From Rebecca billardiae RCC1528 (taxonomy: Eukaryota > Protista > Haptophyta), in NCBI GenBank assembly GCA_965240325.2, contig OZ251228.1, forward strand, positions 2,480,001 to 2,544,000: a DNA stretch of 64,000 bases, given 5' to 3'. Shown here piece after piece: positions 1-64,000 of the stretch. The position numbers were made by a program, and so were the translations under genes. The notes beneath the pieces were generated by a model. It was not told where the DNA came from. It did no database searches and worked only from the letters and a program-made list of their open reading frames with translations. Positions within the stretch are counted from its first letter, which is position 1. Each line of letters starts with the position of its first letter.

Positions 1-489
1 GGGCGGACCTACGGCCCGCCATAATGTTAAAAGACCGCTGGAAAATCGCCAGGGACCCACCTAGTCCTTGCGACGGCGGCAGGTTTTGAGCTCGCCAGCT
101 CGGTAAGTCAGTGACTATGGAATGGGCTGGCAACGAATAGCTGCGCGGGTATTTTCAATAAGGCTTGCGGGTTTTAGACTCTAGATACCAACCGCCGCGA
201 AGCCAAGTTCATATTCATCAAGGCGGAGGCAAACTACGAGACGGAAAGATCGCTCGTACCGAGATAATATTGAGATGTTCGCGGCTCGGCGGCTCCTCTG
301 CCTTCGCGAAGCCTATCCCTTGCCTTGCCGTTTTTATCGGTTGGCGGTTGGCGGCAATCTCATACTTAAAATCGCGCTCGTAACGAACCGTTACACTAAT
401 GTCACGTCCAGCTGACGTCCAGATCGCACTTTACTTAAGGGAATCAGCTGGGCGCGCTTTTTTTCGGCCTAATAGACCTCTCTATGCGA

Positions 490-634
490 TCTCAAAAACT
501 CGAAACTCGGTCTCCGCCAGCCCTAAAAATCGCCCCCCGTCCCTTTTTTCTTGATCAAAGATCTTTTTGAAACGTGGTTCGGGCCCGCTGGTGCGGGCTC
601 CACGCTGCGCGCTCCGCCCTGCACCGCGGGCCAT
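490..634. mobile_element. Right end of a non-autonomous TIR (MITE-like) family
   Basis: About 145 bp nearly identical to 50921-51068, ending ...GCACCGCGGGCCAT. A diverged inverted copy starts at 51229. Confidence 0.7.
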
Positions 635-709
635 AACTACAATCACGGCGCGTTGCCAGTGATACCGTGTTACCGCGAAGCGCGCGGCGCACCTCATCTG
701 GGCCTGGCT

Positions 710-2290
710 CTATGGGCCATGCAGGCTCCTCAGCTGCGGCAGGTTGGAGGTGCCGACTGAGCTGACGACGGGCGGGCTGCTGGAGGCCGCCGCGCCGCCG
801 TAGTGCTTCACGGGGCGCTCCCACGGCGCCGTGCCGTCCGCGGCGCCATGCCCCGCCGTGCGCAGGCTGCGCGCCCGCTCCTGCGCCCCGCCTGCACGGC
901 CGCCGTGCCCCGCGCCACTGGGCGAGCTGTTCCGTGGCGGGCTCTGGCCGCGCAAGACGCGCAGCCGCGCGCGCTCGCGCAGCTCGCGCGGCGACGGCAG
1001 CGCGCCGTAGCTGATGGGCACGTCGTGCAGGGCGGGCTCGAAGGTGAGCGCGCTGGCCGTGAGCTTGGCCCTCAAGGCCTGCTTCGTCGGCATGATGGGC
1101 GGCAGCGAGCTCGAGCCGCTCGGGCTGGCCGCCGGGGCGCGCGTGTTGGATCGGCTGGGGGCGCCACCACCGCCTCCCGGCCTCGCGCCCGGCCCGCCCG
1201 CGGCCTCGCGCTGCGCCGCGCGCATCTGCTGCTGCGCGCGCCGGCGCTCGCGCGACCAGTGCGTCGCGGGGAAGCGCTCGGGCGCGTTCCTCTTCTCCGC
1301 GTGCTGCCGCCGGATCTTGGCGAGCTTCTCGCTGCGGCGCTCGTTCTCGCGGAGCGACTTGAGGTACAGCTGCCGCCGCTCGAGCGCGCTGTCCGACATG
1401 ACGGTGCGGAGCAGCCCGGAGCGCCTGTACGCGGAGGAGAGCAGCGAGAACGGGATCACCGTCTCGGGCTTGTGCCGCACCGCCGCCACCGACGTCGGGC
1501 CGGACATCGCCGCGACGAACTCCTCGAAGCTGACCTCGCCCGAGCCGTCCGCGTCGACCGCGCGCACCATCTGCTGCAGCTCGGAGCGCGGGAGCTCCAG
1601 GCCGAGCTCTCGCAGCGCGGTGAGCAGCTCGGCGGTGGAGATCGTGCCCGAGCCGTCCGCGTCCATCAGCTGGAAGCAGTCCCACAGCATGATCTGGTCG
1701 TCTTCGGACAGCTGCGTGCGCACGGTGCGGCCGGTCGAGGCCATCCACGCGCGCGCCTGCAGGTCGCGCACCTGCTCGGCCGCGGAGGAGTGGCGCGTCT
1801 TGACGCGCGAGGAGCGGCCGGAGCGGTGCGAGCGTAGGGGAGCGAGCGCCTGCTCCAGCTCCAGCGGCGGGTTTGGCAGCGGCTCGTCCTCGAGCACGTC
1901 GCCAAAGTCCAGCTCGGACACGTGCACGCGCATCATGGCATCAATGGACACGGCCTGCTCGCCCCTCGGGGGCGGGGTCGCGCCGTCTGCCGCGGGGCTG
2001 TGAGCGATCACGCCCTTGGCGACGATCGCCGGTAGCACGCTCGTACCGCCGTGCAGTAGCTTCCCATCGGCGGCGCCATCGCCCGACGACGAGGTCGGGG
2101 CATCTGCGCCGGCCGGCGCGCCGTCTGCAGCAGCGGGTGCGTCCGTGGGGTGGGCGTCGGTGTGCGCGGATGCAGCCGTGAGAGCAAGGGCTGGTAGTAC
2201 GCCCGATTCACCACTGCCGTCATCGCGCAGCTCCCCATCCAGCTCGCTGCCGTCCGTCGCGGCAGCCGGGGCGCTCCCGGGGGAGTCCAT
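710..2290 (-). CDS. EF-hand (calmodulin/centrin-like pair) calcium-binding protein with low-complexity extensions
   Basis: ORF 710..2314 (first ATG at 2290) has two EF loops, DADGSGTISTAE and DADGSGEVSFEE. Confidence 0.8.
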   Translation of the reverse strand: MDSPGSAPAAATDGSELDGELRDDGSGESGVLPALALTAASAHTDAHPTDAPAAADGAPAGADAPTSSSGDGAADGKLLHGGTSVLPAIVAKGVIAHSPAADGATPPPRGEQAVSIDAMMRVHVSELDFGDVLEDEPLPNPPLELEQALAPLRSHRSGRSSRVKTRHSSAAEQVRDLQARAWMASTGRTVRTQLSEDDQIMLWDCFQLMDADGSGTISTAELLTALRELGLELPRSELQQMVRAVDADGSGEVSFEEFVAAMSGPTSVAAVRHKPETVIPFSLLSSAYRRSGLLRTVMSDSALERRQLYLKSLRENERRSEKLAKIRRQHAEKRNAPERFPATHWSRERRRAQQQMRAAQREAAGGPGARPGGGGGAPSRSNTRAPAASPSGSSSLPPIMPTKQALRAKLTASALTFEPALHDVPISYGALPSPRELRERARLRVLRGQSPPRNSSPSGAGHGGRAGGAQERARSLRTAGHGAADGTAPWERPVKHYGGAAASSSPPVVSSVGTSNLPQLRSLHGP

Positions 2291-2436
2291 CCCGAGGCAA
2301 GGGAGCGAGCTCACTCGGCGTACAGTCTGACGCCTGGTAACCGTTTAGTTACATTAGCAGTAGTTCGGGGAACTTACAGTCAGACGCTCTGAATCGGCCC
2401 CCTCGCTCAGAGCGCTCTGAGCGAGGGGCCGATTCA

Positions 2437-4937
2437 GAGGGTTTTCCGCCCGCCCCACTGGCGAGCGCGGTGCGGGACGCACATCGCACTGGGGCGGTGC
2501 TCAGCACTGCACTCACGGCGCGCCGCGATGTGTTCGGGCGGTGGACGGGGCTGAATCGGCCGAGAGTGACGGTGCGATGGGCCGTGGTGACTCTGCCATC
2601 ACCCAGTGATCTCGTGCGGTGCCAGCTCGCCCTTCGCTTCGTCGCCACTCGCACTCGCACCAGTCGCGTGCGCCCATGGCTTGCCTTTCGCGCGCTGTGT
2701 TCCCGCGCAGTGTGTGCTTGGTAGCAGGGTGCTGGTGGCCGGTGGTTGCCGGCGCGGAGGAACGAAATGTTTGCAGCTACGCTACATCCCAGACGCCATG
2801 TGCCCGTCCTCGTCGAGCGATGGACAGACACGCGTGTCGCGCATGCGCTCGCGGAAGCAGGCTGCACGGCGGCGCGCGGGCCTGGCTGCACGCGCAGGAC
2901 AAGCTGCACCACACAGCTGCCCCCGCCATGAGCCCCAGCTGCGTACGCACACCTCTTCCGTGTTGTCTGATCCGCCAGGCCGACACCGCGCGGAGACTGC
3001 GTGAGACACCGACAGTCAGCGGCCACGGCGCACACAGGTCACTGGCACATGCGGCGGCGCGCAGCAGCTGATGCAGCCGTTGCTTCGATTGATGAAACAG
3101 CAACAGCGCCGGTGGCAGTCGCCCCATCGCTGCCGCTGGCACACCCGCACTTGCTGACATATCGCCAACAGCACTCGCAGCCCTTGCACCTCCGGCAGCT
3201 GTGGCTCGACGATCGGCTGAGCGGCGGCAATCTGAGGACACCGTCGTCCGAGCAGCCGCGCGGGAAGGTGCTTCGGGGGGTCGCTGTCGCGGGAGTCCTG
3301 CTCCAAGCAGCTGCTGCAGATGCTGCGGCTGGGACAGCAACTGTTGTGGCTCGCGTTGGCAGCTTCAACGCAGCCGTACCAGCGTTATGAGGGGAGATGA
3401 CTTGTGGATTGGGATTTTATGCAGCCTCTTTTTACATTCCGCCTTGCAGGGATTTTAATTTTAAAATAAAAATCCAGCTTGCGCAGAGTCCGAGACTTGG
3501 CGTTTGCAGAAGCTGTGCAGCAGGGCTCAACTCGTCACCGCGTACAGCGTCGGCGCTCGGAGCCTTAGGAGGACTTCGTACCCGCCGGGCGTGGTGGGCG
3601 TGTCCCGCCCGGCGCGCAGCTTAGCGCTGTACGTGGGCGAGACAGCCCCTTCCGCGTCTGGCACTTCGGCGGCGGTGCCGATGGTGGAGGCCGCTCGCCG
3701 CGCGCGCCTGACGGCAGCACCTCAAGCAGCGCTGACCCATGCGCATGCGGACGGGTGCGGCAATGGCGGTGGGTTTCGCAACATGCACAGCGTCAGACGC
3801 TCGGCACCAGGTCCGCTCAGCTGCAACAATAGCACCATCGGTGCGGCGCCTGGCGCTCAGTGGGCGGCGTGTCGGGCGGATGCAGATGCACTTGCCGTCT
3901 GAATCAGGATGCCGGGCATGCCGAAGCAGTTCGCCCCAGCGCGCGCACTCGCAGAGTGAGAACGGCCGCCCTGCCGGCCGGAGGCAAATGCACTCGCCTG
4001 GCGGCTGCCGGCGCACGGTAGGCCAGGGCAAACGTAAAGCACCCGAAAGCACCACGGCGGTGGTGACCGAGCTCACTACCACGGGCGGTGGCGCGGCCGA
4101 TGTCGCGAGCGTGAGCGCAAGCGTGGCCGTGAGCAATGCGAGCAGCGCGAGGGAGGCGTGGCGCGGTCGCGCCCGCCCTTCCGACGAGGAACGAGGGCTT
4201 TCTTGCGCGAGGGGTCCCCAACGGCAGGTAGCAGCGATGTCGCGCCATCGCTTAGCGCACCGACGTTGCCAGCCGGTCGACGTGGCCATCGCTTCCGAGA
4301 GAAAGCTGTAAGCCAGATTGCTGCCGCACGCAACCGTGTGCGCTGTGGCCGCTGACTGTTGGTGTCTCACGCACGCAGTCTCCGCACCGTGTCGGCCTGG
4401 CGGATCAGACAACACGGAAGAGGTGTGCGTACGCAGCTGGGGCTCATGGCGGGGGCAGCTGTGTGGTGCAGCTTGTCCTGCGCGTGCAGCCAGGCCCGCG
4501 CGCCGCCGTGCAGCCTGCTTCCGCGAGCGCATGCGCGACACGCGTGTCTGTCCATCGCTCGACGAGGACGGGCACATGGCGTCTGGGATGTGGCGTAGCT
4601 GCAAACATTTCGTTCCTCCGCGCCGGCAACCACCGGCCACCAGCACCCTGCTACCAAGCACACACTGCGCGGGAACACAGCGCGCGAAAGGCAAGCCATG
4701 GGCGCACGCGACTGGTGCGAGTGCGAGTGGCGACGAAGCGAAGGGCGAGCTGGCACCGCACGAGATCACTGGGTGATGGCAGAGTCACCACGGCCCATCG
4801 CACCGTCACTCTCGGCCGATTCAGCCCCGTCCACCGCCCGAACACATCGCGGCGCGCCGTGAGTGCAGTGCTGAGCACCGCCCCAGTGCGATGTGCGTCC
4901 CGACCGCGCTCGCCAGTGGGGCGGGCGGAAAACCCTC
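2437..4937. repeat. Long inverted repeat (about 600-bp arms 2437-3035 and 4336-4937, 1.3-kb spacer)
   Basis: The arms are reverse complements with few mismatches. Mirror-image ORFs appear in the six-frame track (2606..3004+ versus the start of 3621..4769-). Confidence 0.9.
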
Positions 4938-5659
4938 GAGGGAGGGCGGGCGGGAGGCGGAGGAGCGCAGCTGGTTGTCCGTGCGGCTGCTCGGCGCCAA
5001 GCGTGGCCCGTCGGCTGGGTTTGGTAGTCGGGCGGCGGTCCGGTCGGCGGTCGGGCAGGGCGAGGTGCGCCGTGCGGTCGGGCGGGAAAGCGGACGGCTG
5101 CTGGGCGAAACTCGCTCCTGTTCGCCAAAGCCGGTCACTGCCCGTCAACTCCCGGCGCGCGCTCACTTTTCTGCGGTCCGCGCCAAAAGCGAGCTGCCAC
5201 ACGCTCGGAACGCTGTCCGGGGGCGCGCTGCGAGCTCCGAGCTCCGAGCCCGTCCGGGCGGGGGTGCGGTCGGAGGGGCGCTGGAGGAGGGTATCGGGCG
5301 GCGGCGAAGCGGCGCCGGCAGTCATAACGCGATAACCGCCGCAGACTGCCAAACCCGCCACTCCCGTCGCGTCGGCCATCGCCCCATAACCGCGCGCGTC
5401 GCGCTCCGCCTTATGGCGGTCCGGTGTTTACGTTGGGCGGCTGCCTAGCTTGCCTGGGGCCGCCAGACGTCACGGGGGGCCGGGCGGCGAGACAGCGCCC
5501 GCCCACAGGGGCGCAGCGCCAGGCGCCACGCCGGCATGGGCGGCGTCGGCCGGCGCGGTCGAGGCCAGGCCCGGCCCCGACCCCCAGAGACGCTGCGCCC
5601 GGCCACGCCCCGACGCACGCCGTCAGCGCCAAGCGCGTGCCGTCGGGCGGGGCAGCTCC

Positions 5660-7229
5660 CGGGAAGTACGTGCGGGGCGCAGGCCCCGCCCACCGCCCCG
5701 CAGCGGTGATCTCGGCCGCGGGAAGCCCCAGGAACGGCCAGCGTCGCCACGGCCGAGCGTCGAACCGAGTTGGCGCCAACACACGTTGTGGGAGCCCCAG
5801 CGCCCGACACTCATCGTGCAGCCACGCCAGATACGCCGCGCGAAAGCCTCGCACGCGCGCCAACCCGCCCGGTGTCGGCCGTCGACGGCGGGCAGCACCC
5901 CGAGCTCCGCGAAGCGACGTCCAGCCAGCGTGCGTAGCCCTGAATCGCCATGCGCCCCTTGGGCCTTGGACGCGAAGGGCGAAGCGCCGAAGCCCGCTGT
6001 CCGGCTGTGGCAAACCGCCGGGCCGCCTGCGGCATGACGATCGGCGCATGATGATCGGCGCGCGCGCATGATCGGCGCATGATGATCGGCGCGCGCGCAT
6101 GATGATCGGCGCGCGCGCATGATGATCGGCGCGCGCGCATGATGATCGGCGCATGATGATCGGCGCGGGCGCATGATCGGCGCATGATCGGCGCATGATG
6201 ATCGGCGCGCGCGCGTGATCGGCGCATGATGATCGGCGCGGGCGCATGATCGGCGCATGATCGGCGCGTGATGATCGGCGCGGGCGCATGATCGGCGCAT
6301 GATCGGCGCATGATCGGCGCATGATCGGCGCATGATCGGCGCATGATGATCGGCGCGCGCGCATGATGATCGGCGCGCGCGCATGATGATCGGCGCGCGC
6401 GCATGATGATCGGCGCATGATGATCGGCGCGGGCGCATGATCGGCGCATGATCGGCGCATGATGATCGGCGCGCGCGCGTGATCGGCGCATGATGATCGG
6501 CGCGGGCGCATGATCGGCGCATGATCGGCGCGTGATGATCGGCGCGCGCGCATGATCGGCGCATGATCGGCGCATGATGATCGGCGCGGGCGCATGATCG
6601 GCGCATGATCGGCGCATGATCGGCGCATGATCGGCGCATGATCGGCGCATGATGATCGGCGCGCGCGCATGATCGGCGCATGATGATCGGCGCGGGCGCA
6701 TGATCGGCGCATGATCGGCGCATGATCGGCGCATGATGATCGGCGCGCGCGCATGATCGGCGCATGATGATCGGCGCGGGCGCATGATCGGCGCATGATC
6801 GGCGCATGATCGGCGCATGATCGGCGCATGATCGGCGCATGATGATCGGCGCGCGCGCATGATCGGCGCATGATGATCGGCGCGCGCGCATGATGATCGG
6901 CGCATGACGATCGGCGCGCGCGCATGATCGGCGCAAGATGACCGGCGCGCGCGCATGATGATCGGCGCGCGCGCATGATGATCGGCGCGCGCGCGTGATG
7001 ATCGGCGCGCGCGCATGATGCTCGGCGCATGTTGACCGGCGCGCGCGCATGATGAGCGGCGCGGACGGTGGCGCGCGGCGCCGCCACCCGCCGCCGCGGC
7101 GTCGAAGGCAGCAGCAGCGAACGCCGATGGTTCTTGGCTGGGCCAGGCGAGCATGCCGGGGGCACGCAGCAGGCGTGCACGATCGGCACTAGCAGGGTCA
7201 AGGGGCAGGTCGGCCGGCTGAGTCAGCAC
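5660..7229 (-). pseudogene. Degenerate tyrosine recombinase of the DIRS-like element
   Basis: The C-terminal YR motifs are split across frames: GANSVRRSAVATLA (HSxR box, N in place of H), then LGLPAAEITAAGRWAGPAPRTY (GRW...Y). The middle of the gene is occupied by a satellite. Confidence 0.65.
6031..7055. repeat. Complex minisatellite of GCATGATCGGC / GCATGATGATCGGC / GCGCGC units
   Basis: Directly visible tandem array of about 1 kb. Confidence 0.95.
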
Positions 7230-7273
7230 TGCTGACCCGCCCCGCTGGCTGCTGAGCGGCGGCGACCGGGCGT

Positions 7274-8995
7274 TCAGGGCAGGCCGTGCTGATCGCCGGC
7301 CGCCGCGAAGGACGCGGCGGCCTCATCCCGGAGCTCGGGCCAGTACTCGGGAAGCACCGCGCGGCCGCGGCTGATTGCGTCCGCCACCCGATTGCGCGCC
7401 CCAGGCACATGCTTGCAGAGCAGCGTGCTGGATGTCTCCGCCGCGAGCAGGGCGAGGTCTTGCAGCAGGCAGTTGAGCACCGGTCGGTGGGGCACAGACA
7501 TGCGCGACAGCCACGCCACGGATGCAGAGTTATCACACAGTAAGAGGAGGTGCACAGCGGAGCGGCCGGCGAGCCAGCGCAAGCCGGCGAGCAGGACGCA
7601 CAAGCACTCGAGCTCGTTGATGTCCCACGCCTCGCCGGCCGGCACGAAGGCGCGCAGGTCCCACGCGGCGACATGGCCCGCCGACGACGCCGCCCCACCG
7701 CGCCCCGTGGAGAGGGCGGCGTCCGTGGCCACCGCCAGCCGCTCCGAGGGTCGCACGTACAGCTGCCGCCGACACGAGCCCCGCTCGAGCAGCCGCGCGA
7801 AGAAAGCGCACTCGCGCGGCAGCAGCACCCCCAGGGGCGCCACGAGGGTGCCGGACGCAGCGAACGCATCGTGCCGCGCATAGAGGAGGTCGAGGAAGGG
7901 GCGGATGAACGGGCGAACCGCGGGCTGTATCCGAGCGATCCAGCCGAGCTTGCCGATGAGCGAGCTGAGCTCCGGGCGCGTCACGCGGCTGCCGAGCAGC
8001 GTGAGCAGCGCCGGGAACCACTTGGCGCGCTTCCGCTCGGGTAGAGACACCGAGCCCTGGACCGCGTCAATGACGACGCCAAGCAGCTCGATGTGCTGGC
8101 ATGCGGGCACGATCTTGGTCGGCTTGGCCGACGGCGGCAGACCCGCGGCGCGCAGCGTCGAGCAGTAGAGCTGGAATGCCCGATCGAGGTCCCCCCGGTG
8201 CGAGCTCCACCCGAAACCGTCATCGACAAAATTCTTGAGCTTGAAGCGCAGCTCCCCCGACCAGCGCGCCACGAACGCGTGCCGCAGCAGATCTGAGAGC
8301 CGGCAAAACAGGAACGGCGCGGACGCGGCGCCGAAGGGGAGCGAGGTGTACACGTAGTAGGCGCCCTCCCACCAAATGCAGAGCAGCCACAGATCCTCCG
8401 GGCGCACGGCGACGCGCGTGTATGCCGCGTCGATGTCCACCTTGAAGATCCAGGTGCCGGGGGTCAGATCGGCCAGGAGCTCGTCCAGCGACTCAAAGGT
8501 GAACCGCGGCGCGCGGATGTCGGCGTTCACGCCCGAGGCCGTCATGTCCACGATGAGGCGGAAGTCGTCCTCGTCCTTCGGTACGCAACCGAGCGGCGAC
8601 ACCGCCACTGGCCGCGGCAGGGGCCGGCCGCCGCGCGCCGGCCCCGCCAGCACGCCCGATGACACATACTCGGCGAGCCGCGCGCGCACAAACTCGGGCT
8701 GCGCCAGCGAGGAACGGTGGTTGGGACGGAACCGCGACACGCGCGCGCCGCGGTAGAGCAGATCGACGCCGTCACGCAGCTCCACGGACAGGTCAACGCC
8801 GGTGAAGGCATGGATGAAGGACGCCAGCGCCACGTAGTTGCGCTGCATGGCGTTGGGCACGAGACTGTGTGCGAGGTCAGCGCGCAGGCCGGTGCGCGCG
8901 ACCATCTCGGCGGAGGTGATGGGCGGGCGAGTCATAGCGAGCGGCGCGCCGCGGAACGCGGCGGGCACCGACAGGGGATCTCGTCGCGCGCCCAC
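7274..8995 (-). CDS. DIRS1-type reverse transcriptase / RNase H
   Basis: RT motifs VSPLGCVPK, FRLIVDM, FKVDIDAAY, LPFGAASAPFLF and NFVDD. RNase H motifs ATDAA, INELE, LCDNSASV and HVPGARNRVADAISR. The start is uncertain (GTG, or reinitiation/frameshift after gag). Confidence 0.92.
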   Translation of the reverse strand: MGARRDPLSVPAAFRGAPLAMTRPPITSAEMVARTGLRADLAHSLVPNAMQRNYVALASFIHAFTGVDLSVELRDGVDLLYRGARVSRFRPNHRSSLAQPEFVRARLAEYVSSGVLAGPARGGRPLPRPVAVSPLGCVPKDEDDFRLIVDMTASGVNADIRAPRFTFESLDELLADLTPGTWIFKVDIDAAYTRVAVRPEDLWLLCIWWEGAYYVYTSLPFGAASAPFLFCRLSDLLRHAFVARWSGELRFKLKNFVDDGFGWSSHRGDLDRAFQLYCSTLRAAGLPPSAKPTKIVPACQHIELLGVVIDAVQGSVSLPERKRAKWFPALLTLLGSRVTRPELSSLIGKLGWIARIQPAVRPFIRPFLDLLYARHDAFAASGTLVAPLGVLLPRECAFFARLLERGSCRRQLYVRPSERLAVATDAALSTGRGGAASSAGHVAAWDLRAFVPAGEAWDINELECLCVLLAGLRWLAGRSAVHLLLLCDNSASVAWLSRMSVPHRPVLNCLLQDLALLAAETSSTLLCKHVPGARNRVADAISRGRAVLPEYWPELRDEAAASFAAAGDQHGLP

Positions 8996-9001
8996 CGCCT
9001 C

Positions 9002-10999
9002 CTAGACGCGGCCCACGCCCGTGTGCTGCTGCACGTGCGCTGTCTCGGCGTGCGCGCCGGCCAAGTGGCCAAGGCTCCCGCACAGAGCGCACTTGGTGGC
9101 GTGCGCGAGCGTGAAGTTGTGCTGCATCTGCGCAGACGGTTGGCCGCCGGCCGACCGGTACGCGGCGAACAGCGGGCACGCCGCCGCGGAGCAGTCGCCG
9201 AATGGCTGGTGCCGTAGGCAGCCGTGCGCGCGGAAGACGCGGTGGTTGGCCTCCGAGAGCAGGGGCCGCCCGCTCGCGTCGCACACACCCCCGTACCGCG
9301 CCAGCTCGCGCGCCAGCGTCAGCGGCGGCACGCCCCCCGCAGAGGCGGCGCCCGGGAACGGTTGCGGCAGCGTCCGCGGCGGCCCGCCTGGCGGCGGGGG
9401 CGGCGGGCCGGGAGGCGGCGCCTGCGGCCCCGGCGGGTACGGCGCCGGTGTGTACGGCGCCGGCCCGGGCGCCCAGGCCGAACCCGCCGGCGGCACGTAC
9501 GTGAGCGCGAGCGGCGCGGGCCCGGGCTGCGCCCCCTGTACCGGCGGCGCCGGCGGGGCCGGCGCTGCCGCCTGCAGCCCCTGCGGGTACGGCGCCGGCG
9601 GGCACAGCGCCGGGCGGGGCGCCCAGGACGATCCTGCCGAGGGTGCGCACGTGAACGAGAGCGGCACGGGCCCGTGCGGCGCCACCTGCATCGGCGCCGA
9701 CCACGACCAGCAGCCCCACTCCGCTGCGCCGGGCGCCGCCCCGCCAAAGCCGGGCGACAGGTCCTGCACCATCAGCGACGGCGGCGGCGGCGGAATCGGC
9801 ATGCTCCCACCGTAGACGCGCATCAGCGGGCGCATGGCAAACTTGTCATGGAAGGGGTTGTCGTTCTTGTAGCAGTCGAAGAACGGCTCCCGCCCGCCAC
9901 CGATGCTCGCCACCAGCGCCGCCACGCCCGAGCGCGCGTCGAGCACCCGCCCGAGGCTCTCCGAGAATTCAGAGTGGAACTGTGCCGCCGCCCGCCAGTC
10001 GCGCGCCTCAGCGAGCTGCATCACGAAGCCCCTGTACTCGCGCAGCACCTCGGCGTCACCCGCGCGCGTGCAGAAGCCCTCGGCCTGCTCGACGAGCAGT
10101 ATGAAGTGGAGCTGGCTGAGGAGCTGGTAGGCCTCGCGCAGCTCGCCCTTCGTGTTGAAGTAGACGCTTCGATCGACCTGCGCGTGCGGCACCTCAGCCA
10201 TGTTGAAGGACTCCCAGACGACCGAACCCGCCGCGTTCGCCGGCACGCCCAAGCCGCGCCGCATGGACGAAAACGCCCCGCGAGCCGGGAAGCTCGGCCT
10301 CCCCCCCCCGGTCCCACGGAGTTGGCCGCCCGCGCCGCCCGCGAGCGCGCAAGCGTTCGCGAACTCGTGCGCGGCCCCCGCAAGGAAGCCAGCCCCACCG
10401 AAGGGGACGGGATGCGGCACGAGCGAGCTGGGCGGGGCGAGGGGCGCCGCCGCGTCCGGCGCCGGCCGGACGCCCCAGGGCGGCGGCCGCGGCGGCGGGA
10501 CAGAGGTGGGCCCCGTCGGTGCGCCGTCGGCGGGCGGCGCGCCCGAGAGGCCACCGACCGCCCCATCACCCGCACCGTTGCCGTGGACGCCGCGAAGGAA
10601 GTCAGTGAGGCTGTTCGCGAGGTCGGGTGGTAGGCCAGTCGGAATGCCCGGCTGGCCAGCGGGCGCGGCCGGGGGGGCGGGTGCCTGCGGCTGCGCAGCA
10701 GCCGCCGTCGACGCGGCGCCGGCCGCTCGCCCGGGCGCGGGCGCGGGAGCAGCCCCCGCCGTCGTCCTGGCACCGGCCGCCGGCGCGGTCGCGGGCGGCG
10801 GCTGGACCGGCAGCGGGCCGAGCTGCTGCACCGGCGCGGCAGGCGGCAGGGTACTTGCTTGGCGGCCACCCGCGCGCCCACCCCGGCCCCGACCGCGGCC
10901 CCCGCCGCCGCGCCCACGAGCGCCGAGGACCTGCTGGTTGACGACGGCCGCTGCCGCCGCGCGGCGCCGCGACACGCGTTGGACTGCAGGCACCGCCAT
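9002..10999 (-). CDS. Gag-like protein of the DIRS-like element
   Basis: ATG at 10999, just downstream of the 5' repeat. Pro/Gly-rich, with a C-terminal Cys/His cluster (CLRH..C..C ... H..KCALCGSLGH). Lies immediately upstream of the RT. Confidence 0.75.
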   Translation of the reverse strand: MAVPAVQRVSRRRAAAAAVVNQQVLGARGRGGGGRGRGRGGRAGGRQASTLPPAAPVQQLGPLPVQPPPATAPAAGARTTAGAAPAPAPGRAAGAASTAAAAQPQAPAPPAAPAGQPGIPTGLPPDLANSLTDFLRGVHGNGAGDGAVGGLSGAPPADGAPTGPTSVPPPRPPPWGVRPAPDAAAPLAPPSSLVPHPVPFGGAGFLAGAAHEFANACALAGGAGGQLRGTGGGRPSFPARGAFSSMRRGLGVPANAAGSVVWESFNMAEVPHAQVDRSVYFNTKGELREAYQLLSQLHFILLVEQAEGFCTRAGDAEVLREYRGFVMQLAEARDWRAAAQFHSEFSESLGRVLDARSGVAALVASIGGGREPFFDCYKNDNPFHDKFAMRPLMRVYGGSMPIPPPPPSLMVQDLSPGFGGAAPGAAEWGCWSWSAPMQVAPHGPVPLSFTCAPSAGSSWAPRPALCPPAPYPQGLQAAAPAPPAPPVQGAQPGPAPLALTYVPPAGSAWAPGPAPYTPAPYPPGPQAPPPGPPPPPPGGPPRTLPQPFPGAASAGGVPPLTLARELARYGGVCDASGRPLLSEANHRVFRAHGCLRHQPFGDCSAAACPLFAAYRSAGGQPSAQMQHNFTLAHATKCALCGSLGHLAGAHAETAHVQQHTGVGRV

Positions 11000-11710
11000 G
11001 TCGGGACGGCGGGAGGCGGAGGAGCGCAGCTGGTTGTCCGTGCGGCTGCTCGGCGCCAAGCGTGGCCCGTCGGCTGGGTTTGGTAGTCGGGCGGCGGTCC
11101 GGTCGGCGGTCGGGCAGGGCGAGGTGCGCCGTGCGGTCGGGCGGGAAAGCGGACGGCTGCTGGGCGAAACTCGCTCCTGTTCGCCAAAGCCGGTCACTGC
11201 CCGTCAACTCCCGGCGCGCGCTCACTTTTCTGCGGTCCGCGCCAAAAGCGAGCTGCCACACGCTCGGAACGCTGTCCGGGGGCGCGCTGCGAGCTCCGAG
11301 CTCCGAGCCCGTCCGGGCGGGGGTGCGGTCGGAGGGGCGCTGGAGGAGGGTATCGGGCGGCGGCGAAGCGGCGCCGGCAGTCATAACGCGATAACCGCCG
11401 CAGACTGCCAAACCCGCCACTCCCGTCGCGTCGGCCATCGCCCCGAATCGGCCCCTCGCTCAGAGCGCTCTGAGCGAGGGGGCCGATTCAGAGCGTCTGA
11501 CTGTAAGTTCCCCGGCAGTAGTTGCACAGTAGTACTGCGGAGCGCACTATCGCAGTCACAGATATGATACACCTGAGAGTACCTTATAGGAGTAACGTCA
11601 TGTTACGTTTCCGTCGAGAGTCCCGCCCACCGTTGGCGCGGGTCACGATCGATCGAACGGACCACCGGTCTCCCGTCCCGCCTGGCATCCGCACACCTCC
11701 ACCCGAGACG

Positions 11711-12337
11711 ATGCGCGCCTCAACTCCGGCCAGCGCCTGCCGCATCGTATGCCTCGTATTATATCTCCTTCAGAGTGGGGTCGGCAGGGATGTCACATCT
11801 CCACTCCACCTGGAAGATGACAAGCCTCCAGCAATGTCGACTGCGACCGACTCGCACGAGTGCACCGCGACCTCGCAGCCGCACTCCAACGACCATGGCC
11901 AACATCCCAAGGATCGACAAGCCTATGGCCATGGGACAGTGGACAACGGTAAGTACCTACTAGTACTATCGTTGTACGATGATCGACAAGGCAATGACGC
12001 TGAGACGGAGGACAACGGCAATGACCTACTAACGTTGTACGAGCGCGGGTTCCCTCGCGCTTGGGAGGCGCTTCAACAGCATACGCCTCGTCTTGTGAAA
12101 GATTTTGAGTTCTCATCCACGGCCGAGATTCCATGCAACGTGGCCTTCTGCCAACGCCTCGAATCGTCCCTGAAAAGAAAGCACCTTGCCCAGCAAGTGC
12201 GACGACGCACACTGCACTTCCTGAGTATCCTCGAGCGCACAGTCGTCCATTTCGTCTGGGCGTTCATCACGGGGTTTGGCGTCAGAATGCATGCCGTGCT
12301 CACACTCTCACTGCGTTTCCAGTGGCAGCAGGGTTGA
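11711..12337 (+). CDS. Hypothetical protein (possibly transposon-derived)
   Basis: Open frame in lower-GC sequence, followed by (CTA)n and (AG)n. No motif recognised. Confidence 0.25.
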   Translation: MRASTPASACRIVCLVLYLLQSGVGRDVTSPLHLEDDKPPAMSTATDSHECTATSQPHSNDHGQHPKDRQAYGHGTVDNGKYLLVLSLYDDRQGNDAETEDNGNDLLTLYERGFPRAWEALQQHTPRLVKDFEFSSTAEIPCNVAFCQRLESSLKRKHLAQQVRRRTLHFLSILERTVVHFVWAFITGFGVRMHAVLTLSLRFQWQQG

Positions 12338-12392
12338 GGCGCGGGAGACCTGCTCACGTCGTCAAGCGGCTGAGATGGTACTACTACTACTA

Positions 12393-12394
<2 letters not shown>

Positions 12395-12442
<48 letters not shown>
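12395..12442. repeat. (AG)n microsatellite
   Basis: Directly visible. Confidence 0.95.
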
Positions 12443-12445
<3 letters not shown>

Positions 12446-12636
12446 CTAGCTAGTTCTACTACTAGTTAGTTACAAACTGATGTTGACTGATGTACAGTAG
12501 TTACAACGACGGACTGCAGCCAGCATAGTACTGACGCGACACGCGCCGTGTAGGCTGATGTAACTAGCATAACTACCCGACGGCCGCGGACCGTAGGCTC
12601 CGCCCGCGCAGGCTTGTTACCGCCTAACCTATATGA

Positions 12637-12692
12637 TCGGCTACGCCGATCTTCGGGTAGTGAACAACGAAGTTGAGGGCGCACGGCCCTAG
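12637..12692 (+). mobile_element. 56-bp dispersed repeat with Helitron-like ends, copy 1
   Basis: TCGGCTACGCCGA...GAGGGCGCACGGCCCTAG. The second copy at 25349-25404 differs at 2 positions. Confidence 0.5.
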
Positions 12693-14990
12693 TGGCTAGT
12701 CACCATCACGCAGCTAGTGAGCTTGTGAATGTGAGCAGCAGCCGCGGCTTGTGACGACACGGTCGGACGGTCGGACGGTGCCGGTGCGGCGGGGGCAGCG
12801 GCGGCGCGACGGCGTCGGCGGTGGCGCGCTCGTACAGCGTCTGCAGCACGTGCGCAGCGTGACTGCGTGTGCAGCAGCGCGCCGCTCAGCTCCCGCCGCT
12901 CCACGCCGCCGCAGCGGCGCGCGCGGCGCGCGCCCGCCTCGGCCGCGGCCGCGCCCGCCACCATCCGTCGCGCCGCCGCCAGCTGCTGCGCGGACCCGTT
13001 GCACGCGTGAGCGCCGAAAAAACGACACTTTGGCAGTGATAGTCATCACCGTCGCCGCATCGTGGGCATGCCGCTGCCGCCGCCGGCGGCGGCAGCGGGA
13101 GCGTAGCAGCAGATCTACCACCTTCCGCGTTACGCGCTGCGTCGTGCGCGCCAGGTGGCAGGTTTCCCAGGTCCGCCGCGCGGAAGGCAGCGTGAGCGGT
13201 CGGCGAGCGCACGGAGGTGAGAAGTAAGCGCGCATCGTGAGAGCTTCAGCAGCTTGCCCACGCGCTTCACGAAGGCGGTGCGGTTGCGTGCGCACGCCTT
13301 CTGTACCCGTACACGCGATCAAAGCGTGAGCCACTCCCTAGGTCTTGCCTGCGCATCGCGGGCCGCGCCTCGTCTCCTGAATCCTCGTTTACGAGGACAG
13401 CACGTGTATCTGTGTACGCGCTCGCGGCCGATGGCGGCTCCCCGCGTCGAGAGCCGTTTGGCTGGAGCCGCATCCAAGGGCATATATCGTCACGGCCCCA
13501 CCCGATGCTGACGCTGAGGTGGCGTGCTTGCCGAAGGTAGCCGCATTGGCTGATCTCTCTGCCTTTGGGCAACCCTTTGCAACCGCGCCGGCTCACGCTG
13601 CCAGCGCGCGCGCGGCGTGGCTTCGTGGTGGACACCTGCCCTGGGTTTTGTCGTTCGTTCTCAGCGACGGTTGGGTCGATTGACATGCGGATTGGATTGG
13701 TGCATTGCGAATCGGCTTCGCAATGCACCATTGCGCTCGGATCGGCGCGGACGTCAGCCATGCGGCAGCGCGAGCGACAAAACCGCGAGATTTCATACGC
13801 TTGTCGTTTTTTCATACGCTCACGGTTACTCACCCGTGCAACGGGTCTGCGCCGTCGGTGACGGCGGCGGGTCGAGTGCAGAGGAGGTGGATGAGCCAGT
13901 GCAGCTCGGACTGCGTGACGTCCACGTCCACCACCGCGTCCTCCTTCGCCACCGCCATCTCCTCCGCCCGCCCCGCCCCCCAGCGGCGGTCCCACCACTT
14001 AGTAGGCGGCGACCGCGGCCCGGCGCACGCCGCCGTGACGCCGCGGGCGCCCGGCGAGCGCTCGGATGACGAACCGGCTGGGCGGCAGCGTGGGCGGCGA
14101 GGCGACGCGCTCTCCGCCGCTGACGGAGGAGTTGACGGAGGTCGTGCGCGCGAGGTCGGCGGCGGTGTGCGCGGCGGCGCTGGGCGAGTGCGCCAGCCTC
14201 TCGGGCAGCACATGCGCCACATGCCCCGCCGCGCGCCCGCCGCCGCCCAGGCTCCCGCGCTCGGCCGCGCGCCGCGCCGCCGCGCTGTCCGGATGGCGCA
14301 CCTCCCTCGACTGCGCCGCCACCATCGCCCTCGCTCCCTGCAGTGGCCGCCCCCGCCGCCTGCCGTGACGCGCTCGCCGCGCGCCGTTCGGGCGGCACTC
14401 GCGGGCGGCGGCGTCGGCTGAGAGCCGGCGGCGGTGACGCGCGGGCGGCCGCCGCTGGCGAGGGTGAGGACGGACATGCCGTTCGGCGCGCCTCCCTCGT
14501 CCGTGCCGCCACCACCGCCCTCGCTCCCTTCAGCCGCCGCCCCCGACGCCTCCGCCTGGCCGCTACAAAGGCCGCCGCATCGCACCGGGACTCGCGCCGA
14601 CGTGCGGGCGGCGGTTGGATCGTGACTGTTCGCGACCAGAGAGCCCAGAAGTGACGGTTCGTTAACTCGTACCATAAAACTTTACTACAAGAGGCAGAAT
14701 CAAAGCCGATCGCTGCCCTTTCAAGTTGTCCAGGACACACTCGTTTTCAGAGAGCTGTTAATCCTCGCGGCTCGCAGATAGAGATGTCGAATCCCACCCG
14801 CATTGTAATACGTTGATACTGAAACGTTGTTTTTGAAGTGTGGTTCTCTTCAGAGGAGAAGGATAATAGGAGACGATACTTTACTCTTTGAATTGGAATC
14901 AGCAAACCAAAAGTGTATATCAGCAGGAGAATCACGAACGGCCCACCATAATTATCAGAAAGATGCAGACGCCTTTGTCCTATTCGAGTT

Positions 14991-15207
14991 CGATTTCTTC
15001 TATTACTTACTATCCAAGGATTAAGGAGCAGTACAAACGCAATCATGAGCAGCGATATCGAGTCAAATGCGGATTTCACACCTAAATCCACCTACAAAAA
15101 TCCCCCAAATCCTGCGCGCATCCTCTTTTTTTATTTTGCGGAGCACGTGCGCCGCCCCCCCCCGGCTTTCGCTCACGCTCAGACCTTTCGGGGGGGCCGT
15201 GCGCCAT
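14991..15207. mobile_element. About 220-bp dispersed element end, copy 1
   Basis: Highly similar to 29621-29842. Both end ...GGGGCCGTGCGCCAT. Confidence 0.75.
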
Positions 15208-15502
15208 GATACGCTCTCTCTCTACTCTCTCTCTCTCTGCTCTCACTGCTCTCGTAACTCTCTCTCTACTATAGCAGTACTATATATACTATGCCTGACT
15301 AATCGGTTTGCCTGGCAGCTGGCGCGGTGATTCGTCACATGCTACCAGCAGGCATCACCGCGCGCTGAGTGTATGAGTATTAAGCCTCATATCATCGACG
15401 ATATTATTACTTCATCGCGTGACTGCTAGAGCAGTGAAGAGTCTACGTCATCATAGTAGTACGACGTGAGAAGCGCGTCTGCTGTGATTCTGATGTCAAG
15501 AA

Positions 15503-17689
15503 TTAAGAGGCGGCGCCGGGCTGAAGACCGCCCGCCGCCCGCCGAACGGTCTGCTTGCGGTCCACATCGGTTGCCGGCGGCAGCGTCGTCGCATGGGAGC
15601 GCCACGACGCGCTGCCCATCTCGAGGATGCGCGAGCGCGCGCGGCGGAACGCAAAGCGCTCGTCCGCGCCCGTGAACGTTGCGTCGTGCACGAGCCGCTT
15701 GCGCGAGTCCGCGGAGACGACCGCCGCCGCGGGCTGCACGTCCAGCGGCGCGTTCGTGTTGCCGATCAGCGTACCCAGCTCGCCCGACTTGCCGCTCTCC
15801 CCCTCAAACTCGAGCCCCTCGAGCGTCGCCGCGTCCATGCGCGCCGCCGCCGCCGCCGCGTGCGCGCCCGCCTCCCCGCCGGCGTCCATCCCGGTGAAGA
15901 GCGCCTCGAGCGGCGCCTCCGCCTGCACGAGCAGCGCCGCGCGCGCGTTGTACAGCTGGTCGACGAGCGTGATGAAGCGGCGCGCGCGGTCGCGCGTCTC
16001 CGCGCTCATGCGCGGCACGCCCTCGACGCACACGGTGTGGAAGTGCGACGCGATCGCCACAAAGTCGGCCGCGCCGAGCGGCCGGTCGCACAGCTCGTCG
16101 AAGCGGAACCAGGCGGCGCCCGCGCGCTGCCGCGGCACGCGGAGCGTGCGGCCGAAGACGACGGGGATGGCGGCCTCGCGCGCGGCGTCGAGGGGCACGC
16201 CGGCGGCGAGCTCGAACGCGCGCGCGAGCTCGCGGTGCGTGTCCTCGCACAGCGGGTGCAGGTACGAACGCACGGCGGGCGCGGCGCTCGGCGGCGCGCG
16301 CGTCGACCCGTCGGTGCGCGCAGCCGGCGCGCCCGCGGCCGGCGCGTCTGGCGCGCTGCCGAGGTGCTCGCCCGGCTGCGCGTCGCGCGCGGGCTCCTCC
16401 GCGCCCCCGGCGGCAGCAGACGCGGCGAGCCACGCGCGGTAGTCCCCGTTGGTGCCGCGCAGGTGCACGGGCTCGCACGCGCGCGCCAGCACCTCCCCGA
16501 ACGCCGCCTGCGGGTGGCGGCGGTGCTGCGAGCTCCCGCGCAGCTCGTCGAGCGAGCGGTTGCACGTGGCGACGATGACCCAGCCCGCCGCGACGAGCCT
16601 GTCCAGCACGCCGCACACCACCGTCGCGTCCGCCACGTCCATCATCTGCAGCTCGTCGAAGCAGAGCAGCCCGGCCGACAGCGGCGTGCCGAGGGCCTCG
16701 GGCGCGAGGGGCACGACGCCCGCGGCGCCCGCGCCACTCGCAGGGCCGTCGGCCGGGGGCGCGCGGCCGAGGTTGGCGGCGATCTCGGCAATCACCGTGG
16801 CGGTCGCGTCGTGCTCGAGCGCCGGGCGCGGTCGCTCGCGCAGCAGCTGCTCCACGAGCGCGCCGAGCACGTGCCAGCCGTGGCCGCTCTCGGGCGGGGC
16901 GGCGGCCACGCCCGCGGCCTCGGCCTCGGGGTCGGCCGCCTGGCCCGCGGCGCGCGCGGCCTCGGCCGCGGCGCCGCTTCGGGGCGCGCCGGAGTGGCTG
17001 TGCAGCCGCGCGCTCACCTCGAGCATGAACGCGTTGTAGTGCACCCGGCGCAGGCACGGCACCGAGCCCGCCGCGCGCACGCTCTCGTAGAAGAGGTCCA
17101 TGAGCATGGTCTTGCCCACACCCACGTCTCCGTGCAGAAAGAGCCCGCGGGGCGGCGCGGGCGGCGGGGGCGGGGGCGGGAGCGGAGGGGCGGGGACGGT
17201 GTGCGCGAGCAGCGGCGCGGTCTGCGCCGCGTGCGCCGCGCCCAGGCCCGTCTGCCAGAAGGGGTGGGCCCGCTCGGCCGGCGTGAGGCCAAGTTGATCG
17301 GCCGCGGCCGAGGCGCCATCCGACGGCGCGAGCCAACGGCGCGCGCGCTGCACGAAGTCGGTGGCCATGACCAGCGGGCGGCGCCGGCGGGCAGCCTCGG
17401 CCTCTGCGGCCTGTCGCCGCGCCGCCTCGACCATATCGCGCCAGCGCTCGAGCTCATGCGCGTACGTGCGCAGCCGCGCGCCATGCTCGCGCATCGCGCC
17501 GTGCAGCTCGTCCAGCCGATGCAGCGCCGCACGCTGGCTCTCGTCGGCGAGGAGGCGACCGCCCTGCGCGTCGTACCGCTCGAGCGCTGTCGGTGCGAGC
17601 GAGGCCATGCACCTTGCCGGCTGGACCGGCCCGCGCCGCTGCCGACATGCTCGCGCGAGGAGCGTGCAAGGTGCGCGCGCCGCCATCAT
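15503..17689 (-). CDS. AFG1: AFG1/LACE1/ZapE-family ATPase, probably mitochondrial
   Basis: Walker A GLFLHGDVGVGKTMLMDLFY, Walker B LLCFDELQMMDVADA, plus FDELCDRPLGAADF and RRFITLVDQLY. Arg-rich N-terminus. Confidence 0.9.
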   Translation of the reverse strand: MMAARAPCTLLARACRQRRGPVQPARCMASLAPTALERYDAQGGRLLADESQRAALHRLDELHGAMREHGARLRTYAHELERWRDMVEAARRQAAEAEAARRRRPLVMATDFVQRARRWLAPSDGASAAADQLGLTPAERAHPFWQTGLGAAHAAQTAPLLAHTVPAPPLPPPPPPPAPPRGLFLHGDVGVGKTMLMDLFYESVRAAGSVPCLRRVHYNAFMLEVSARLHSHSGAPRSGAAAEAARAAGQAADPEAEAAGVAAAPPESGHGWHVLGALVEQLLRERPRPALEHDATATVIAEIAANLGRAPPADGPASGAGAAGVVPLAPEALGTPLSAGLLCFDELQMMDVADATVVCGVLDRLVAAGWVIVATCNRSLDELRGSSQHRRHPQAAFGEVLARACEPVHLRGTNGDYRAWLAASAAAGGAEEPARDAQPGEHLGSAPDAPAAGAPAARTDGSTRAPPSAAPAVRSYLHPLCEDTHRELARAFELAAGVPLDAAREAAIPVVFGRTLRVPRQRAGAAWFRFDELCDRPLGAADFVAIASHFHTVCVEGVPRMSAETRDRARRFITLVDQLYNARAALLVQAEAPLEALFTGMDAGGEAGAHAAAAAARMDAATLEGLEFEGESGKSGELGTLIGNTNAPLDVQPAAAVVSADSRKRLVHDATFTGADERFAFRRARSRILEMGSASWRSHATTLPPATDVDRKQTVRRAAGGLQPGAAS

Positions 17690-17821
17690 CGTGACCAGAA
17701 TCTTCCACGCCGTTTCCCGTTTCTCCGATCTACCCGGCCGTACAAGTAGCTACGACAAGTCTTACTTACTGTACTCTGTAGCATCGCGATCCCGGCTTCT
17801 GTACATCCGCGCTGCGAGCTC

Positions 17822-19300
17822 TCACGACTCGCACTCCTCCGCATCCGGGTTCGCCGCGCAGAAGACCGCGGCCACGTCGTACACGATGCGCCGAATGCGC
17901 GCGCTACCCGCGTCGGTGACAAAGACTTGCGCGAGCTGTGCCGCCGGCAGCTCGCCTCCAGCGCCGCCGTCAGGGGCATCAAGCGGTGCCGCGTCGATGC
18001 CGACGGGGCTGCTGAACGTCGCCGCCGGCGCGATCCCGTCGCGATCCCCCGCCACGCCCTGCCCCGCGAGCGTGCGCACAGCGCACCGCTCGTCCGCGCC
18101 GCACGCCGACAGCTCGACGCGGCGGATCAGGTTGTTGCCGCTGTCCGCGACCAGGAGCGCGCGGCCGCCTGGCGCGAGGCACAGCGCACGCGGCGAGTAG
18201 AAGTCGCCGAGGCGGTGGCGGTGCCCGCCAGAGTCGTGCGCGCCGCGCTCGCCCGAGCCCGCCAGCGTGCGCGTCGCGCCGCTCGCCACGTCCACCGCGC
18301 GGATCAGGTGGAAGCCCGTGTCAGCCACGTACGCCGTGCGGCCGTCCGCAGAGAGCGCCACGTCCATGGGCTGCGAGAAGCGCGCGGCGGCGGCGGCGCC
18401 GTCGACGGGCTCCTCGGGTGGCAGCTCGGTGTACGCGCCGGCGAGCGTGCGCACCGCGCCGCCGGGCAGCTCGACGAGCCGGATCGCGTTGTTCTCTGTG
18501 TCCGCCACCACCGCGAATGAGCCGTCGGGCGCGACAGCCACGCCGTTTGGTGAGGAGAATGCGGCGTCGGCCGCGGCGCCGTCGATCTGGTCCCACTCGC
18601 CGCTGCCGATGACGAGGCTGACGTTGCCGCTGTCCAGGTCGACGACGCGCAGCACGTTGGCCAGCGTATCGGCCACGAGCACACTCGAGGCCGGCGTGCC
18701 GATTGGCGCCAGGCCACGCGGCCGCTCGCCGACCGCCGAGCGCAGCGTGCGCACGCGCGCGCCAGCCACAGCCGCGCTCGCGGCGGTGGGCAGCGGCTCG
18801 ACGATGCGCACGGCCGAGTTGGTCTCGTCGGCAACGAGCAGCGCGTGCTGCGCGGGCGAGATCGCGAGGGCCGCGAGCCCCCCGAAGCGCGCCGACAGCG
18901 AGTCGGCAGCGTCCGCGCTCGGTCCCGGACCGTCCCCGCTACCGGCGAGGGTGCTGACGTTGATCGGGAATCCGGGCGGGTGCGGCGGGACGCCCTTGCA
19001 AATGCGAGCCCCGCCGCACTGTATGCGGCAGCACGCACACGCACAGTACGGCCGCTCCCATCCCGTCGGCTCGGCGAAGAAGCGGCCGCACTGGTGCACC
19101 GCGTGGCACCGCATCCCCATGCACAGCGCGCAGCCACTCGCCGACTTCTCGACGGCAGGCGGCATCGGCGGCTCGTCGAGCGCGCGCGTGGGCGCTCGCG
19201 GGAGGCTCCTTGGCAGCGCGCGCAGTAAGAACACCGTGCACGCCGCCGCGAGCAGCAGCCCAGACCCGCATTTGACGGAGCAGCCAACGGCGCGCGACAT
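17822..19300 (-). CDS. NHL-repeat beta-propeller protein with N-terminal hydrophobic anchor and Cys-rich segment
   Basis: Repeated F..P.gvA.s.DG...vADt.N..IR motifs and TLAGSG. Confidence 0.85.
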   Translation of the reverse strand: MSRAVGCSVKCGSGLLLAAACTVFLLRALPRSLPRAPTRALDEPPMPPAVEKSASGCALCMGMRCHAVHQCGRFFAEPTGWERPYCACACCRIQCGGARICKGVPPHPPGFPINVSTLAGSGDGPGPSADAADSLSARFGGLAALAISPAQHALLVADETNSAVRIVEPLPTAASAAVAGARVRTLRSAVGERPRGLAPIGTPASSVLVADTLANVLRVVDLDSGNVSLVIGSGEWDQIDGAAADAAFSSPNGVAVAPDGSFAVVADTENNAIRLVELPGGAVRTLAGAYTELPPEEPVDGAAAAARFSQPMDVALSADGRTAYVADTGFHLIRAVDVASGATRTLAGSGERGAHDSGGHRHRLGDFYSPRALCLAPGGRALLVADSGNNLIRRVELSACGADERCAVRTLAGQGVAGDRDGIAPAATFSSPVGIDAAPLDAPDGGAGGELPAAQLAQVFVTDAGSARIRRIVYDVAAVFCAANPDAEECES

Positions 19301-19509
19301 GCTTGCTCACCCGGCTGCTGATCAAAGGGCTGCCGTCCGTTGCGGTCCGATGCAAGCGCTCGCTTTTTGACGACGAGCAGTTGATGATTTTGCTGCTGAT
19401 GATGAATATTGATGAAGCGAATCCCCGCGCGGCCGTAAATTCTGCCGCCTGCTGGCCCCGCCTGCAGCGCTGGCGGGTCCGTTGGGCGTCACTGTAAACA
19501 GTTTGTCAT

Positions 19510-19541
19510 GGCCGATTCAGACGGTCTGACTGTAAGTTTCC
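19510..19541. repeat. Isolated diverged copy of the outer part of the 11445-11514 TIR
   Basis: GGCCGATTCAGACGGTCTGACTGTAAGTT versus GGCCGATTCAGAGCGTCTGACTGTAAGTT. Confidence 0.55.
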
Positions 19542-19775
19542 TGGCCGGATGGCTGCCCAAAAGGCAATGAGTGAGTCGACGGCATCGCCAGCGGCACGTT
19601 GCCACTCGACACCTCGTCTCGCTTCGCGCGGAACCAACTTGGACTGTGGTGTGCGGCGCTGAGTGTGCGGGAGGACACCCGAAGCACAGGCTGTGCAGCG
19701 CGCGGCGCGTCGCGAGTCGGGAGTGCATCTGAACACACGATGGTGCGTGACGTACCATGGAGCAGACAAGCGATG

Positions 19776-21059
19776 TCAGCCATCGGCTGTGGTGCGACTC
19801 CCGACGTCATCGGCGATGCGCGCGGACATCTGCCACAGAGCAGCCGCCTTGTCGCGCATGGCCACCTCGCCGCTGTGCCAGCGGAGGGCGGCTTCGGTGC
19901 GGCAGAACTCGTCGACGAGCGTGCCCTCGCCCTCGGGCGCGCGCGGCGCTCCGGGCGCGCCGAGCGCGGCGAAGACCACAGGGCGCACGCCGAGCTCGGC
20001 GCCGCGCATCAGCCCGAGGTGCGCGGGCGCCAGCGGCTGCTGCATCATGCGCAGTATGTTGGTCGCTACCCAACCAAGGTCGACCGCGAGCGCGTCCACG
20101 CGCGCGTGCCGGCGGGGCAGCTCGAGTGCGTGGAGCACGTTCGCCAGCTTCGCGTCGAAGTAGGTGTAGTCCGTGCTCGGCGGCCTCGGTCCATCCCGTA
20201 GCGTGCGCGCGTCGAGGCACTCGGGCAGCAGCGCGTCCAGGGGCGCGGCCGGTAGGAGGCGCGCGGGCGCTGCCGAGCGCACCGCGTGCGCGAGCCCGCA
20301 GTAGTGGTGCGTCAGCGATGCGACGTTGACCACGCGCACGGCGGCGAGCTGCGCGACGCGCGACGCGACCCCGTCGGGCGCGAGGAGCAGCTCGGTCAGC
20401 GCCCAGTGCCCCACATGCATCGCGCCCACGCCCGCCTCGAGGCCGTCGGCGGTCGGCGGCGTCCAGCTCGCGGTCGCAAAGCCGGCGTTGTTGATCAGCA
20501 CGAGCGCGCCCGGGATGGCGGGGGGCAGCGCTTCGGCCAGCCGGCCGACGAAGGCGCCGACCGACGCGAGTGAGGCGATGTCGAGCTCGAGCGCGAGCAC
20601 GCGCTGCTGCGCATCCGACGCCGACCTCTCCAGCTCTGCCGCGGCCGAGGTGCAGCGCGCCGTCGATCGGCACGCGATCACGACCGTTGACGTGCCACGC
20701 GCGACGAGGTCGCGCGCGGTGGCGAAGCCAACGCCCGAGTTGCCGCCGGTGACGATGGCCACGCTGCCTGCGGGGAGGCGGACGTCGTCACCCAACGGCG
20801 CCATGTGCACGTGGTCGGCGAAGAGGCCAAAACCGACGCTCGCCAAGATCGCGGCCGGGACAATGCCGATTCGAAGCGCTGCACCGGCGGTCACGGCCAG
20901 GACCCCGATGAATGGCGCGAAGCCAACCTCTCTTCCGACAACGAACGCATCGGGGCCGCGGAACAACACCCAAAAGGCCCCGTAAATCGCGCCCAGAAGC
21001 CAAGTCAGCACGCCCAGAAGCCAAGTCAGGCGCGAGAGCAGCGTCGTCTTCGTCGCCAT
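19776..21059 (-). CDS. Short-chain dehydrogenase/reductase (retinol dehydrogenase/WWOX-like) with N-terminal membrane segments
   Basis: IVTGGNSGVG, LINNAG, VVNVAS and YFDAK (YxxxK). Likely ATG at 21059 (MATKTT). Confidence 0.88.
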   Translation of the reverse strand: MATKTTLLSRLTWLLGVLTWLLGAIYGAFWVLFRGPDAFVVGREVGFAPFIGVLAVTAGAALRIGIVPAAILASVGFGLFADHVHMAPLGDDVRLPAGSVAIVTGGNSGVGFATARDLVARGTSTVVIACRSTARCTSAAAELERSASDAQQRVLALELDIASLASVGAFVGRLAEALPPAIPGALVLINNAGFATASWTPPTADGLEAGVGAMHVGHWALTELLLAPDGVASRVAQLAAVRVVNVASLTHHYCGLAHAVRSAAPARLLPAAPLDALLPECLDARTLRDGPRPPSTDYTYFDAKLANVLHALELPRRHARVDALAVDLGWVATNILRMMQQPLAPAHLGLMRGAELGVRPVVFAALGAPGAPRAPEGEGTLVDEFCRTEAALRWHSGEVAMRDKAAALWQMSARIADDVGSRTTADG

Positions 21060-21200
21060 GCTGATTCCCGCTCTGCCGGCTACTCCGCGCACGCGGCCAC
21101 GCGCGCACCGGATTTTGGGTTTTGACAAGCTCCATCGTCGTCTCGGCGGTCGGCTCCTCGGCGGTCTCGGCTGCGGCGGACGTCGTCGTGAAGTGCGAGG

Positions 21201-21845
21201 ATGCGCGACTGGGAGGTATCGCTGTGTGCGTGCTGGGGAAGTCGGCCGTATGGCCTGCTGCCGTTCTGCGCGGCCTGCACGCCGTGTGTCCCGCTTGCTC
21301 GAGCCGGCGCGCGTGGCCGCGTCGCGTCGTACAAAGGGCTGGTTGTGGTCACCGGCATCATCATCGGGCTCATCTGGCTGCTCAGGCTGAGAGCGGCGAC
21401 CGTGACCACGCCGGCGCCAGCTGGGAAGCACTACGGGGCCTCGACCGGCAAGAAGCCGGCGCCAGCCGCGTCGGGTGCCACCTTCCCCCACGTCCCCGTC
21501 TTTGTGCTGTTCCCGCTGATCGCCGTGATCGTCCTCTACGTGCGGAGACGGCTGGTGCGCAAGTACCAGCTGGGCGAGCGCGCGTCCAAGACGCTGATCC
21601 TCGCGTGCTGCTGCATGCCGTGCTCGATCGCGCAGCAGGCAATGCACGTGGATCTGGTGGAGTACGGCGCCGTCCAAACCGACTGCTCGCTCAAGGAGGA
21701 ACACCCGCTGATGAGCGGCCGGTACACGTCGCAGTCAAAGGGCGCGCCTCCCGCTCCGGGCGACGACGCGGATGGGGAGGGCGCGGCGGTGTGGTCCGAG
21801 CCAAAAGAGAACGCGACGGAGATGGCCTCAACGGGCACCGCCTGA
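21201..21845 (+). CDS. PLAC8-family Cys-rich membrane protein
   Basis: W..SLCAC, CTPCV, RR.VR.KY.L and CCCMPCSIAQ. Confidence 0.8.
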   Translation: MRDWEVSLCACWGSRPYGLLPFCAACTPCVPLARAGARGRVASYKGLVVVTGIIIGLIWLLRLRAATVTTPAPAGKHYGASTGKKPAPAASGATFPHVPVFVLFPLIAVIVLYVRRRLVRKYQLGERASKTLILACCCMPCSIAQQAMHVDLVEYGAVQTDCSLKEEHPLMSGRYTSQSKGAPPAPGDDADGEGAAVWSEPKENATEMASTGTA

Positions 21846-22346
21846 GTTTGATGTGTGCCCGTGCACTTCCATCATCGTGATCATCATTGCGGTCGCGGCG
21901 ACCATGGATGCACTATGGATCCACTGATCCAGGGTCAGGGCGGGCTCGACAAGTGAACACTGTGGATGCAGGCCCCAGGCGGGGGCGGCCACCAGGGCCG
22001 CCGGCCTGGCGACGGCGTGCGATCGGCCGGCGCGGCACTGCAATCAGCCTGGCGGCCCGCCCGCCGCCGCCCGCGTCGGCGTGACCGCGTGAACGACGCC
22101 GCGGACGATGCCAGCATCGACATATCGTGTCTTAAATGCGGCTCCGTCATCATCATCATCAGTGATCGTCATGCAATGTCAATCATGTCACCAGTGATGT
22201 CAACGATACTAATGATCAATAGGGCTCCTGGTGCGCCATTAATCAATTTAAGTCAGTGTCACAGCGGTAGCTTATCGTCGGCGGCTGCTTATTTGAAATT
22301 GACGAATTAATCCCGCGGAGCATTTGTTTTTAGAGCCAGCCGCAGC

Positions 22347-23651
22347 ATGCCGGCCGCCCGCGTGATGACGATGCGGGCGTCACTCATGCTCGTCGCTCTG
22401 CTCGCCCTTTTGGGCTCGTCGTGCGCAGCTGCTACAACCGCGGCTCGGCTGCACCGCCCTTTCCGTGCCTTTTCCCGCGCGCGGACGAGCATGGTCAGCG
22501 AGGACGCCGCGGAGGCAATCCGCGCTGCCGCGGCGAGCGCAGATCGAGCGGAGCGCGTGCGTGAGGAGCACGGCCGCGAGGCTGCAGCTGCCGTCGCTCT
22601 GGTCAATCGCGCCGTGCGGCTCTGCCTGGACCTGTCCTCAGAGCTCGGGTCTGTCAGCGCGGACTCGCCGGGCGTCGAGCTGTCCGCGGACCAGACCACG
22701 GCCGGTGTCTCCATGGTCAAGCAGGGCGACTCGACGCCTGTCACGGCGGCTGACTTTGCCATCCAGGCACTCGTCTCCTCCGCCCTGGCGACGTGGTTCC
22801 CCAACGACGCGTTCATGGGCGAAGAGGACGCGTCCGCGCTCCGCGAGGACGCCGACCTGTGCGCGCTGACCCAGCGCCTGTGCGGCCTCGAGGAGACGGC
22901 TATGCTTGCCGCGATCGACCGGGGCGCGGCCGAGCCGCCTGCCGGGCAGCGCTACTGGGTGCTCGACCCGATCGACGGGACGAAGGGCTTCATGACGGGC
23001 GAGGGGTACATCGTCGGCCTCGCGCTGATCGACGGGAGCACACGCCTGCCGCTCGTCGCCGTGATGGGCAATCCGCCGCTTGAGAGCCAGGAGCAGCCAG
23101 CCATCCTGGCTGCGGTCGCGGGGCACGGGCTGCGTGCGTTCCGTGCGGGCAACTCTGGCCAGCCCGCGATGGCTGTGAACTACGAGGTGCGCTCGAACCA
23201 GTGGGCGCAGGCTGCGTATGACGACATGCCGGGTCCCGGGCGCACAGATGACGACGCCGACGAGGGGCAGGCCGAGCCCGAGGAGGGAGTCGCGTTCCCG
23301 CCGTGGCTGCTCTCGCGGCCGATGACCGAGGGGTCGCCCCTCCCCTTTGGCCCGCGCGCGGCACCCGCCAACGTGTGCTGCGGTGCGCTCGTCAAGTACT
23401 GGGCGGTGGCCATGGGCTCGCACTCTGGTTTCATCCAGTACGCCGAGAAGATCAAGTCGTGGGACCATGCCGCTGGAGTACTGTGCGTCATCGAGAGCGG
23501 CGGCTCTGTCACCGACGTGAAAGGCGAGCCAATTCGGTTCACGGGGCGCACGGCGGCGGTGGACGGCGCGGTGATCTGCTCGGCGCGCGAGTGCCAGCCC
23601 GAAGTGCAAGACCGTTTCATGCGGTCCGTGCGTGACGCCCGGCGGGGTTGA
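22347..23651 (+). CDS. 3'(2'),5'-bisphosphate nucleotidase / inositol monophosphatase family (SAL1/HAL2-like), with signal peptide plus putative plastid transit peptide
   Basis: TPVTAADFAIQ, GEED, WVLDPIDGTKGF and WDHAAG. Confidence 0.9.
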   Translation: MPAARVMTMRASLMLVALLALLGSSCAAATTAARLHRPFRAFSRARTSMVSEDAAEAIRAAAASADRAERVREEHGREAAAAVALVNRAVRLCLDLSSELGSVSADSPGVELSADQTTAGVSMVKQGDSTPVTAADFAIQALVSSALATWFPNDAFMGEEDASALREDADLCALTQRLCGLEETAMLAAIDRGAAEPPAGQRYWVLDPIDGTKGFMTGEGYIVGLALIDGSTRLPLVAVMGNPPLESQEQPAILAAVAGHGLRAFRAGNSGQPAMAVNYEVRSNQWAQAAYDDMPGPGRTDDDADEGQAEPEEGVAFPPWLLSRPMTEGSPLPFGPRAAPANVCCGALVKYWAVAMGSHSGFIQYAEKIKSWDHAAGVLCVIESGGSVTDVKGEPIRFTGRTAAVDGAVICSARECQPEVQDRFMRSVRDARRG

Positions 23652-24193
23652 GTGCCGCCCATCGCCAGCGCTGGTGTCTGCTCGTCACCGCGCCACCACT
23701 GCTCACCTACAGCCTGGTGATATGCTGAGTATGACGCTCCGACGACATCACGACGAGCCTGGTGGAATCTCGCCTGCCTGAGCTGTGTGCGTCTCTTATT
23801 CTTAGTAGTAAACTCCGTGGAATGGTGCCTACTGTAACCCCTCCAGAGTCTCCTTACTGCTTAGTCCTTCTCGGACTTTGAGAGCGCAACTTTGAGGCGG
23901 CGGCCTGTCAGACTTGAGAGTAATGATAGAAGTCCTACGGATGCCCGATTGACGGGCCGCACAGACACCGACGCATGGAGTGCGGACGTCTGACGAGCGA
24001 CTCGCCGACTGTCGAGCGACGCGGTGGACGGCAGATGCGCGGGATTCAGGTCCCGGATGTGCAATGCCAATGGGGAGTCGGCTACTCGGCTGGGCGGCCG
24101 GATGGCGGGACCGTGCTGGGCGCCGCGCAACGCGCGGGCCGGACCGGAAGGCAACGGCCGCAACGCCGGCGCCCTGGTAGTTCATTATATATA

Positions 24194-24759
24194 TTAACGA
24201 CGCTTGTCCGATGCTGCCACGTCGTTAAATATATTAACGACGTGGTATGCAACGGGCATTATATATATCGCCCGCGCGCGCATGGCGCACGTGCGCCCGG
24301 GGGCACGCGCCCGCGGGGGCGCTGCATACGACGACTACTTCGAGACGACGGCTGACGACGCGTGGCACCGCGACCACCGCGGTGGCGCGCGCGCGTCGAC
24401 GCCAGACGGTGCGTCGAGCTTCCGCTCGGCGATGGAGTGATGGGCGACTACGAGGGGGGGGGACGACGGCGAGGAGCGCTGATCCTGGTGTTTGTCTCTG
24501 CTGCTCGATCTGCTGCTACAGCTTCACTCACTGAGCTTGCTGACTCTGACGCCTGCCCGTTGCATACCACGTCGTTAATATGTATATATATAGCCCCAGG
24601 CCGAGGCGGTGCTCCATCCCGGTCCCGCTCCCGTAGGGGGGCAGGGCTGCGGGTGGCGCACTGTCTGACCTGGACGGAAGGCGCGGACGCATTCTATGTG
24701 TCTGTTGCACTCTGACTGACTCTGAGCCTGACGCTTGTCCGATGCTGCCACGTCGTTAA
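24194..24759. mobile_element. Cluster of TTAACGACG.../...CCACGTCGTTAA-ended element pieces within (TA)n
   Basis: 35-bp mini-unit 24194-24228; 25-bp TIR pair 24234-24258 and 24554-24578; right-end fragment 24593-24759 shared with 38396-38555. Confidence 0.7.
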
Positions 24760-25348
24760 ATATATATATGTGGGGTTATTGGTACAATAACTGATTGTCT
24801 AAGAGGACGACAAGAACGCCGGGCGCCAGCGCCGCTCATCAGCCACATCGCCCTCTACCAGACCATCGCCTCAAAGGGCGCTGCTCCCGGACAAACAGTC
24901 TGTCCGGGTTGTTCTTTGAAAGTTCTTTCTGCCGCCCAGGAGATCGGTTTCCGGCGCCGGCCTCTGCCGCCTGCTTCGCCAGGCGCGGCGTGCGAGATGG
25001 CTCCAGCCAAGCTCGTCCTGCGTCGCCGGCGGCGGCGGCTCGCACGCGGGTGGCGCGTCGCGTGCACCGACCAACATCTTTCGGCAACTCAGCGGTAAGC
25101 AACGCTCCGCATCGCGCCCCCTCGCGCTTCGGGCCACCGCCTCTTCTCTCTCTGTGTGCGTGCGCACCCTGTGGCTCTTCCGCACCCGCCCCGATCGCAC
25201 CGTTCCCTCTTCGCCACATGCCTCCTCCTCCGTGGGTGCGCCCCCACGCGGATCGCTGCTCCATCTCTCCCGCCCTGCCTCGGGATCGCCCCGGTGCCAA
25301 CGCCAGCCGGCTCCTACACTATATATATATATAATAATATAATAATGA

Positions 25349-25404
25349 TCGGCTACGCCGATCTTCGGGTAGTAAACAACGAAGTTGAGGGCGCACGGCC
25401 CTGG
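25349..25404 (+). mobile_element. 56-bp dispersed repeat with Helitron-like ends, copy 2
   Basis: Matches 12637-12692. Ends CTGG followed by T. Confidence 0.5.
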
Positions 25405-26709
25405 TAGTTGTCGCGTTCTTCACCGAATCACGATGCGCGCGCCCGGCACGTCGCCGTGCAGGAGGCGCGGCCGGCGCGGGCGCGAGTAATCGACGCGATC
25501 GACGGCCTCGCCCTCGGGGGGCTGCGCCGTGTCGAACTCAACGGCGCAGCAGCCGCAGCGCCTCCGCCCGGTGCGCTTCGGGCAGCCCTGCTGGGGCCGC
25601 GCGCAGCGCAGAGATCGCGCTCGGCAGCTCGCCCGTCTCAGCCTCGCACAGCCTCGCGCGCTCGGCGGGATCGGCGCAGCGTCGGATGAATGAGCTCGCA
25701 GCTCTGAGCTCGCAGCTCGTCGGCCGGTCGGCGGCGGGAAAGAGCGTCGCAAGCAGCCACGGCTCGAGCCTGTCTCCGACCTCCCGCAGCCGCAGCAGCC
25801 GCTCCTTGCACGCCCTCGGCGTCTTCCCCTCGAATGCGGGCACAATGAGCTCCCCACGGCACGTGACACCCTGGATTGCGACCTTTGTCTGTCAGCCTCG
25901 CCGCCGCGTCGATCGATGCAGTGCGAGGGCCGCTGTGCGCGTCGGCGCCGCCGCGGGTGCTGTCGGCCGACGGCCTGGAGCGCGAGGGCGACTGCGAGCA
26001 CGGGCGAGAGCGGCGTCGCCCGTAGCATATGCCACCTCGCCATCGTCGCGGACTCGCCGCTCGCAGATCTAAGCCCAGCCTCGTCGCGAGCAAAACAGAT
26101 GTCCGCGCTCGGCCTCGTGCTGCGAGGACTGGCGCCCAGCCTCGTCGCCCGCAGATCTGCGCGCGCTGCTTGCCGCGCCGTCATGCGCAGCCAGAGAGAG
26201 AGAGGCTCACGGTCAGCACTCCGCACGCGGAGCCATCACAGCGCGGCCATGGTCATGGACGGCGCGAGCGTGAGGGCTTGGGCGAGCGACTTCCTGCGAA
26301 CATGCCGAGAGTTCAGCTGCGCGGGCGTGCGGCGTGGCGCGCGCGGGCGCGCATGGTCAGCTGGAAATACAGCGAGAAACGCGCCTCGCTCCCACGCGCC
26401 ACGCGCTTTCGCACCCAGACCCGCCGCGCAGCTGCGCGCACCTGCGCTGAGTCTTGTCGGATTGAACGATCGTGCCTGCGTCACGCATTGTGGCCAGCTT
26501 TTGTATCGAAGCCGTGTGATGAGCAGTATTAATCAACGGGAGATAACTATCATAATCAGAAAGGATGCGGTTATGAATCGCGCGCGGGAACCAGTTTATC
26601 GTTCATATTCGTCAAGCTCTCCCGGGCGGACGCGCCGGTATTAAATGGGAGAGAATCAAGGGTCGTGCGTGAAGCGGTAGAAATTCTTATGCTCATGAGA
26701 TTTTAGGCT

Positions 26710-26770
26710 CGTCAATGCGGGTGGCAATCCATTCTTGCAATCCAAGAATGGATTGCCACCCGCATTGACG
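26710..26770. repeat. Perfect 28-bp stem, 5-nt loop hairpin
   Basis: CGTCAATGCGGGTGGCAATCCATTCTTG-CAATC-CAAGAATGGATTGCCACCCGCATTGACG. Confidence 0.95.
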
Positions 26771-27235
26771 TCGTATCAACAGATGACCAAAAGTATATCA
26801 ACAACAGTAGCTTGCTAACCGTATGATACCAGGGCGCGCGGGAAGGTCGATTCAAGCTACCCGCGCAATACCATATCGCGTCGCTTTGATGAATCTGAGG
26901 AGTGAACAGCTATCCAGAGAATTAGTTCGATATCTCACCTTTTTTATGGTCAGTTCAACACACGAATCTTGACTATCAGAAAGGTATTAGAGATGACTTC
27001 GTCCTATACCAGGTCGTTCCCCCTGCACTGGGAATCCGCGGTTTCGCACTATTCAGAGCGCGAGGCCGCGGCATAGCAACGCAGATTTAGTCTTCCGATT
27101 GCTCTATCAGACCACTTGAACGATCTAATCGAGCTTTCCAATTAAAAATGACGAAACCAGATCCATCCATTCGAGAAGCCAAATCCCGAGCGCGGCAAAG
27201 CCGTGGAACAGCAGTAATCAGCCTCGTCAGCGATA

Positions 27236-28311
27236 GAGGCCACTTCACCGAAATCCAGGTTGGGGAGGATCTCCGCTGCACTGGTGGGGAGGATGTCATC
27301 CTCCCCGCTCGCCACGGCTGGGGAGGATGTCCGCCGCGCTGTCCGGTCTTTCGCCGCTGACAAAACTTTCGAAAACGAAAGTCGCGCTATGGCGGACCCG
27401 GTGTTCCCGCCCGGCGGCGAAAGGGGCGCGGGGCCGGTGGCTCGCGATCCGAAGGGCAGTAGCACGCGACCTCGCTTGGGCGGTGGCAGCGGCGCTGTGG
27501 CACAGCGTGTACCATCCGCGCGGCTGTGCGCGATCGCGCGGTCCCGTTCGTCGCCACGCCGCGCGCGACCGTTCACGCCACAGTCTTTCCGCACTGGCAT
27601 GCACCCGTTGCAAGCGCATGACGGCGGAGAGCTCAGAGAGCCCGTCACGCGCGTGACGACCGTGTGGGATGGGTTGTACAGCTTGTCTTCATGTTCAGGG
27701 AGGCACGCGCCGGCCCATGAGGCGGGCATGCGGATCATGGACGGCTGCTGTACTGTCCACAACTCCATGGCCGTGTGGCAGGCGATGACTCATCTTTCAG
27801 CAGTTAGGAATGGTCTGAACGTTGGATGGGCTCATCAGAAAGCCTACGAAGGGCAGCCTTCATATCGGCACAACCCATCCCACACGGTCGTCACGCGCGT
27901 GACGGGCTCTCTGAGCTCTCCGCCGTCATGCGCTTGCAACGGGTGCATGCCAGTGCGGAAAGACTGTGGCGTGAACGGTCGCGCGCGGCGTGGCGACGAA
28001 CGGGACCGCGCGATCGCGCACAGCCGCGCGGATGGTACACGCCGTGCCACAGCGCCGCTGCCACCGCCCAAGCGAGGTCGCGAGCTACTGCCCTTCGGAT
28101 CGCGAGCCACCGGCCCCGCGCCCCTTTCGCCGCCGGGCGGGAACACCGGGTCCGCCATAGCGCGACTTTCGTTTTCGAAAGTTTTGTCAGCGGCGAAAGA
28201 CCGGACAGCGCGGCGGACATCCTCCCCAGCCGTGGCGAGCGGGGAGGATGACATCCTCCCCACCAGTGCAGCGGAGATCCTCCCCAACCTGGATTTCGGT
28301 GAAGTGGCCTC
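27236..28311. mobile_element. Foldback element: about 440-bp arms, 192-bp spacer, 5-bp TSD CGATA
   Basis: Arms 27236-27677 and 27870-28311 are near-perfect reverse complements. CGATA at 27231-27235 and 28312-28316. Confidence 0.85.
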
Positions 28312-28450
28312 CGATAGTCCGCTCACGAAATCGATGCTCTAGGAATGAGTTCTTCGCGTGCGACCGGAGGCGGGAGCCCTCGCGGGTGCGAGCACCGATT
28401 TCTGACCCGCCGGCCTGCGGCCGGGCGGCGGCGAGTGCGATGCGGGCCAG

Positions 28451-29313
28451 GGCGCTGCGGGCGCGGATGTGCTCGCGGAGCCGGCGTGCGTGGACGGGCT
28501 GTTGCGGGAGAGTATCTGCCGCCATCCTGCGCCGCGCGTCTTGCGCCAAGCCTCTTTCGCCTCGGCTCAGGGCAGCGCGCACGGCGCGCGCCGCCTCAAC
28601 TGGCCAGCGACTTGCCTGCGCCGCAGCCGACCGCGCGCGCGCCGTGCGCGGCGTGGTCGGGAAGGAACGGGCGCGGCTGCCGGGCGAGATGACGACATCA
28701 TGTGCGCACGCCATGCCGCCCCGCCACGCCTTGCCGAGCGTGTCGCCGGTCCGTTTGCACGCCTCTTCGAGTTGTCACAAATGGTGTGCGGCACGGCCTC
28801 GCGGTCGTGACCCTTGTCGGGACGATCATTGAGACACAGAACAGTCCCAGACGGGCAAGCGGGATACTCTTCCATGAATGTTCATCACCGCGTGGTCATG
28901 TAGAAGTGCTGGGTGCGACGCTTCCTCGCGCGGATGCACTTTCATCATCTTCTTCGAGCTCAGGTCTGGCTTCAGGCACGACTGAAGAAATCAGCACTCG
29001 TCAACAGCTGTGCGGATCCGTTATCGTGCCCTTTCGCGGCGCCGCGGGGCGGCATAGCGTGCGCACATGATGTCGTCATCTCGCCCGGCAGCACCCCTTG
29101 TTCCTTTCCGACCACGCCGCGCACGGCGCGCGCGCGGTTGGCTGCCGGCGCGGCTGTGCTGGCCTCGAGGCGGCGCGCGCGTGCGCGCTGCCCTGAGCCG
29201 CGGCGAAAAGAGGCGTGGCGCGAGACGCGCGGCACAGGAGGGCGCCAGATACTCTCCCGCGACAGCCTGTCCACGCAAGCCGGCTCCGCGAGCACATCCG
29301 CGCCCGCAGCGCC
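28451..29313. repeat. Older imperfect inverted repeat (about 270-bp arms)
   Basis: 28451-28724 versus 29044-29313, for example GGGCGAGATGACGACATCATGTGCGCACG and its reverse complement. Confidence 0.8.
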
Positions 29314-29620
29314 GTGCCCCGGGCGCGCCCCGCCAACGGCGCTCGGCCGCCTTCGCCGCTGCCGCCTGCCGCCGAGGGCAAAAGGTCAAGATTTGGTCGG
29401 CCCTCGCCTGCCGAGCCGCCACCGGGGGCTCCCTGCCCTCTATCTCGTTGCGGCTCAATTTTGGGATTGCGAGACCAGCTCATCGATTGACGCACATCCG
29501 CACCCGCGAGACCTGAAAATCTTATTCGCGGGTAGCGACGGGTGCGTCCTCCGGCTGTTTTTCTTGTATGTCCAAACCGCGGATTCCCAGTGCAGGGGGA
29601 ACGACCTGGTAGTTTGCTTC

Positions 29621-29842
29621 CGATTTCTTCTATTACTTACTATCCAAAGATTAAGGAGCAGTACAAACGCAATCATGAGCAGCGATATGGACTCAAATGC
29701 TGCGGTTTCACACCTAAATCCACCTACAAAAATCCCCCCAAATCCTGCGCGCATCCTCGATCTTTTTGATTTTGCGGAGCACGTGCGCCGCCCCCCCCGG
29801 CTTTCGCTCACGCTCAGACCTTTCGGGGGGGCCGTGCGCCAT
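29621..29842. mobile_element. About 220-bp dispersed element end, copy 2
   Basis: Matches 14991-15207. Confidence 0.75.
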
Positions 29843-30154
29843 AATGAGTAGTATATTCATTCAGGCGGCTGTCAAGGTTGTCCGTCCGAGGGGCAGCCTC
29901 GTGGCTGCCCTCGTCTGGCCCTGACAAGGGGGCCCCTGGCATCAGGCACCGCGGCATGCCAGTGATGCCTCTCGCGCATGTGGCAAAAGCCATACATGTA
30001 GGCATAATGGGACCAAGCCTGAGACGCCCTGACGAAGCCAAAGCCAGCCGCCCGCCGAGTCCAATCTGCCCAGCGGATCGTGTGCCGTCGATGCCGAACG
30101 ACGGCGGCAGGCAGTCCGCGCAGACGCGGGCCGCGTGCGCCGTGCGGGTGCGGA

Positions 30155-31097
30155 CTAGCCTCCCAAGCGCTGCCCACCACCCCAGTTGTAGCCTCCGAAC
30201 GCGCCACGGTTCTGCGTGGCTGCTGGCACGGGCACATCGTCGAGGAGCTCGCGCCTGCGCAGCGCAGTCGCCACGCCGGAGACGCGAGGGCGTCAGCACG
30301 CGGCCGCCGCGCAAGCGCAACTCCAGCAGTGCATCGCACCGTCGCCGCGAGGCGTGGCGCCGGCGCGCGCGGCGCCCCGCGCGGCACGCACAGGAACTGC
30401 GGCGCTCGCAGCGGGATGCCCTGCACATCGACGAGGAAGTAGTAGACATGACCAGCGAGGATGCCGAGGAGATTCGGGATGGGCGATCCGCCCATGAGCA
30501 CAGTGATCATCACCAGGACCCACGGGAAGTAGAACGCCTGCACGGTGAAGAGCCCGAAGATGGACAGCGGCTGCGTGGGCGAGATCCGCGCCCACAGGTA
30601 CACGATCGCGGAGAGCAGCGCGGGCGCAAGGAACGGGAAGCCGCCGAGGATGGCGGAGACGATGGTGAGGACCACCGCGCACGTGGCGAGGCACCAGACG
30701 TAGTCTGCCGAGCGCCCCTGGAAGCGCGCCTGCTCGAGACCCTGCGAGTATCTGATCAGGAAGAACATGTTGAACACAAACGGCATGCCAAAACCGCCGA
30801 AGAAGAGGAGGTTGGTGAGCAATCGCCAGAGCTCGAGCCCGCCGAAGACGCGATTCAGATCGAGGTAGATCAGCTCAACCGACACGATGCCGAGCTGTGT
30901 CGCCACGGTGGACAGGAGCGCGCCTGCGCATGCGTCCAGCCATCATCAATGTCGCGCAGGCGGCGACGTCAGTCAGCACACAGGAAGGAAAGGCGGGCTG
31001 CCTGATGATGGAGACGGCACGCAGATCGCAGCATACCTGAGAGGTAGTAACGCGTGACCACGGGGAGCGACTGGAACCAGTCCGCCGGGCTGCTCAT
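30155..31097 (-). CDS. DER1: Derlin (ERAD, DER1-like); 3 exons at about 31097-31037, 30923-30392 and 30254-30155
   Basis: WFQSLPVVTRYY, ELWRLLTNLLFFG, YFPWV, GILAGHVYYFL and C-terminal WGGGQRLGG. GT-AG introns inferred. Confidence 0.9.
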
Positions 31098-31216
31098 GGC
31101 GGACGAGCGGCAAGGGGCACGCCTTGCTGACGTCAGCCTTTTTTCATCCGAGTCGTCGCGTCGATCGAAAAAATAACGCGAGTTTATTATTCTTTTTCTC
31201 TGGACCACTCTGAACT

Positions 31217-32782
31217 TCATAGCGGAGAGGACCGCTGAGGGACCCTGGCGAGGCTTACGCCGGTCGCCAGTGAAAACCTCAGCCGCGCCGCGAGATCATA
31301 CGGAGCTGGCTGCGAGATCGCGCTTTCGAGGCGGCGGGCCGGCGGCGGGCGGGAGCGCGCGCCGGCGCTCTCGCGCGCGCTCGCTGCCCGCAGCGCGCGC
31401 GACAGGTCGTCGCGAGCGCGTGCACACCGGCGCTAGGGTAAATGTCACCTGCGCCCGCCGCTGGCTCGCGCCTGCGCGCTCTCCTCCGCCGGCTGCGGCC
31501 CTTGCGAGCGCTCGCTGTGTCCCGCGCCGGTTCCAAGGAGTCGCGGAAGCAAGGTTGCGCGGCCAGCGAAGTGCGGCGTTTGCGGCTTCGCGCGCGCGGG
31601 CGCGACGCAGCGAATGGCTCGCGTGAGCTGAACACCCAGTACCGCTCGCCGCGTGCGACACGTTCCGACCGTCTGCCCCGCGCTCGACGACGAGGAGCGC
31701 TGCTCGGACACCGTGCTTGGTAGACGGGTCGGCGCTCGGCAGCCGCGCGTCGTCGCGCAGAAGAGGCCGCGCGTGGCCGCCGCAGCTGCAGTGAAATGTG
31801 GCCTAGATCCAAATCGTGTCATGAGTTGCGGAAGAACGCGTGCCTCGCCTCAGCGGTCACTGTTGCCCGTGCATGGCGCGCGGCACGCAAGTTGTCTTCA
31901 GAAAGTGTCCCGAGATCACGTGCCGCCACCGATCGTAGCGGCGTGAGCCGTTGCGCGGAAGAGCTGCGCTCAAGAGCCTCGTGCATGTGTCCTCCGCGCG
32001 CTGCCAGAGCCACTCCATCGAGTGCTTTAAGTCGCCTACCGATGGAGTACGATTGGTTCTAAGTGCAAGGCCACTGCCAACAGCACAGCAGATGTGTGGC
32101 CTGGAGCTCATATCGAGTCGCTCGATCTTGAGTTCGGCGTGATCGCTGAGGCGAGGCACGCGTTCTTCCGCAACTCATGACACGATTTGGATCTAGGCCA
32201 CATTTCACTGCAGCTGCGGCGGCCACGCGCGGCCTCTTCTGCGCGACGACGCGCGGCTGCCGAGCGCCGACCCGTCTACCAAGCACGGTGTCCGAGCAGC
32301 GCTCCTCGTCGTCGAGCGCGGGGCAGACGGTCGGAACGTGTCGCACGCGGCGAGCGGTACTGGGTGTTCAGCTCACGCGAGCCATTCGCTGCGTCGCGCC
32401 CGCGCGCGCGAAGCCGCAAACGCCGCACTTCGCTGGCCGCGCAACCTTGCTTCCGCGACTCCTTGGAACCGGCGCGGGACACAGCGAGCGCTCGCAAGGG
32501 CCGCAGCCGGCGGAGGAGAGCGCGCAGGCGCGAGCCAGCGGCGGGCGCAGGTGACATTTACCCTAGCGCCGGTGTGCACGCGCTCGCGACGACCTGTCGC
32601 GCGCGCTGCGGGCAGCGAGCGCGCGCGAGAGCGCCGGCGCGCGCTCCCGCCCGCCGCCGGCCCGCCGCCTCGAAAGCGCGATCTCGCAGCCAGCTCCGTA
32701 TGATCTCGCGGCGCGGCTGAGGTTTTCACTGGCGACCGGCGTAAGCCTCGCCAGGGTCCCTCAGCGGTCCTCTCCGCTATGA
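31217..32782. mobile_element. Foldback element: about 640-bp near-identical arms, about 280-bp spacer, 4-bp TSD AACT
   Basis: Arms 31217-31860 and 32139-32782. AACT at 31213-31216 and 32783-32786. Confidence 0.88.
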
Positions 32783-32993
32783 AACTCTGTGCGCGGAGCA
32801 GCAGTGCTGATGTGCACATTGAACATGCGCACTGGCGGGTCCCGGTGGCGCGCGGTGGCGCCGCGCGCGTGCTACTCGCTAATATTGCAACTTCCGTCGC
32901 CGACGTCACATTCATACATCGCAGGATAAGTGCTGCGAAACTAGCCAGCTACGAGGATTGTCTGTCTCTCCTGACAACATCAGCAGCAGAATG

Positions 32994-33616
32994 TTACATC
33001 TTGAAGAACTTGCCTGCGAGCGTTGACGCGGGGCGGGGTGCGGGCCACGGGACAGCGGACGTGGTGACACGGACGCGGGCGATTGTTGAGCAAGTGCCGG
33101 GGCATAGAGGCCGCGCTGAGCGAGTGCGCGTGGGCGCGCGATACGCGCCATACCGCTGGATTGTCCCGAGTACAGGAACTCGCCCGGGTGTTTGAGCGTG
33201 TACGCCTCCGCAAACTTGGCCTCTTCCGAGAGCGAGAGGTGGTGCTGGAATCGCGAGTTCTTGTCGCGCTTCGCAGTGTGCGCGTACCAGCCGCACTCCT
33301 GCGCGGCTGTCTGCGGCTCGTCGTATTTCTCGTGCGGTAGCCGGTTTGTGCGTAGCATGGCGTTGATCGTCTCCTTGACGTCGCTCGGCGCGCTCGCGAT
33401 GTCGATGTCCTCGTTGAACACCATGCCCACCTTCCCGGTCACCGTCGGCTGCTCTCGCCCCATGCCATTGTTCATGGCGACTGAGCGGCCGGGGTTGGCC
33501 GAGTAGTGGGTCTTCTTCCCTCGAGCGACCACAGCCTGCTCTTTGGACACATGCTTGGCCCAAATCTGCTGCACCGCCACCTGGTTGCCCTCGAAGATGG
33601 GCGACTCCCAGTTCAT
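32994..33616 (-). CDS. FAM183/CFAP144-like ciliary microtubule protein (2 exons)
   Basis: Motif PHEKYDEPQTAAQECGWY. ATG at 33616, an intron at about 33153-33014, and last exon GKFFKM*. Confidence 0.65.
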
Positions 33617-33972
33617 CCCCGGTTTCTGCGGGCACGTGCGCGCGTGGCGGGCACGGGCACGGGGCGCGGTCGTGGGAGGGGTTGCACGTGAGGTGGCCAC
33701 ATGCGGTCCACGTCCGACGAATAGCCGGTGACCAGCGCGCGCGTACGGAATTGCGGAACGCCATCCTCCCGTGCCGCGAACGCTCACGGCCACGCCGCCC
33801 TGCTGGTTACAAGGCCGTCAGCGGGCTGCGCCGCGAAACAGTCTTCTCTTCTGCTTTCTGCAGCGAGGTTTTTTTCGATGCTGGATGTTATTTTCCGACA
33901 GCTCCGCGCGCGACACTTCATTTCGATCTGGTGCCAACGCGCGCCCTCGGCCGCCCTCAGCGGCGCTCCGCC

Positions 33973-35355
33973 TCAGGCCCCGACGCCGAGCGCGCCATCA
34001 ATCACCGCCTGCAGCTTGTCCAGACCTTTGGCGGCCTTGGCGCTGATGCCGACGACGGCGAGCGGGCGCGAGAGCTCCGCATTCTCGGCGCACAGCCCGT
34101 CCGCCAGGCTCTCGATCTCGCGCACCGCGCGCTCCTTGAGCTCGCGCGCGCCGTCCGCGCCGCCCATCTCGATGGCGAGATCGAGCTTGTTGAGCGCGAC
34201 GGCGTGCGGCCGCTGCACGTACTCGGGGTTGTACAGCGCGAGCTCGCGGTGGAGCGCGGCGTACTGCTCGGCGGGGCTGAGCTCCGAGCTCGCGGCGTCG
34301 AGCACGTACAGCAGCACGCGGCACCGGCGCACGTGCCGCAGGAAGAGCCGGCCCAGCCCGCGGCCGCGGTGCGCGTCCGCAATCAGCCCAGGCAGGTCCA
34401 CCAGCACAGGCCGCTCGGCGCCCGCCTCCTCGGCGGCGCCGGCGGGCTCGACGCGGCCGACGTTGGGGATGAGCGTGGTGAACGGGTACGCGCCGATCGT
34501 CGGCTTCGCGCGCGTCAGCCGCGCGAGCAGCGTCGACTTGCCCGCGTTCGGGAAGCCGATGAAGCCGACATCTGCGACGGTGCGCAGGATGAGCTCGAGC
34601 TCGGCGTCGTCGCCCGGCTGGCCGCGTGCCATCTCCTTCTGGTCGGCGGCGCTGAGCCGGGTCTCGGCGGGCCCGCGCGGGTCGTCGAAGAGGAACAGCC
34701 CGCCCTCGCCGCCCTCGGCGACCACGACCTCGTCGTCCGGCGAGACGAGGTCGGCGAGCAGTCGGCCTTGCTTCGTCCTGACGACCGTGCCGGGCGGCAC
34801 GGGCACGCGCGTCGGCCGCGCGTCGTACATGTTGAGCGCGTCGGCTGAGATGCCGCGCAGCCGACTCTCGGCCTCGGCCCAGCTGCGCTGCCGCCGGTAG
34901 TTCACCAGGCCCTCGCATCGCCCGCCGTCCGCGGCCTTGATCAGCGGCCGCGCACCGACTGCCTCTGTGAGGTTGAGCAGCGTCTGAACGGACGTGTCGA
35001 CGTACAGCACGACGTCGCCGCCGCGCCCGCCGCCGAAGGGCGGGATCAGCTCGCCGAGGTTGTCACGGTCGAGACCCTGCGACGACTTTGGAAGCCGCTC
35101 CACCCGCCCGTCGCCGCCGCGGCCGGCGCGCACCGCGAGGCGCGCCGAATCGAACTCGGTCACGGCCTGCTGGCGCGCCTCGCGCGGCTGCGGCGTGGCG
35201 CTTGCGCACGCTGAAACAAAGGCGCGTGTCGCGCGCGTCGAGAGGCCGAGATGGGCGCGCGGGCGCACCCCCACGCGTGCTGGGTACACGCGCGCTCCCG
35301 CGTCCAGCGCGGCGCACGCCACGACGACGAGCACCCGCGCCGCCGCCACCATCAT
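33973..35355 (-). CDS. obg: Obg/CgtA GTPase, probably plastid-targeted
   Basis: Gly-rich Obg fold (GRGGDG, GGGRGGDV). G1 GFPNAGKST, G2 YPFTT, G3 DLPG, G4 NKLD, G5 ISA. Confidence 0.93.
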   Translation of the reverse strand: MMVAAARVLVVVACAALDAGARVYPARVGVRPRAHLGLSTRATRAFVSACASATPQPREARQQAVTEFDSARLAVRAGRGGDGRVERLPKSSQGLDRDNLGELIPPFGGGRGGDVVLYVDTSVQTLLNLTEAVGARPLIKAADGGRCEGLVNYRRQRSWAEAESRLRGISADALNMYDARPTRVPVPPGTVVRTKQGRLLADLVSPDDEVVVAEGGEGGLFLFDDPRGPAETRLSAADQKEMARGQPGDDAELELILRTVADVGFIGFPNAGKSTLLARLTRAKPTIGAYPFTTLIPNVGRVEPAGAAEEAGAERPVLVDLPGLIADAHRGRGLGRLFLRHVRRCRVLLYVLDAASSELSPAEQYAALHRELALYNPEYVQRPHAVALNKLDLAIEMGGADGARELKERAVREIESLADGLCAENAELSRPLAVVGISAKAAKGLDKLQAVIDGALGVGA

Positions 35356-35519
35356 CTATTCGCAATATGGATTTGATGGTCCTTTGATGACTCTTCGTCG
35401 TTCCACGGCCGCGCTGGCCGGCGCGTTCCCGGCCCGCCTCGTCAACACACGCGCCCGCCCCGGCTGCGCCGCCGGGCGACGCAGGCGCCAGTCGGTGCGC
35501 TACGCACAAGCTGGCCGGC

Positions 35520-36911
35520 ATGGTCAACGCGAAGAACCCCAAGTGCGGTCACGCCGGCTGCACCACGCAGCCTACGTTCAGCATGCCGGGCGACGCGCGC
35601 GCCAGCTGGTGCGCTGCGCACAAGCTGGCCGGCATGGTCGACGTGAGGAACCCCAAGTGTGATCACGCGGGCTGCACCACGCGGCCTAACTTCGGCATGC
35701 CGGGCGACGCGCGCGCCAGCCGATGCGCCACGCACAAGCTGGCCGGCATGGTCGACGTGAAGCACCCCAAGTGTGATCACACGGGCTGCACCAAGCAGCC
35801 TAACTTCGGCATGCCGGGCGACGCGCGCGCCAGCCGGTGCGCTACGCACAAGCTGGCCGGCATGGTCAACGTGAAGAAACCCAACTGTGATCACACTGGC
35901 TGCACCACGGTGCCTTACTTTGGCATGCCGGGCGACGCGCGCGCCAGCCGGTGTGCTACGCACAAGCTGGCCGGCATGGTCGACGTGAGGAGCCGCAAGT
36001 GTGATCACGCGGGCTGCAGCAAAGTGCCTTCTTTCGGCATGCTGGGCGACGCGCGCGCCAGCCGGTGCGCCACGCACAAGCTGGCCGGCATGACCGACGT
36101 GGTGAGCCGCAAGTGTGATCACACGGGCTGCACCAAGCAGCCTAACTTCGGCATGCCGGGCGACGCGCGCGCCAGCCGGTGCGCTACGCACAAGCTGGCC
36201 GGCATGGTGGACGTGAAGCACCCCAAGTGTGATCACGCCGGCTGCACCACGGTGCCTTACTTTGGCATGCCGGGCGACGCGCGCGCCAGCCGGTGTGCTA
36301 CGCACAAGCTGGCCGGCATGGTCGACGTGAGGAGCCCCAAGTGTGATCACACGGGCTGCAGCAAGGTGCCTTCTTTCGGCATGCCGGGCGACGTGCGCGC
36401 CAGCCGGTGCGCTACGCACAAGCCGGCCGGCATGCTCAACACTCAGCTCGCCGTCCCCAAGCGCAGGCTGGAGCATGGCACCGGCGACCAGGGCACACGC
36501 GCAGCGAAGCGACAGCACAAACCCACCAGCTGCGTTGCTGCATTATCGGACGCCGCGCCGCAGGTGTCTGCACCGCCGCCGCTGGTCGCAGTCAGCATCG
36601 TCCGCTGGCGCGCGCCAGATGGCACGATCCATTCGATTGACGACGGGGTGGTCAATGATGGTGCCCTGGGCCTGCACGAGCTGCATCAGCGTGGCAACGC
36701 AGGTGGCGATGCAATCCGGGCTGCCAGTGGCAGCCACGGCCAGGGACTACCAGCAAGTATCAACACCACCTCTGCGCCAGCAGCTGCTCCACCATCATCA
36801 TCGATGGCAGTGACGGGAGCACGACGGCAGCAACCACAGGTCATACCGGTGGTGATGGCCAGGAGGGTCCGATGGGTCGACGCCAGGCAGGATGCTGGGA
36901 ATTCGTCGTGA
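35520..36911 (+). CDS. EsV-1-7-type Cys/His tandem-repeat protein, 8 x 38 aa
   Basis: 114-bp units encoding MVDVKxPKCDHxGCTxxPxFGMPGDARASRCATHKLAG, followed by KRRLEH...KRQHK. Confidence 0.85.
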   Translation: MVNAKNPKCGHAGCTTQPTFSMPGDARASWCAAHKLAGMVDVRNPKCDHAGCTTRPNFGMPGDARASRCATHKLAGMVDVKHPKCDHTGCTKQPNFGMPGDARASRCATHKLAGMVNVKKPNCDHTGCTTVPYFGMPGDARASRCATHKLAGMVDVRSRKCDHAGCSKVPSFGMLGDARASRCATHKLAGMTDVVSRKCDHTGCTKQPNFGMPGDARASRCATHKLAGMVDVKHPKCDHAGCTTVPYFGMPGDARASRCATHKLAGMVDVRSPKCDHTGCSKVPSFGMPGDVRASRCATHKPAGMLNTQLAVPKRRLEHGTGDQGTRAAKRQHKPTSCVAALSDAAPQVSAPPPLVAVSIVRWRAPDGTIHSIDDGVVNDGALGLHELHQRGNAGGDAIRAASGSHGQGLPASINTTSAPAAAPPSSSMAVTGARRQQPQVIPVVMARRVRWVDARQDAGNSS

Positions 36912-37367
36912 CTGGTGACCGTCACGTGTGTCAGTGTCACGCCCAACAGGCGACACAGCCGGCACACCGGGCGTGATCACGTGCCATCACTCTGACGCAG
37001 CTCGGACGGTACGGTTACGAGTGCATGACTAGTGACCTACCGTACATACAGTAAGGTCCAGCCAGCTGACCAAGCAGAACAGGCTACACCATCGTCCACC
37101 ATTGGACGCACCATGACCAGCCACTGACCAAGTAGGCGACGACATCATCCGCACCAGCTGCTGACCAAGTACTAGTGAAGTAGGGGACGGCCTGGCCGAC
37201 GCCAACATGCTCACTCGCCTTTGATTTGGTACCCGCATGCACTTCCTGGGGCTGGTGGGCCTGACGACGTCGTCGACGACAACAACGACATCCGCCATGG
37301 GGACCAACATCAAACAAAGTGCTCACACCACTGCCACTGCTGCAAGCATCGACCAGTACCACTACCT

Positions 37368-37420
37368 AGACGAATCAGGAGAGCTGCGCCCTCGTGCCTG
37401 TGTCTTTAAATCATAGAATT
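37368..37420. repeat. 53-bp dispersed repeat, probable element end
   Basis: AGACGAATCAGGAGAGCTGCGCCCTCGTGCCTGTGTCTTTAAATCATAGAATT is identical at 45824-45876. Confidence 0.85.
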
Positions 37421-37491
37421 AGTCTATAAAGGTAGTTACTCGGACTGCTTACGACGAGTTACGGCGCCGAATACGGGCGCGGCCGCCGCAA

Positions 37492-37591
<100 letters not shown>

Positions 37592-37599
37592 ATACACAG

Positions 37600-38555
37600 T
37601 ACAGCAACTGGGCACGGACCTGCGACAAGGCATGCCGCCTTTCCCCACGCGCCCTTCAGGTTGTCCCGGCTCAGCCGGTCGCTTCGGCGGCCGACGGGCC
37701 CTCGGCCGGCTCCCCCTTCCCGGGGACTCGGTGGGGCACCGCCAGGAGTGTCTCGCGGCGGGCGGGCCGAGCGCGCGGGTCGCCAGCTGACCCCGCGACG
37801 TTCGATTCGACTGCTCTGCGCTGGCACGTGCACGCGGAGATCAACCACACGCAGCGGGTCCGGGATAGGCACTGGCACCCTCTTTCTCCAGCCGGCCGCC
37901 GGCTGCATCGCCTTGCGGGGCGATGCAGCAGGTGGACGCCGCTGCACCCATCTGGCCCTTGGCGCTGGCCTCCTCCGTGCCCCTCGCTCCACCCTAGGTG
38001 GGGCAGGCCGCAGGGGGTGCGGGGTGTGACGAGCCCAGGGGCCAGGTTCCCCAGCATCAAGCACTGCATCTGCAGCAGCCCGCCGGCGGGCCGGGCTGCG
38101 ACGTCGACTACAACCTCATCCGCTTCATCGCCCAGAGCGCACTAGGCGGCGCGCTCACTCTCCAAGCCCCTCTTCTACAGCTGCGCGCCGCTTGGCCGGC
38201 GCGCGGCGACGCGTACTACGACCTCATCCTCATCCAGGCGCCCACGCGGGCGCACGGGGGCGACAGCCGCGTCTGCCGTCTGCCGCAGCTGCTCGCCGCT
38301 AGGTCGGCGGGCGGCGACATTGACTACGACCTCACCCTCATCCAAGTGCTCCGGAAGGCGCTCGGCCGCGGCGGCATCTGCCGTCGCCGCCGCGTGCCCC
38401 AGGCCGAGGCGGTGCTCCATCCCGGCCCCGCTCCCGTAGGGGGGCAGGGCTGCGGGTGGCGCACTGTCTGACCTGGACGGAAGGCGCGGACGCATTCTAC
38501 TATGTGTCTGTTGCACTCTGAGCCTGACGCTTGTTCGATGCTGCCACGTCGTTAA
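37600..38555 (+). mobile_element. Truncated element between (CT)n and (TA)n, ending CCACGTCGTTAA
   Basis: The 3' 160 bp match 24593-24759. Contains a degenerate ORF with three D.(D/Y)Y(N/D)L..I-like motifs. The left boundary is uncertain. Confidence 0.5.
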
Positions 38556-39164
38556 ATATATATATATATATATATAGCGAAGTAGGCGCGTCTACGCTGC
38601 CGTTCAGACTAACTATATTAAGACTATACTGCTAATATAATTAATTTGACGAGCGCAGCGCGCGCTGCTTCTCAGTACGGCGTATACTCACTCGAGTTAT
38701 TGCTACTCAGCAGACGCAGACGGCAGAGCATCAGCCAGCAGTCACCGGGGCGTCGTCGTCCATGTCAATGTGTAGGAGTCATTGAAATTTATAATATTGA
38801 CGATGCTGTTAAATCGTCATGTCATGAGACATGAGTTGCAACTTGCTTAGACTTGCATGACGCGGCCGCGGCTACGCGGCAGAATCCTTCCTCCGATCCG
38901 ACTCGTCCCGGTCCTAGCTCATCATCAGGCCATTGCTCGCCGTCAGATATCCACTCCTAAACGTAATATATATATATATATATATATCTGTAAGGCTGGT
39001 CATGATGGCGGTGCCGATGCGGCCGGTGGCATGCTCCGTCGTAGTCCGTGTTGCTCAGGACTGCCGACTGGTTCAGCGGTCGCGGAGTGCGGTCATTCCG
39101 GTCAATGATGCCTCACGCCATGAGTTATTGTTGGAGTTGTTGTCAGACCCGCCATCAGGCATCA

Positions 39165-42085
39165 TCACTCCTCCTCCTCCTCCTCGGCTTCCCCCTCCTC
39201 AGCATCGTCCGGCTCGTCATCCTCGCTGCCAGGCTCCACTTCGTCCCCCGACGCCTCAGACTCTGACGAGGACTCGGCCTCGCTCTCAGAGTCCTCCTCG
39301 TCCCGGACCTCGTCTGCCTCCGCCTCGACGCGCTCGATCTCTGCGTCAGCGTCGTCTCCCGCCTGGCGCTGCGAGCGCAGGCGCGAGAGCGCCTGCGTGG
39401 CGGCGCCGCGGCGTGCACGCTTGGAGCTCGCGGCGGGCAGCGCGGCCGCGGCCGCGCTGCGGCCGCGCGCGCGCATCGGCCGACTCGGCCCGAGCGGGGC
39501 GGTGGCGGCTGCTGCGCGCACTTGCGCCGCCGCGGCAGGCGCGGTGGCGGCGGCGCGGCCGCGCTTGCGCGCTGCCAGCGTGCGGCGCGGAAACTCCTCC
39601 TCCACCTCCTCGTCCTCCTCGTCTTCGTCCTCCTCCTCGCTAGGGGTGGCGCACGCCGGGCAGAGCCAGCGGCCGCGCGGCACCTCGAGCAGCGGCGGGC
39701 GCAGGCAGCCGGTATGGAACGCGTGCCCGCACCAGCCGTCGCACAGGAGCAGCTGCTCGGGGCGGGTGCCGCGGCTGCGGGGGGTCGCGCGAGGGCGAGG
39801 CGCGGGGTCGCGCCGCGTGAGCGCACAGCGCGGGGTGGGGAGCGCGCGCCCAGTGCGCGCAGCACGCGCTGCTGCGTGCGCGCGCGCACGGTGGCGCGGG
39901 CGTGCATGCGCGCGCGCGCGCGCGTCGCAGGGCGCGCTGCCTGCCGGCTGACAGGGACGCACCGGCAGGTGGCGCAGCGGGCGGAGGCCGCGGCCTCGCT
40001 CTCGGAGCGCAGTCCGTCGCGCAGCGCCTGCACGCTCTGCGCGAGCTGTGCGCACGTGCACTGCGCCTCGCACGCCGCGCGCCACGCCTCCGCGTCGAAC
40101 TCGGCCTCGCAGTACGCGCTGAGCACCGCCCGCTGCAGCGCGAGCATGCACGAGCGCGCGGCCGGCGCGTCGGCCGCGGCGTCGAGCGCCTCGAGCCAGG
40201 CCTGCCGGTCGTGCTCGGCGGAGGTCCAGTGGCTCTCGATCAGCTCGGCGAGGCCGCGCACGCGCCGCTTCAGCTCGACCAGCGCCCACGCGCTCGCGTG
40301 CGCGCGCGCGCTGAGGACCTCCGCCTCCTCCGCCTCCTCCTCGTCGCCATCGTCGTAGGCGACGCGCCACCGCGCCTCCGCGGGCCGGCCCTCGCGCGCG
40401 CCGTGGCCGGCCGCGCCGGCTGCCTTGCTCGGGGGCGGCGAGAAGGGCCCGGAGGCGCGCGCCGGCGGCTGCACCGTACCGCACGCCCACGCCGACTCGG
40501 CAGCGACGAAGGTGACGACGCGCACGCCGTCCAGCTTGGCTGGCGGCAGCTGCAGCGCCGACGGATCGTCCGAGGCGGCCGCCTCGGCGGCGCGCACCGC
40601 CGCGTCGGCGGCCACGGCGTAGAGCTCGACCGACGCGCTCTCGAGCTCGGCGACGGGCGCGAGCTCGAGCAGGGCGTGGCTCAGCTTGCCCAGGCTCAGC
40701 CGATGCGGCTCCGGGCCGCGCGGATTCGCGACGCGCTGCGCGAGCTTCCGCCCCTCCTCGGTCGCGCGCGCGAGCACACCGCCCCCGCCGCCCGAGCGCG
40801 CGCACGCGAGCAGCGTCTGGGCGTGCGACGGGTTGGCGTCGGGCGCGGCGCGGGGCGTGAAGGCGTAGAGGCTCGCGCTGCCATCGGGCGTCAGGCCGAG
40901 CCGGCGCCACCGGAGCTCGCGCGGCCGCTCCGACGGCGGCAGCTCCTCCGCCTCGCCGTCCGCAGCCACCGCGCAGCCGTCGGCGTCGGCGCGCGCGCCC
41001 GCCCCCTCGGCCGCTCCGCGCTTGGCGCTCGCTGAGCGCAGCTCGCGGTGGCGGTGCGCCTCCCACGCGCCGGCGGCCTTGTCCGCCGCGATCCCGCCGT
41101 TGAGCGCCGCGATGATCGAGCCCGCACCGCTCGCGGGCGCGCCCTCGTGCTTTGGCCCCGCGCCCTTCTTTCCCTTGGCCGCCTTGGCGCGCGCCTTGAG
41201 GGTGGCGTGCAGCGCGTCGCGCGCCGGCTTGGTCGAGAGCAGCGCGTCGCCGAGCTCGCAGAGCGCGCGCGCGCGCAGCGCGGGCGGCACGCTCGCCAGC
41301 TCGGCGCCGCGCAGCCGCTCGCACGCGCCCTGCACGCCGGCGCCTGCGGCGAAGCCCAGCTTGCCCCAGGCACCCTCCGGCGCCGCGGCGAGGAGCGCGA
41401 GCTCGCACAGCACGTGCGGCGCGTTGAGCGCGTCGACCGAGTCCGGGTGCGGCAGCGTCGGGTCGTTGAAGCACTCGTGCTCGGCGAGGAGCACGCGCAG
41501 CATCGCGGAGAGCACGCTGCGCAGCAGCAGCGACTCGCGCGCGAGCAGCTCGCCGACGAGGACGGCCGGGTCGAGCGTGGTCAGCCCAGGCACGCGGAGG
41601 AGCGCGCCAAAGTCGCACAGCAGGTTGTGGACGAAGAGCTGCCGGCCGAGGGCGGGGGCGCGGGGACGCACCCACGCGGGCCGCGCGGCCACGAGCGTCA
41701 GGCGGCGCGGGGTCTCCGTACGCTCGCGCGCACGCACGGCACGCACCGTGTCCTCTGCGGCGACAGGGAGGCGCGTCACCGCGCCAGGGTCGACGACGGG
41801 CGTCGCGACCGAGTCGACGCGCCGGGCAGGAGCCGGCTTGCACAGCGCGTGCACGGGCTTCGCCGGCATCGCCTGCTCAGGCGTCTTGTCCATCTCGGTC
41901 ATGTCGATCACTTGCGCCAACGCAGGCGTTGGCGGCGCACGCTCTCCCTTCGGCTCATGAGCCGCGCCCACGGGATCAGGCGACACGGAGACGCGCGTGA
42001 AGAAGGACGATATCTTCATCGATGTCGTGGTCCCTGCGGCCTTCGCTTTCGCGCCAGTCGGCTTCGCGCTCGCCCCCTTCGCCAT
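39165..42085 (-). CDS. Chromatin protein with PHD finger (DDT/WHIM/Tudor-like segments; BAZ/ACF-like), spliced
   Basis: CATCR [intron at about 39770-39962] LLLCDGWCGHAFHTGCLRPPLLEVPRGRWLCPAC. Tudor-like WRVAYDDGDEEE and an acidic C-terminus. Confidence 0.75.
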
Positions 42086-42755
42086 CGGCACCTGCCTTGC
42101 GCTTGTTGTTGGCTTGCGAAGACCGTTGGCTCCCTGATCGCGATCAAACTCGTTCGACGACAATCAGATTTCGTCGCAAGTGGTTCCCGGACTCACGCAC
42201 GCACGGATCCCGATCGCCCGCATTTTCGTAAAATAATGGCGTGCGGTCCTGTTCTGCGCTTGAAAAGGGCGGCAGAGTCATCAGTCGATTCGTCGTCGTC
42301 GTCTAGTGTCTAGTCTAGTGTAAATAATTATGATCATATAACTCGATCTGACGCTGCCAATAGTTGTGTAACTACTCCCTGTAGGTCACTTAATCAGTCA
42401 TATGACACGCGGAGTGATGGACCCGGCATTGGCGTCAATCGCATGATTCCGCGGCTGCACGGCGGTGACTCGTGGAGCCATCGCGCGTCATCACTCGGTG
42501 ACTCAGTCTCAGACTCACGGCATAGCCATGAGGCAAAATGTGCCATGGCCCAAGTGCGGACGCGTGCTCGGCACGGCGCATGGCCTGCGCGCGTCCGAGC
42601 GGACGCGTGCGCTGTTCCAGCAGCCCCGCAGCTCTGTGCTCGAGCTCCCCAGGCTGCGAGACGAATCAGAAGTTGGGAGCCTCGCTCGGCCGCACCCGCG
42701 CGGGTGTGCCGAGCGACGGCCCGGTCCGGGCGAATCGCTCGCCCCGGCGTGCGTC

Positions 42756-43853
42756 TCAGCAGCAGCCGCCGCCGCTTTCGCCGCCCTGCTTCTGGCGCAG
42801 GTTGACGCCCCGGTTCGCATCCGCTTCCGTCCCCGGCATGGCTTGGCTCTCCATGCGGTTCTTGATCTCCGTCGCCTGCGCACCGGGCGCGCGGAGAGGC
42901 AGGCGCACGCGGCACGCGGCACTCGGTGCCGGTGAGAGATGGCACAGCATGGCGCGGACACATGGGCGTGCGGGGGGTCGCGGCGCGTCCGCGGAAGCGC
43001 GAGCGCGCGCAGCACCATAGTCAGGAATGCCGTCTCCACGTTGTTCGCGCTCTTTGCCGACGTCTCGAGGAACGGCATCTTATTCTTGTCCGCAAACTCC
43101 TTGGCGGCCTCAAAGCGCACCTGGCGCGCCTCGCCGATCGCGAGGTCCGACTTGTTGCCCACGAGCAGCTTGGAGACGTTCTCGCGCGCGTACTTGTTGA
43201 TCTCGACCAACCACTGCGGGCGCGCGCGGGGGCGAGGGGAGCCGCGGGCCGCCACGCTTCAGCCCAGCCCGCCCGTCCCCGGGGCGGGCGCGCGTGGGTG
43301 GCTCACGCGCGCGCGCGCGCGCGGGTGCCGCTGCGCGCTGTGGCGCGGCGCGCACATCGTTCACGCTGTCGAACGAGTTCTTGTTCGTCACGTCGTAGAC
43401 AACGATGATGCCGTGGGCGCCGCGGTAGTATGTGCTGCTGATCGTGCGGAAGCGCTCCTGCCCCGCCGTGTCCCAGATCTGCAGCTTGATGGTCTTGCCA
43501 TCGAGCTCGATCGTGCGGATCTTGAAGTCGACGCCGATTGTGCTGATGTACGAGTCCATCCATGTGTCGTCGGCGAAGCGCAGCAGCAGGCACGACTTGC
43601 CCACGCCCGAGTCGCCGATTAGCACCAGGATAAACAGGTAGTCATAGTCCGGCTGCCCATGGTACGGGCACACGGCACGCACGCGCGCATGGGACCGCCC
43701 AGGGGAGCACCGCGGGTTGCGGCGTGCGCATGCTCAGCGTATGGGGCGCACGGGCGCCCGGTGCCCGGCGAGCGGTGGGAAGAGGGGCCAAAGGGCTCGA
43801 CGACGCCTTGCCATCGCAGCCCGGCGCGCGTGCGCCCGGCTGCGCACCTTCAT
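42756..43853 (-). CDS. RAB1: Rab1/Ypt1 small GTPase, 4 exons
   Basis: MK|[38 protein letters not shown] and C-terminal GGCC. GT-AG introns inferred. Confidence 0.93.
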
Positions 43854-44176
43854 GCTGCGTCAGCTGCTTCACCGCGCGCAGCTGCGCAGCCTGCCGCCGC
43901 ACTTGCACGCCGAAGGCTCAGTGCACCGGACTCGTCGCGAAATGGGACTTCGCGCAGACGCCATCCTGCGGATCTTGGCCGACGCGGCGCCCCCTTCCGG
44001 CATCCGACAACAAAGCAGAAACAAAGCGGAGCCACCGAGCCAGCCGCGCCCGCCTTGTTCACCCGAGCAGCAAGGCCTGTTGCGGGCCCAGCGCCCCGGC
44101 GCTGGTTGGCGTGCCCAGCCGGCGAGGGTACGCGCGGGTTTTGCCGCGGCCGTGTGGCTTACGTGCGCGCGCCACC

Positions 44177-44866
44177 ATGGAGTCGGCGGAGGAAACGCTC
44201 GCGCCCATCTCGCCGCGCGTCAAGCGGAAGGTTCAGCAGCCGGCTCTCGCGCTTACAGAAATGGACGCTGAGTCGCAGCTCATGCACCTGCGCCGGGCGT
44301 TCGAGGTGTTTGACGCGGACAAGTCGAACTCGATCGACGTGAGTGAGCTCAGAGGGCTCCTGACCAACCTTGGCATGACCGAGGACGAGAGCAACATCGA
44401 GGCCCTCTTTGCAGTCGCCGACGCGGACGGCAACGGGGAGATCAGCTTCGAGGAGTTCTGCGCGGTCGTGGGGGCCAAGATCGTGCCGATCGAGGGGGAC
44501 GCGGATGGCGAGATGGATGACGCGTGGGCCGTCTTCACCGCCGAGCTCCCGCCCGACAAGCGCGGCCCCGACGCCGTGGTGACCGCCAGCACCCTCTTCA
44601 CGGTGCTGCAGCACATGGAGCTGGGCATGTCCGACCTCGAGGCGGAGGAGATGCTCCGGGTGGTCGAGGTGTTCCACGGGCGGCAGCCGACGGGTCGCGT
44701 CACACTCGGCGAGTGGAAGGCGTTCATGCACGAGCGCCTGGGGCTGGACAAGCCCCAGGCCGAAGCGGCGCGCTCTGCAGCCGCGCTGGCGAGCACGCAC
44801 TACGCGACGCCTCCGCCCCCACCAGCCAGAGGGCGGGGCGCAGGGAAGGGGAACGATCGCGTATGA
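44177..44866 (+). CDS. Calmodulin-like EF-hand protein
   Basis: DADKSNSIDVSE and DADGNGEISFEE, with a degenerate second lobe. ATG in GCCACCATGG context. Confidence 0.85.
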   Translation: MESAEETLAPISPRVKRKVQQPALALTEMDAESQLMHLRRAFEVFDADKSNSIDVSELRGLLTNLGMTEDESNIEALFAVADADGNGEISFEEFCAVVGAKIVPIEGDADGEMDDAWAVFTAELPPDKRGPDAVVTASTLFTVLQHMELGMSDLEAEEMLRVVEVFHGRQPTGRVTLGEWKAFMHERLGLDKPQAEAARSAAALASTHYATPPPPPARGRGAGKGNDRV

Positions 44867-45468
44867 CGCTGCACGGCGAGCATGTCCCGCAGGCCACGAC
44901 GTGTGCCCGTGCGGTGCCCCCGTGCCACCATGCAGCGTGCTGGACGCTCGTCGCGCCGGATCCGCAAACTTCGTCGATTCTGCTTCCGGCGCAACAGCCT
45001 TGGTGCGACCGCCACATGCACTCAGCGCCGGCCACCGGCGGCCAGCACCGACCAGTCCGCTGAGCGGGATCTCAATTCTCCTTCTGTCCGTCTCTGGGCT
45101 CTGCTTCTGCCGTGCTGCTGCGCGAGCCTTCGGATGCCGCGCTGTGACTGACTGGCGTCCCGGTGTGACACGGCAGAGAAGTGCCAGGTCGGGTCGCTGG
45201 ATGGTGGATCATCGACCGACGATGGCGATTACGGAATACGGGATGATTACGGCACGGCGGCTGCGGCACGCTGCTGACCGACGCGGAATTCCGTCCCCGG
45301 GTGGCGCGGGTCCGATTCAATTTTACAAGGACTGCAAGTGGTGCTCGGTCACCACCAGATTCACCAACGGGGCCACCGCCCGCACCTGGCGTAGACTAGT
45401 ACCGGTAGAGCCGCGCGCGGCGCTGGCGCGCCAGACGTGCCCGGTTGGGCAGCGCAGGCATCCTCAGC

Positions 45469-45567
45469 GGCCAGGGCGACGACTTCCTCAACGGCCAGGG
45501 CGACGACTTCCTCGTCAACGGCCAGGGCGACGACTTCCTCAACGGCAAGGGCGACTACTTCCGCAAC
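45469..45567. repeat. About 24-bp tandem repeat x4
   Basis: GGCCAGGGCGACGACTTCCTCAAC units. Confidence 0.9.
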
Positions 45568-46792
45568 TCGGCAAGACCAAGGCCGCGCACACCGGCCAGG
45601 GCGACCCCATCCACTATCTGCACCACTGCATCCGCAACTCGAACACGGCCTCGGAACGTCGACGCGTACAAGTACATGATGACCAAGGGCTGGCGACGAC
45701 TGCAAATACTTCAGCGGCATCCCTGGGCACCTACTTCCTCCGTGTGATCCGGCATCGACGACGACTACGTCCTCACCCGCGGCCAACGCGCTCACACCCT
45801 CTGTCTCCAATCAGTACTTCGACAGACGAATCAGGAGAGCTGCGCCCTCGTGCCTGTGTCTTTAAATCATAGAATTGGTCCGAGTCCGTCCGAACTCGAC
45901 GGCCTTAAACTGATGAATGAAACTCCGGGTGACCCGTGAGTCACGGTGCCGCGAGGCAAGTGCGGCGACAACCGTGCGCAGACCGTCATACTCCGGCTCA
46001 TCGCGGCATCAGGAGTGAAGCATGCCGCTATATACTAGCAGATATCGGGTGCCATGTAATATATTCCAGCAGCAGGCAGTAGTTACTGCAGTTACTGTAC
46101 TTCCGATTTCCGAGTCGAGTACTTGTAATAGTATCTACCCGGGCCAGAGTCACTCATTAATTAGTCCGATTAGCTGACTAATCAGCCCCTGACTTACACG
46201 GACGCCCGCGCCGGACGGTAGTCGGAACCGCGGGTCCGCAGACTCCGAGTCCGCAGGGCGCAGGCGGTTACGGCCTCGCCGACGGCCGGGCCCGGGCTTA
46301 TGCAGTTTGCTCTCCGTCCCTCCGGTCCCGGACCGTCCGCTCTGGCTCACGACCGACGAGTCACGGTGGTGACTGGCAGTTACTCACCGCGGCACTGGTG
46401 ACTGACGGCTGGCATCGAGCACTGAGCAGCTGCGTCAGTGTGACAGTGTCAACAGCTTCAGATGACTTGTCAAACCTCGGCGACGATCTAGGGCCTGCGA
46501 TAGTCACTGATCGTCAGTTACTGTACCGTCCGTCAGGCGTCAGACTGGTCAACGTAGGCGAACGCGGAACGGCAACTGGCAAGCGAGCGCCAGTGGCAGT
46601 CGCAATGGCAGCGCCAAGCGAGTCCCGGGCTCCCCAGCCCGGCCGAGCTTGCTCTCCGGACGCAAGGGACGGCCTCTCCAGGCGACCAACTGAGGGCGGT
46701 CCCGGACACAGCCGCGCAACGCGCCAACGCCTGCCCCAGCCCCCAGCCGGTGCGGGCATCTTGCACCAGGCGGGGAGTGCCATCCGCGCGCC

Positions 46793-48823
46793 ATGACGGA
46801 CGCGGGCGCGAAGCGCATCGGCGTGCTCGGGATGGTCGTCACCGGGTTCTTCTGGGTGCACGGCGGCATCTACGGCAACGAGGCGCTCCTGAGCGCCGCG
46901 CCGCCCGCGTATCTCTTCGTCATGCTTCTGTTCGTGCCGTTTGTGTACTCGCTGCCGATCGCGCTCATCGTCGCAGAGCTGAGTACGGCGTGGCCCGAGG
47001 ACGGCGGGTACGTCGTGTGGGTGGGCCAGGCGTGCGGCCGTCTTGTCGGCCTGCACCACGCCGGGTGGGTCTGGATGATCTACGCCGCTGACGCGGCGAT
47101 CTACCCCGTGCTGGTCGCGCACTACGTTGACTCTGGCAACGCGCTCGGCTCGCTCGGCCATCGCGCGGTGGCGACCTTCGTGATCGGCGTGGTCACGCTG
47201 ATCAACATGAACGGCATGGATGCGATGGTCCGCTTCTCCACCGTGCTCACCGTCGTCTCCCTCGCGCCCACCATCGCGTTCACCGTGCTCGGCCTGCCCA
47301 AGCTGCGGCTGGAGCCTCTGGTGCAGACGCAAGGCACCGAGTTTGACTGGAGCCTGTGCGTGAGCTGGGTGCTGTGGCTGTACTGCGGGTTCTTCTCGCT
47401 CGGCTCGCTCGCGGGCGACCTGATCGAGCCGCGGCGCACCTTCCTCATCGCGCTCGGCGTGCTCTTCCCCGCGGTGCTGCTGCTCAACTCGGTGCCGCTC
47501 GCCGTCTCGCTCTCGATCGACCCGGACCCGTCCAACTACGAGGCCGGGCACTTCAACGTCGTCGCCGAGCAGCTGGCGGGCGCGTGGCTGTCGTGGGGGT
47601 TCCAGGTGGGCGCGATCGTGTGCCTCGTCGGGCTGTACAACGCCGCGATCATCACCGCCGAGCGCTCGCTGCTCTGGGTCGTCGAGCAGCTCGTCTCGCG
47701 CAACGAGCTCAGCAGCTACCTCGCTCGGCTCAACGAGCGGCCGTCCGCGGGCGCGCGCGCGCTGCGCTGGCTGCTGACCAACAGGACGGGCATCGCGCCG
47801 GTGTACCAGCTGGTGAACGCCGTGCTCGCGTCGATGCTCGTCTGGCTGCCGTACGAGTACCTCGTCGAGTTCTCCATGCTGCTCAGCGTGCCCTCGATCT
47901 GCCTGTTCATGTACTCGTTTGCTCACCTGCGCTTCCTGCACCCGAGCCGGCCGCGCCCGTTCACCGTGCCGGGCGGGAACAGGGTCGCGGTCGGGATCAC
48001 GATCATCCCCGTGGCGGTGTCGCTGCTGTACGCGTGCATCGTGCTGTACGCCGCCGTGACCGAGCCGCACACCGACGACGGCCGCGCCGCGTTCAACCAG
48101 ATCTCCTCAACCGCCATCATCATCGGCGGCGGCGCGCTGCTCCACTTCGCGTGCCGCACGGGGCGCGCCGGCCCGGACAGCCGTCGGCAGTACACGGCAC
48201 ACCTCGAGTCTGAGCTGCACGACATGCCGCCGGTGGGCGAGCCGGGCGGGGTGCCCCCCGCCGCCGAGGGCGGGGACAGTCCGAGCCCACGGCGGCTGGA
48301 GTGGCGCTGGCTGGGCGAGAGCGAGCCGTCGCCGACGGCACAGCGGCAGCAGGGCGCGGGGCGGCGCTGCATGCCGTTCGTGCGCTGGCGCCGGCTCAAG
48401 CGCGAGGGCAGCGGCGCGCTCAAGGCGTCTCCGCTGCTCGACAGCGTCTTCTTGAGGGGCGCTGCCGGTGGGGGTGCGCACGAGTACAGCGCAGCTGGCG
48501 GCGGCGTCGAGCCTCTGAGCGCCCCGCCCTCGCCGCTCCCGACGAGCGCAGGTGCGCACGAGACGACGCAGCAGCAGTTCGGCACCGCGCGAGAGGACGC
48601 GCCCGCGGCCGCGACGCCCGGCGCAGAGGATGACGCGCAGTCGTCCGCGTCGACCACGGGGGGCTGGCAGCAGCCGCTCGAGGGGTCGGGTGAGACGGCG
48701 GCGGGCTCCGTCGCCGTCGCGGGCCCCGACGCGGCGCCCACAGCCGCTGCCATCGTCGTCGCGGCCGCCCCGGCAGTTGCCGCTGCCGCCAATGATGGCG
48801 ATTCGCCGGCAGCTGCATCATAG
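46793..48823 (+). CDS. APC-superfamily amino acid/polyamine transporter (PUT/RMV1-like)
   Basis: GGIYGNE, LPIALIVAELSTAWPEDGGYVVWV, RPRPFTVPGG and about 12 hydrophobic segments. Confidence 0.92.
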   Translation: MTDAGAKRIGVLGMVVTGFFWVHGGIYGNEALLSAAPPAYLFVMLLFVPFVYSLPIALIVAELSTAWPEDGGYVVWVGQACGRLVGLHHAGWVWMIYAADAAIYPVLVAHYVDSGNALGSLGHRAVATFVIGVVTLINMNGMDAMVRFSTVLTVVSLAPTIAFTVLGLPKLRLEPLVQTQGTEFDWSLCVSWVLWLYCGFFSLGSLAGDLIEPRRTFLIALGVLFPAVLLLNSVPLAVSLSIDPDPSNYEAGHFNVVAEQLAGAWLSWGFQVGAIVCLVGLYNAAIITAERSLLWVVEQLVSRNELSSYLARLNERPSAGARALRWLLTNRTGIAPVYQLVNAVLASMLVWLPYEYLVEFSMLLSVPSICLFMYSFAHLRFLHPSRPRPFTVPGGNRVAVGITIIPVAVSLLYACIVLYAAVTEPHTDDGRAAFNQISSTAIIIGGGALLHFACRTGRAGPDSRRQYTAHLESELHDMPPVGEPGGVPPAAEGGDSPSPRRLEWRWLGESEPSPTAQRQQGAGRRCMPFVRWRRLKREGSGALKASPLLDSVFLRGAAGGGAHEYSAAGGGVEPLSAPPSPLPTSAGAHETTQQQFGTAREDAPAAATPGAEDDAQSSASTTGGWQQPLEGSGETAAGSVAVAGPDAAPTAAAIVVAAAPAVAAAANDGDSPAAAS

Positions 48824-49069
48824 CAGCGGCTGCTGCAGAGCTCGCCGGCGCCGGCACCGACGATGTCGATGACGATGCCGAGGGTGCCATCATGGCGGAT
48901 GCGTCGCTGCACGCAGAAGCATCCGTCATCAGCATGATGAGGATCGATTCACTGATGGCACCGCGCGCGGGCCGAATCGCGCACCGATCCGGGTGCCGGC
49001 GGTAGGCGGCGGGTGCGTGAACTATAGTTAAACTACTATCGGCGCGGTAATAATACTGTCGTCGTCATG

Positions 49070-49087
49070 TATACATACATACATACA

Positions 49088-49123
<36 letters not shown>

Positions 49124-49132
49124 TATATATAT
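49070..49132. repeat. (CATA)n(TA)n microsatellite
   Basis: Directly visible. Confidence 0.95.
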
Positions 49133-49979
49133 GACCGCGTTCCGCGGTCCTTTTCCGTAGAACGAACGTAGTTCGGGGCCCGCGGTGGCGGTGCACCCTC
49201 CGTCGCAGTCGTCTATTGACAGACCAGTTGCATGCCCGTACAACTAGACTCCAGCGGCGGGCCGCTGCGCCCCGGCGCCGGCGCCGCGGGCGCGGGCCCA
49301 TCGCAGCCGCCGGCGCGGCGCCCGGATTGTGTACAGGCGGATGCGACGAGGCGTGATCGACGAATGAGCGCGACTCCACGTGCACGCCAGGCCACGTGGA
49401 GCTGACAGCCAGGGAACACTGTGCGGGGCCGCGGATTCGTTCGGGCCGCTGCTGCTGACCGCGCTGTCTGTCGACAGTGTCGTCACCGCGCGCCGCGGCA
49501 GCGCCAGGAGTAGTCAGTAGATGATTTGCACTGGTCCGAGTAGGGTTCGACCAGCGCCTGCGCGACGGCCGACAGGCGGGCGCGAGGCGTGATCGACGCA
49601 TGAGCGCAACTCTATCTACGCGGAGCTGACAGCCAGAGGGAGCACTGTGTGTGCCGAGGTGCGAGGGCACCGGTGATCGTTATTTCGCGCGCCGCGCGTG
49701 CACTGCACGGGGTCACGGGGTGACACACCTCGGTCGGGCTCGGCACGCGTCGCAGAGGCACGGCCAGCTCTGGGGACGTCGCGCACCACCGTCGCCCGCG
49801 CCGCAGCTCGTCCTCCTAGGTCCGCCCGTCCAGCGCTGCAGACAGACTCGCCGGCGCGGGCCGAGAGTGAGTGCCGCAAAGCGGCTGCCAGCTGTTGGGC
49901 CGGGTGAGGAGGAGGGAGGGAGCTGGCCTGCGGGGCGCGTGGTGAAGTCGGTGATCAGCCGCGCCGCGCTCCCCCTGCC

Positions 49980-50228
49980 GAGTGCGCCATCGTCCTCCAG
50001 CACGGTGCGGACCTTGCCAAGGATGTTGTAGATCGATCGGCGCGGCACGCAGTACTTCACCGCCGCAGAGCCCACGTCATGCTTGCGCCTCACGACTGAG
50101 ATGGCAGCAGCAATGCTCGAGAGCGTGTTATTGCCCCCTTTCGTCGTCACTGCCCCTGAGTCGCGCAGCATGTTCAACACGCGGAGAGCGCAGTCCTGGT
50201 CTGTGTCGCCCATCGATGTGCGTCGCAA
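49980..50228 (-). pseudogene. Pipsqueak-type HTH fragment (pogo/Fot1 transposase or CENP-B-like N-terminus)
   Basis: IAAAISVVRRKHDVGSAAVKYCVPRRSIYN. No DDE domain follows. Confidence 0.5.
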
Positions 50229-50287
50229 GGCACTCCCTTGGACAGGCTCCGCAGTTGACGACCTCTTTCACCTCGGCACGTGCCTGT

Positions 50288-50612
50288 TGTAGCTCTCTGA
50301 TCAAGAACTAGTGCCTTGCGTGCCGGGTAGCTCTCTGATCAGTAGGTTACGACGCGGTGGGTTCATTCTCCTGATGGCTCATTGATGAATACCATTTGTC
50401 GTCACGAAGCGGTGGATTCGTTCTCCTGATGGCTCCTTGATGAATGTAGCTCTCTGATCAAGAACTAGTGCCTTGCGTGCCGGGTAGCTCTCTGATCAGT
50501 AGGTTACGACGCGGTGGATTCATTCTCCTGATGGCTCATTGATGAGTACCATTTGTCGTCACGAAGCGGTGGATTCGTTCTCCTGATGGCTCCTTGATGA
50601 ATACCATTTGTC
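50288..50612. repeat. 157-bp tandem duplication with internal subrepeats
   Basis: Units 50288-50444 and 50445-50601. Each holds two GTAGCTCTCTGATCA and two GCGGTGG.TTC.TTCTCCTGATGGCTC.TTGATGA motifs. Confidence 0.9.
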
Positions 50613-50716
50613 AGATGGCGACGATCAGGTAACGAGTGGTATGATAAAGAGTCCGGTCACACGCGACCCGCTTCCTCTGCAATCCCAGCTTTCGGCATAC
50701 GCGGGTACGATACATT

Positions 50717-51068
50717 ATGGCCCGCGGTGAAGATAAATACGATGAGAGTCGTTGCGGCGGCGGCCGGCGAGGCCATATTTATTTTACTATGGTCACACAT
50801 GAACGAGAGTCTACCCACAATTACCCTGCCTGGCACACTTGGGCGCGGGTTTCGTTGATTCCTCTGAATACAAAAGAGCCGGGCGCGACCTTTTTCGACG
50901 AGGATGCACCTGTAAGGGAGTCTCAAAATTCGAAACTCGGTCTCCTCCAGCCCTGAAAATCGTCCCCCGTCCCTTTTTTCTTTGACGATCAAAGATCTTT
51001 TTGAAACGTGGTTCGGGCCCGCTGGTGCGGGCTCCACGCTGCGCGCTCCGCCCTGCACCGCGGGCCAT
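50717..51068. mobile_element. MITE with 13-bp TIR ATGGCCCGCGGTG
   Basis: TIRs at 50717-50729 and 51056-51068. The right part matches 490-634. No exact TSD seen. Confidence 0.7.
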
Positions 51069-51228
51069 GATGTCGTAGTCAATACTATGGCATTGACGAC
51101 ACGTTGTGTCTCACTGTCTGTCGCGAAGCGCGTCAGACTCGTCGACGAGTACGACTCTGACTCAGCAGACTGCAGAGTAGTCAGTCAGCAGACGTCTTGA
51201 GTCATCGTTATTTTTTTAAAGCGTTATT

Positions 51229-51480
51229 ATGGCCCGTGGTGCACCGTGCAGGGCGGAGCGCGTACTGTGGCGGTGTCTTTGTGCAGTGTTGGATGGCGTC
51301 AATCACGCCTTAACCAAGTGTGCACGTTAAATCATATAGTAAACTGTAGCGTGGAGCCCCGCCGGGGGCCCTCACTACGTTGTCAAAAAGATCTTTTGAT
51401 CAAAGAAAAGGGGCGGACGACGGGGGACGATTTTGAGGGGTGTTGGAGGCGGGTCGGTGAGTTTTCGCTTTTTCGAGGGG
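51229..51480. mobile_element. Diverged inverted end of the same MITE family
   Basis: ATGGCCCGTGGTG...TGCAGGGCGGAGCGCG and AAAAGATCTTTTGATCAAAGAAAAGGGG are reverse-complement matches to 490-634. Confidence 0.6.
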
Positions 51481-52313
51481 TACACCGTACATTGCTGTCT
51501 ATTATAGTACCCCTTAGGTTTAAGCGTTCGCTTCGCTGGCTACGTGATTGCACGCCCGCTCACGCCGTGACGAGCGCACCATGGCGGCTCTCTCGCTCGT
51601 GGCGCACGGTCGGGGAGCACCCGCGTCTGCGCAGACACACGGCTCGCCCGCAAGTGTGCTGTGTCGCGCACGCGCGCGCTCGCGCGGCCGGCCATCGCGC
51701 ACAGACCTGACTGGTCTCACATGCACCAGCATGGTCGTGCATGCACAGCGCCGCTCCGCGCACGCAATAAATTCGAGCGTGGTGCGCATGCACGTACACT
51801 CTGTGTCCCTGGTCCACACACAGCGTGTGAGCTCGTGCTTTGACCACGTGCAGGCGCGCCACAGACTTTCGCGCAGCTGCCGCGCCGGGCCGTGCCAGCG
51901 GCTCGACAGGCTCAGCTCGTGGGCAGCGCTCGCTCGATTGCATGCTCCTGCCGCGCAGGGTGCCCAGCTTGCTGCGCTCGGTGTGTACTGGCGCGCTCGG
52001 ACGGCACCCCGTGTACGCCTCGGGCCACGCGTGGGAGCCTAGCTCCACGCACGGAGGACTCGCAGGCGCAGGCCGGCGGCTGCCTCACACGGCTTGGTCG
52101 GGAGGCCGCCGCGCGGCTACCGTCGAGCTCGCCGATCGGCTGCACCTACTTTCAGCGCACGCTACCGCCGCCTCGCGCACGACACGGCAAGGCTGAACAC
52201 GTGACTGTGGGCGGGCATCAGCCCCAAGTACGCAGCCATCAGCACCACGGCCTTCACCTTCAGCGCCGACGATAGAGCCGCCGCTTGATTTTATCGCTTA
52301 AACTTGAGGGCCA

Positions 52314-53301
52314 CTATCTCTTTGTTGGCCGCGGGGAAGATACGCTAGCGTATCTTCGATGGCGCCCCGGCGCGCGTGAGCTCTGACGGCGCGTAGGAGG
52401 CGCGCGCGAGGGCGGCCGCGGGCGCGATTGATGCCTGGGACCTCAACGACAACTCACATGACGAGACCTTCTCTTCTGATGCCGATGACGGCCCTCCAGA
52501 GGCGACCGCGCTCGACGACGGTCGTGATTTGGACGACTGCGGCGCTGCGCGGCGTGAGGCGGAGGAAAGCGGCGCGGCGCAGGGCTTCGAGCGGGCTGTG
52601 GCGATGGAGCAACTTATCATCGTCAACGCCATCGCCCCGAGTGCCACCGCGCTGCCGCACGCCACGCCAGTTGCGCCAGTGCAAGCTACGCGCGGCCGCT
52701 GCGGCACGAGCCGGGGGCGTGGCCAGCAGCGCGGTGGCCGCGGTGCCTGAGCAGGGCGTTGCAGGTGCGACCAGCGCGCCGCTGCCACCGCGCGCTCGTC
52801 AACAGTTGATGGAGTCGCGAATGCCGTACGTCCCGCCGACTAGCCCGCCCTGTGTGCTGTCGCCGTGACCCCTCAATGCTGTTGGTCGTCCGACGACGAG
52901 CTGCCGAGCGCGTCGCTGAGCGTGTCGCTCAAAACGTCAGTCGTGGAGCTCTCTGACGTGCGCGGCGCTTGCTGCCCATTAAGTCAATCATGTTGGGCAC
53001 CTCCTGGGGCACCTCTGGCTGAAGTCTTAGCCTCTGAGGTCTCGAACATAGCCGGCGCTAGCGTACTACCGGCACCCTCAAAAGGAAGATACGCTAGCGT
53101 CCTTCGACTTTTGGACGGTTCCGGCGGTCGGACGGTCGCCTGCGGCACCTGACGCCCAAACCCGAGCGGGTCCCAAGGTTTTCGAGGTCGCTGAACGCAT
53201 TTGCCGCTGGGGCCGAGGTCTGAAAACCAAGCGATTGCGGCGTTTTTCGCGATTTTGTGGTCGGAAGGACGCTAGCGTATCTTCGGCCAACAAAGAGATA
53301 G
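52314..53301. mobile_element. Non-autonomous TIR element (about 1 kb) with palindromic subterminal motifs
   Basis: TIR CTATCTCTTTGTTGGCCG at 52314-52331 and 53284-53301. GAAGATACGCTAGCGTATCTTC and variants at 52336, 53085 and 53264. Confidence 0.7.
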
Positions 53302-54099
53302 TAGTACCGCAAGACGCGATTGACGAAATAAGCGCGCCCGCGCCATTCCGCCTACGTCGATGGACGGACGTGGGGATCAGATACCCCGGGGGTGAAACAA
53401 GTGAGTATTCCTGTCCCTCTTGTAGCTGAAGTACGAGTTTGCCGAGCGACGTTTGATTGTTTTGGGTCGAAAACAGCCATTAGGCCAGATTTGTTTTAAG
53501 TAAATAGCGCTTGTTAAACTAAGTCACCCGCTTGCCTTGATGGATGAACCGCCTCGTCATATTAAAAGAGATTCTTTTTGATAGCGCTTGATGGATGAAC
53601 CGCCTGTGCAATAATGAACGACGAGATTCTTTGAATGGCGCTTGTTAAAACAAGTTACCCGTCTGCCAGCTAAGCTAGTACCCCCGACTCCCGAGGCGGC
53701 GCCCGCTCGTAACAAGTTAACAACAACCACACATGGGCACGGTCCGAACAAATAATGATCACTTCTAATTGCAAATAGTAGAGAAACAACCAGCGCGACC
53801 CGCCTGCCCACGGGTGTCGCCGTGTCGGGTGCGGCCCGGCCCTTGATCAGCCGTGGTCGCCACGCCTCGCTCGCGACGGCTTTGCTCGCTGGCAGCGCCC
53901 ACCGGAACGTCGGGGGCCCGCAGTACGCGCGCGGCAGGGGCGGGGGCCGGCCGGCCGCTGGTCGCATCTCGCCCTCGCGCTCTGCTCTCCCCGAGCGCGC
54001 CTGTCGCCTCGCAGCCCCGCGTCTCGGTCTCGCCCTCGCGCTCCGCTCTCCCCGAGCGCGCCCACGTCCGCGTCGTCTCGCCGCGGGCCGTGGCCAAGG

Positions 54100-55230
54100 C
54101 ACCGAGCACGCGCGCCGCGCTGCGCTGCAGAGCATGCGCGACAAGATCGCGGCTGGGGCGGCGGGCGACAACCTGCCCGCGGGCGCGTTCGTCGCTCGAG
54201 GAGGAGCGCGCAAGGGCGAGCCGAGTCCGGAGCACGCGAGCTCGTCGCTCGAGGCCAGGACGAGCCGACGCCGCGAGCACGCAGCGGAGATGTCAGATGA
54301 GCCGGACGGCGCCCGGAGCTCGCGCGGCCGAAGGGCGAGCTCGAGCACGCGAGCTCGCTCCTCGACGCCGAGCGAGAGCTCCTCCTCAACTCGGTCGACG
54401 GCGGCGCGGAGGTGCAGCAGCGTGAGGACGAGCAGGAGCAGTGGAAGGCGCGCCGGATGGCGGTCGCGCAGCGGCCCCCGCAGCTGCACGCGAGCGTCGC
54501 GAGCCGACGGCCACCCACGTGGCGCGAGGAGCTGCGCGGGGAATGCGCCGCGCGCATCGACGCGGCGATCACCGGGCTGCAGGCCTCGGGCATCGACGCG
54601 TTGCGCACCCTCGCCTCCAGCTGCGACGAGTCCACCGTCGAGCTGCAGCAGCTGCGCCGCGCAGTGATTGATTGATGGGCGGCGTCACACACTGACTGAC
54701 ACTCACTCACACAGGCCGTGCATGAGCACCGCCGAGCTGGCGAAGCGCGGCGCCGAGCTCGAAGCGCTGCGCGCAGAGGCGCTGGGCGCCGAGCTGGCGA
54801 AGCGAGACGCCGAGCTCGACGCGCTGCGTCGCGCGGCACGGATGCGCTGGGCGCGCGCGCTGCCCTTGTCCACGCCCTGCAGCAGCTCGAGCAGGTGTGG
54901 ACGGCCCTCGAAGCTACCGAGTGGGCGAGCGCGCGCCGCTCAGCCTGCCGCTGGCCGCCGCCGTGACTCGAGGCCGACGCGGCGGAGCAGGCGACGGGCG
55001 AGCACGGCGGCGCGGTGGAGCAGGGCGCACGTGCGCCGGGCGGCGGGCGCGACACGCCACTCGCTTCGTTCCACCCCGAAGCTCCGCTCGATCTGCGCGT
55101 GGCTGCGCAGCGTGGGCGGGCACGGGGCAGCAGTGGCGCGCGCTCTCGCTATGCCGGCCCGAGGAGCGCCGGCTGAGCGACCAGCGGCCCTTCGTCGAGC
55201 GCATGGCGCAGCGCGAGCACCTCATTAGCA
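54100..55230 (+). pseudogene. Fragmented coiled-coil protein remnants
   Basis: Helical E/L/R/A-rich stretches (AELAKRGAELEALRAE) that switch frames and contain stops. Confidence 0.3.
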
Positions 55231-55672
55231 GGTGCGCGCGTGCGCGCGCACGCGCCGGCCCGCGCCGCGCGGCGCCTCTCGCCCTGCACGCGCGCCGCCC
55301 CGCTTGGCGCTTCCCCGCGCGGCCCGTCCGCTGGTGTCCCGTGCCACCCTTCACCCTTGGCCGTGCGCGCCCCGATTCACGCAGCCGCGCGAGTCCGAGA
55401 CGCCAGACGGGTCTGACTCTCACTCTCCGAGCGAGAGTGCATGGCTGCCTGTCTGACTGGGCAGACGCCAGACCATGCAGATTGACGAGGGTTCTGACTG
55501 ACACTCGTCAGTAGCCTCATGGTTCATTCTCAACCACTGTCCACTGCGCCGCTGGCCACCAACTGCGTTGCGGTTCTACGGATCAGGACCGCGCGGAAGT
55601 CCGGAACGCGGTCATAATAATTATAATTTCGTGATAGAGAGATCAGCAGCAAATATCGACGCGACACAAGAA

Positions 55673-57895
55673 TTAATCATCATCGTCATCATCAGACGAC
55701 GACAGATCGCATGACATCACAGTCCAATGGTCAGATTCGTCGGTGTAGCCTGTATCACCGTGTGCCGGCATTCGGCAGTCACCCGCGGCCCCAATGCATC
55801 CGCTCTCGAGTCTCCCAAATGGCGGCAGCGGTTGGAGCAGCTGCGGGGAGGCGTCCGAGACAGTGGCGATGCGGCTCGTGCGTTTGTGCTGTCGCTTTGC
55901 GGCGCGTGTGCCCTGGTCGCCGGTGCCATGCTCCAGCCTGCGCTTGCGGACGGCGAGCTGAGTGTTAACCATGCCGGCCAGCTTGTGCGCAGCGCACCGG
56001 CTGGCACGCGAGTCGTCCGGCACGCCGAATGAAGGCCGTGCGGTGCAGCCCGCGTGATCACACTTGCGGCTCTTCACGTCGATCATGCCGGCCATCTTGT
56101 GCGTCGCGCATCGGCTGGCGCGCGCGTCACCCGGCATGCCAAACAAAGGCCCCTTGGTGCAGCCGGCATGATCACACCTGGGGCTCACCACGTTGATCAT
56201 GCCGGCCAGCTTGTGCGTGGCGCACCGGCTGGCGCGCGCGTCGCCCGGCATGCCGAATGAAGGCCCCTTGGTGCAGCCGGTGTGATCACACTTGGGGCTC
56301 ACCACGTTGATCATGCCGGCCAGCTTGTGCGTAGCGCACCGGCTGGCGCGCGCGTCGCCCGGCATGCCGAACGAAGGCCACGTGGTGCAGCCTGTGTGAT
56401 CACACTTGGGGCTCACCACGTTGATCATGCCGGCCAGCTTGTGCGTAGCGCACCGGCTGGCGCGCGCGTCGCCCGGCATGCCGAACAAAGGCCCCTTGGT
56501 GCAGCCTGTGTGATCACACTTGCGGCTCCTCACGTCGACCATGCCGGCCAGCTTGTGCTCAGCGCACCGGCTGGCGTGCGCGTCGCCCGGCATGCCGTAC
56601 GAAGGCTGCTTGGTGCAGCCCGCGTGATCACACTTGCGGCTCCTCACGTTGACCATGCCGGCCAGCTTGTGCTCAGCGCACCGGCTGGCGCGCGCGTCGC
56701 CCAGCATGCCGAAGTAAGGCCGCGTGGTGCAGCCGGTGTGATCACACTTGGGGTTCACCACGTCGACCATGCCGGCCAGCTTGTGCGTGGCGCACCAGCT
56801 GGCGCGCGCATCGCCCGGCATACCGAACGAAGGCTGCGTGGTGCAGCCCGCGTGATCACACTTGGGGTGCTTCACATCGACCATGCCGGCCAGCTTGTGT
56901 GTGGCGCATCGGCTGGCGCGCGCGTCACCCGGCATGCCAAAGTAAGGCACCGTGGTGCAGCCCGCATGATCACACTTGGGGCTCTTCACGTCGACCATGC
57001 CGGCCAGCTTGTGCGTGGCGCACCGGCTGGCGCGCCGCTCGCCCGGCATGCTGAACGTAGGCTGCGTGGTGCAGCCGGTGTGATCACACTTGGGGTTCAC
57101 CACGTTGACCATGCCGGCCAGCTTGTGCGTGGCGCACAGGCTGGCGCGCGCGTCGCCCGGCACGCCAAACACAGGATGCTTGGTGCAGCCCGCGTGATCA
57201 CACTTGGGGTTCCTCACGTCGACCATGCCGGCCAGCTTGTGCGTGGCGCACCAGCTGGCGCGCGCGTCGCCCGGCATGCCGAACGAAGGCTGCGTGGTGC
57301 AGCCCGCGTGATCACACTTGGGGTTCTTCGCGTTGGCCATGCCGGCCAGCTTGTGCGTGGCGCATCGGCTGGCGCGCGCGTCACCCGGCATGCCAAATGA
57401 AGGCACCTTGGTGCAGCCTGTGTGATCACACTTGGGGTGCTTCACATCGACCATGCCAGCCAGCTTGTGCGTCGCGCATCGGCTGGCGCGCCGCTCGCCC
57501 GGCATGCCGAAGTTAGGCACCTTGGTGCAGCCGGTGTGATCACACTTGCGGCTCTTCACGTCGACCATGCCGGCCAGCTTGTGCGTAGCGCACCGGCTGG
57601 CGCGCCGCTCGCCCGGCATGCCGAAGTAAGGCGCCTTGGTGCAGCCGGTGTGGTCACAATTGGGGTGCTTCACATCGACCATGCCGGCCAGCTTGTGTGT
57701 GGCGCATCGGCTGGCGCGCGCGTCGCCCGGCATGCCGAACGAAGGCCCCTTGGTGCAGCCCGCGTGATCACACTTGGGGCTCTTCACGTCGACCATGCCG
57801 GCCAGCTTGTGCGTGGCGCATCGGCTGGCGCGCGCGTCGCCCGGCATGCCGAATGCTGCAGGCGCCTTGGTGCAGTCCGCGTGATCACACTTCAT
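55673..57895 (-). CDS. EsV-1-7-type tandem-repeat protein, 17 x 38 aa, with NLS-like motif and acidic tail
   Basis: Uninterrupted 740-aa ORF. RKRRLEH...KRQHKR, ending DESDHWTVMSCDLSSSDDDDDD. Confidence 0.88.
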   Translation of the reverse strand: MKCDHADCTKAPAAFGMPGDARASRCATHKLAGMVDVKSPKCDHAGCTKGPSFGMPGDARASRCATHKLAGMVDVKHPNCDHTGCTKAPYFGMPGERRASRCATHKLAGMVDVKSRKCDHTGCTKVPNFGMPGERRASRCATHKLAGMVDVKHPKCDHTGCTKVPSFGMPGDARASRCATHKLAGMANAKNPKCDHAGCTTQPSFGMPGDARASWCATHKLAGMVDVRNPKCDHAGCTKHPVFGVPGDARASLCATHKLAGMVNVVNPKCDHTGCTTQPTFSMPGERRASRCATHKLAGMVDVKSPKCDHAGCTTVPYFGMPGDARASRCATHKLAGMVDVKHPKCDHAGCTTQPSFGMPGDARASWCATHKLAGMVDVVNPKCDHTGCTTRPYFGMLGDARASRCAEHKLAGMVNVRSRKCDHAGCTKQPSYGMPGDAHASRCAEHKLAGMVDVRSRKCDHTGCTKGPLFGMPGDARASRCATHKLAGMINVVSPKCDHTGCTTWPSFGMPGDARASRCATHKLAGMINVVSPKCDHTGCTKGPSFGMPGDARASRCATHKLAGMINVVSPRCDHAGCTKGPLFGMPGDARASRCATHKMAGMIDVKSRKCDHAGCTARPSFGVPDDSRASRCAAHKLAGMVNTQLAVRKRRLEHGTGDQGTRAAKRQHKRTSRIATVSDASPQLLQPLPPFGRLESGCIGAAGDCRMPAHGDTGYTDESDHWTVMSCDLSSSDDDDDD

Positions 57896-58129
57896 GCCAG
57901 CCAGCTTGTGCGTGGCGCACCGGATGGCGAGCGCGTCGCCCAGCGGCGTAGTGTGTTGGGGGGGGGGGGGGGGGGGGGGGGGGGGCGTTTGGCGACCGTG
58001 CGAGGCTGGTGTTCATGGGCTTCATCCGGTTGCCACATTTAAAGCCTTGACCACCTGCCACATTATTAATTTTAAGGGCCCCGCGACCGGCTACCACATT
58101 AATTAAGGCGACCGGCTGCCACATTAAGG

Positions 58130-58930
58130 ATCCGCGCCAACGCTCGCACGGCCACCGACACGCCACGCGCGGAGCGATGCGCCGATGGTCTTCGGCACGG
58201 TCGCAAACGTCCTGAACCGCGCTGGCCTGTTCAGTCGCCCTTTGCTCGACGTAGTCGTGCACTGGCCGGTGGAGGCAGTGGCGCCGGGCGTCGGGAAGCA
58301 CTTCGAGTTCCTCGGTGAGGCTGGCGAGCCCGCGCCCGACAAGAAGTAGCGCGGCGGCGCGTGCGCGCCGTGCTCGCGGTGACGTACGTGCTGCTCGCGA
58401 AGGGAAAGCAGTTCAAGCAGGGACACCTCGAGCACTCGGCAGATTATCTCGCCTTGCTCGCCGCTGACGGCCAGCGTGCGAAGCGCGCTGCTGGCATACA
58501 TGGCGTTGAGCAGGTCACCGTGCGAGAGTGCTCCGTCAGACCCGTGGCCAAGGCCCTTGTCGATCAGCTGCGCTGAAGGGCGCGCGCAAAAGTGCGTGAT
58601 GGAGGTCAGTTCCAGGCAGGCTCCATGTTGGCTGCAGCGCTGCGTCTGCGCAGCATGCCCCCGCACGCGCGTCTGCACGCGCACGCCTGCGCTCAGCTGC
58701 AACTTGCGCTCGAGCTCAGCCTTGAGCGCGCTCAGCGTGCCCTTCAGCAGCTCGAGTGGTTCCTCCTTGCGCCACGCGTCCGCGTGGCGCCGCGAGTAGT
58801 TGCTTGTTCAGCGGCTGCACCTGCACCGCCGCGCGCTCGACGCTCGCCTCGACCACCTCCGCGCGCACGCGCTCGCCGACGCGCTCCAGGGACTGCTGCG
58901 TAAGCTCGTGCGCACAGTGGAGCGCCGGAG
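58130..58930 (-). pseudogene. Frameshifted coding-like remnant between the divergent repeat genes
   Basis: Protein-like stretches (KEEPLELLKGTLSALKAELERKL...) broken by frame switches. Family not recognised. Confidence 0.3.
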
Positions 58931-60349
58931 CGACACCTCCGCGCCATCCACCGCGCTTATCGCCTGGCTGGGCGCTATGGAGAGCTACACGCGCGCCGGG
59001 GGCGCGAGCCCGACGACGCATTCGCAGTTCACCTCGCTGTACGACGAACGCCACCTCGAGCGCACGAGCGCATGCGTCTGCAGCGGGAGCACCGACGGCC
59101 GCTCCGGCGGGCTCGCCGCCGACTTTCCCCAGTAGTAACCAGCATATCAAAGTCGTCTTCGGTAGCGCGCGAGGCTCGCTACAATACGGTGATGCTACAC
59201 CACATGGGTTGCGTCACGCGCAGCACCACATGGGCGGCCGGCAGCGGCATACCATCGGCTGAGCTGTTCCTAATTCACTGTTCCTCTGCAGAGAAACGTG
59301 CGCGCGTCGACGAGCACTTGCGCGCTCCGCGGCCTTCGGCACCTTGACATCATTGCGCGTGCGTATGACAGGCGCGGATGGTTGCGCACTTGCGTGTCCG
59401 TCGGCGGCGCTCACGATCCGCGAGCACCGTCCGCCGGGGCCTTGCCATTGTATTGTCGACCTTGGACGGCGCACGGCGCACCGCGGCGCGCTCGCGGCCT
59501 TCGGTCAGGTAGCCCTCGCTGGACATGTGCTGGCCTCTGTTGCTCCGCTGCTCATCGGACCGGGTGCCAATCAGTGGCCCGCAATTGACGACCCGTGCGA
59601 CTGCCCCGCATGCTCGCACACGGGATGATTCAGCCTGGAGCCACCCCGGTCGAGACTTTGGGATGTCAAAGCAGTGGCCGAGCATGCGCTCAAGCGCTCT
59701 CGTCCTCATGCAGCGTGACCTCTACCGTTCTACCGTCTGAGCGTCTGCCGTCACAGGAGTCGGACAAGTCCCCAAAGCTGGGCGCAACCAGTCCCTCGGG
59801 AGTAGCCGCCAGGCCTCCCGCCACCACCGCAGCCGCGCCGCCCAGGGTTGTAAGTCCTGGGATTACCCGGGGTGGTCAGGCTGGCGCGCACGCTCGCGGA
59901 ACCTTGGAACCCGTGCTCCCGCGCTGCGTCGCGTGTCACCCGTCGATCGTCGCCCCACCGCCACCTCTTCCCTCCCACCACCACCTCTTCCTCGACATCC
60001 TCGGCCTTCGCCGCAGCACCGACGCCCCCGCGCGCGGCCGCTGTGGCAGCGGGCAATCAGCGTGCGCTGCGCCGCCGCGCCGCCGCGCCGCCCAGAGTTG
60101 TGCAGCGCGGCCTGTGAGTCCTGCGAGCTGCCCTATGTGGTCAGGCTGGTACGCACGCTCGCTAACGCTTCGAACACGCGCTGCATAGCGTGTCGCCCCT
60201 CGATCGCCGCCCCACCGCCGCGTTTTCCTCCACGCACGGCGGCTTGCTCGGCGGCACGTTTCGCCAAACGCCCCCCCCACCAAGGAGACTTTAAAAATCC
60301 ACCCCCTTGCCTCCCCACACGCTCTACGCCGCTGGGCGACGCGCTCGCC

Positions 60350-62264
60350 ATCCCCTTACCGCAGTCTGCTTCTATACGAAGCAGATTTGGGTGGGCGGCG
60401 GCGTGGGAGCGCTGGGCGCGCAGGTAGACGGCGCGAGCGGGCGCGCGCACGCTTGGGAGCATCTTTGGGACCATACCCATCGATGACCCGAGCCTCGCCG
60501 CCACCGCCCTTCCCCTTCTCCAGTGCCACGGCGTCCAGACGGAGTGCCAAACGAGCGTTTGAACATGCCACGAAGCAGATTTGGAATGGTGCTCAAACCG
60601 CTGCGGAGGTGATCGTCAGGCTGCGGCGTGAGGCTGGGAGGGGTATCGTAACGTAATGGATGACGGTCGTCACCCGTGCGCCGGTCGGTAGGCTGCTACT
60701 CAGCGCCCGTAGGCTCGTACGCTGCACCTCGAGCTCAAGATCCCTCACCGTGGGCTCCGCGCGAGTGACACTGAGCACGAGGAGGGTGTACTTGCGAGGG
60801 GTACGCGCGTCGCGCCTGCGATCGACGCCAAGACAAGCAAAGAAGCGATACCACCACTCCCGCGAAGCGCCTGCCTGACTTGCACTCGGTGTACACACCG
60901 CGTGCGGCGTGCCGCAAGGAAGGAGCCCGACCCGTGCCTCAGCGTGTCCCGCGCGACTGGCTGGTGGGCACTTTCAGCGTGATCGGTCATGCGAACGCGC
61001 GCAGAGTAACGCGCGCAGTATGTACACTGTCTACAATCATCTTTGTCGGTCGCCCACGTGCTTGAAGCGGCTGCAAGGAGTGCAGCCGGGTGTCGCGGGC
61101 CAGTCGAGCGCCCAGCCAGCACGATGGCAGCTCGGCGCCGCCGCGCGTTGCCATCGTGGAGGCGGTGAAGCTGGAGGTACTAGGCTGGCGGCTGTCTGAG
61201 GGTAGCTAGACCATGCCTGGGCACTCTCAAGCCGTGTTCAACGCCCAGGCGCGCGTGGGTGGGCCGCAAAGCGCGCGCAGCGGCCGCCGTCAAATCTGCT
61301 TCCATACGAAGCAGATTGAACTGCGGTAAGGGGATAGTCCCCCTCGGGGCGCCAGTCCGGCTCAAAAGCGTTGCCGCGGCTCGCGAGATGGCTGCCCATC
61401 GCTCCCAGCGTGGGCCATCTCTCGCACAACGAGGGAGCGCCCACGCGGACACCACGGGCGCGACGGCGCGTGTGGCGTTGCAGGTTGTGTGACATGTACG
61501 TGCTTGAGGTATCTACGCACATTGGCGCCTGTAATCTACCTCCATTGTCGCTTGGCTTGTGCAAGCGACCGCTGCTGTGATCTTTGATCGTACGCCCGCC
61601 CGCGCGGGCGCCCTGCTCGGATTCTTACCCTGCGCTCCTGGATGAGTGAACGCGAGCAGTGCACGTAGCCTTCGGAGGGAGGCTGCCAGCGCGTGCGCGA
61701 GCTCTCGAGCCCATCCGATCCTTGCAGACACCCCCAGGAAGAGCTCCAGAGCCATACATGACAGAAGCTGCAGAAAAATCCCAATTCAAAAAGCAATCAC
61801 CGTAATGCGGGCTAATGCCTGGTGTACTACCACAGGAGCGGAGACGCTGGCCCTGGAGCGGCGAGCGAAACTACATGCGAGCTGCGAGCGCTGACGGCAT
61901 TCCATGAACGATGCGCAAACATCCACCACCGACAACTCCGGCCTCCCCCGGCGTTATGCACTTGTCTTTGCCCCGTGCACGGTCGGCGTGCACGTCGATC
62001 ACAGGCCATGCGGAAGCAGGGACAACAGGAGCTGGAGAGAGGTGGATACGAGTCGCCCAGCGATGCCAAGGCCTGAAGAAGAGTCATCTACGACCATCAA
62101 AGCCCCGCGCCCTGCCGTGCCCGCCCTTTCATGCCTCCCATACCTCGGCCCTTGTGCGTCGTGCCGCACTGGCACGCAGTGGGTCGTCATCACGAACCAA
62201 AAGCCTTGCGGCAACGCTTTTGCCTCAACTGCCGGCAGCCATCGTGCCCCGAGGGGGACTATCC
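60350..62264. mobile_element. 1.9-kb insertion flanked by ATCC, with an internal inverted end-to-start junction
   Basis: Removing 60354-62264 restores GACGCGCTCGCCATCC|GGTGCGCCACGCACAA, exactly as in the paralog leader (about 57905-57937, minus strand). Confidence 0.7.
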
Positions 62265-62298
62265 GGTGCGCCACGCACAACGGCACAAGCTGGCCGGC

Positions 62299-63972
62299 AT
62301 GGTCAACGTGGTGAGCCCCAAGTGTGATCACGAGGGCTGCACCAAGCGGCCTTCACTCGGCATGCCGGGTGACGCACGCGCCAGCCGGTGCGCTGCGCAC
62401 AAGCTGGCCGGCATGGTCAACGTGGTGAGCCCTAAGTGTGATCACACCGGCTGCACCAAGGGGCCTTCATTCGGCATGCCGGGCGACGCGCCCGCCAGCC
62501 GATGCGCCACGCACAAGCTGGCCGGCATGGTCAACGTGAGGAACCCCAAGTGTGATCACGAGGGCTGCACCAAGCGGCCTTCACTCGGCATGCCGGGTGA
62601 CGCACGCGCCAGCCGGTGCGCTGCGCACAAGCTGGCCGGCATGGTCAACGTGGTGAGCCCCAAGTGTGATCACACCGGCTGCACCAAGGGGCCTTCATTC
62701 GGCATGCCGGGCGACGCGCGCGCCAGCCGGTGCGCCACGCACAAGCTGGCCGGCATGGTCGACGTGAGGAACCCCAAGTGTGATCACGTGGGCTGCACCA
62801 AGGGGCCTAACTTTGGCATGGCGGGCGAGCGGCGCGCCAGCCGGTGCGCCACGCACAAGCTGGCTGGCATGGTCGACGTGAAGAAACCCAAGTGTGATCA
62901 CGCGGGCTGCACCAAGGGGCCTAACTTCGGCATGCCAGATGACGCGCGCGCCAGCCGATGCGCCACGCACAAGCTGGCCGGCATGGTCGATGTGAAGCAC
63001 CCCAAGTGTGATCACACCGGCTGCACCAAGGGGCCTTCATTCGGCATGCCGGGCGACGCGCGCGCCAGCCGGTGCGCTGAGCACAAGCTGGCCGGCATGG
63101 TCGACGTGAGGAACCCCAAGTGTGATCATGCGGGCTGCACCACGGTGCCTTACTTTGGCATGCCGGGTGACGCGCGCGCCAGCCGATGCGCCACACACAA
63201 GCTGGCCGGCATGGTCGATGTGAAGCACCCCAAGTGTGATCACGCGGGCTGCACCACGCAGCCTTCGTTCGGTATGCCGGGCGATGCGCGCGCCAGCTGG
63301 TGCGCTGAGCACAAGCTGGCCGGCATGGTCGACGTGAGGAACCCCAAGTGTGATCACACGGGCTGCACCACGCGGCCTAACTTCGGCATGCCGGGCGACG
63401 CGCGCGCCAGCCGGTGCGCTACGCACAAGCTGGCCGGCATGGTCGGCGTGAAGAACCCCAAGTGCGATCACGCGGGCTGCACCAAGGGGCCTTCGTTCGG
63501 CATGCCGGGCGACGCGCGCGCCAGCCTGTGCGCCACGCACAAGCTGGCCGGCATGGCCGACTTGCAGCACCCCAAGTGTGATCACGCGGGCTGCACCAAG
63601 TGGCCTTCCTTTGGCATGCCGGAAGACGCATGCGCCAGCCGGTGCGCTGTGCACAAGCTGGCTGGCATGGTTAACACTCAGCTCGCCGTCCGCAGGCGCA
63701 GGCTGGAGCATGGCACCGGCGACCAGGGCACACGCGCATCTAAGCGACAGCACAAACGCACGAGCCGCATCGCCACTGTCTCGGACGCCACCCCGCAGCT
63801 GCTCCAACCGCTGCCGCCATTTGGGAGACTCGAGAGCGGATGCAACGGGGCGGGTGACTGCCGAATGCCGGCACACGGTGACACAGGACCCTACACTGAC
63901 GACGAATCTGACCATTGGACTGTGATGTCATTCGATCTGTCGTCGTCGTCTGATGACGATGATATGATTTAA
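62299..63972 (+). CDS. EsV-1-7-type tandem-repeat protein, 12 x 38 aa, with NLS-like motif and acidic tail
   Basis: ORF 62131..63972. ATG 62299 chosen by analogy with the paralogs. The C-terminus is highly similar to that of 55673-57895. Confidence 0.88.
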   Translation: MVNVVSPKCDHEGCTKRPSLGMPGDARASRCAAHKLAGMVNVVSPKCDHTGCTKGPSFGMPGDAPASRCATHKLAGMVNVRNPKCDHEGCTKRPSLGMPGDARASRCAAHKLAGMVNVVSPKCDHTGCTKGPSFGMPGDARASRCATHKLAGMVDVRNPKCDHVGCTKGPNFGMAGERRASRCATHKLAGMVDVKKPKCDHAGCTKGPNFGMPDDARASRCATHKLAGMVDVKHPKCDHTGCTKGPSFGMPGDARASRCAEHKLAGMVDVRNPKCDHAGCTTVPYFGMPGDARASRCATHKLAGMVDVKHPKCDHAGCTTQPSFGMPGDARASWCAEHKLAGMVDVRNPKCDHTGCTTRPNFGMPGDARASRCATHKLAGMVGVKNPKCDHAGCTKGPSFGMPGDARASLCATHKLAGMADLQHPKCDHAGCTKWPSFGMPEDACASRCAVHKLAGMVNTQLAVRRRRLEHGTGDQGTRASKRQHKRTSRIATVSDATPQLLQPLPPFGRLESGCNGAGDCRMPAHGDTGPYTDDESDHWTVMSFDLSSSSDDDDMI

Positions 63973-64000
63973 ATTCTTGTGTCACGTCGATAATGAGTAA

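Follow-up and report, generated by a model that had tools for sequence, protein, structure and literature searches.

Three genes in the 64,000-nucleotide stretch of DNA analyzed here (the window), designated A, B, and C, are best explained as lineage-specific nuclear paralogues of the EsV-1-7 family (Pfam PF19114) in a Pavlovophyceae-like haptophyte. That the host of these arrays is such a haptophyte and not a brown alga is new, and no paper linking the family to haptophytes was found in the literature searched. Also new is the observation that four columns of the repeat unit (9, 11, 35, and 36) are also the most variable within the arrays of 38 distant relatives, with residues drawn from a restricted, common set. 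We consider the chances about even that the products of A, B, and C are nuclear, sequence-specific nucleic-acid-binding proteins (the nucleic acid probably being DNA) of the transcription-regulator type, with the variable columns setting specificity.

Organization of the arrays and family membership

Gene A (35520..36911, forward strand) is an open reading frame for a 463-amino-acid EsV-1-7 array protein of 8 units, gene B (55673..57895, reverse strand) for one of 740 amino acids and 17 units, and gene C (62299..63972, forward strand) for one of 557 amino acids and 12 units. The arrays themselves occupy 35544..36437 (forward; 8 units of 38 amino acids), 55967..57889 (reverse; 17 units, with a one-residue insertion in unit 1), and 62323..63672 (forward; 12 units). 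Tandem Repeats Finder delimited 114-bp arrays at 35471-36434 (8.5 copies), 55968-57892 (16.9 copies), and 62283-63671 (12.2 copies), with 87-88% matches and 0% indels. A search with the PF19114 model (EsV_1_7_cys), which the original prediction had proposed, gave 8 matches in A (E = 2.6e-112, 366.8 bits), 17 in B (E = 1.5e-237, 767.4 bits), and 12 in C (E = 1.2e-166, 540.7 bits), all above the gathering score of 25 bits; the only other Pfam match in the scan of B and C was a chance one to DUF3017. The two programs thus agree on the three paralogs with 8, 17, and 12 near-identical 114-bp repeats that had been read from the sequence.

The spacing Cys-4-Cys-16-Cys-2-His recurs at exact 38-residue intervals in 36 units of A, B, and C together, and in these strict units the three Cys residues and the His are invariant (36 of 36). 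Unit 1 of gene B, the 37th unit, has a spacer of 17 residues, one more than the others. The units are uniform to an unusual degree, with a nucleotide identity of approximately 86%. The tandem period is exactly 38 residues in all three proteins, and in 120 relatives a spacing of 37-38 residues is seen most often.

Gene A is preceded, ahead of its start Met, by a degenerate half-unit (35471..35519, forward strand) that corresponds to the second half of the unit, without the first two Cys residues. Gene B has a similar degenerate half-unit (57896..57946, reverse strand) before its start Met, as revealed by translation and alignment, and the upstream half-unit of C is out of the unit frame because of an 8-nt insertion. 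No start codon was found before position 35520 in the open frame of A. Gene C also has an ATG farther upstream, at 62131, from which the protein would be 613 amino acids long, but the start at 62299 is more likely. The genes apparently lack introns. At the G+C content of 68% found here, long open frames alone are weak coding evidence, and no record of the products of A, B, and C was found in the assembly index. A gene for an Obg GTPase (33973-35355) is divergent from A, with the two start codons 164 bp apart.

A Foldseek search of BFVD matched the EsV-1-7 protein of Ectocarpus siliculosus virus 1 (Q8QNQ2, E = 1.2e-26) and Q8QNG4 (EsV-1-115, E = 1.3e-16) as well as proteins of Marseillevirus, Faunusvirus, Cedratvirus, Pithovirus, Klosneuvirus, and Tetraselmis virus. 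Together with PF19114 E values down to 1e-237, these matches bear out the assignment to the EsV-1-7 family that had been made by eye. The best database match to the window proteins showed 33-59% identity, and neither a sequence nor a fold match of the array to any solved structure was found. In AlphaFold2 models (pLDDT of about 90), the units form small strand-strand-helix-strand modules with a helix of three residues per unit. Zinc binding by the EsV-1-7 motif has been proposed in the literature, and the modules of A, B, and C are putative zinc-binding modules.

EsV-1-7 ranks among the largest gene families of brown algae and is also widespread in giant viruses. The known members, including EsV-1 ORF 7, Ectocarpus IMMEDIATE UPRIGHT (IMM), and brown-algal proteins, share with A, B, and C the same Cys3-His motif, a tandem period of 37-38 residues, and location in local clusters, and the Ectocarpus members, like A, B, and C, have no other Pfam domain. 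The genes described here differ from the known members in their haptophyte host, an orphan tail, and their unusually uniform units, and from IMM in the absence of an IMM-type NH2-terminal domain.

Variable columns and selection on the repeat unit

Among the 38 columns of the unit, 14 are invariant in the 36 strict units, including all four ligand positions, whose codons vary silently but never by replacement. Column entropy in these units peaks at columns 9 (2.43 bits), 36 (2.06), 11 (2.00), and 35 (1.88), and the next most variable columns are 4, 25, 32, 33, 8, and 37. The concentration of variation in two patches, as noted from the sequence, is thereby confirmed. These positions stand out because the arrays in the window are so uniform.

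The ratio pN/pS was 0.32 in the 28 conserved columns versus 1.33 in the 10 variable columns, a set of ten that was picked from the same data; only the four-column set was independently validated. For unit pairs no more than 6 nt apart, we counted 25 replacements in the variable columns versus 5 outside them, and 5 silent changes versus 11 (Fisher p = 8e-4). For the variable columns, the same pairs yielded an omega of 1.9-2.1 (p = 0.02-0.03), compared with 0.11 for the rest of the unit; these tests are of modest significance, the pairs are interdependent, and unit exchange blurs their history. Purifying selection on the unit outside the variable columns is shown by these data; the entropy and dN/dS check suggested earlier, applied to the units of A, B, and C, also gives an excess of replacements in the variable columns.

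In 38 other array proteins, the four most variable within-array columns were again 9, 11, 36, and 35 (Spearman 0.54, p = 5e-4). The alphabets are similar as well: Ser, Asn, and His account for a fraction of 0.86 at column 36 in A, B, and C and of 0.78 in the relatives, and at column 35 Lys, Arg, and Val account for 0.89 in A, B, and C and Lys, Val, Ile, and Arg for 0.83 in the relatives. Two relatives that are 95% identical differ at column 9 in four of five units.

The arrays themselves also change. Gene A has a higher-order period of 342 bp, attributable to a three-unit duplication, and units 1-2 and 3-4 of gene C, which differ by 1 and 3 nt, represent a recent two-unit duplication. Unit 8 of C is identical to unit 8 of B, and two units from one gene differ as much as two from different genes (by about 16 of 114 nt), which shows unit exchange. 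The description of a modular, rearrangeable array is therefore well founded.

COOH-terminal tails

Each array is followed by a basic, bipartite-NLS-like segment, located at 36456..36524 in A (forward strand) and shared with B and C, at 55880..55948 in B (reverse strand), where the first 50 tail residues have a net charge of +7, and at 63691..63759 in C (forward strand). These segments, like the acidic ends, are recognized by pattern and charge. B and C then terminate in an acidic end, of 47 amino acids with a net charge of -11 in B (55676..55816, reverse strand) and of 49 amino acids with a net charge of -10 in C (63823..63969, forward strand). This arrangement, with a basic segment in all three genes and a Trp-containing acidic end in two, agrees with the original prediction. 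The tail of A is 72-77% identical to those of B and C across the first ~48 residues, but homology stops at 36582 and the remainder of the long A tail has diverged; the tails of B and C are 92% identical with a pN/pS of 0.44. AlphaFold2 modeled residues 442-472 of the 557 in C as a helix, and the residues of C that match the basic segment of B were modeled as a helix with moderate confidence. No relatives of the tail of B were found among 1.84 billion representative proteins. The predicted protein plan thus comprises a start Met, 8 to 17 Cys3-His mini-domains, and a short basic NLS-like helix, with an acidic end in B and C, the tails appearing to be orphan sequences. The basic segment may serve as an NLS and the acidic end may be regulatory.

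Relatives with a nuclease-like domain

In 104 of 120 relatives, the majority of them located on giant-virus-like contigs, the array is followed by a conserved COOH-terminal domain of about 140-180 residues (AlphaFold2 pLDDT of 87.6). Matches of this domain model were nearly all to PD-(D/E)xK nucleases (McrC, R2 endonuclease, Bax1, Hjc, and restriction enzymes), with E values of 4e-3 to 0.1, all above 1e-3, and there was a weak Pfam match to Hjc (E = 0.003). The array of the relatives thus appears, on the basis of modeling, to be joined to a PD-(D/E)xK nuclease-like fold, an association that is new. Such giant-virus proteins, annotated in UniProt as "Endonuclease" (Faunusvirus, Brazilian cedratvirus, and Pithovirus LCPAC304) or derived from metagenomes (P0010, P0041, and P0046), have the same array, period, variable columns, and alphabet as A, B, and C, and their arrays likewise gain and lose units. 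Unlike them, A, B, and C do not end in this fold. The domain was not found in a six-frame translation of the whole window, and when the tails were compared with a profile of the domain from 108 relatives, 93 (A), 12 (B), and 6 (C) of 300 shuffles reached the real score; we do not count these as matches.

A Tc1/mariner transposase of Ectocarpus, TcMar-2_Ec32, carries an NH2-terminal EsV-1-7 domain (PMC12477816). The modules there sit where a DNA-acting enzyme usually has its DNA-binding domain, but A, B, and C contain neither a transposase nor any other enzyme domain.

Possible functions of the arrays

The inference of nucleic-acid binding gains indirect support from the nuclease-like domain of the relatives, the transposase fusion (PMC12477816), and the basic character of the arrays, whose net charges are +25 (A), +47 (B), and +30 (C) with a pI of 9.2-9.4; direct evidence that any EsV-1-7 protein binds nucleic acid was not found in the literature searched. 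Under this reading, the ligand would be DNA and the location of A, B, and C the nucleus. Each zinc module would offer a few variable polar or basic residues, at columns 9, 11, 35, and 36 and to a lesser extent 4, 8, 25, 32, 33, and 37, and the target would be set by the sequence in which module types follow one another. The arrays diversify as blocks of units are duplicated, units are exchanged between paralogues, and point substitutions arise at the variable columns. The family is one shared with giant viruses, in which the array lies ahead of a PD-(D/E)xK nuclease-like domain that the haptophyte copies lack.

The convergence with TAL effectors and KRAB zinc fingers that had been proposed applies to logic, not to kinship; for all the resemblance, A, B, and C are members of neither the TAL effectors nor the C2H2 arrays. 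In Xanthomonas and Ralstonia, TAL effectors similarly have near-identical tandem repeats of similar length with few hypervariable residues and a different variant string in each paralogue, together with a basic NLS-like segment, an acidic COOH-terminus, and shuffled repeats. The TAL fold, however, is a two-helix repeat of 33-35 residues, whereas the unit of A, B, and C is predicted to be a zinc-type strand/helix module; the variable residues of TAL repeats form one adjacent pair, whereas those of A, B, and C occupy at least four columns in two patches; and TAL effectors are secreted bacterial proteins in which one repeat reads one base, whereas A, B, and C are eukaryotic nuclear genes with no known code. 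Kinship was rejected because Pfam yielded PF19114 and no TAL or other repeat family. C2H2 arrays, including those of KRAB proteins, also combine a fixed scaffold and few varying positions with fast turnover and clustered paralogues, but the ligands of A, B, and C are Cys3-His, spaced Cys-4-Cys-16-Cys-2-His in a 38-residue unit. Membership was rejected given the absence of such a Pfam match at E values up to 0.01 and of any PDB match.

Alternatively, the arrays might be scaffolds that bind proteins or other ligands and do not read nucleic acid, the variable surface recognizing varied partners such as viral proteins, much as variable repeat receptors do. Protein-recognition repeats just as typically show diversifying residues on an otherwise constant scaffold, the whole-array model weakly matches Parkin, LIM, and PHD-type protein-binding zinc modules (E = 0.7-8), and the family is tied to giant viruses. 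The strong positive charge of the arrays, fusion partners elsewhere that act on DNA (the nuclease-like fold and the transposase), and a small polar alphabet (Ser/Asn/His, Lys/Arg/Val, and Gln/Arg) more like that of base-contacting positions argue against such a scaffold, which we regard as unlikely.

Several Cys3-His zinc-finger families bind RNA. The arrays might do so as well, each module reading a nucleotide or a short element as in PPR and PUF proteins; their Cys3-His ligands, period of 38 residues, basic charge, and modularity would fit. We consider this distinctly unlikely, given that the fusion partners of the relatives are DNA enzymes, that A, B, and C match no RNA-binding family in Pfam, and that the NLS-like segment and acidic end of B and C seem to recall the layout of a transcription factor.

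A surveillance family that, like KRAB zinc-finger proteins, targets transposons or viruses would fit the rapid array turnover, the diversifying positions, and the association of EsV-1-7 with giant viruses. The anti-transposon or antiviral role originally envisaged nevertheless found no support within the window. The region had been called TE-rich, but the only transposon-type match in about 30 open reading frames scanned was one reverse-transcriptase fragment (7274-8995), 27 kb from A, the nearest of the genes, and 47 kb from B. Given also that Pfam revealed no repressor-type domain in A, B, and C and that Ectocarpus IMM, the sole member whose phenotype is known, regulates development, we judge this role very unlikely.

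Finally, the closest relatives on giant-virus-like contigs, the absence from A, B, and C of the nuclease-like domain that most relatives carry, and the equal divergence within and between genes would suit decaying or selfish giant-virus relics with repeats kept by unequal crossing-over and gene conversion and with unconstrained variable columns, but this is the least probable reading, given the four ligand positions and ten more columns invariant in 36 units despite silent variation, an omega of 0.11-0.32 outside the variable columns, the constraint on the B and C tails, a variable-column alphabet shared with relatives at 30-45% identity, a G+C and third-codon-position G+C content matching that of host genes, and neighbors that are ordinary cellular genes.

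A DNA-reading role for the arrays of A, B, and C is thus plausible. A broader and, as a whole, unlikely extension is that EsV-1-7 arrays constitute a further natural modular DNA-recognition scaffold beside C2H2 fingers and TAL repeats, in which four residues per 38-residue module would specify the target with a small alphabet that is conserved between giant viruses and algae; by means of the array, giant viruses would aim a PD-(D/E)xK-type nuclease, and algal hosts (brown algae with IMM, and this haptophyte) would retain copies without the nuclease, as regulators in the nucleus. The same four positions vary, with the same small alphabet, across the whole EsV-1-7 family, and most virus-like relatives join the array to a nuclease-like domain. 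That a haptophyte carries the family is relevant to the debate on how viruses and hosts have exchanged these genes.

Three EsV-1-7 array genes

[quoted passage not shown] Gene A (35520–36911, + strand) is an open reading frame (ORF) for 463 amino acids, gene B (55673–57895, − strand) an ORF for 740 amino acids, and gene C (starting at 62131 or 62299 and ending at 63972, + strand) an ORF for 613 or 557 amino acids. The underlying 114-bp tandem arrays extend over 35471–36434 (+), 55968–57892 (−), and 62283–63671 (+), and each shows 87–88% matches with no indels. The 38 residues of the repeat unit are referred to here as columns 1 to 38. None of the three required a spliced gene model. The strict Cys-4-Cys-16-Cys-2-His spacing at exact 38-residue intervals is found in 36 units, and the spacer of the 37th, the first unit of B, is longer by one residue. 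The original prediction, made from the sequence alone, had thus described the three arrays, their unit numbers, and their spacing correctly. By every testable criterion, A, B, and C belong to the EsV-1-7 family. The sole additional match in a Pfam scan of the three products was to DUF3017, by chance. In an exact look-up, neither these proteins nor the shorter form of the C protein had a record in the assembly index.

A degenerate half-unit is located directly upstream of each array gene, and the methionine of the conserved motif that closes it is likely the start methionine. No start codon occurs earlier in the open frame of A or B, and the upstream half-unit of C is out of frame through an 8-nt insertion. 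Sequences upstream of the half-unit are unrelated among the three loci. Just before the half-unit of B, 63 bases 5′ of the start codon, is a perfect 28-base homopolymer (57958–57985; a run of G on the + strand, read as C in the orientation of gene B), which is prone to sequencing error and whose length could influence frame or expression. Antisense open frames of 292–372 amino acids cross all three arrays (35442–36518, −; 56282–57400, +; 63037–63915, −), and these most likely reflect repetition in DNA of high G+C content rather than genes.

Variation among repeat units

Fourteen columns of the unit were invariant within A, B, and C. Entropy was highest at columns 9, 36, 11, and 35, followed by columns 4, 25, 32, 33, 8, and 37. 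Pairwise pN/pS was 1.33 for the ten variable columns versus 0.32 for the other 28, and variants in the ligand codons were all silent. For the most similar unit pairs, 25 amino acid–changing differences fell in the variable columns and 5 outside, compared with 5 and 11 silent differences, respectively (Fisher p = 8e-4). Omega relative to the overall silent rate was 1.9–2.1 in the variable columns (p = 0.02–0.03) and 0.11 elsewhere. There is thus clear evidence that the unit columns are under very uneven constraint, and modest evidence that the variable columns are under diversifying selection.

Divergence between units amounted to ~16 of 114 nucleotides and was equal within and between genes, B and C had one identical unit in common, and the arrays have undergone recent duplication of two- and three-unit blocks. 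These observations indicate that the arrays exchange and duplicate units. The two patches of variable residues were combined almost freely, with coupling being not significant either within a unit (p = 0.06) or across the linker (p = 0.11).

A database search yielded 815 relatives, the best of which were 33–59% identical. Among the 38 relatives in which five or more units are in register, within-array variability was greatest at columns 9, 11, 36, and 35, in that order. The share of Ser, Asn, and His at column 36 was 0.86 in the window and 0.78 in the relatives; column 35 was occupied by Lys, Arg, or Val with a share of 0.89 in the window and by Lys, Val, Ile, or Arg with a share of 0.83 in the relatives; and Gln and Arg were favored at column 9 in both. 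In one pair of relatives with 95% identity, column 9 differed in four of five units. One small alphabet has thus been kept across proteins of 30–45% identity, which would not be the case for columns subject only to drift. A separate match, to the zinc-finger domain PF24906 named for plant WRKY19, was obtained for 5 of 80 relatives (best E = 5e-13), including P0011, P0015, P0075, and P0111; this sequence match hints that a related module may be present in land plants, from which the EsV-1-7 family is said to be absent.

Structure model

We obtained a structure model for the product of gene C with AlphaFold2, in which the units were modeled at a pLDDT of about 90. The modeled unit consists of a knuckle with the first two cysteines, a short hairpin, a three-residue helix with the Cys-2-His pair, and a short strand. 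Columns 9 and 11 are positioned before the first strand, and columns 35 and 36 after the last. Following the array, the basic segment was modeled as a helix with moderate confidence, and disorder was predicted for the acidic end. Sequence and fold searches with the array against solved structures yielded nothing significant.

Tails and the C-terminal domain of relatives

The first ~48 residues of the tail that follows the array are common to A, B, and C, with 72–77% identity between A and either B or C, and this shared part is basic, with a charge of +7 for both B and C. The latter two genes also share an acidic end (net charge of −11 in B and −10 in C), and their alignment extends just beyond the stop codon; the ~107 residues beyond the shared part of A are unrelated to B and C. 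Comparison of the B and C tails gave a pN/pS of 0.44 at a pS of 0.10. None of 1.84 billion representative proteins was related to the B tail, and a short query consisting of two units plus tail matched three array fragments only, all of them distant. The notion that the A tail is completed by a downstream exon was rejected, the only tblastn match (37596–37730, E = 0.025) being gapped and without the acidic end.

A conserved C-terminal domain was present in 104 of the 120 best relatives (profile of the domain, E ≤ 1e-10), and the 16 without it include all those named from cellular organisms (Sphacelaria, Pylaiella, Effrenium, and one EukProt entry). The AlphaFold2 model for one relative, P0041 (pLDDT of 87.6), matched almost exclusively PD-(D/E)xK nucleases in the PDB, including McrC, the R2 retrotransposon endonuclease, Bax1, Hjc resolvases, and restriction enzymes (E = 4e-3 to 0.1). 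The domain also gave a weak Pfam match to Hjc, and several viral matches carry the UniProt label "Endonuclease." PHROGs and NCBIfam searches provided no name for the domain. These matches, individually weak and jointly consistent, suggest that it is PD-(D/E)xK nuclease–like.

Relatives with this domain are encoded on gene-dense, intron-free contigs, one of 980 kb and others from IMG/VR giant-virus bins, with neighbors that include genes for ribonucleotide reductase, RING, ankyrin, DEAD-box, NUDIX, and Erv1/Alr proteins and many orphan genes. Two syntenic, giant virus–like metagenome contigs each contain an EsV-1-7 array gene (L002, 3452–4777; L003, 1864–3063), and the encoded proteins are identical over the last ~220 residues, including the C-terminal domain, and have arrays of 7 and 6 units, respectively. 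Both contigs have an unusually high G+C content (0.66), and their array genes adjoin that for the ribonucleotide reductase small subunit.

The window tails did not match the profile of the C-terminal domain. The acidic end was considered as a truncated remnant of this domain on the basis of matching columns hinted at by MAFFT, and this notion was rejected when a profile test against shuffled tails gave no support for homology. Because the tails are not homologous to the domain, we do not treat the window genes as broken.

Genomic setting

The G+C content across the window ranges from 58 to 77%. B and C are arranged head to head at a distance of 4.4 kb (4.2 kb with the C start at 62131), and A is located 19 kb from this pair, head to head with an Obg GTPase gene. 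The Obg-A intergenic gap (within positions 33973–35519) measures 164 bp from start to start, with ~50 bp of it being degenerate half-unit, and might function as a bidirectional promoter for both genes. About 600 bp 3′ of gene A is a (TC)47 microsatellite without interruptions (37495–37589).

Pfam analysis of ~30 ORFs of the window revealed genes for Obg, an AFG1 ATPase, an amino acid permease, and inositol monophosphatase, as well as short-chain dehydrogenase/reductase, EF-hand, and NHL matches. Among named proteins, those most similar to Obg were from Diacronema lutheri (64% identity) and, more distantly, Prymnesium parvum (44%). This one marker gene places the source with haptophytes close to the Pavlovophyceae and not with brown algae. 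Third-position G+C of coding frames was high, as in the host, and no viral hallmark genes, tRNA genes, or Rfam matches were seen within the 64-kb window. The notion of an integrated virus or transposons around A, B, and C was rejected, with Pfam showing cellular genes and one reverse transcriptase fragment. This fragment (ORF 7274–8995; PF00078, E = 2.8e-8) adjoins a complex minisatellite of ~1 kb (6032–7101; periods of 11, 31, 42, and 190 bp), and the two may be one retroelement remnant.

A 2.7-kb Logan contig from public short reads (L001, run ERR14847148) was 99.96% identical to positions 32783–35514 of the window, indicating that the same organism has already been sequenced. It ends exactly at the beginning of array A, and short-read assemblies probably lack or collapse the arrays of this organism. 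Elsewhere, a 157-bp unit occurs in two tandem copies with 98–99% identity (50288–50601) in the stretch of lowest G+C (0.58), where nearby ORFs had no Pfam match. Closely similar EF-hand pairs were matched in two ORFs (710–2314, −; 43724–44866, +), which may be paralogues 41 kb apart.

Proposed function

With a probability that we place at about even, A, B, and C are predicted to encode array proteins that would act in the nucleus and bind nucleic acid, most likely DNA, with the variable columns setting target specificity. DNA appears the likeliest ligand in view of the nuclease-like fold in relatives, the Tc1/mariner transposase that serves as an EsV-1-7 fusion partner in Ectocarpus (PMC12477816), the arrays' net charge of +25 to +47, and the polar alphabet. 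A role for the arrays as a protein-binding scaffold seems unlikely, and one as an RNA binder somewhat less likely still. The original prediction had also invoked anti-transposon or antiviral surveillance in a TE-rich region; such a region was not borne out, one reverse transcriptase fragment among ~30 ORFs being the only transposon-type signal, and we regard this role as highly improbable. Least probable of all is that the genes are decaying relics, given that the variable columns keep a shared alphabet.

A, B, and C resemble TAL effectors and C2H2 arrays in logic only, with a uniform scaffold, few variable residues, and array shuffling, and membership tests place them in neither group. They also lack the defining domain of virus-type array-plus-nuclease proteins. 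The three genes are additions to a family already known. Relative to the literature searched, three points appear to be new: a haptophyte host for the EsV-1-7 family, the four columns that vary throughout the family and draw on a common alphabet, and how often arrays are fused to a nuclease-like domain.
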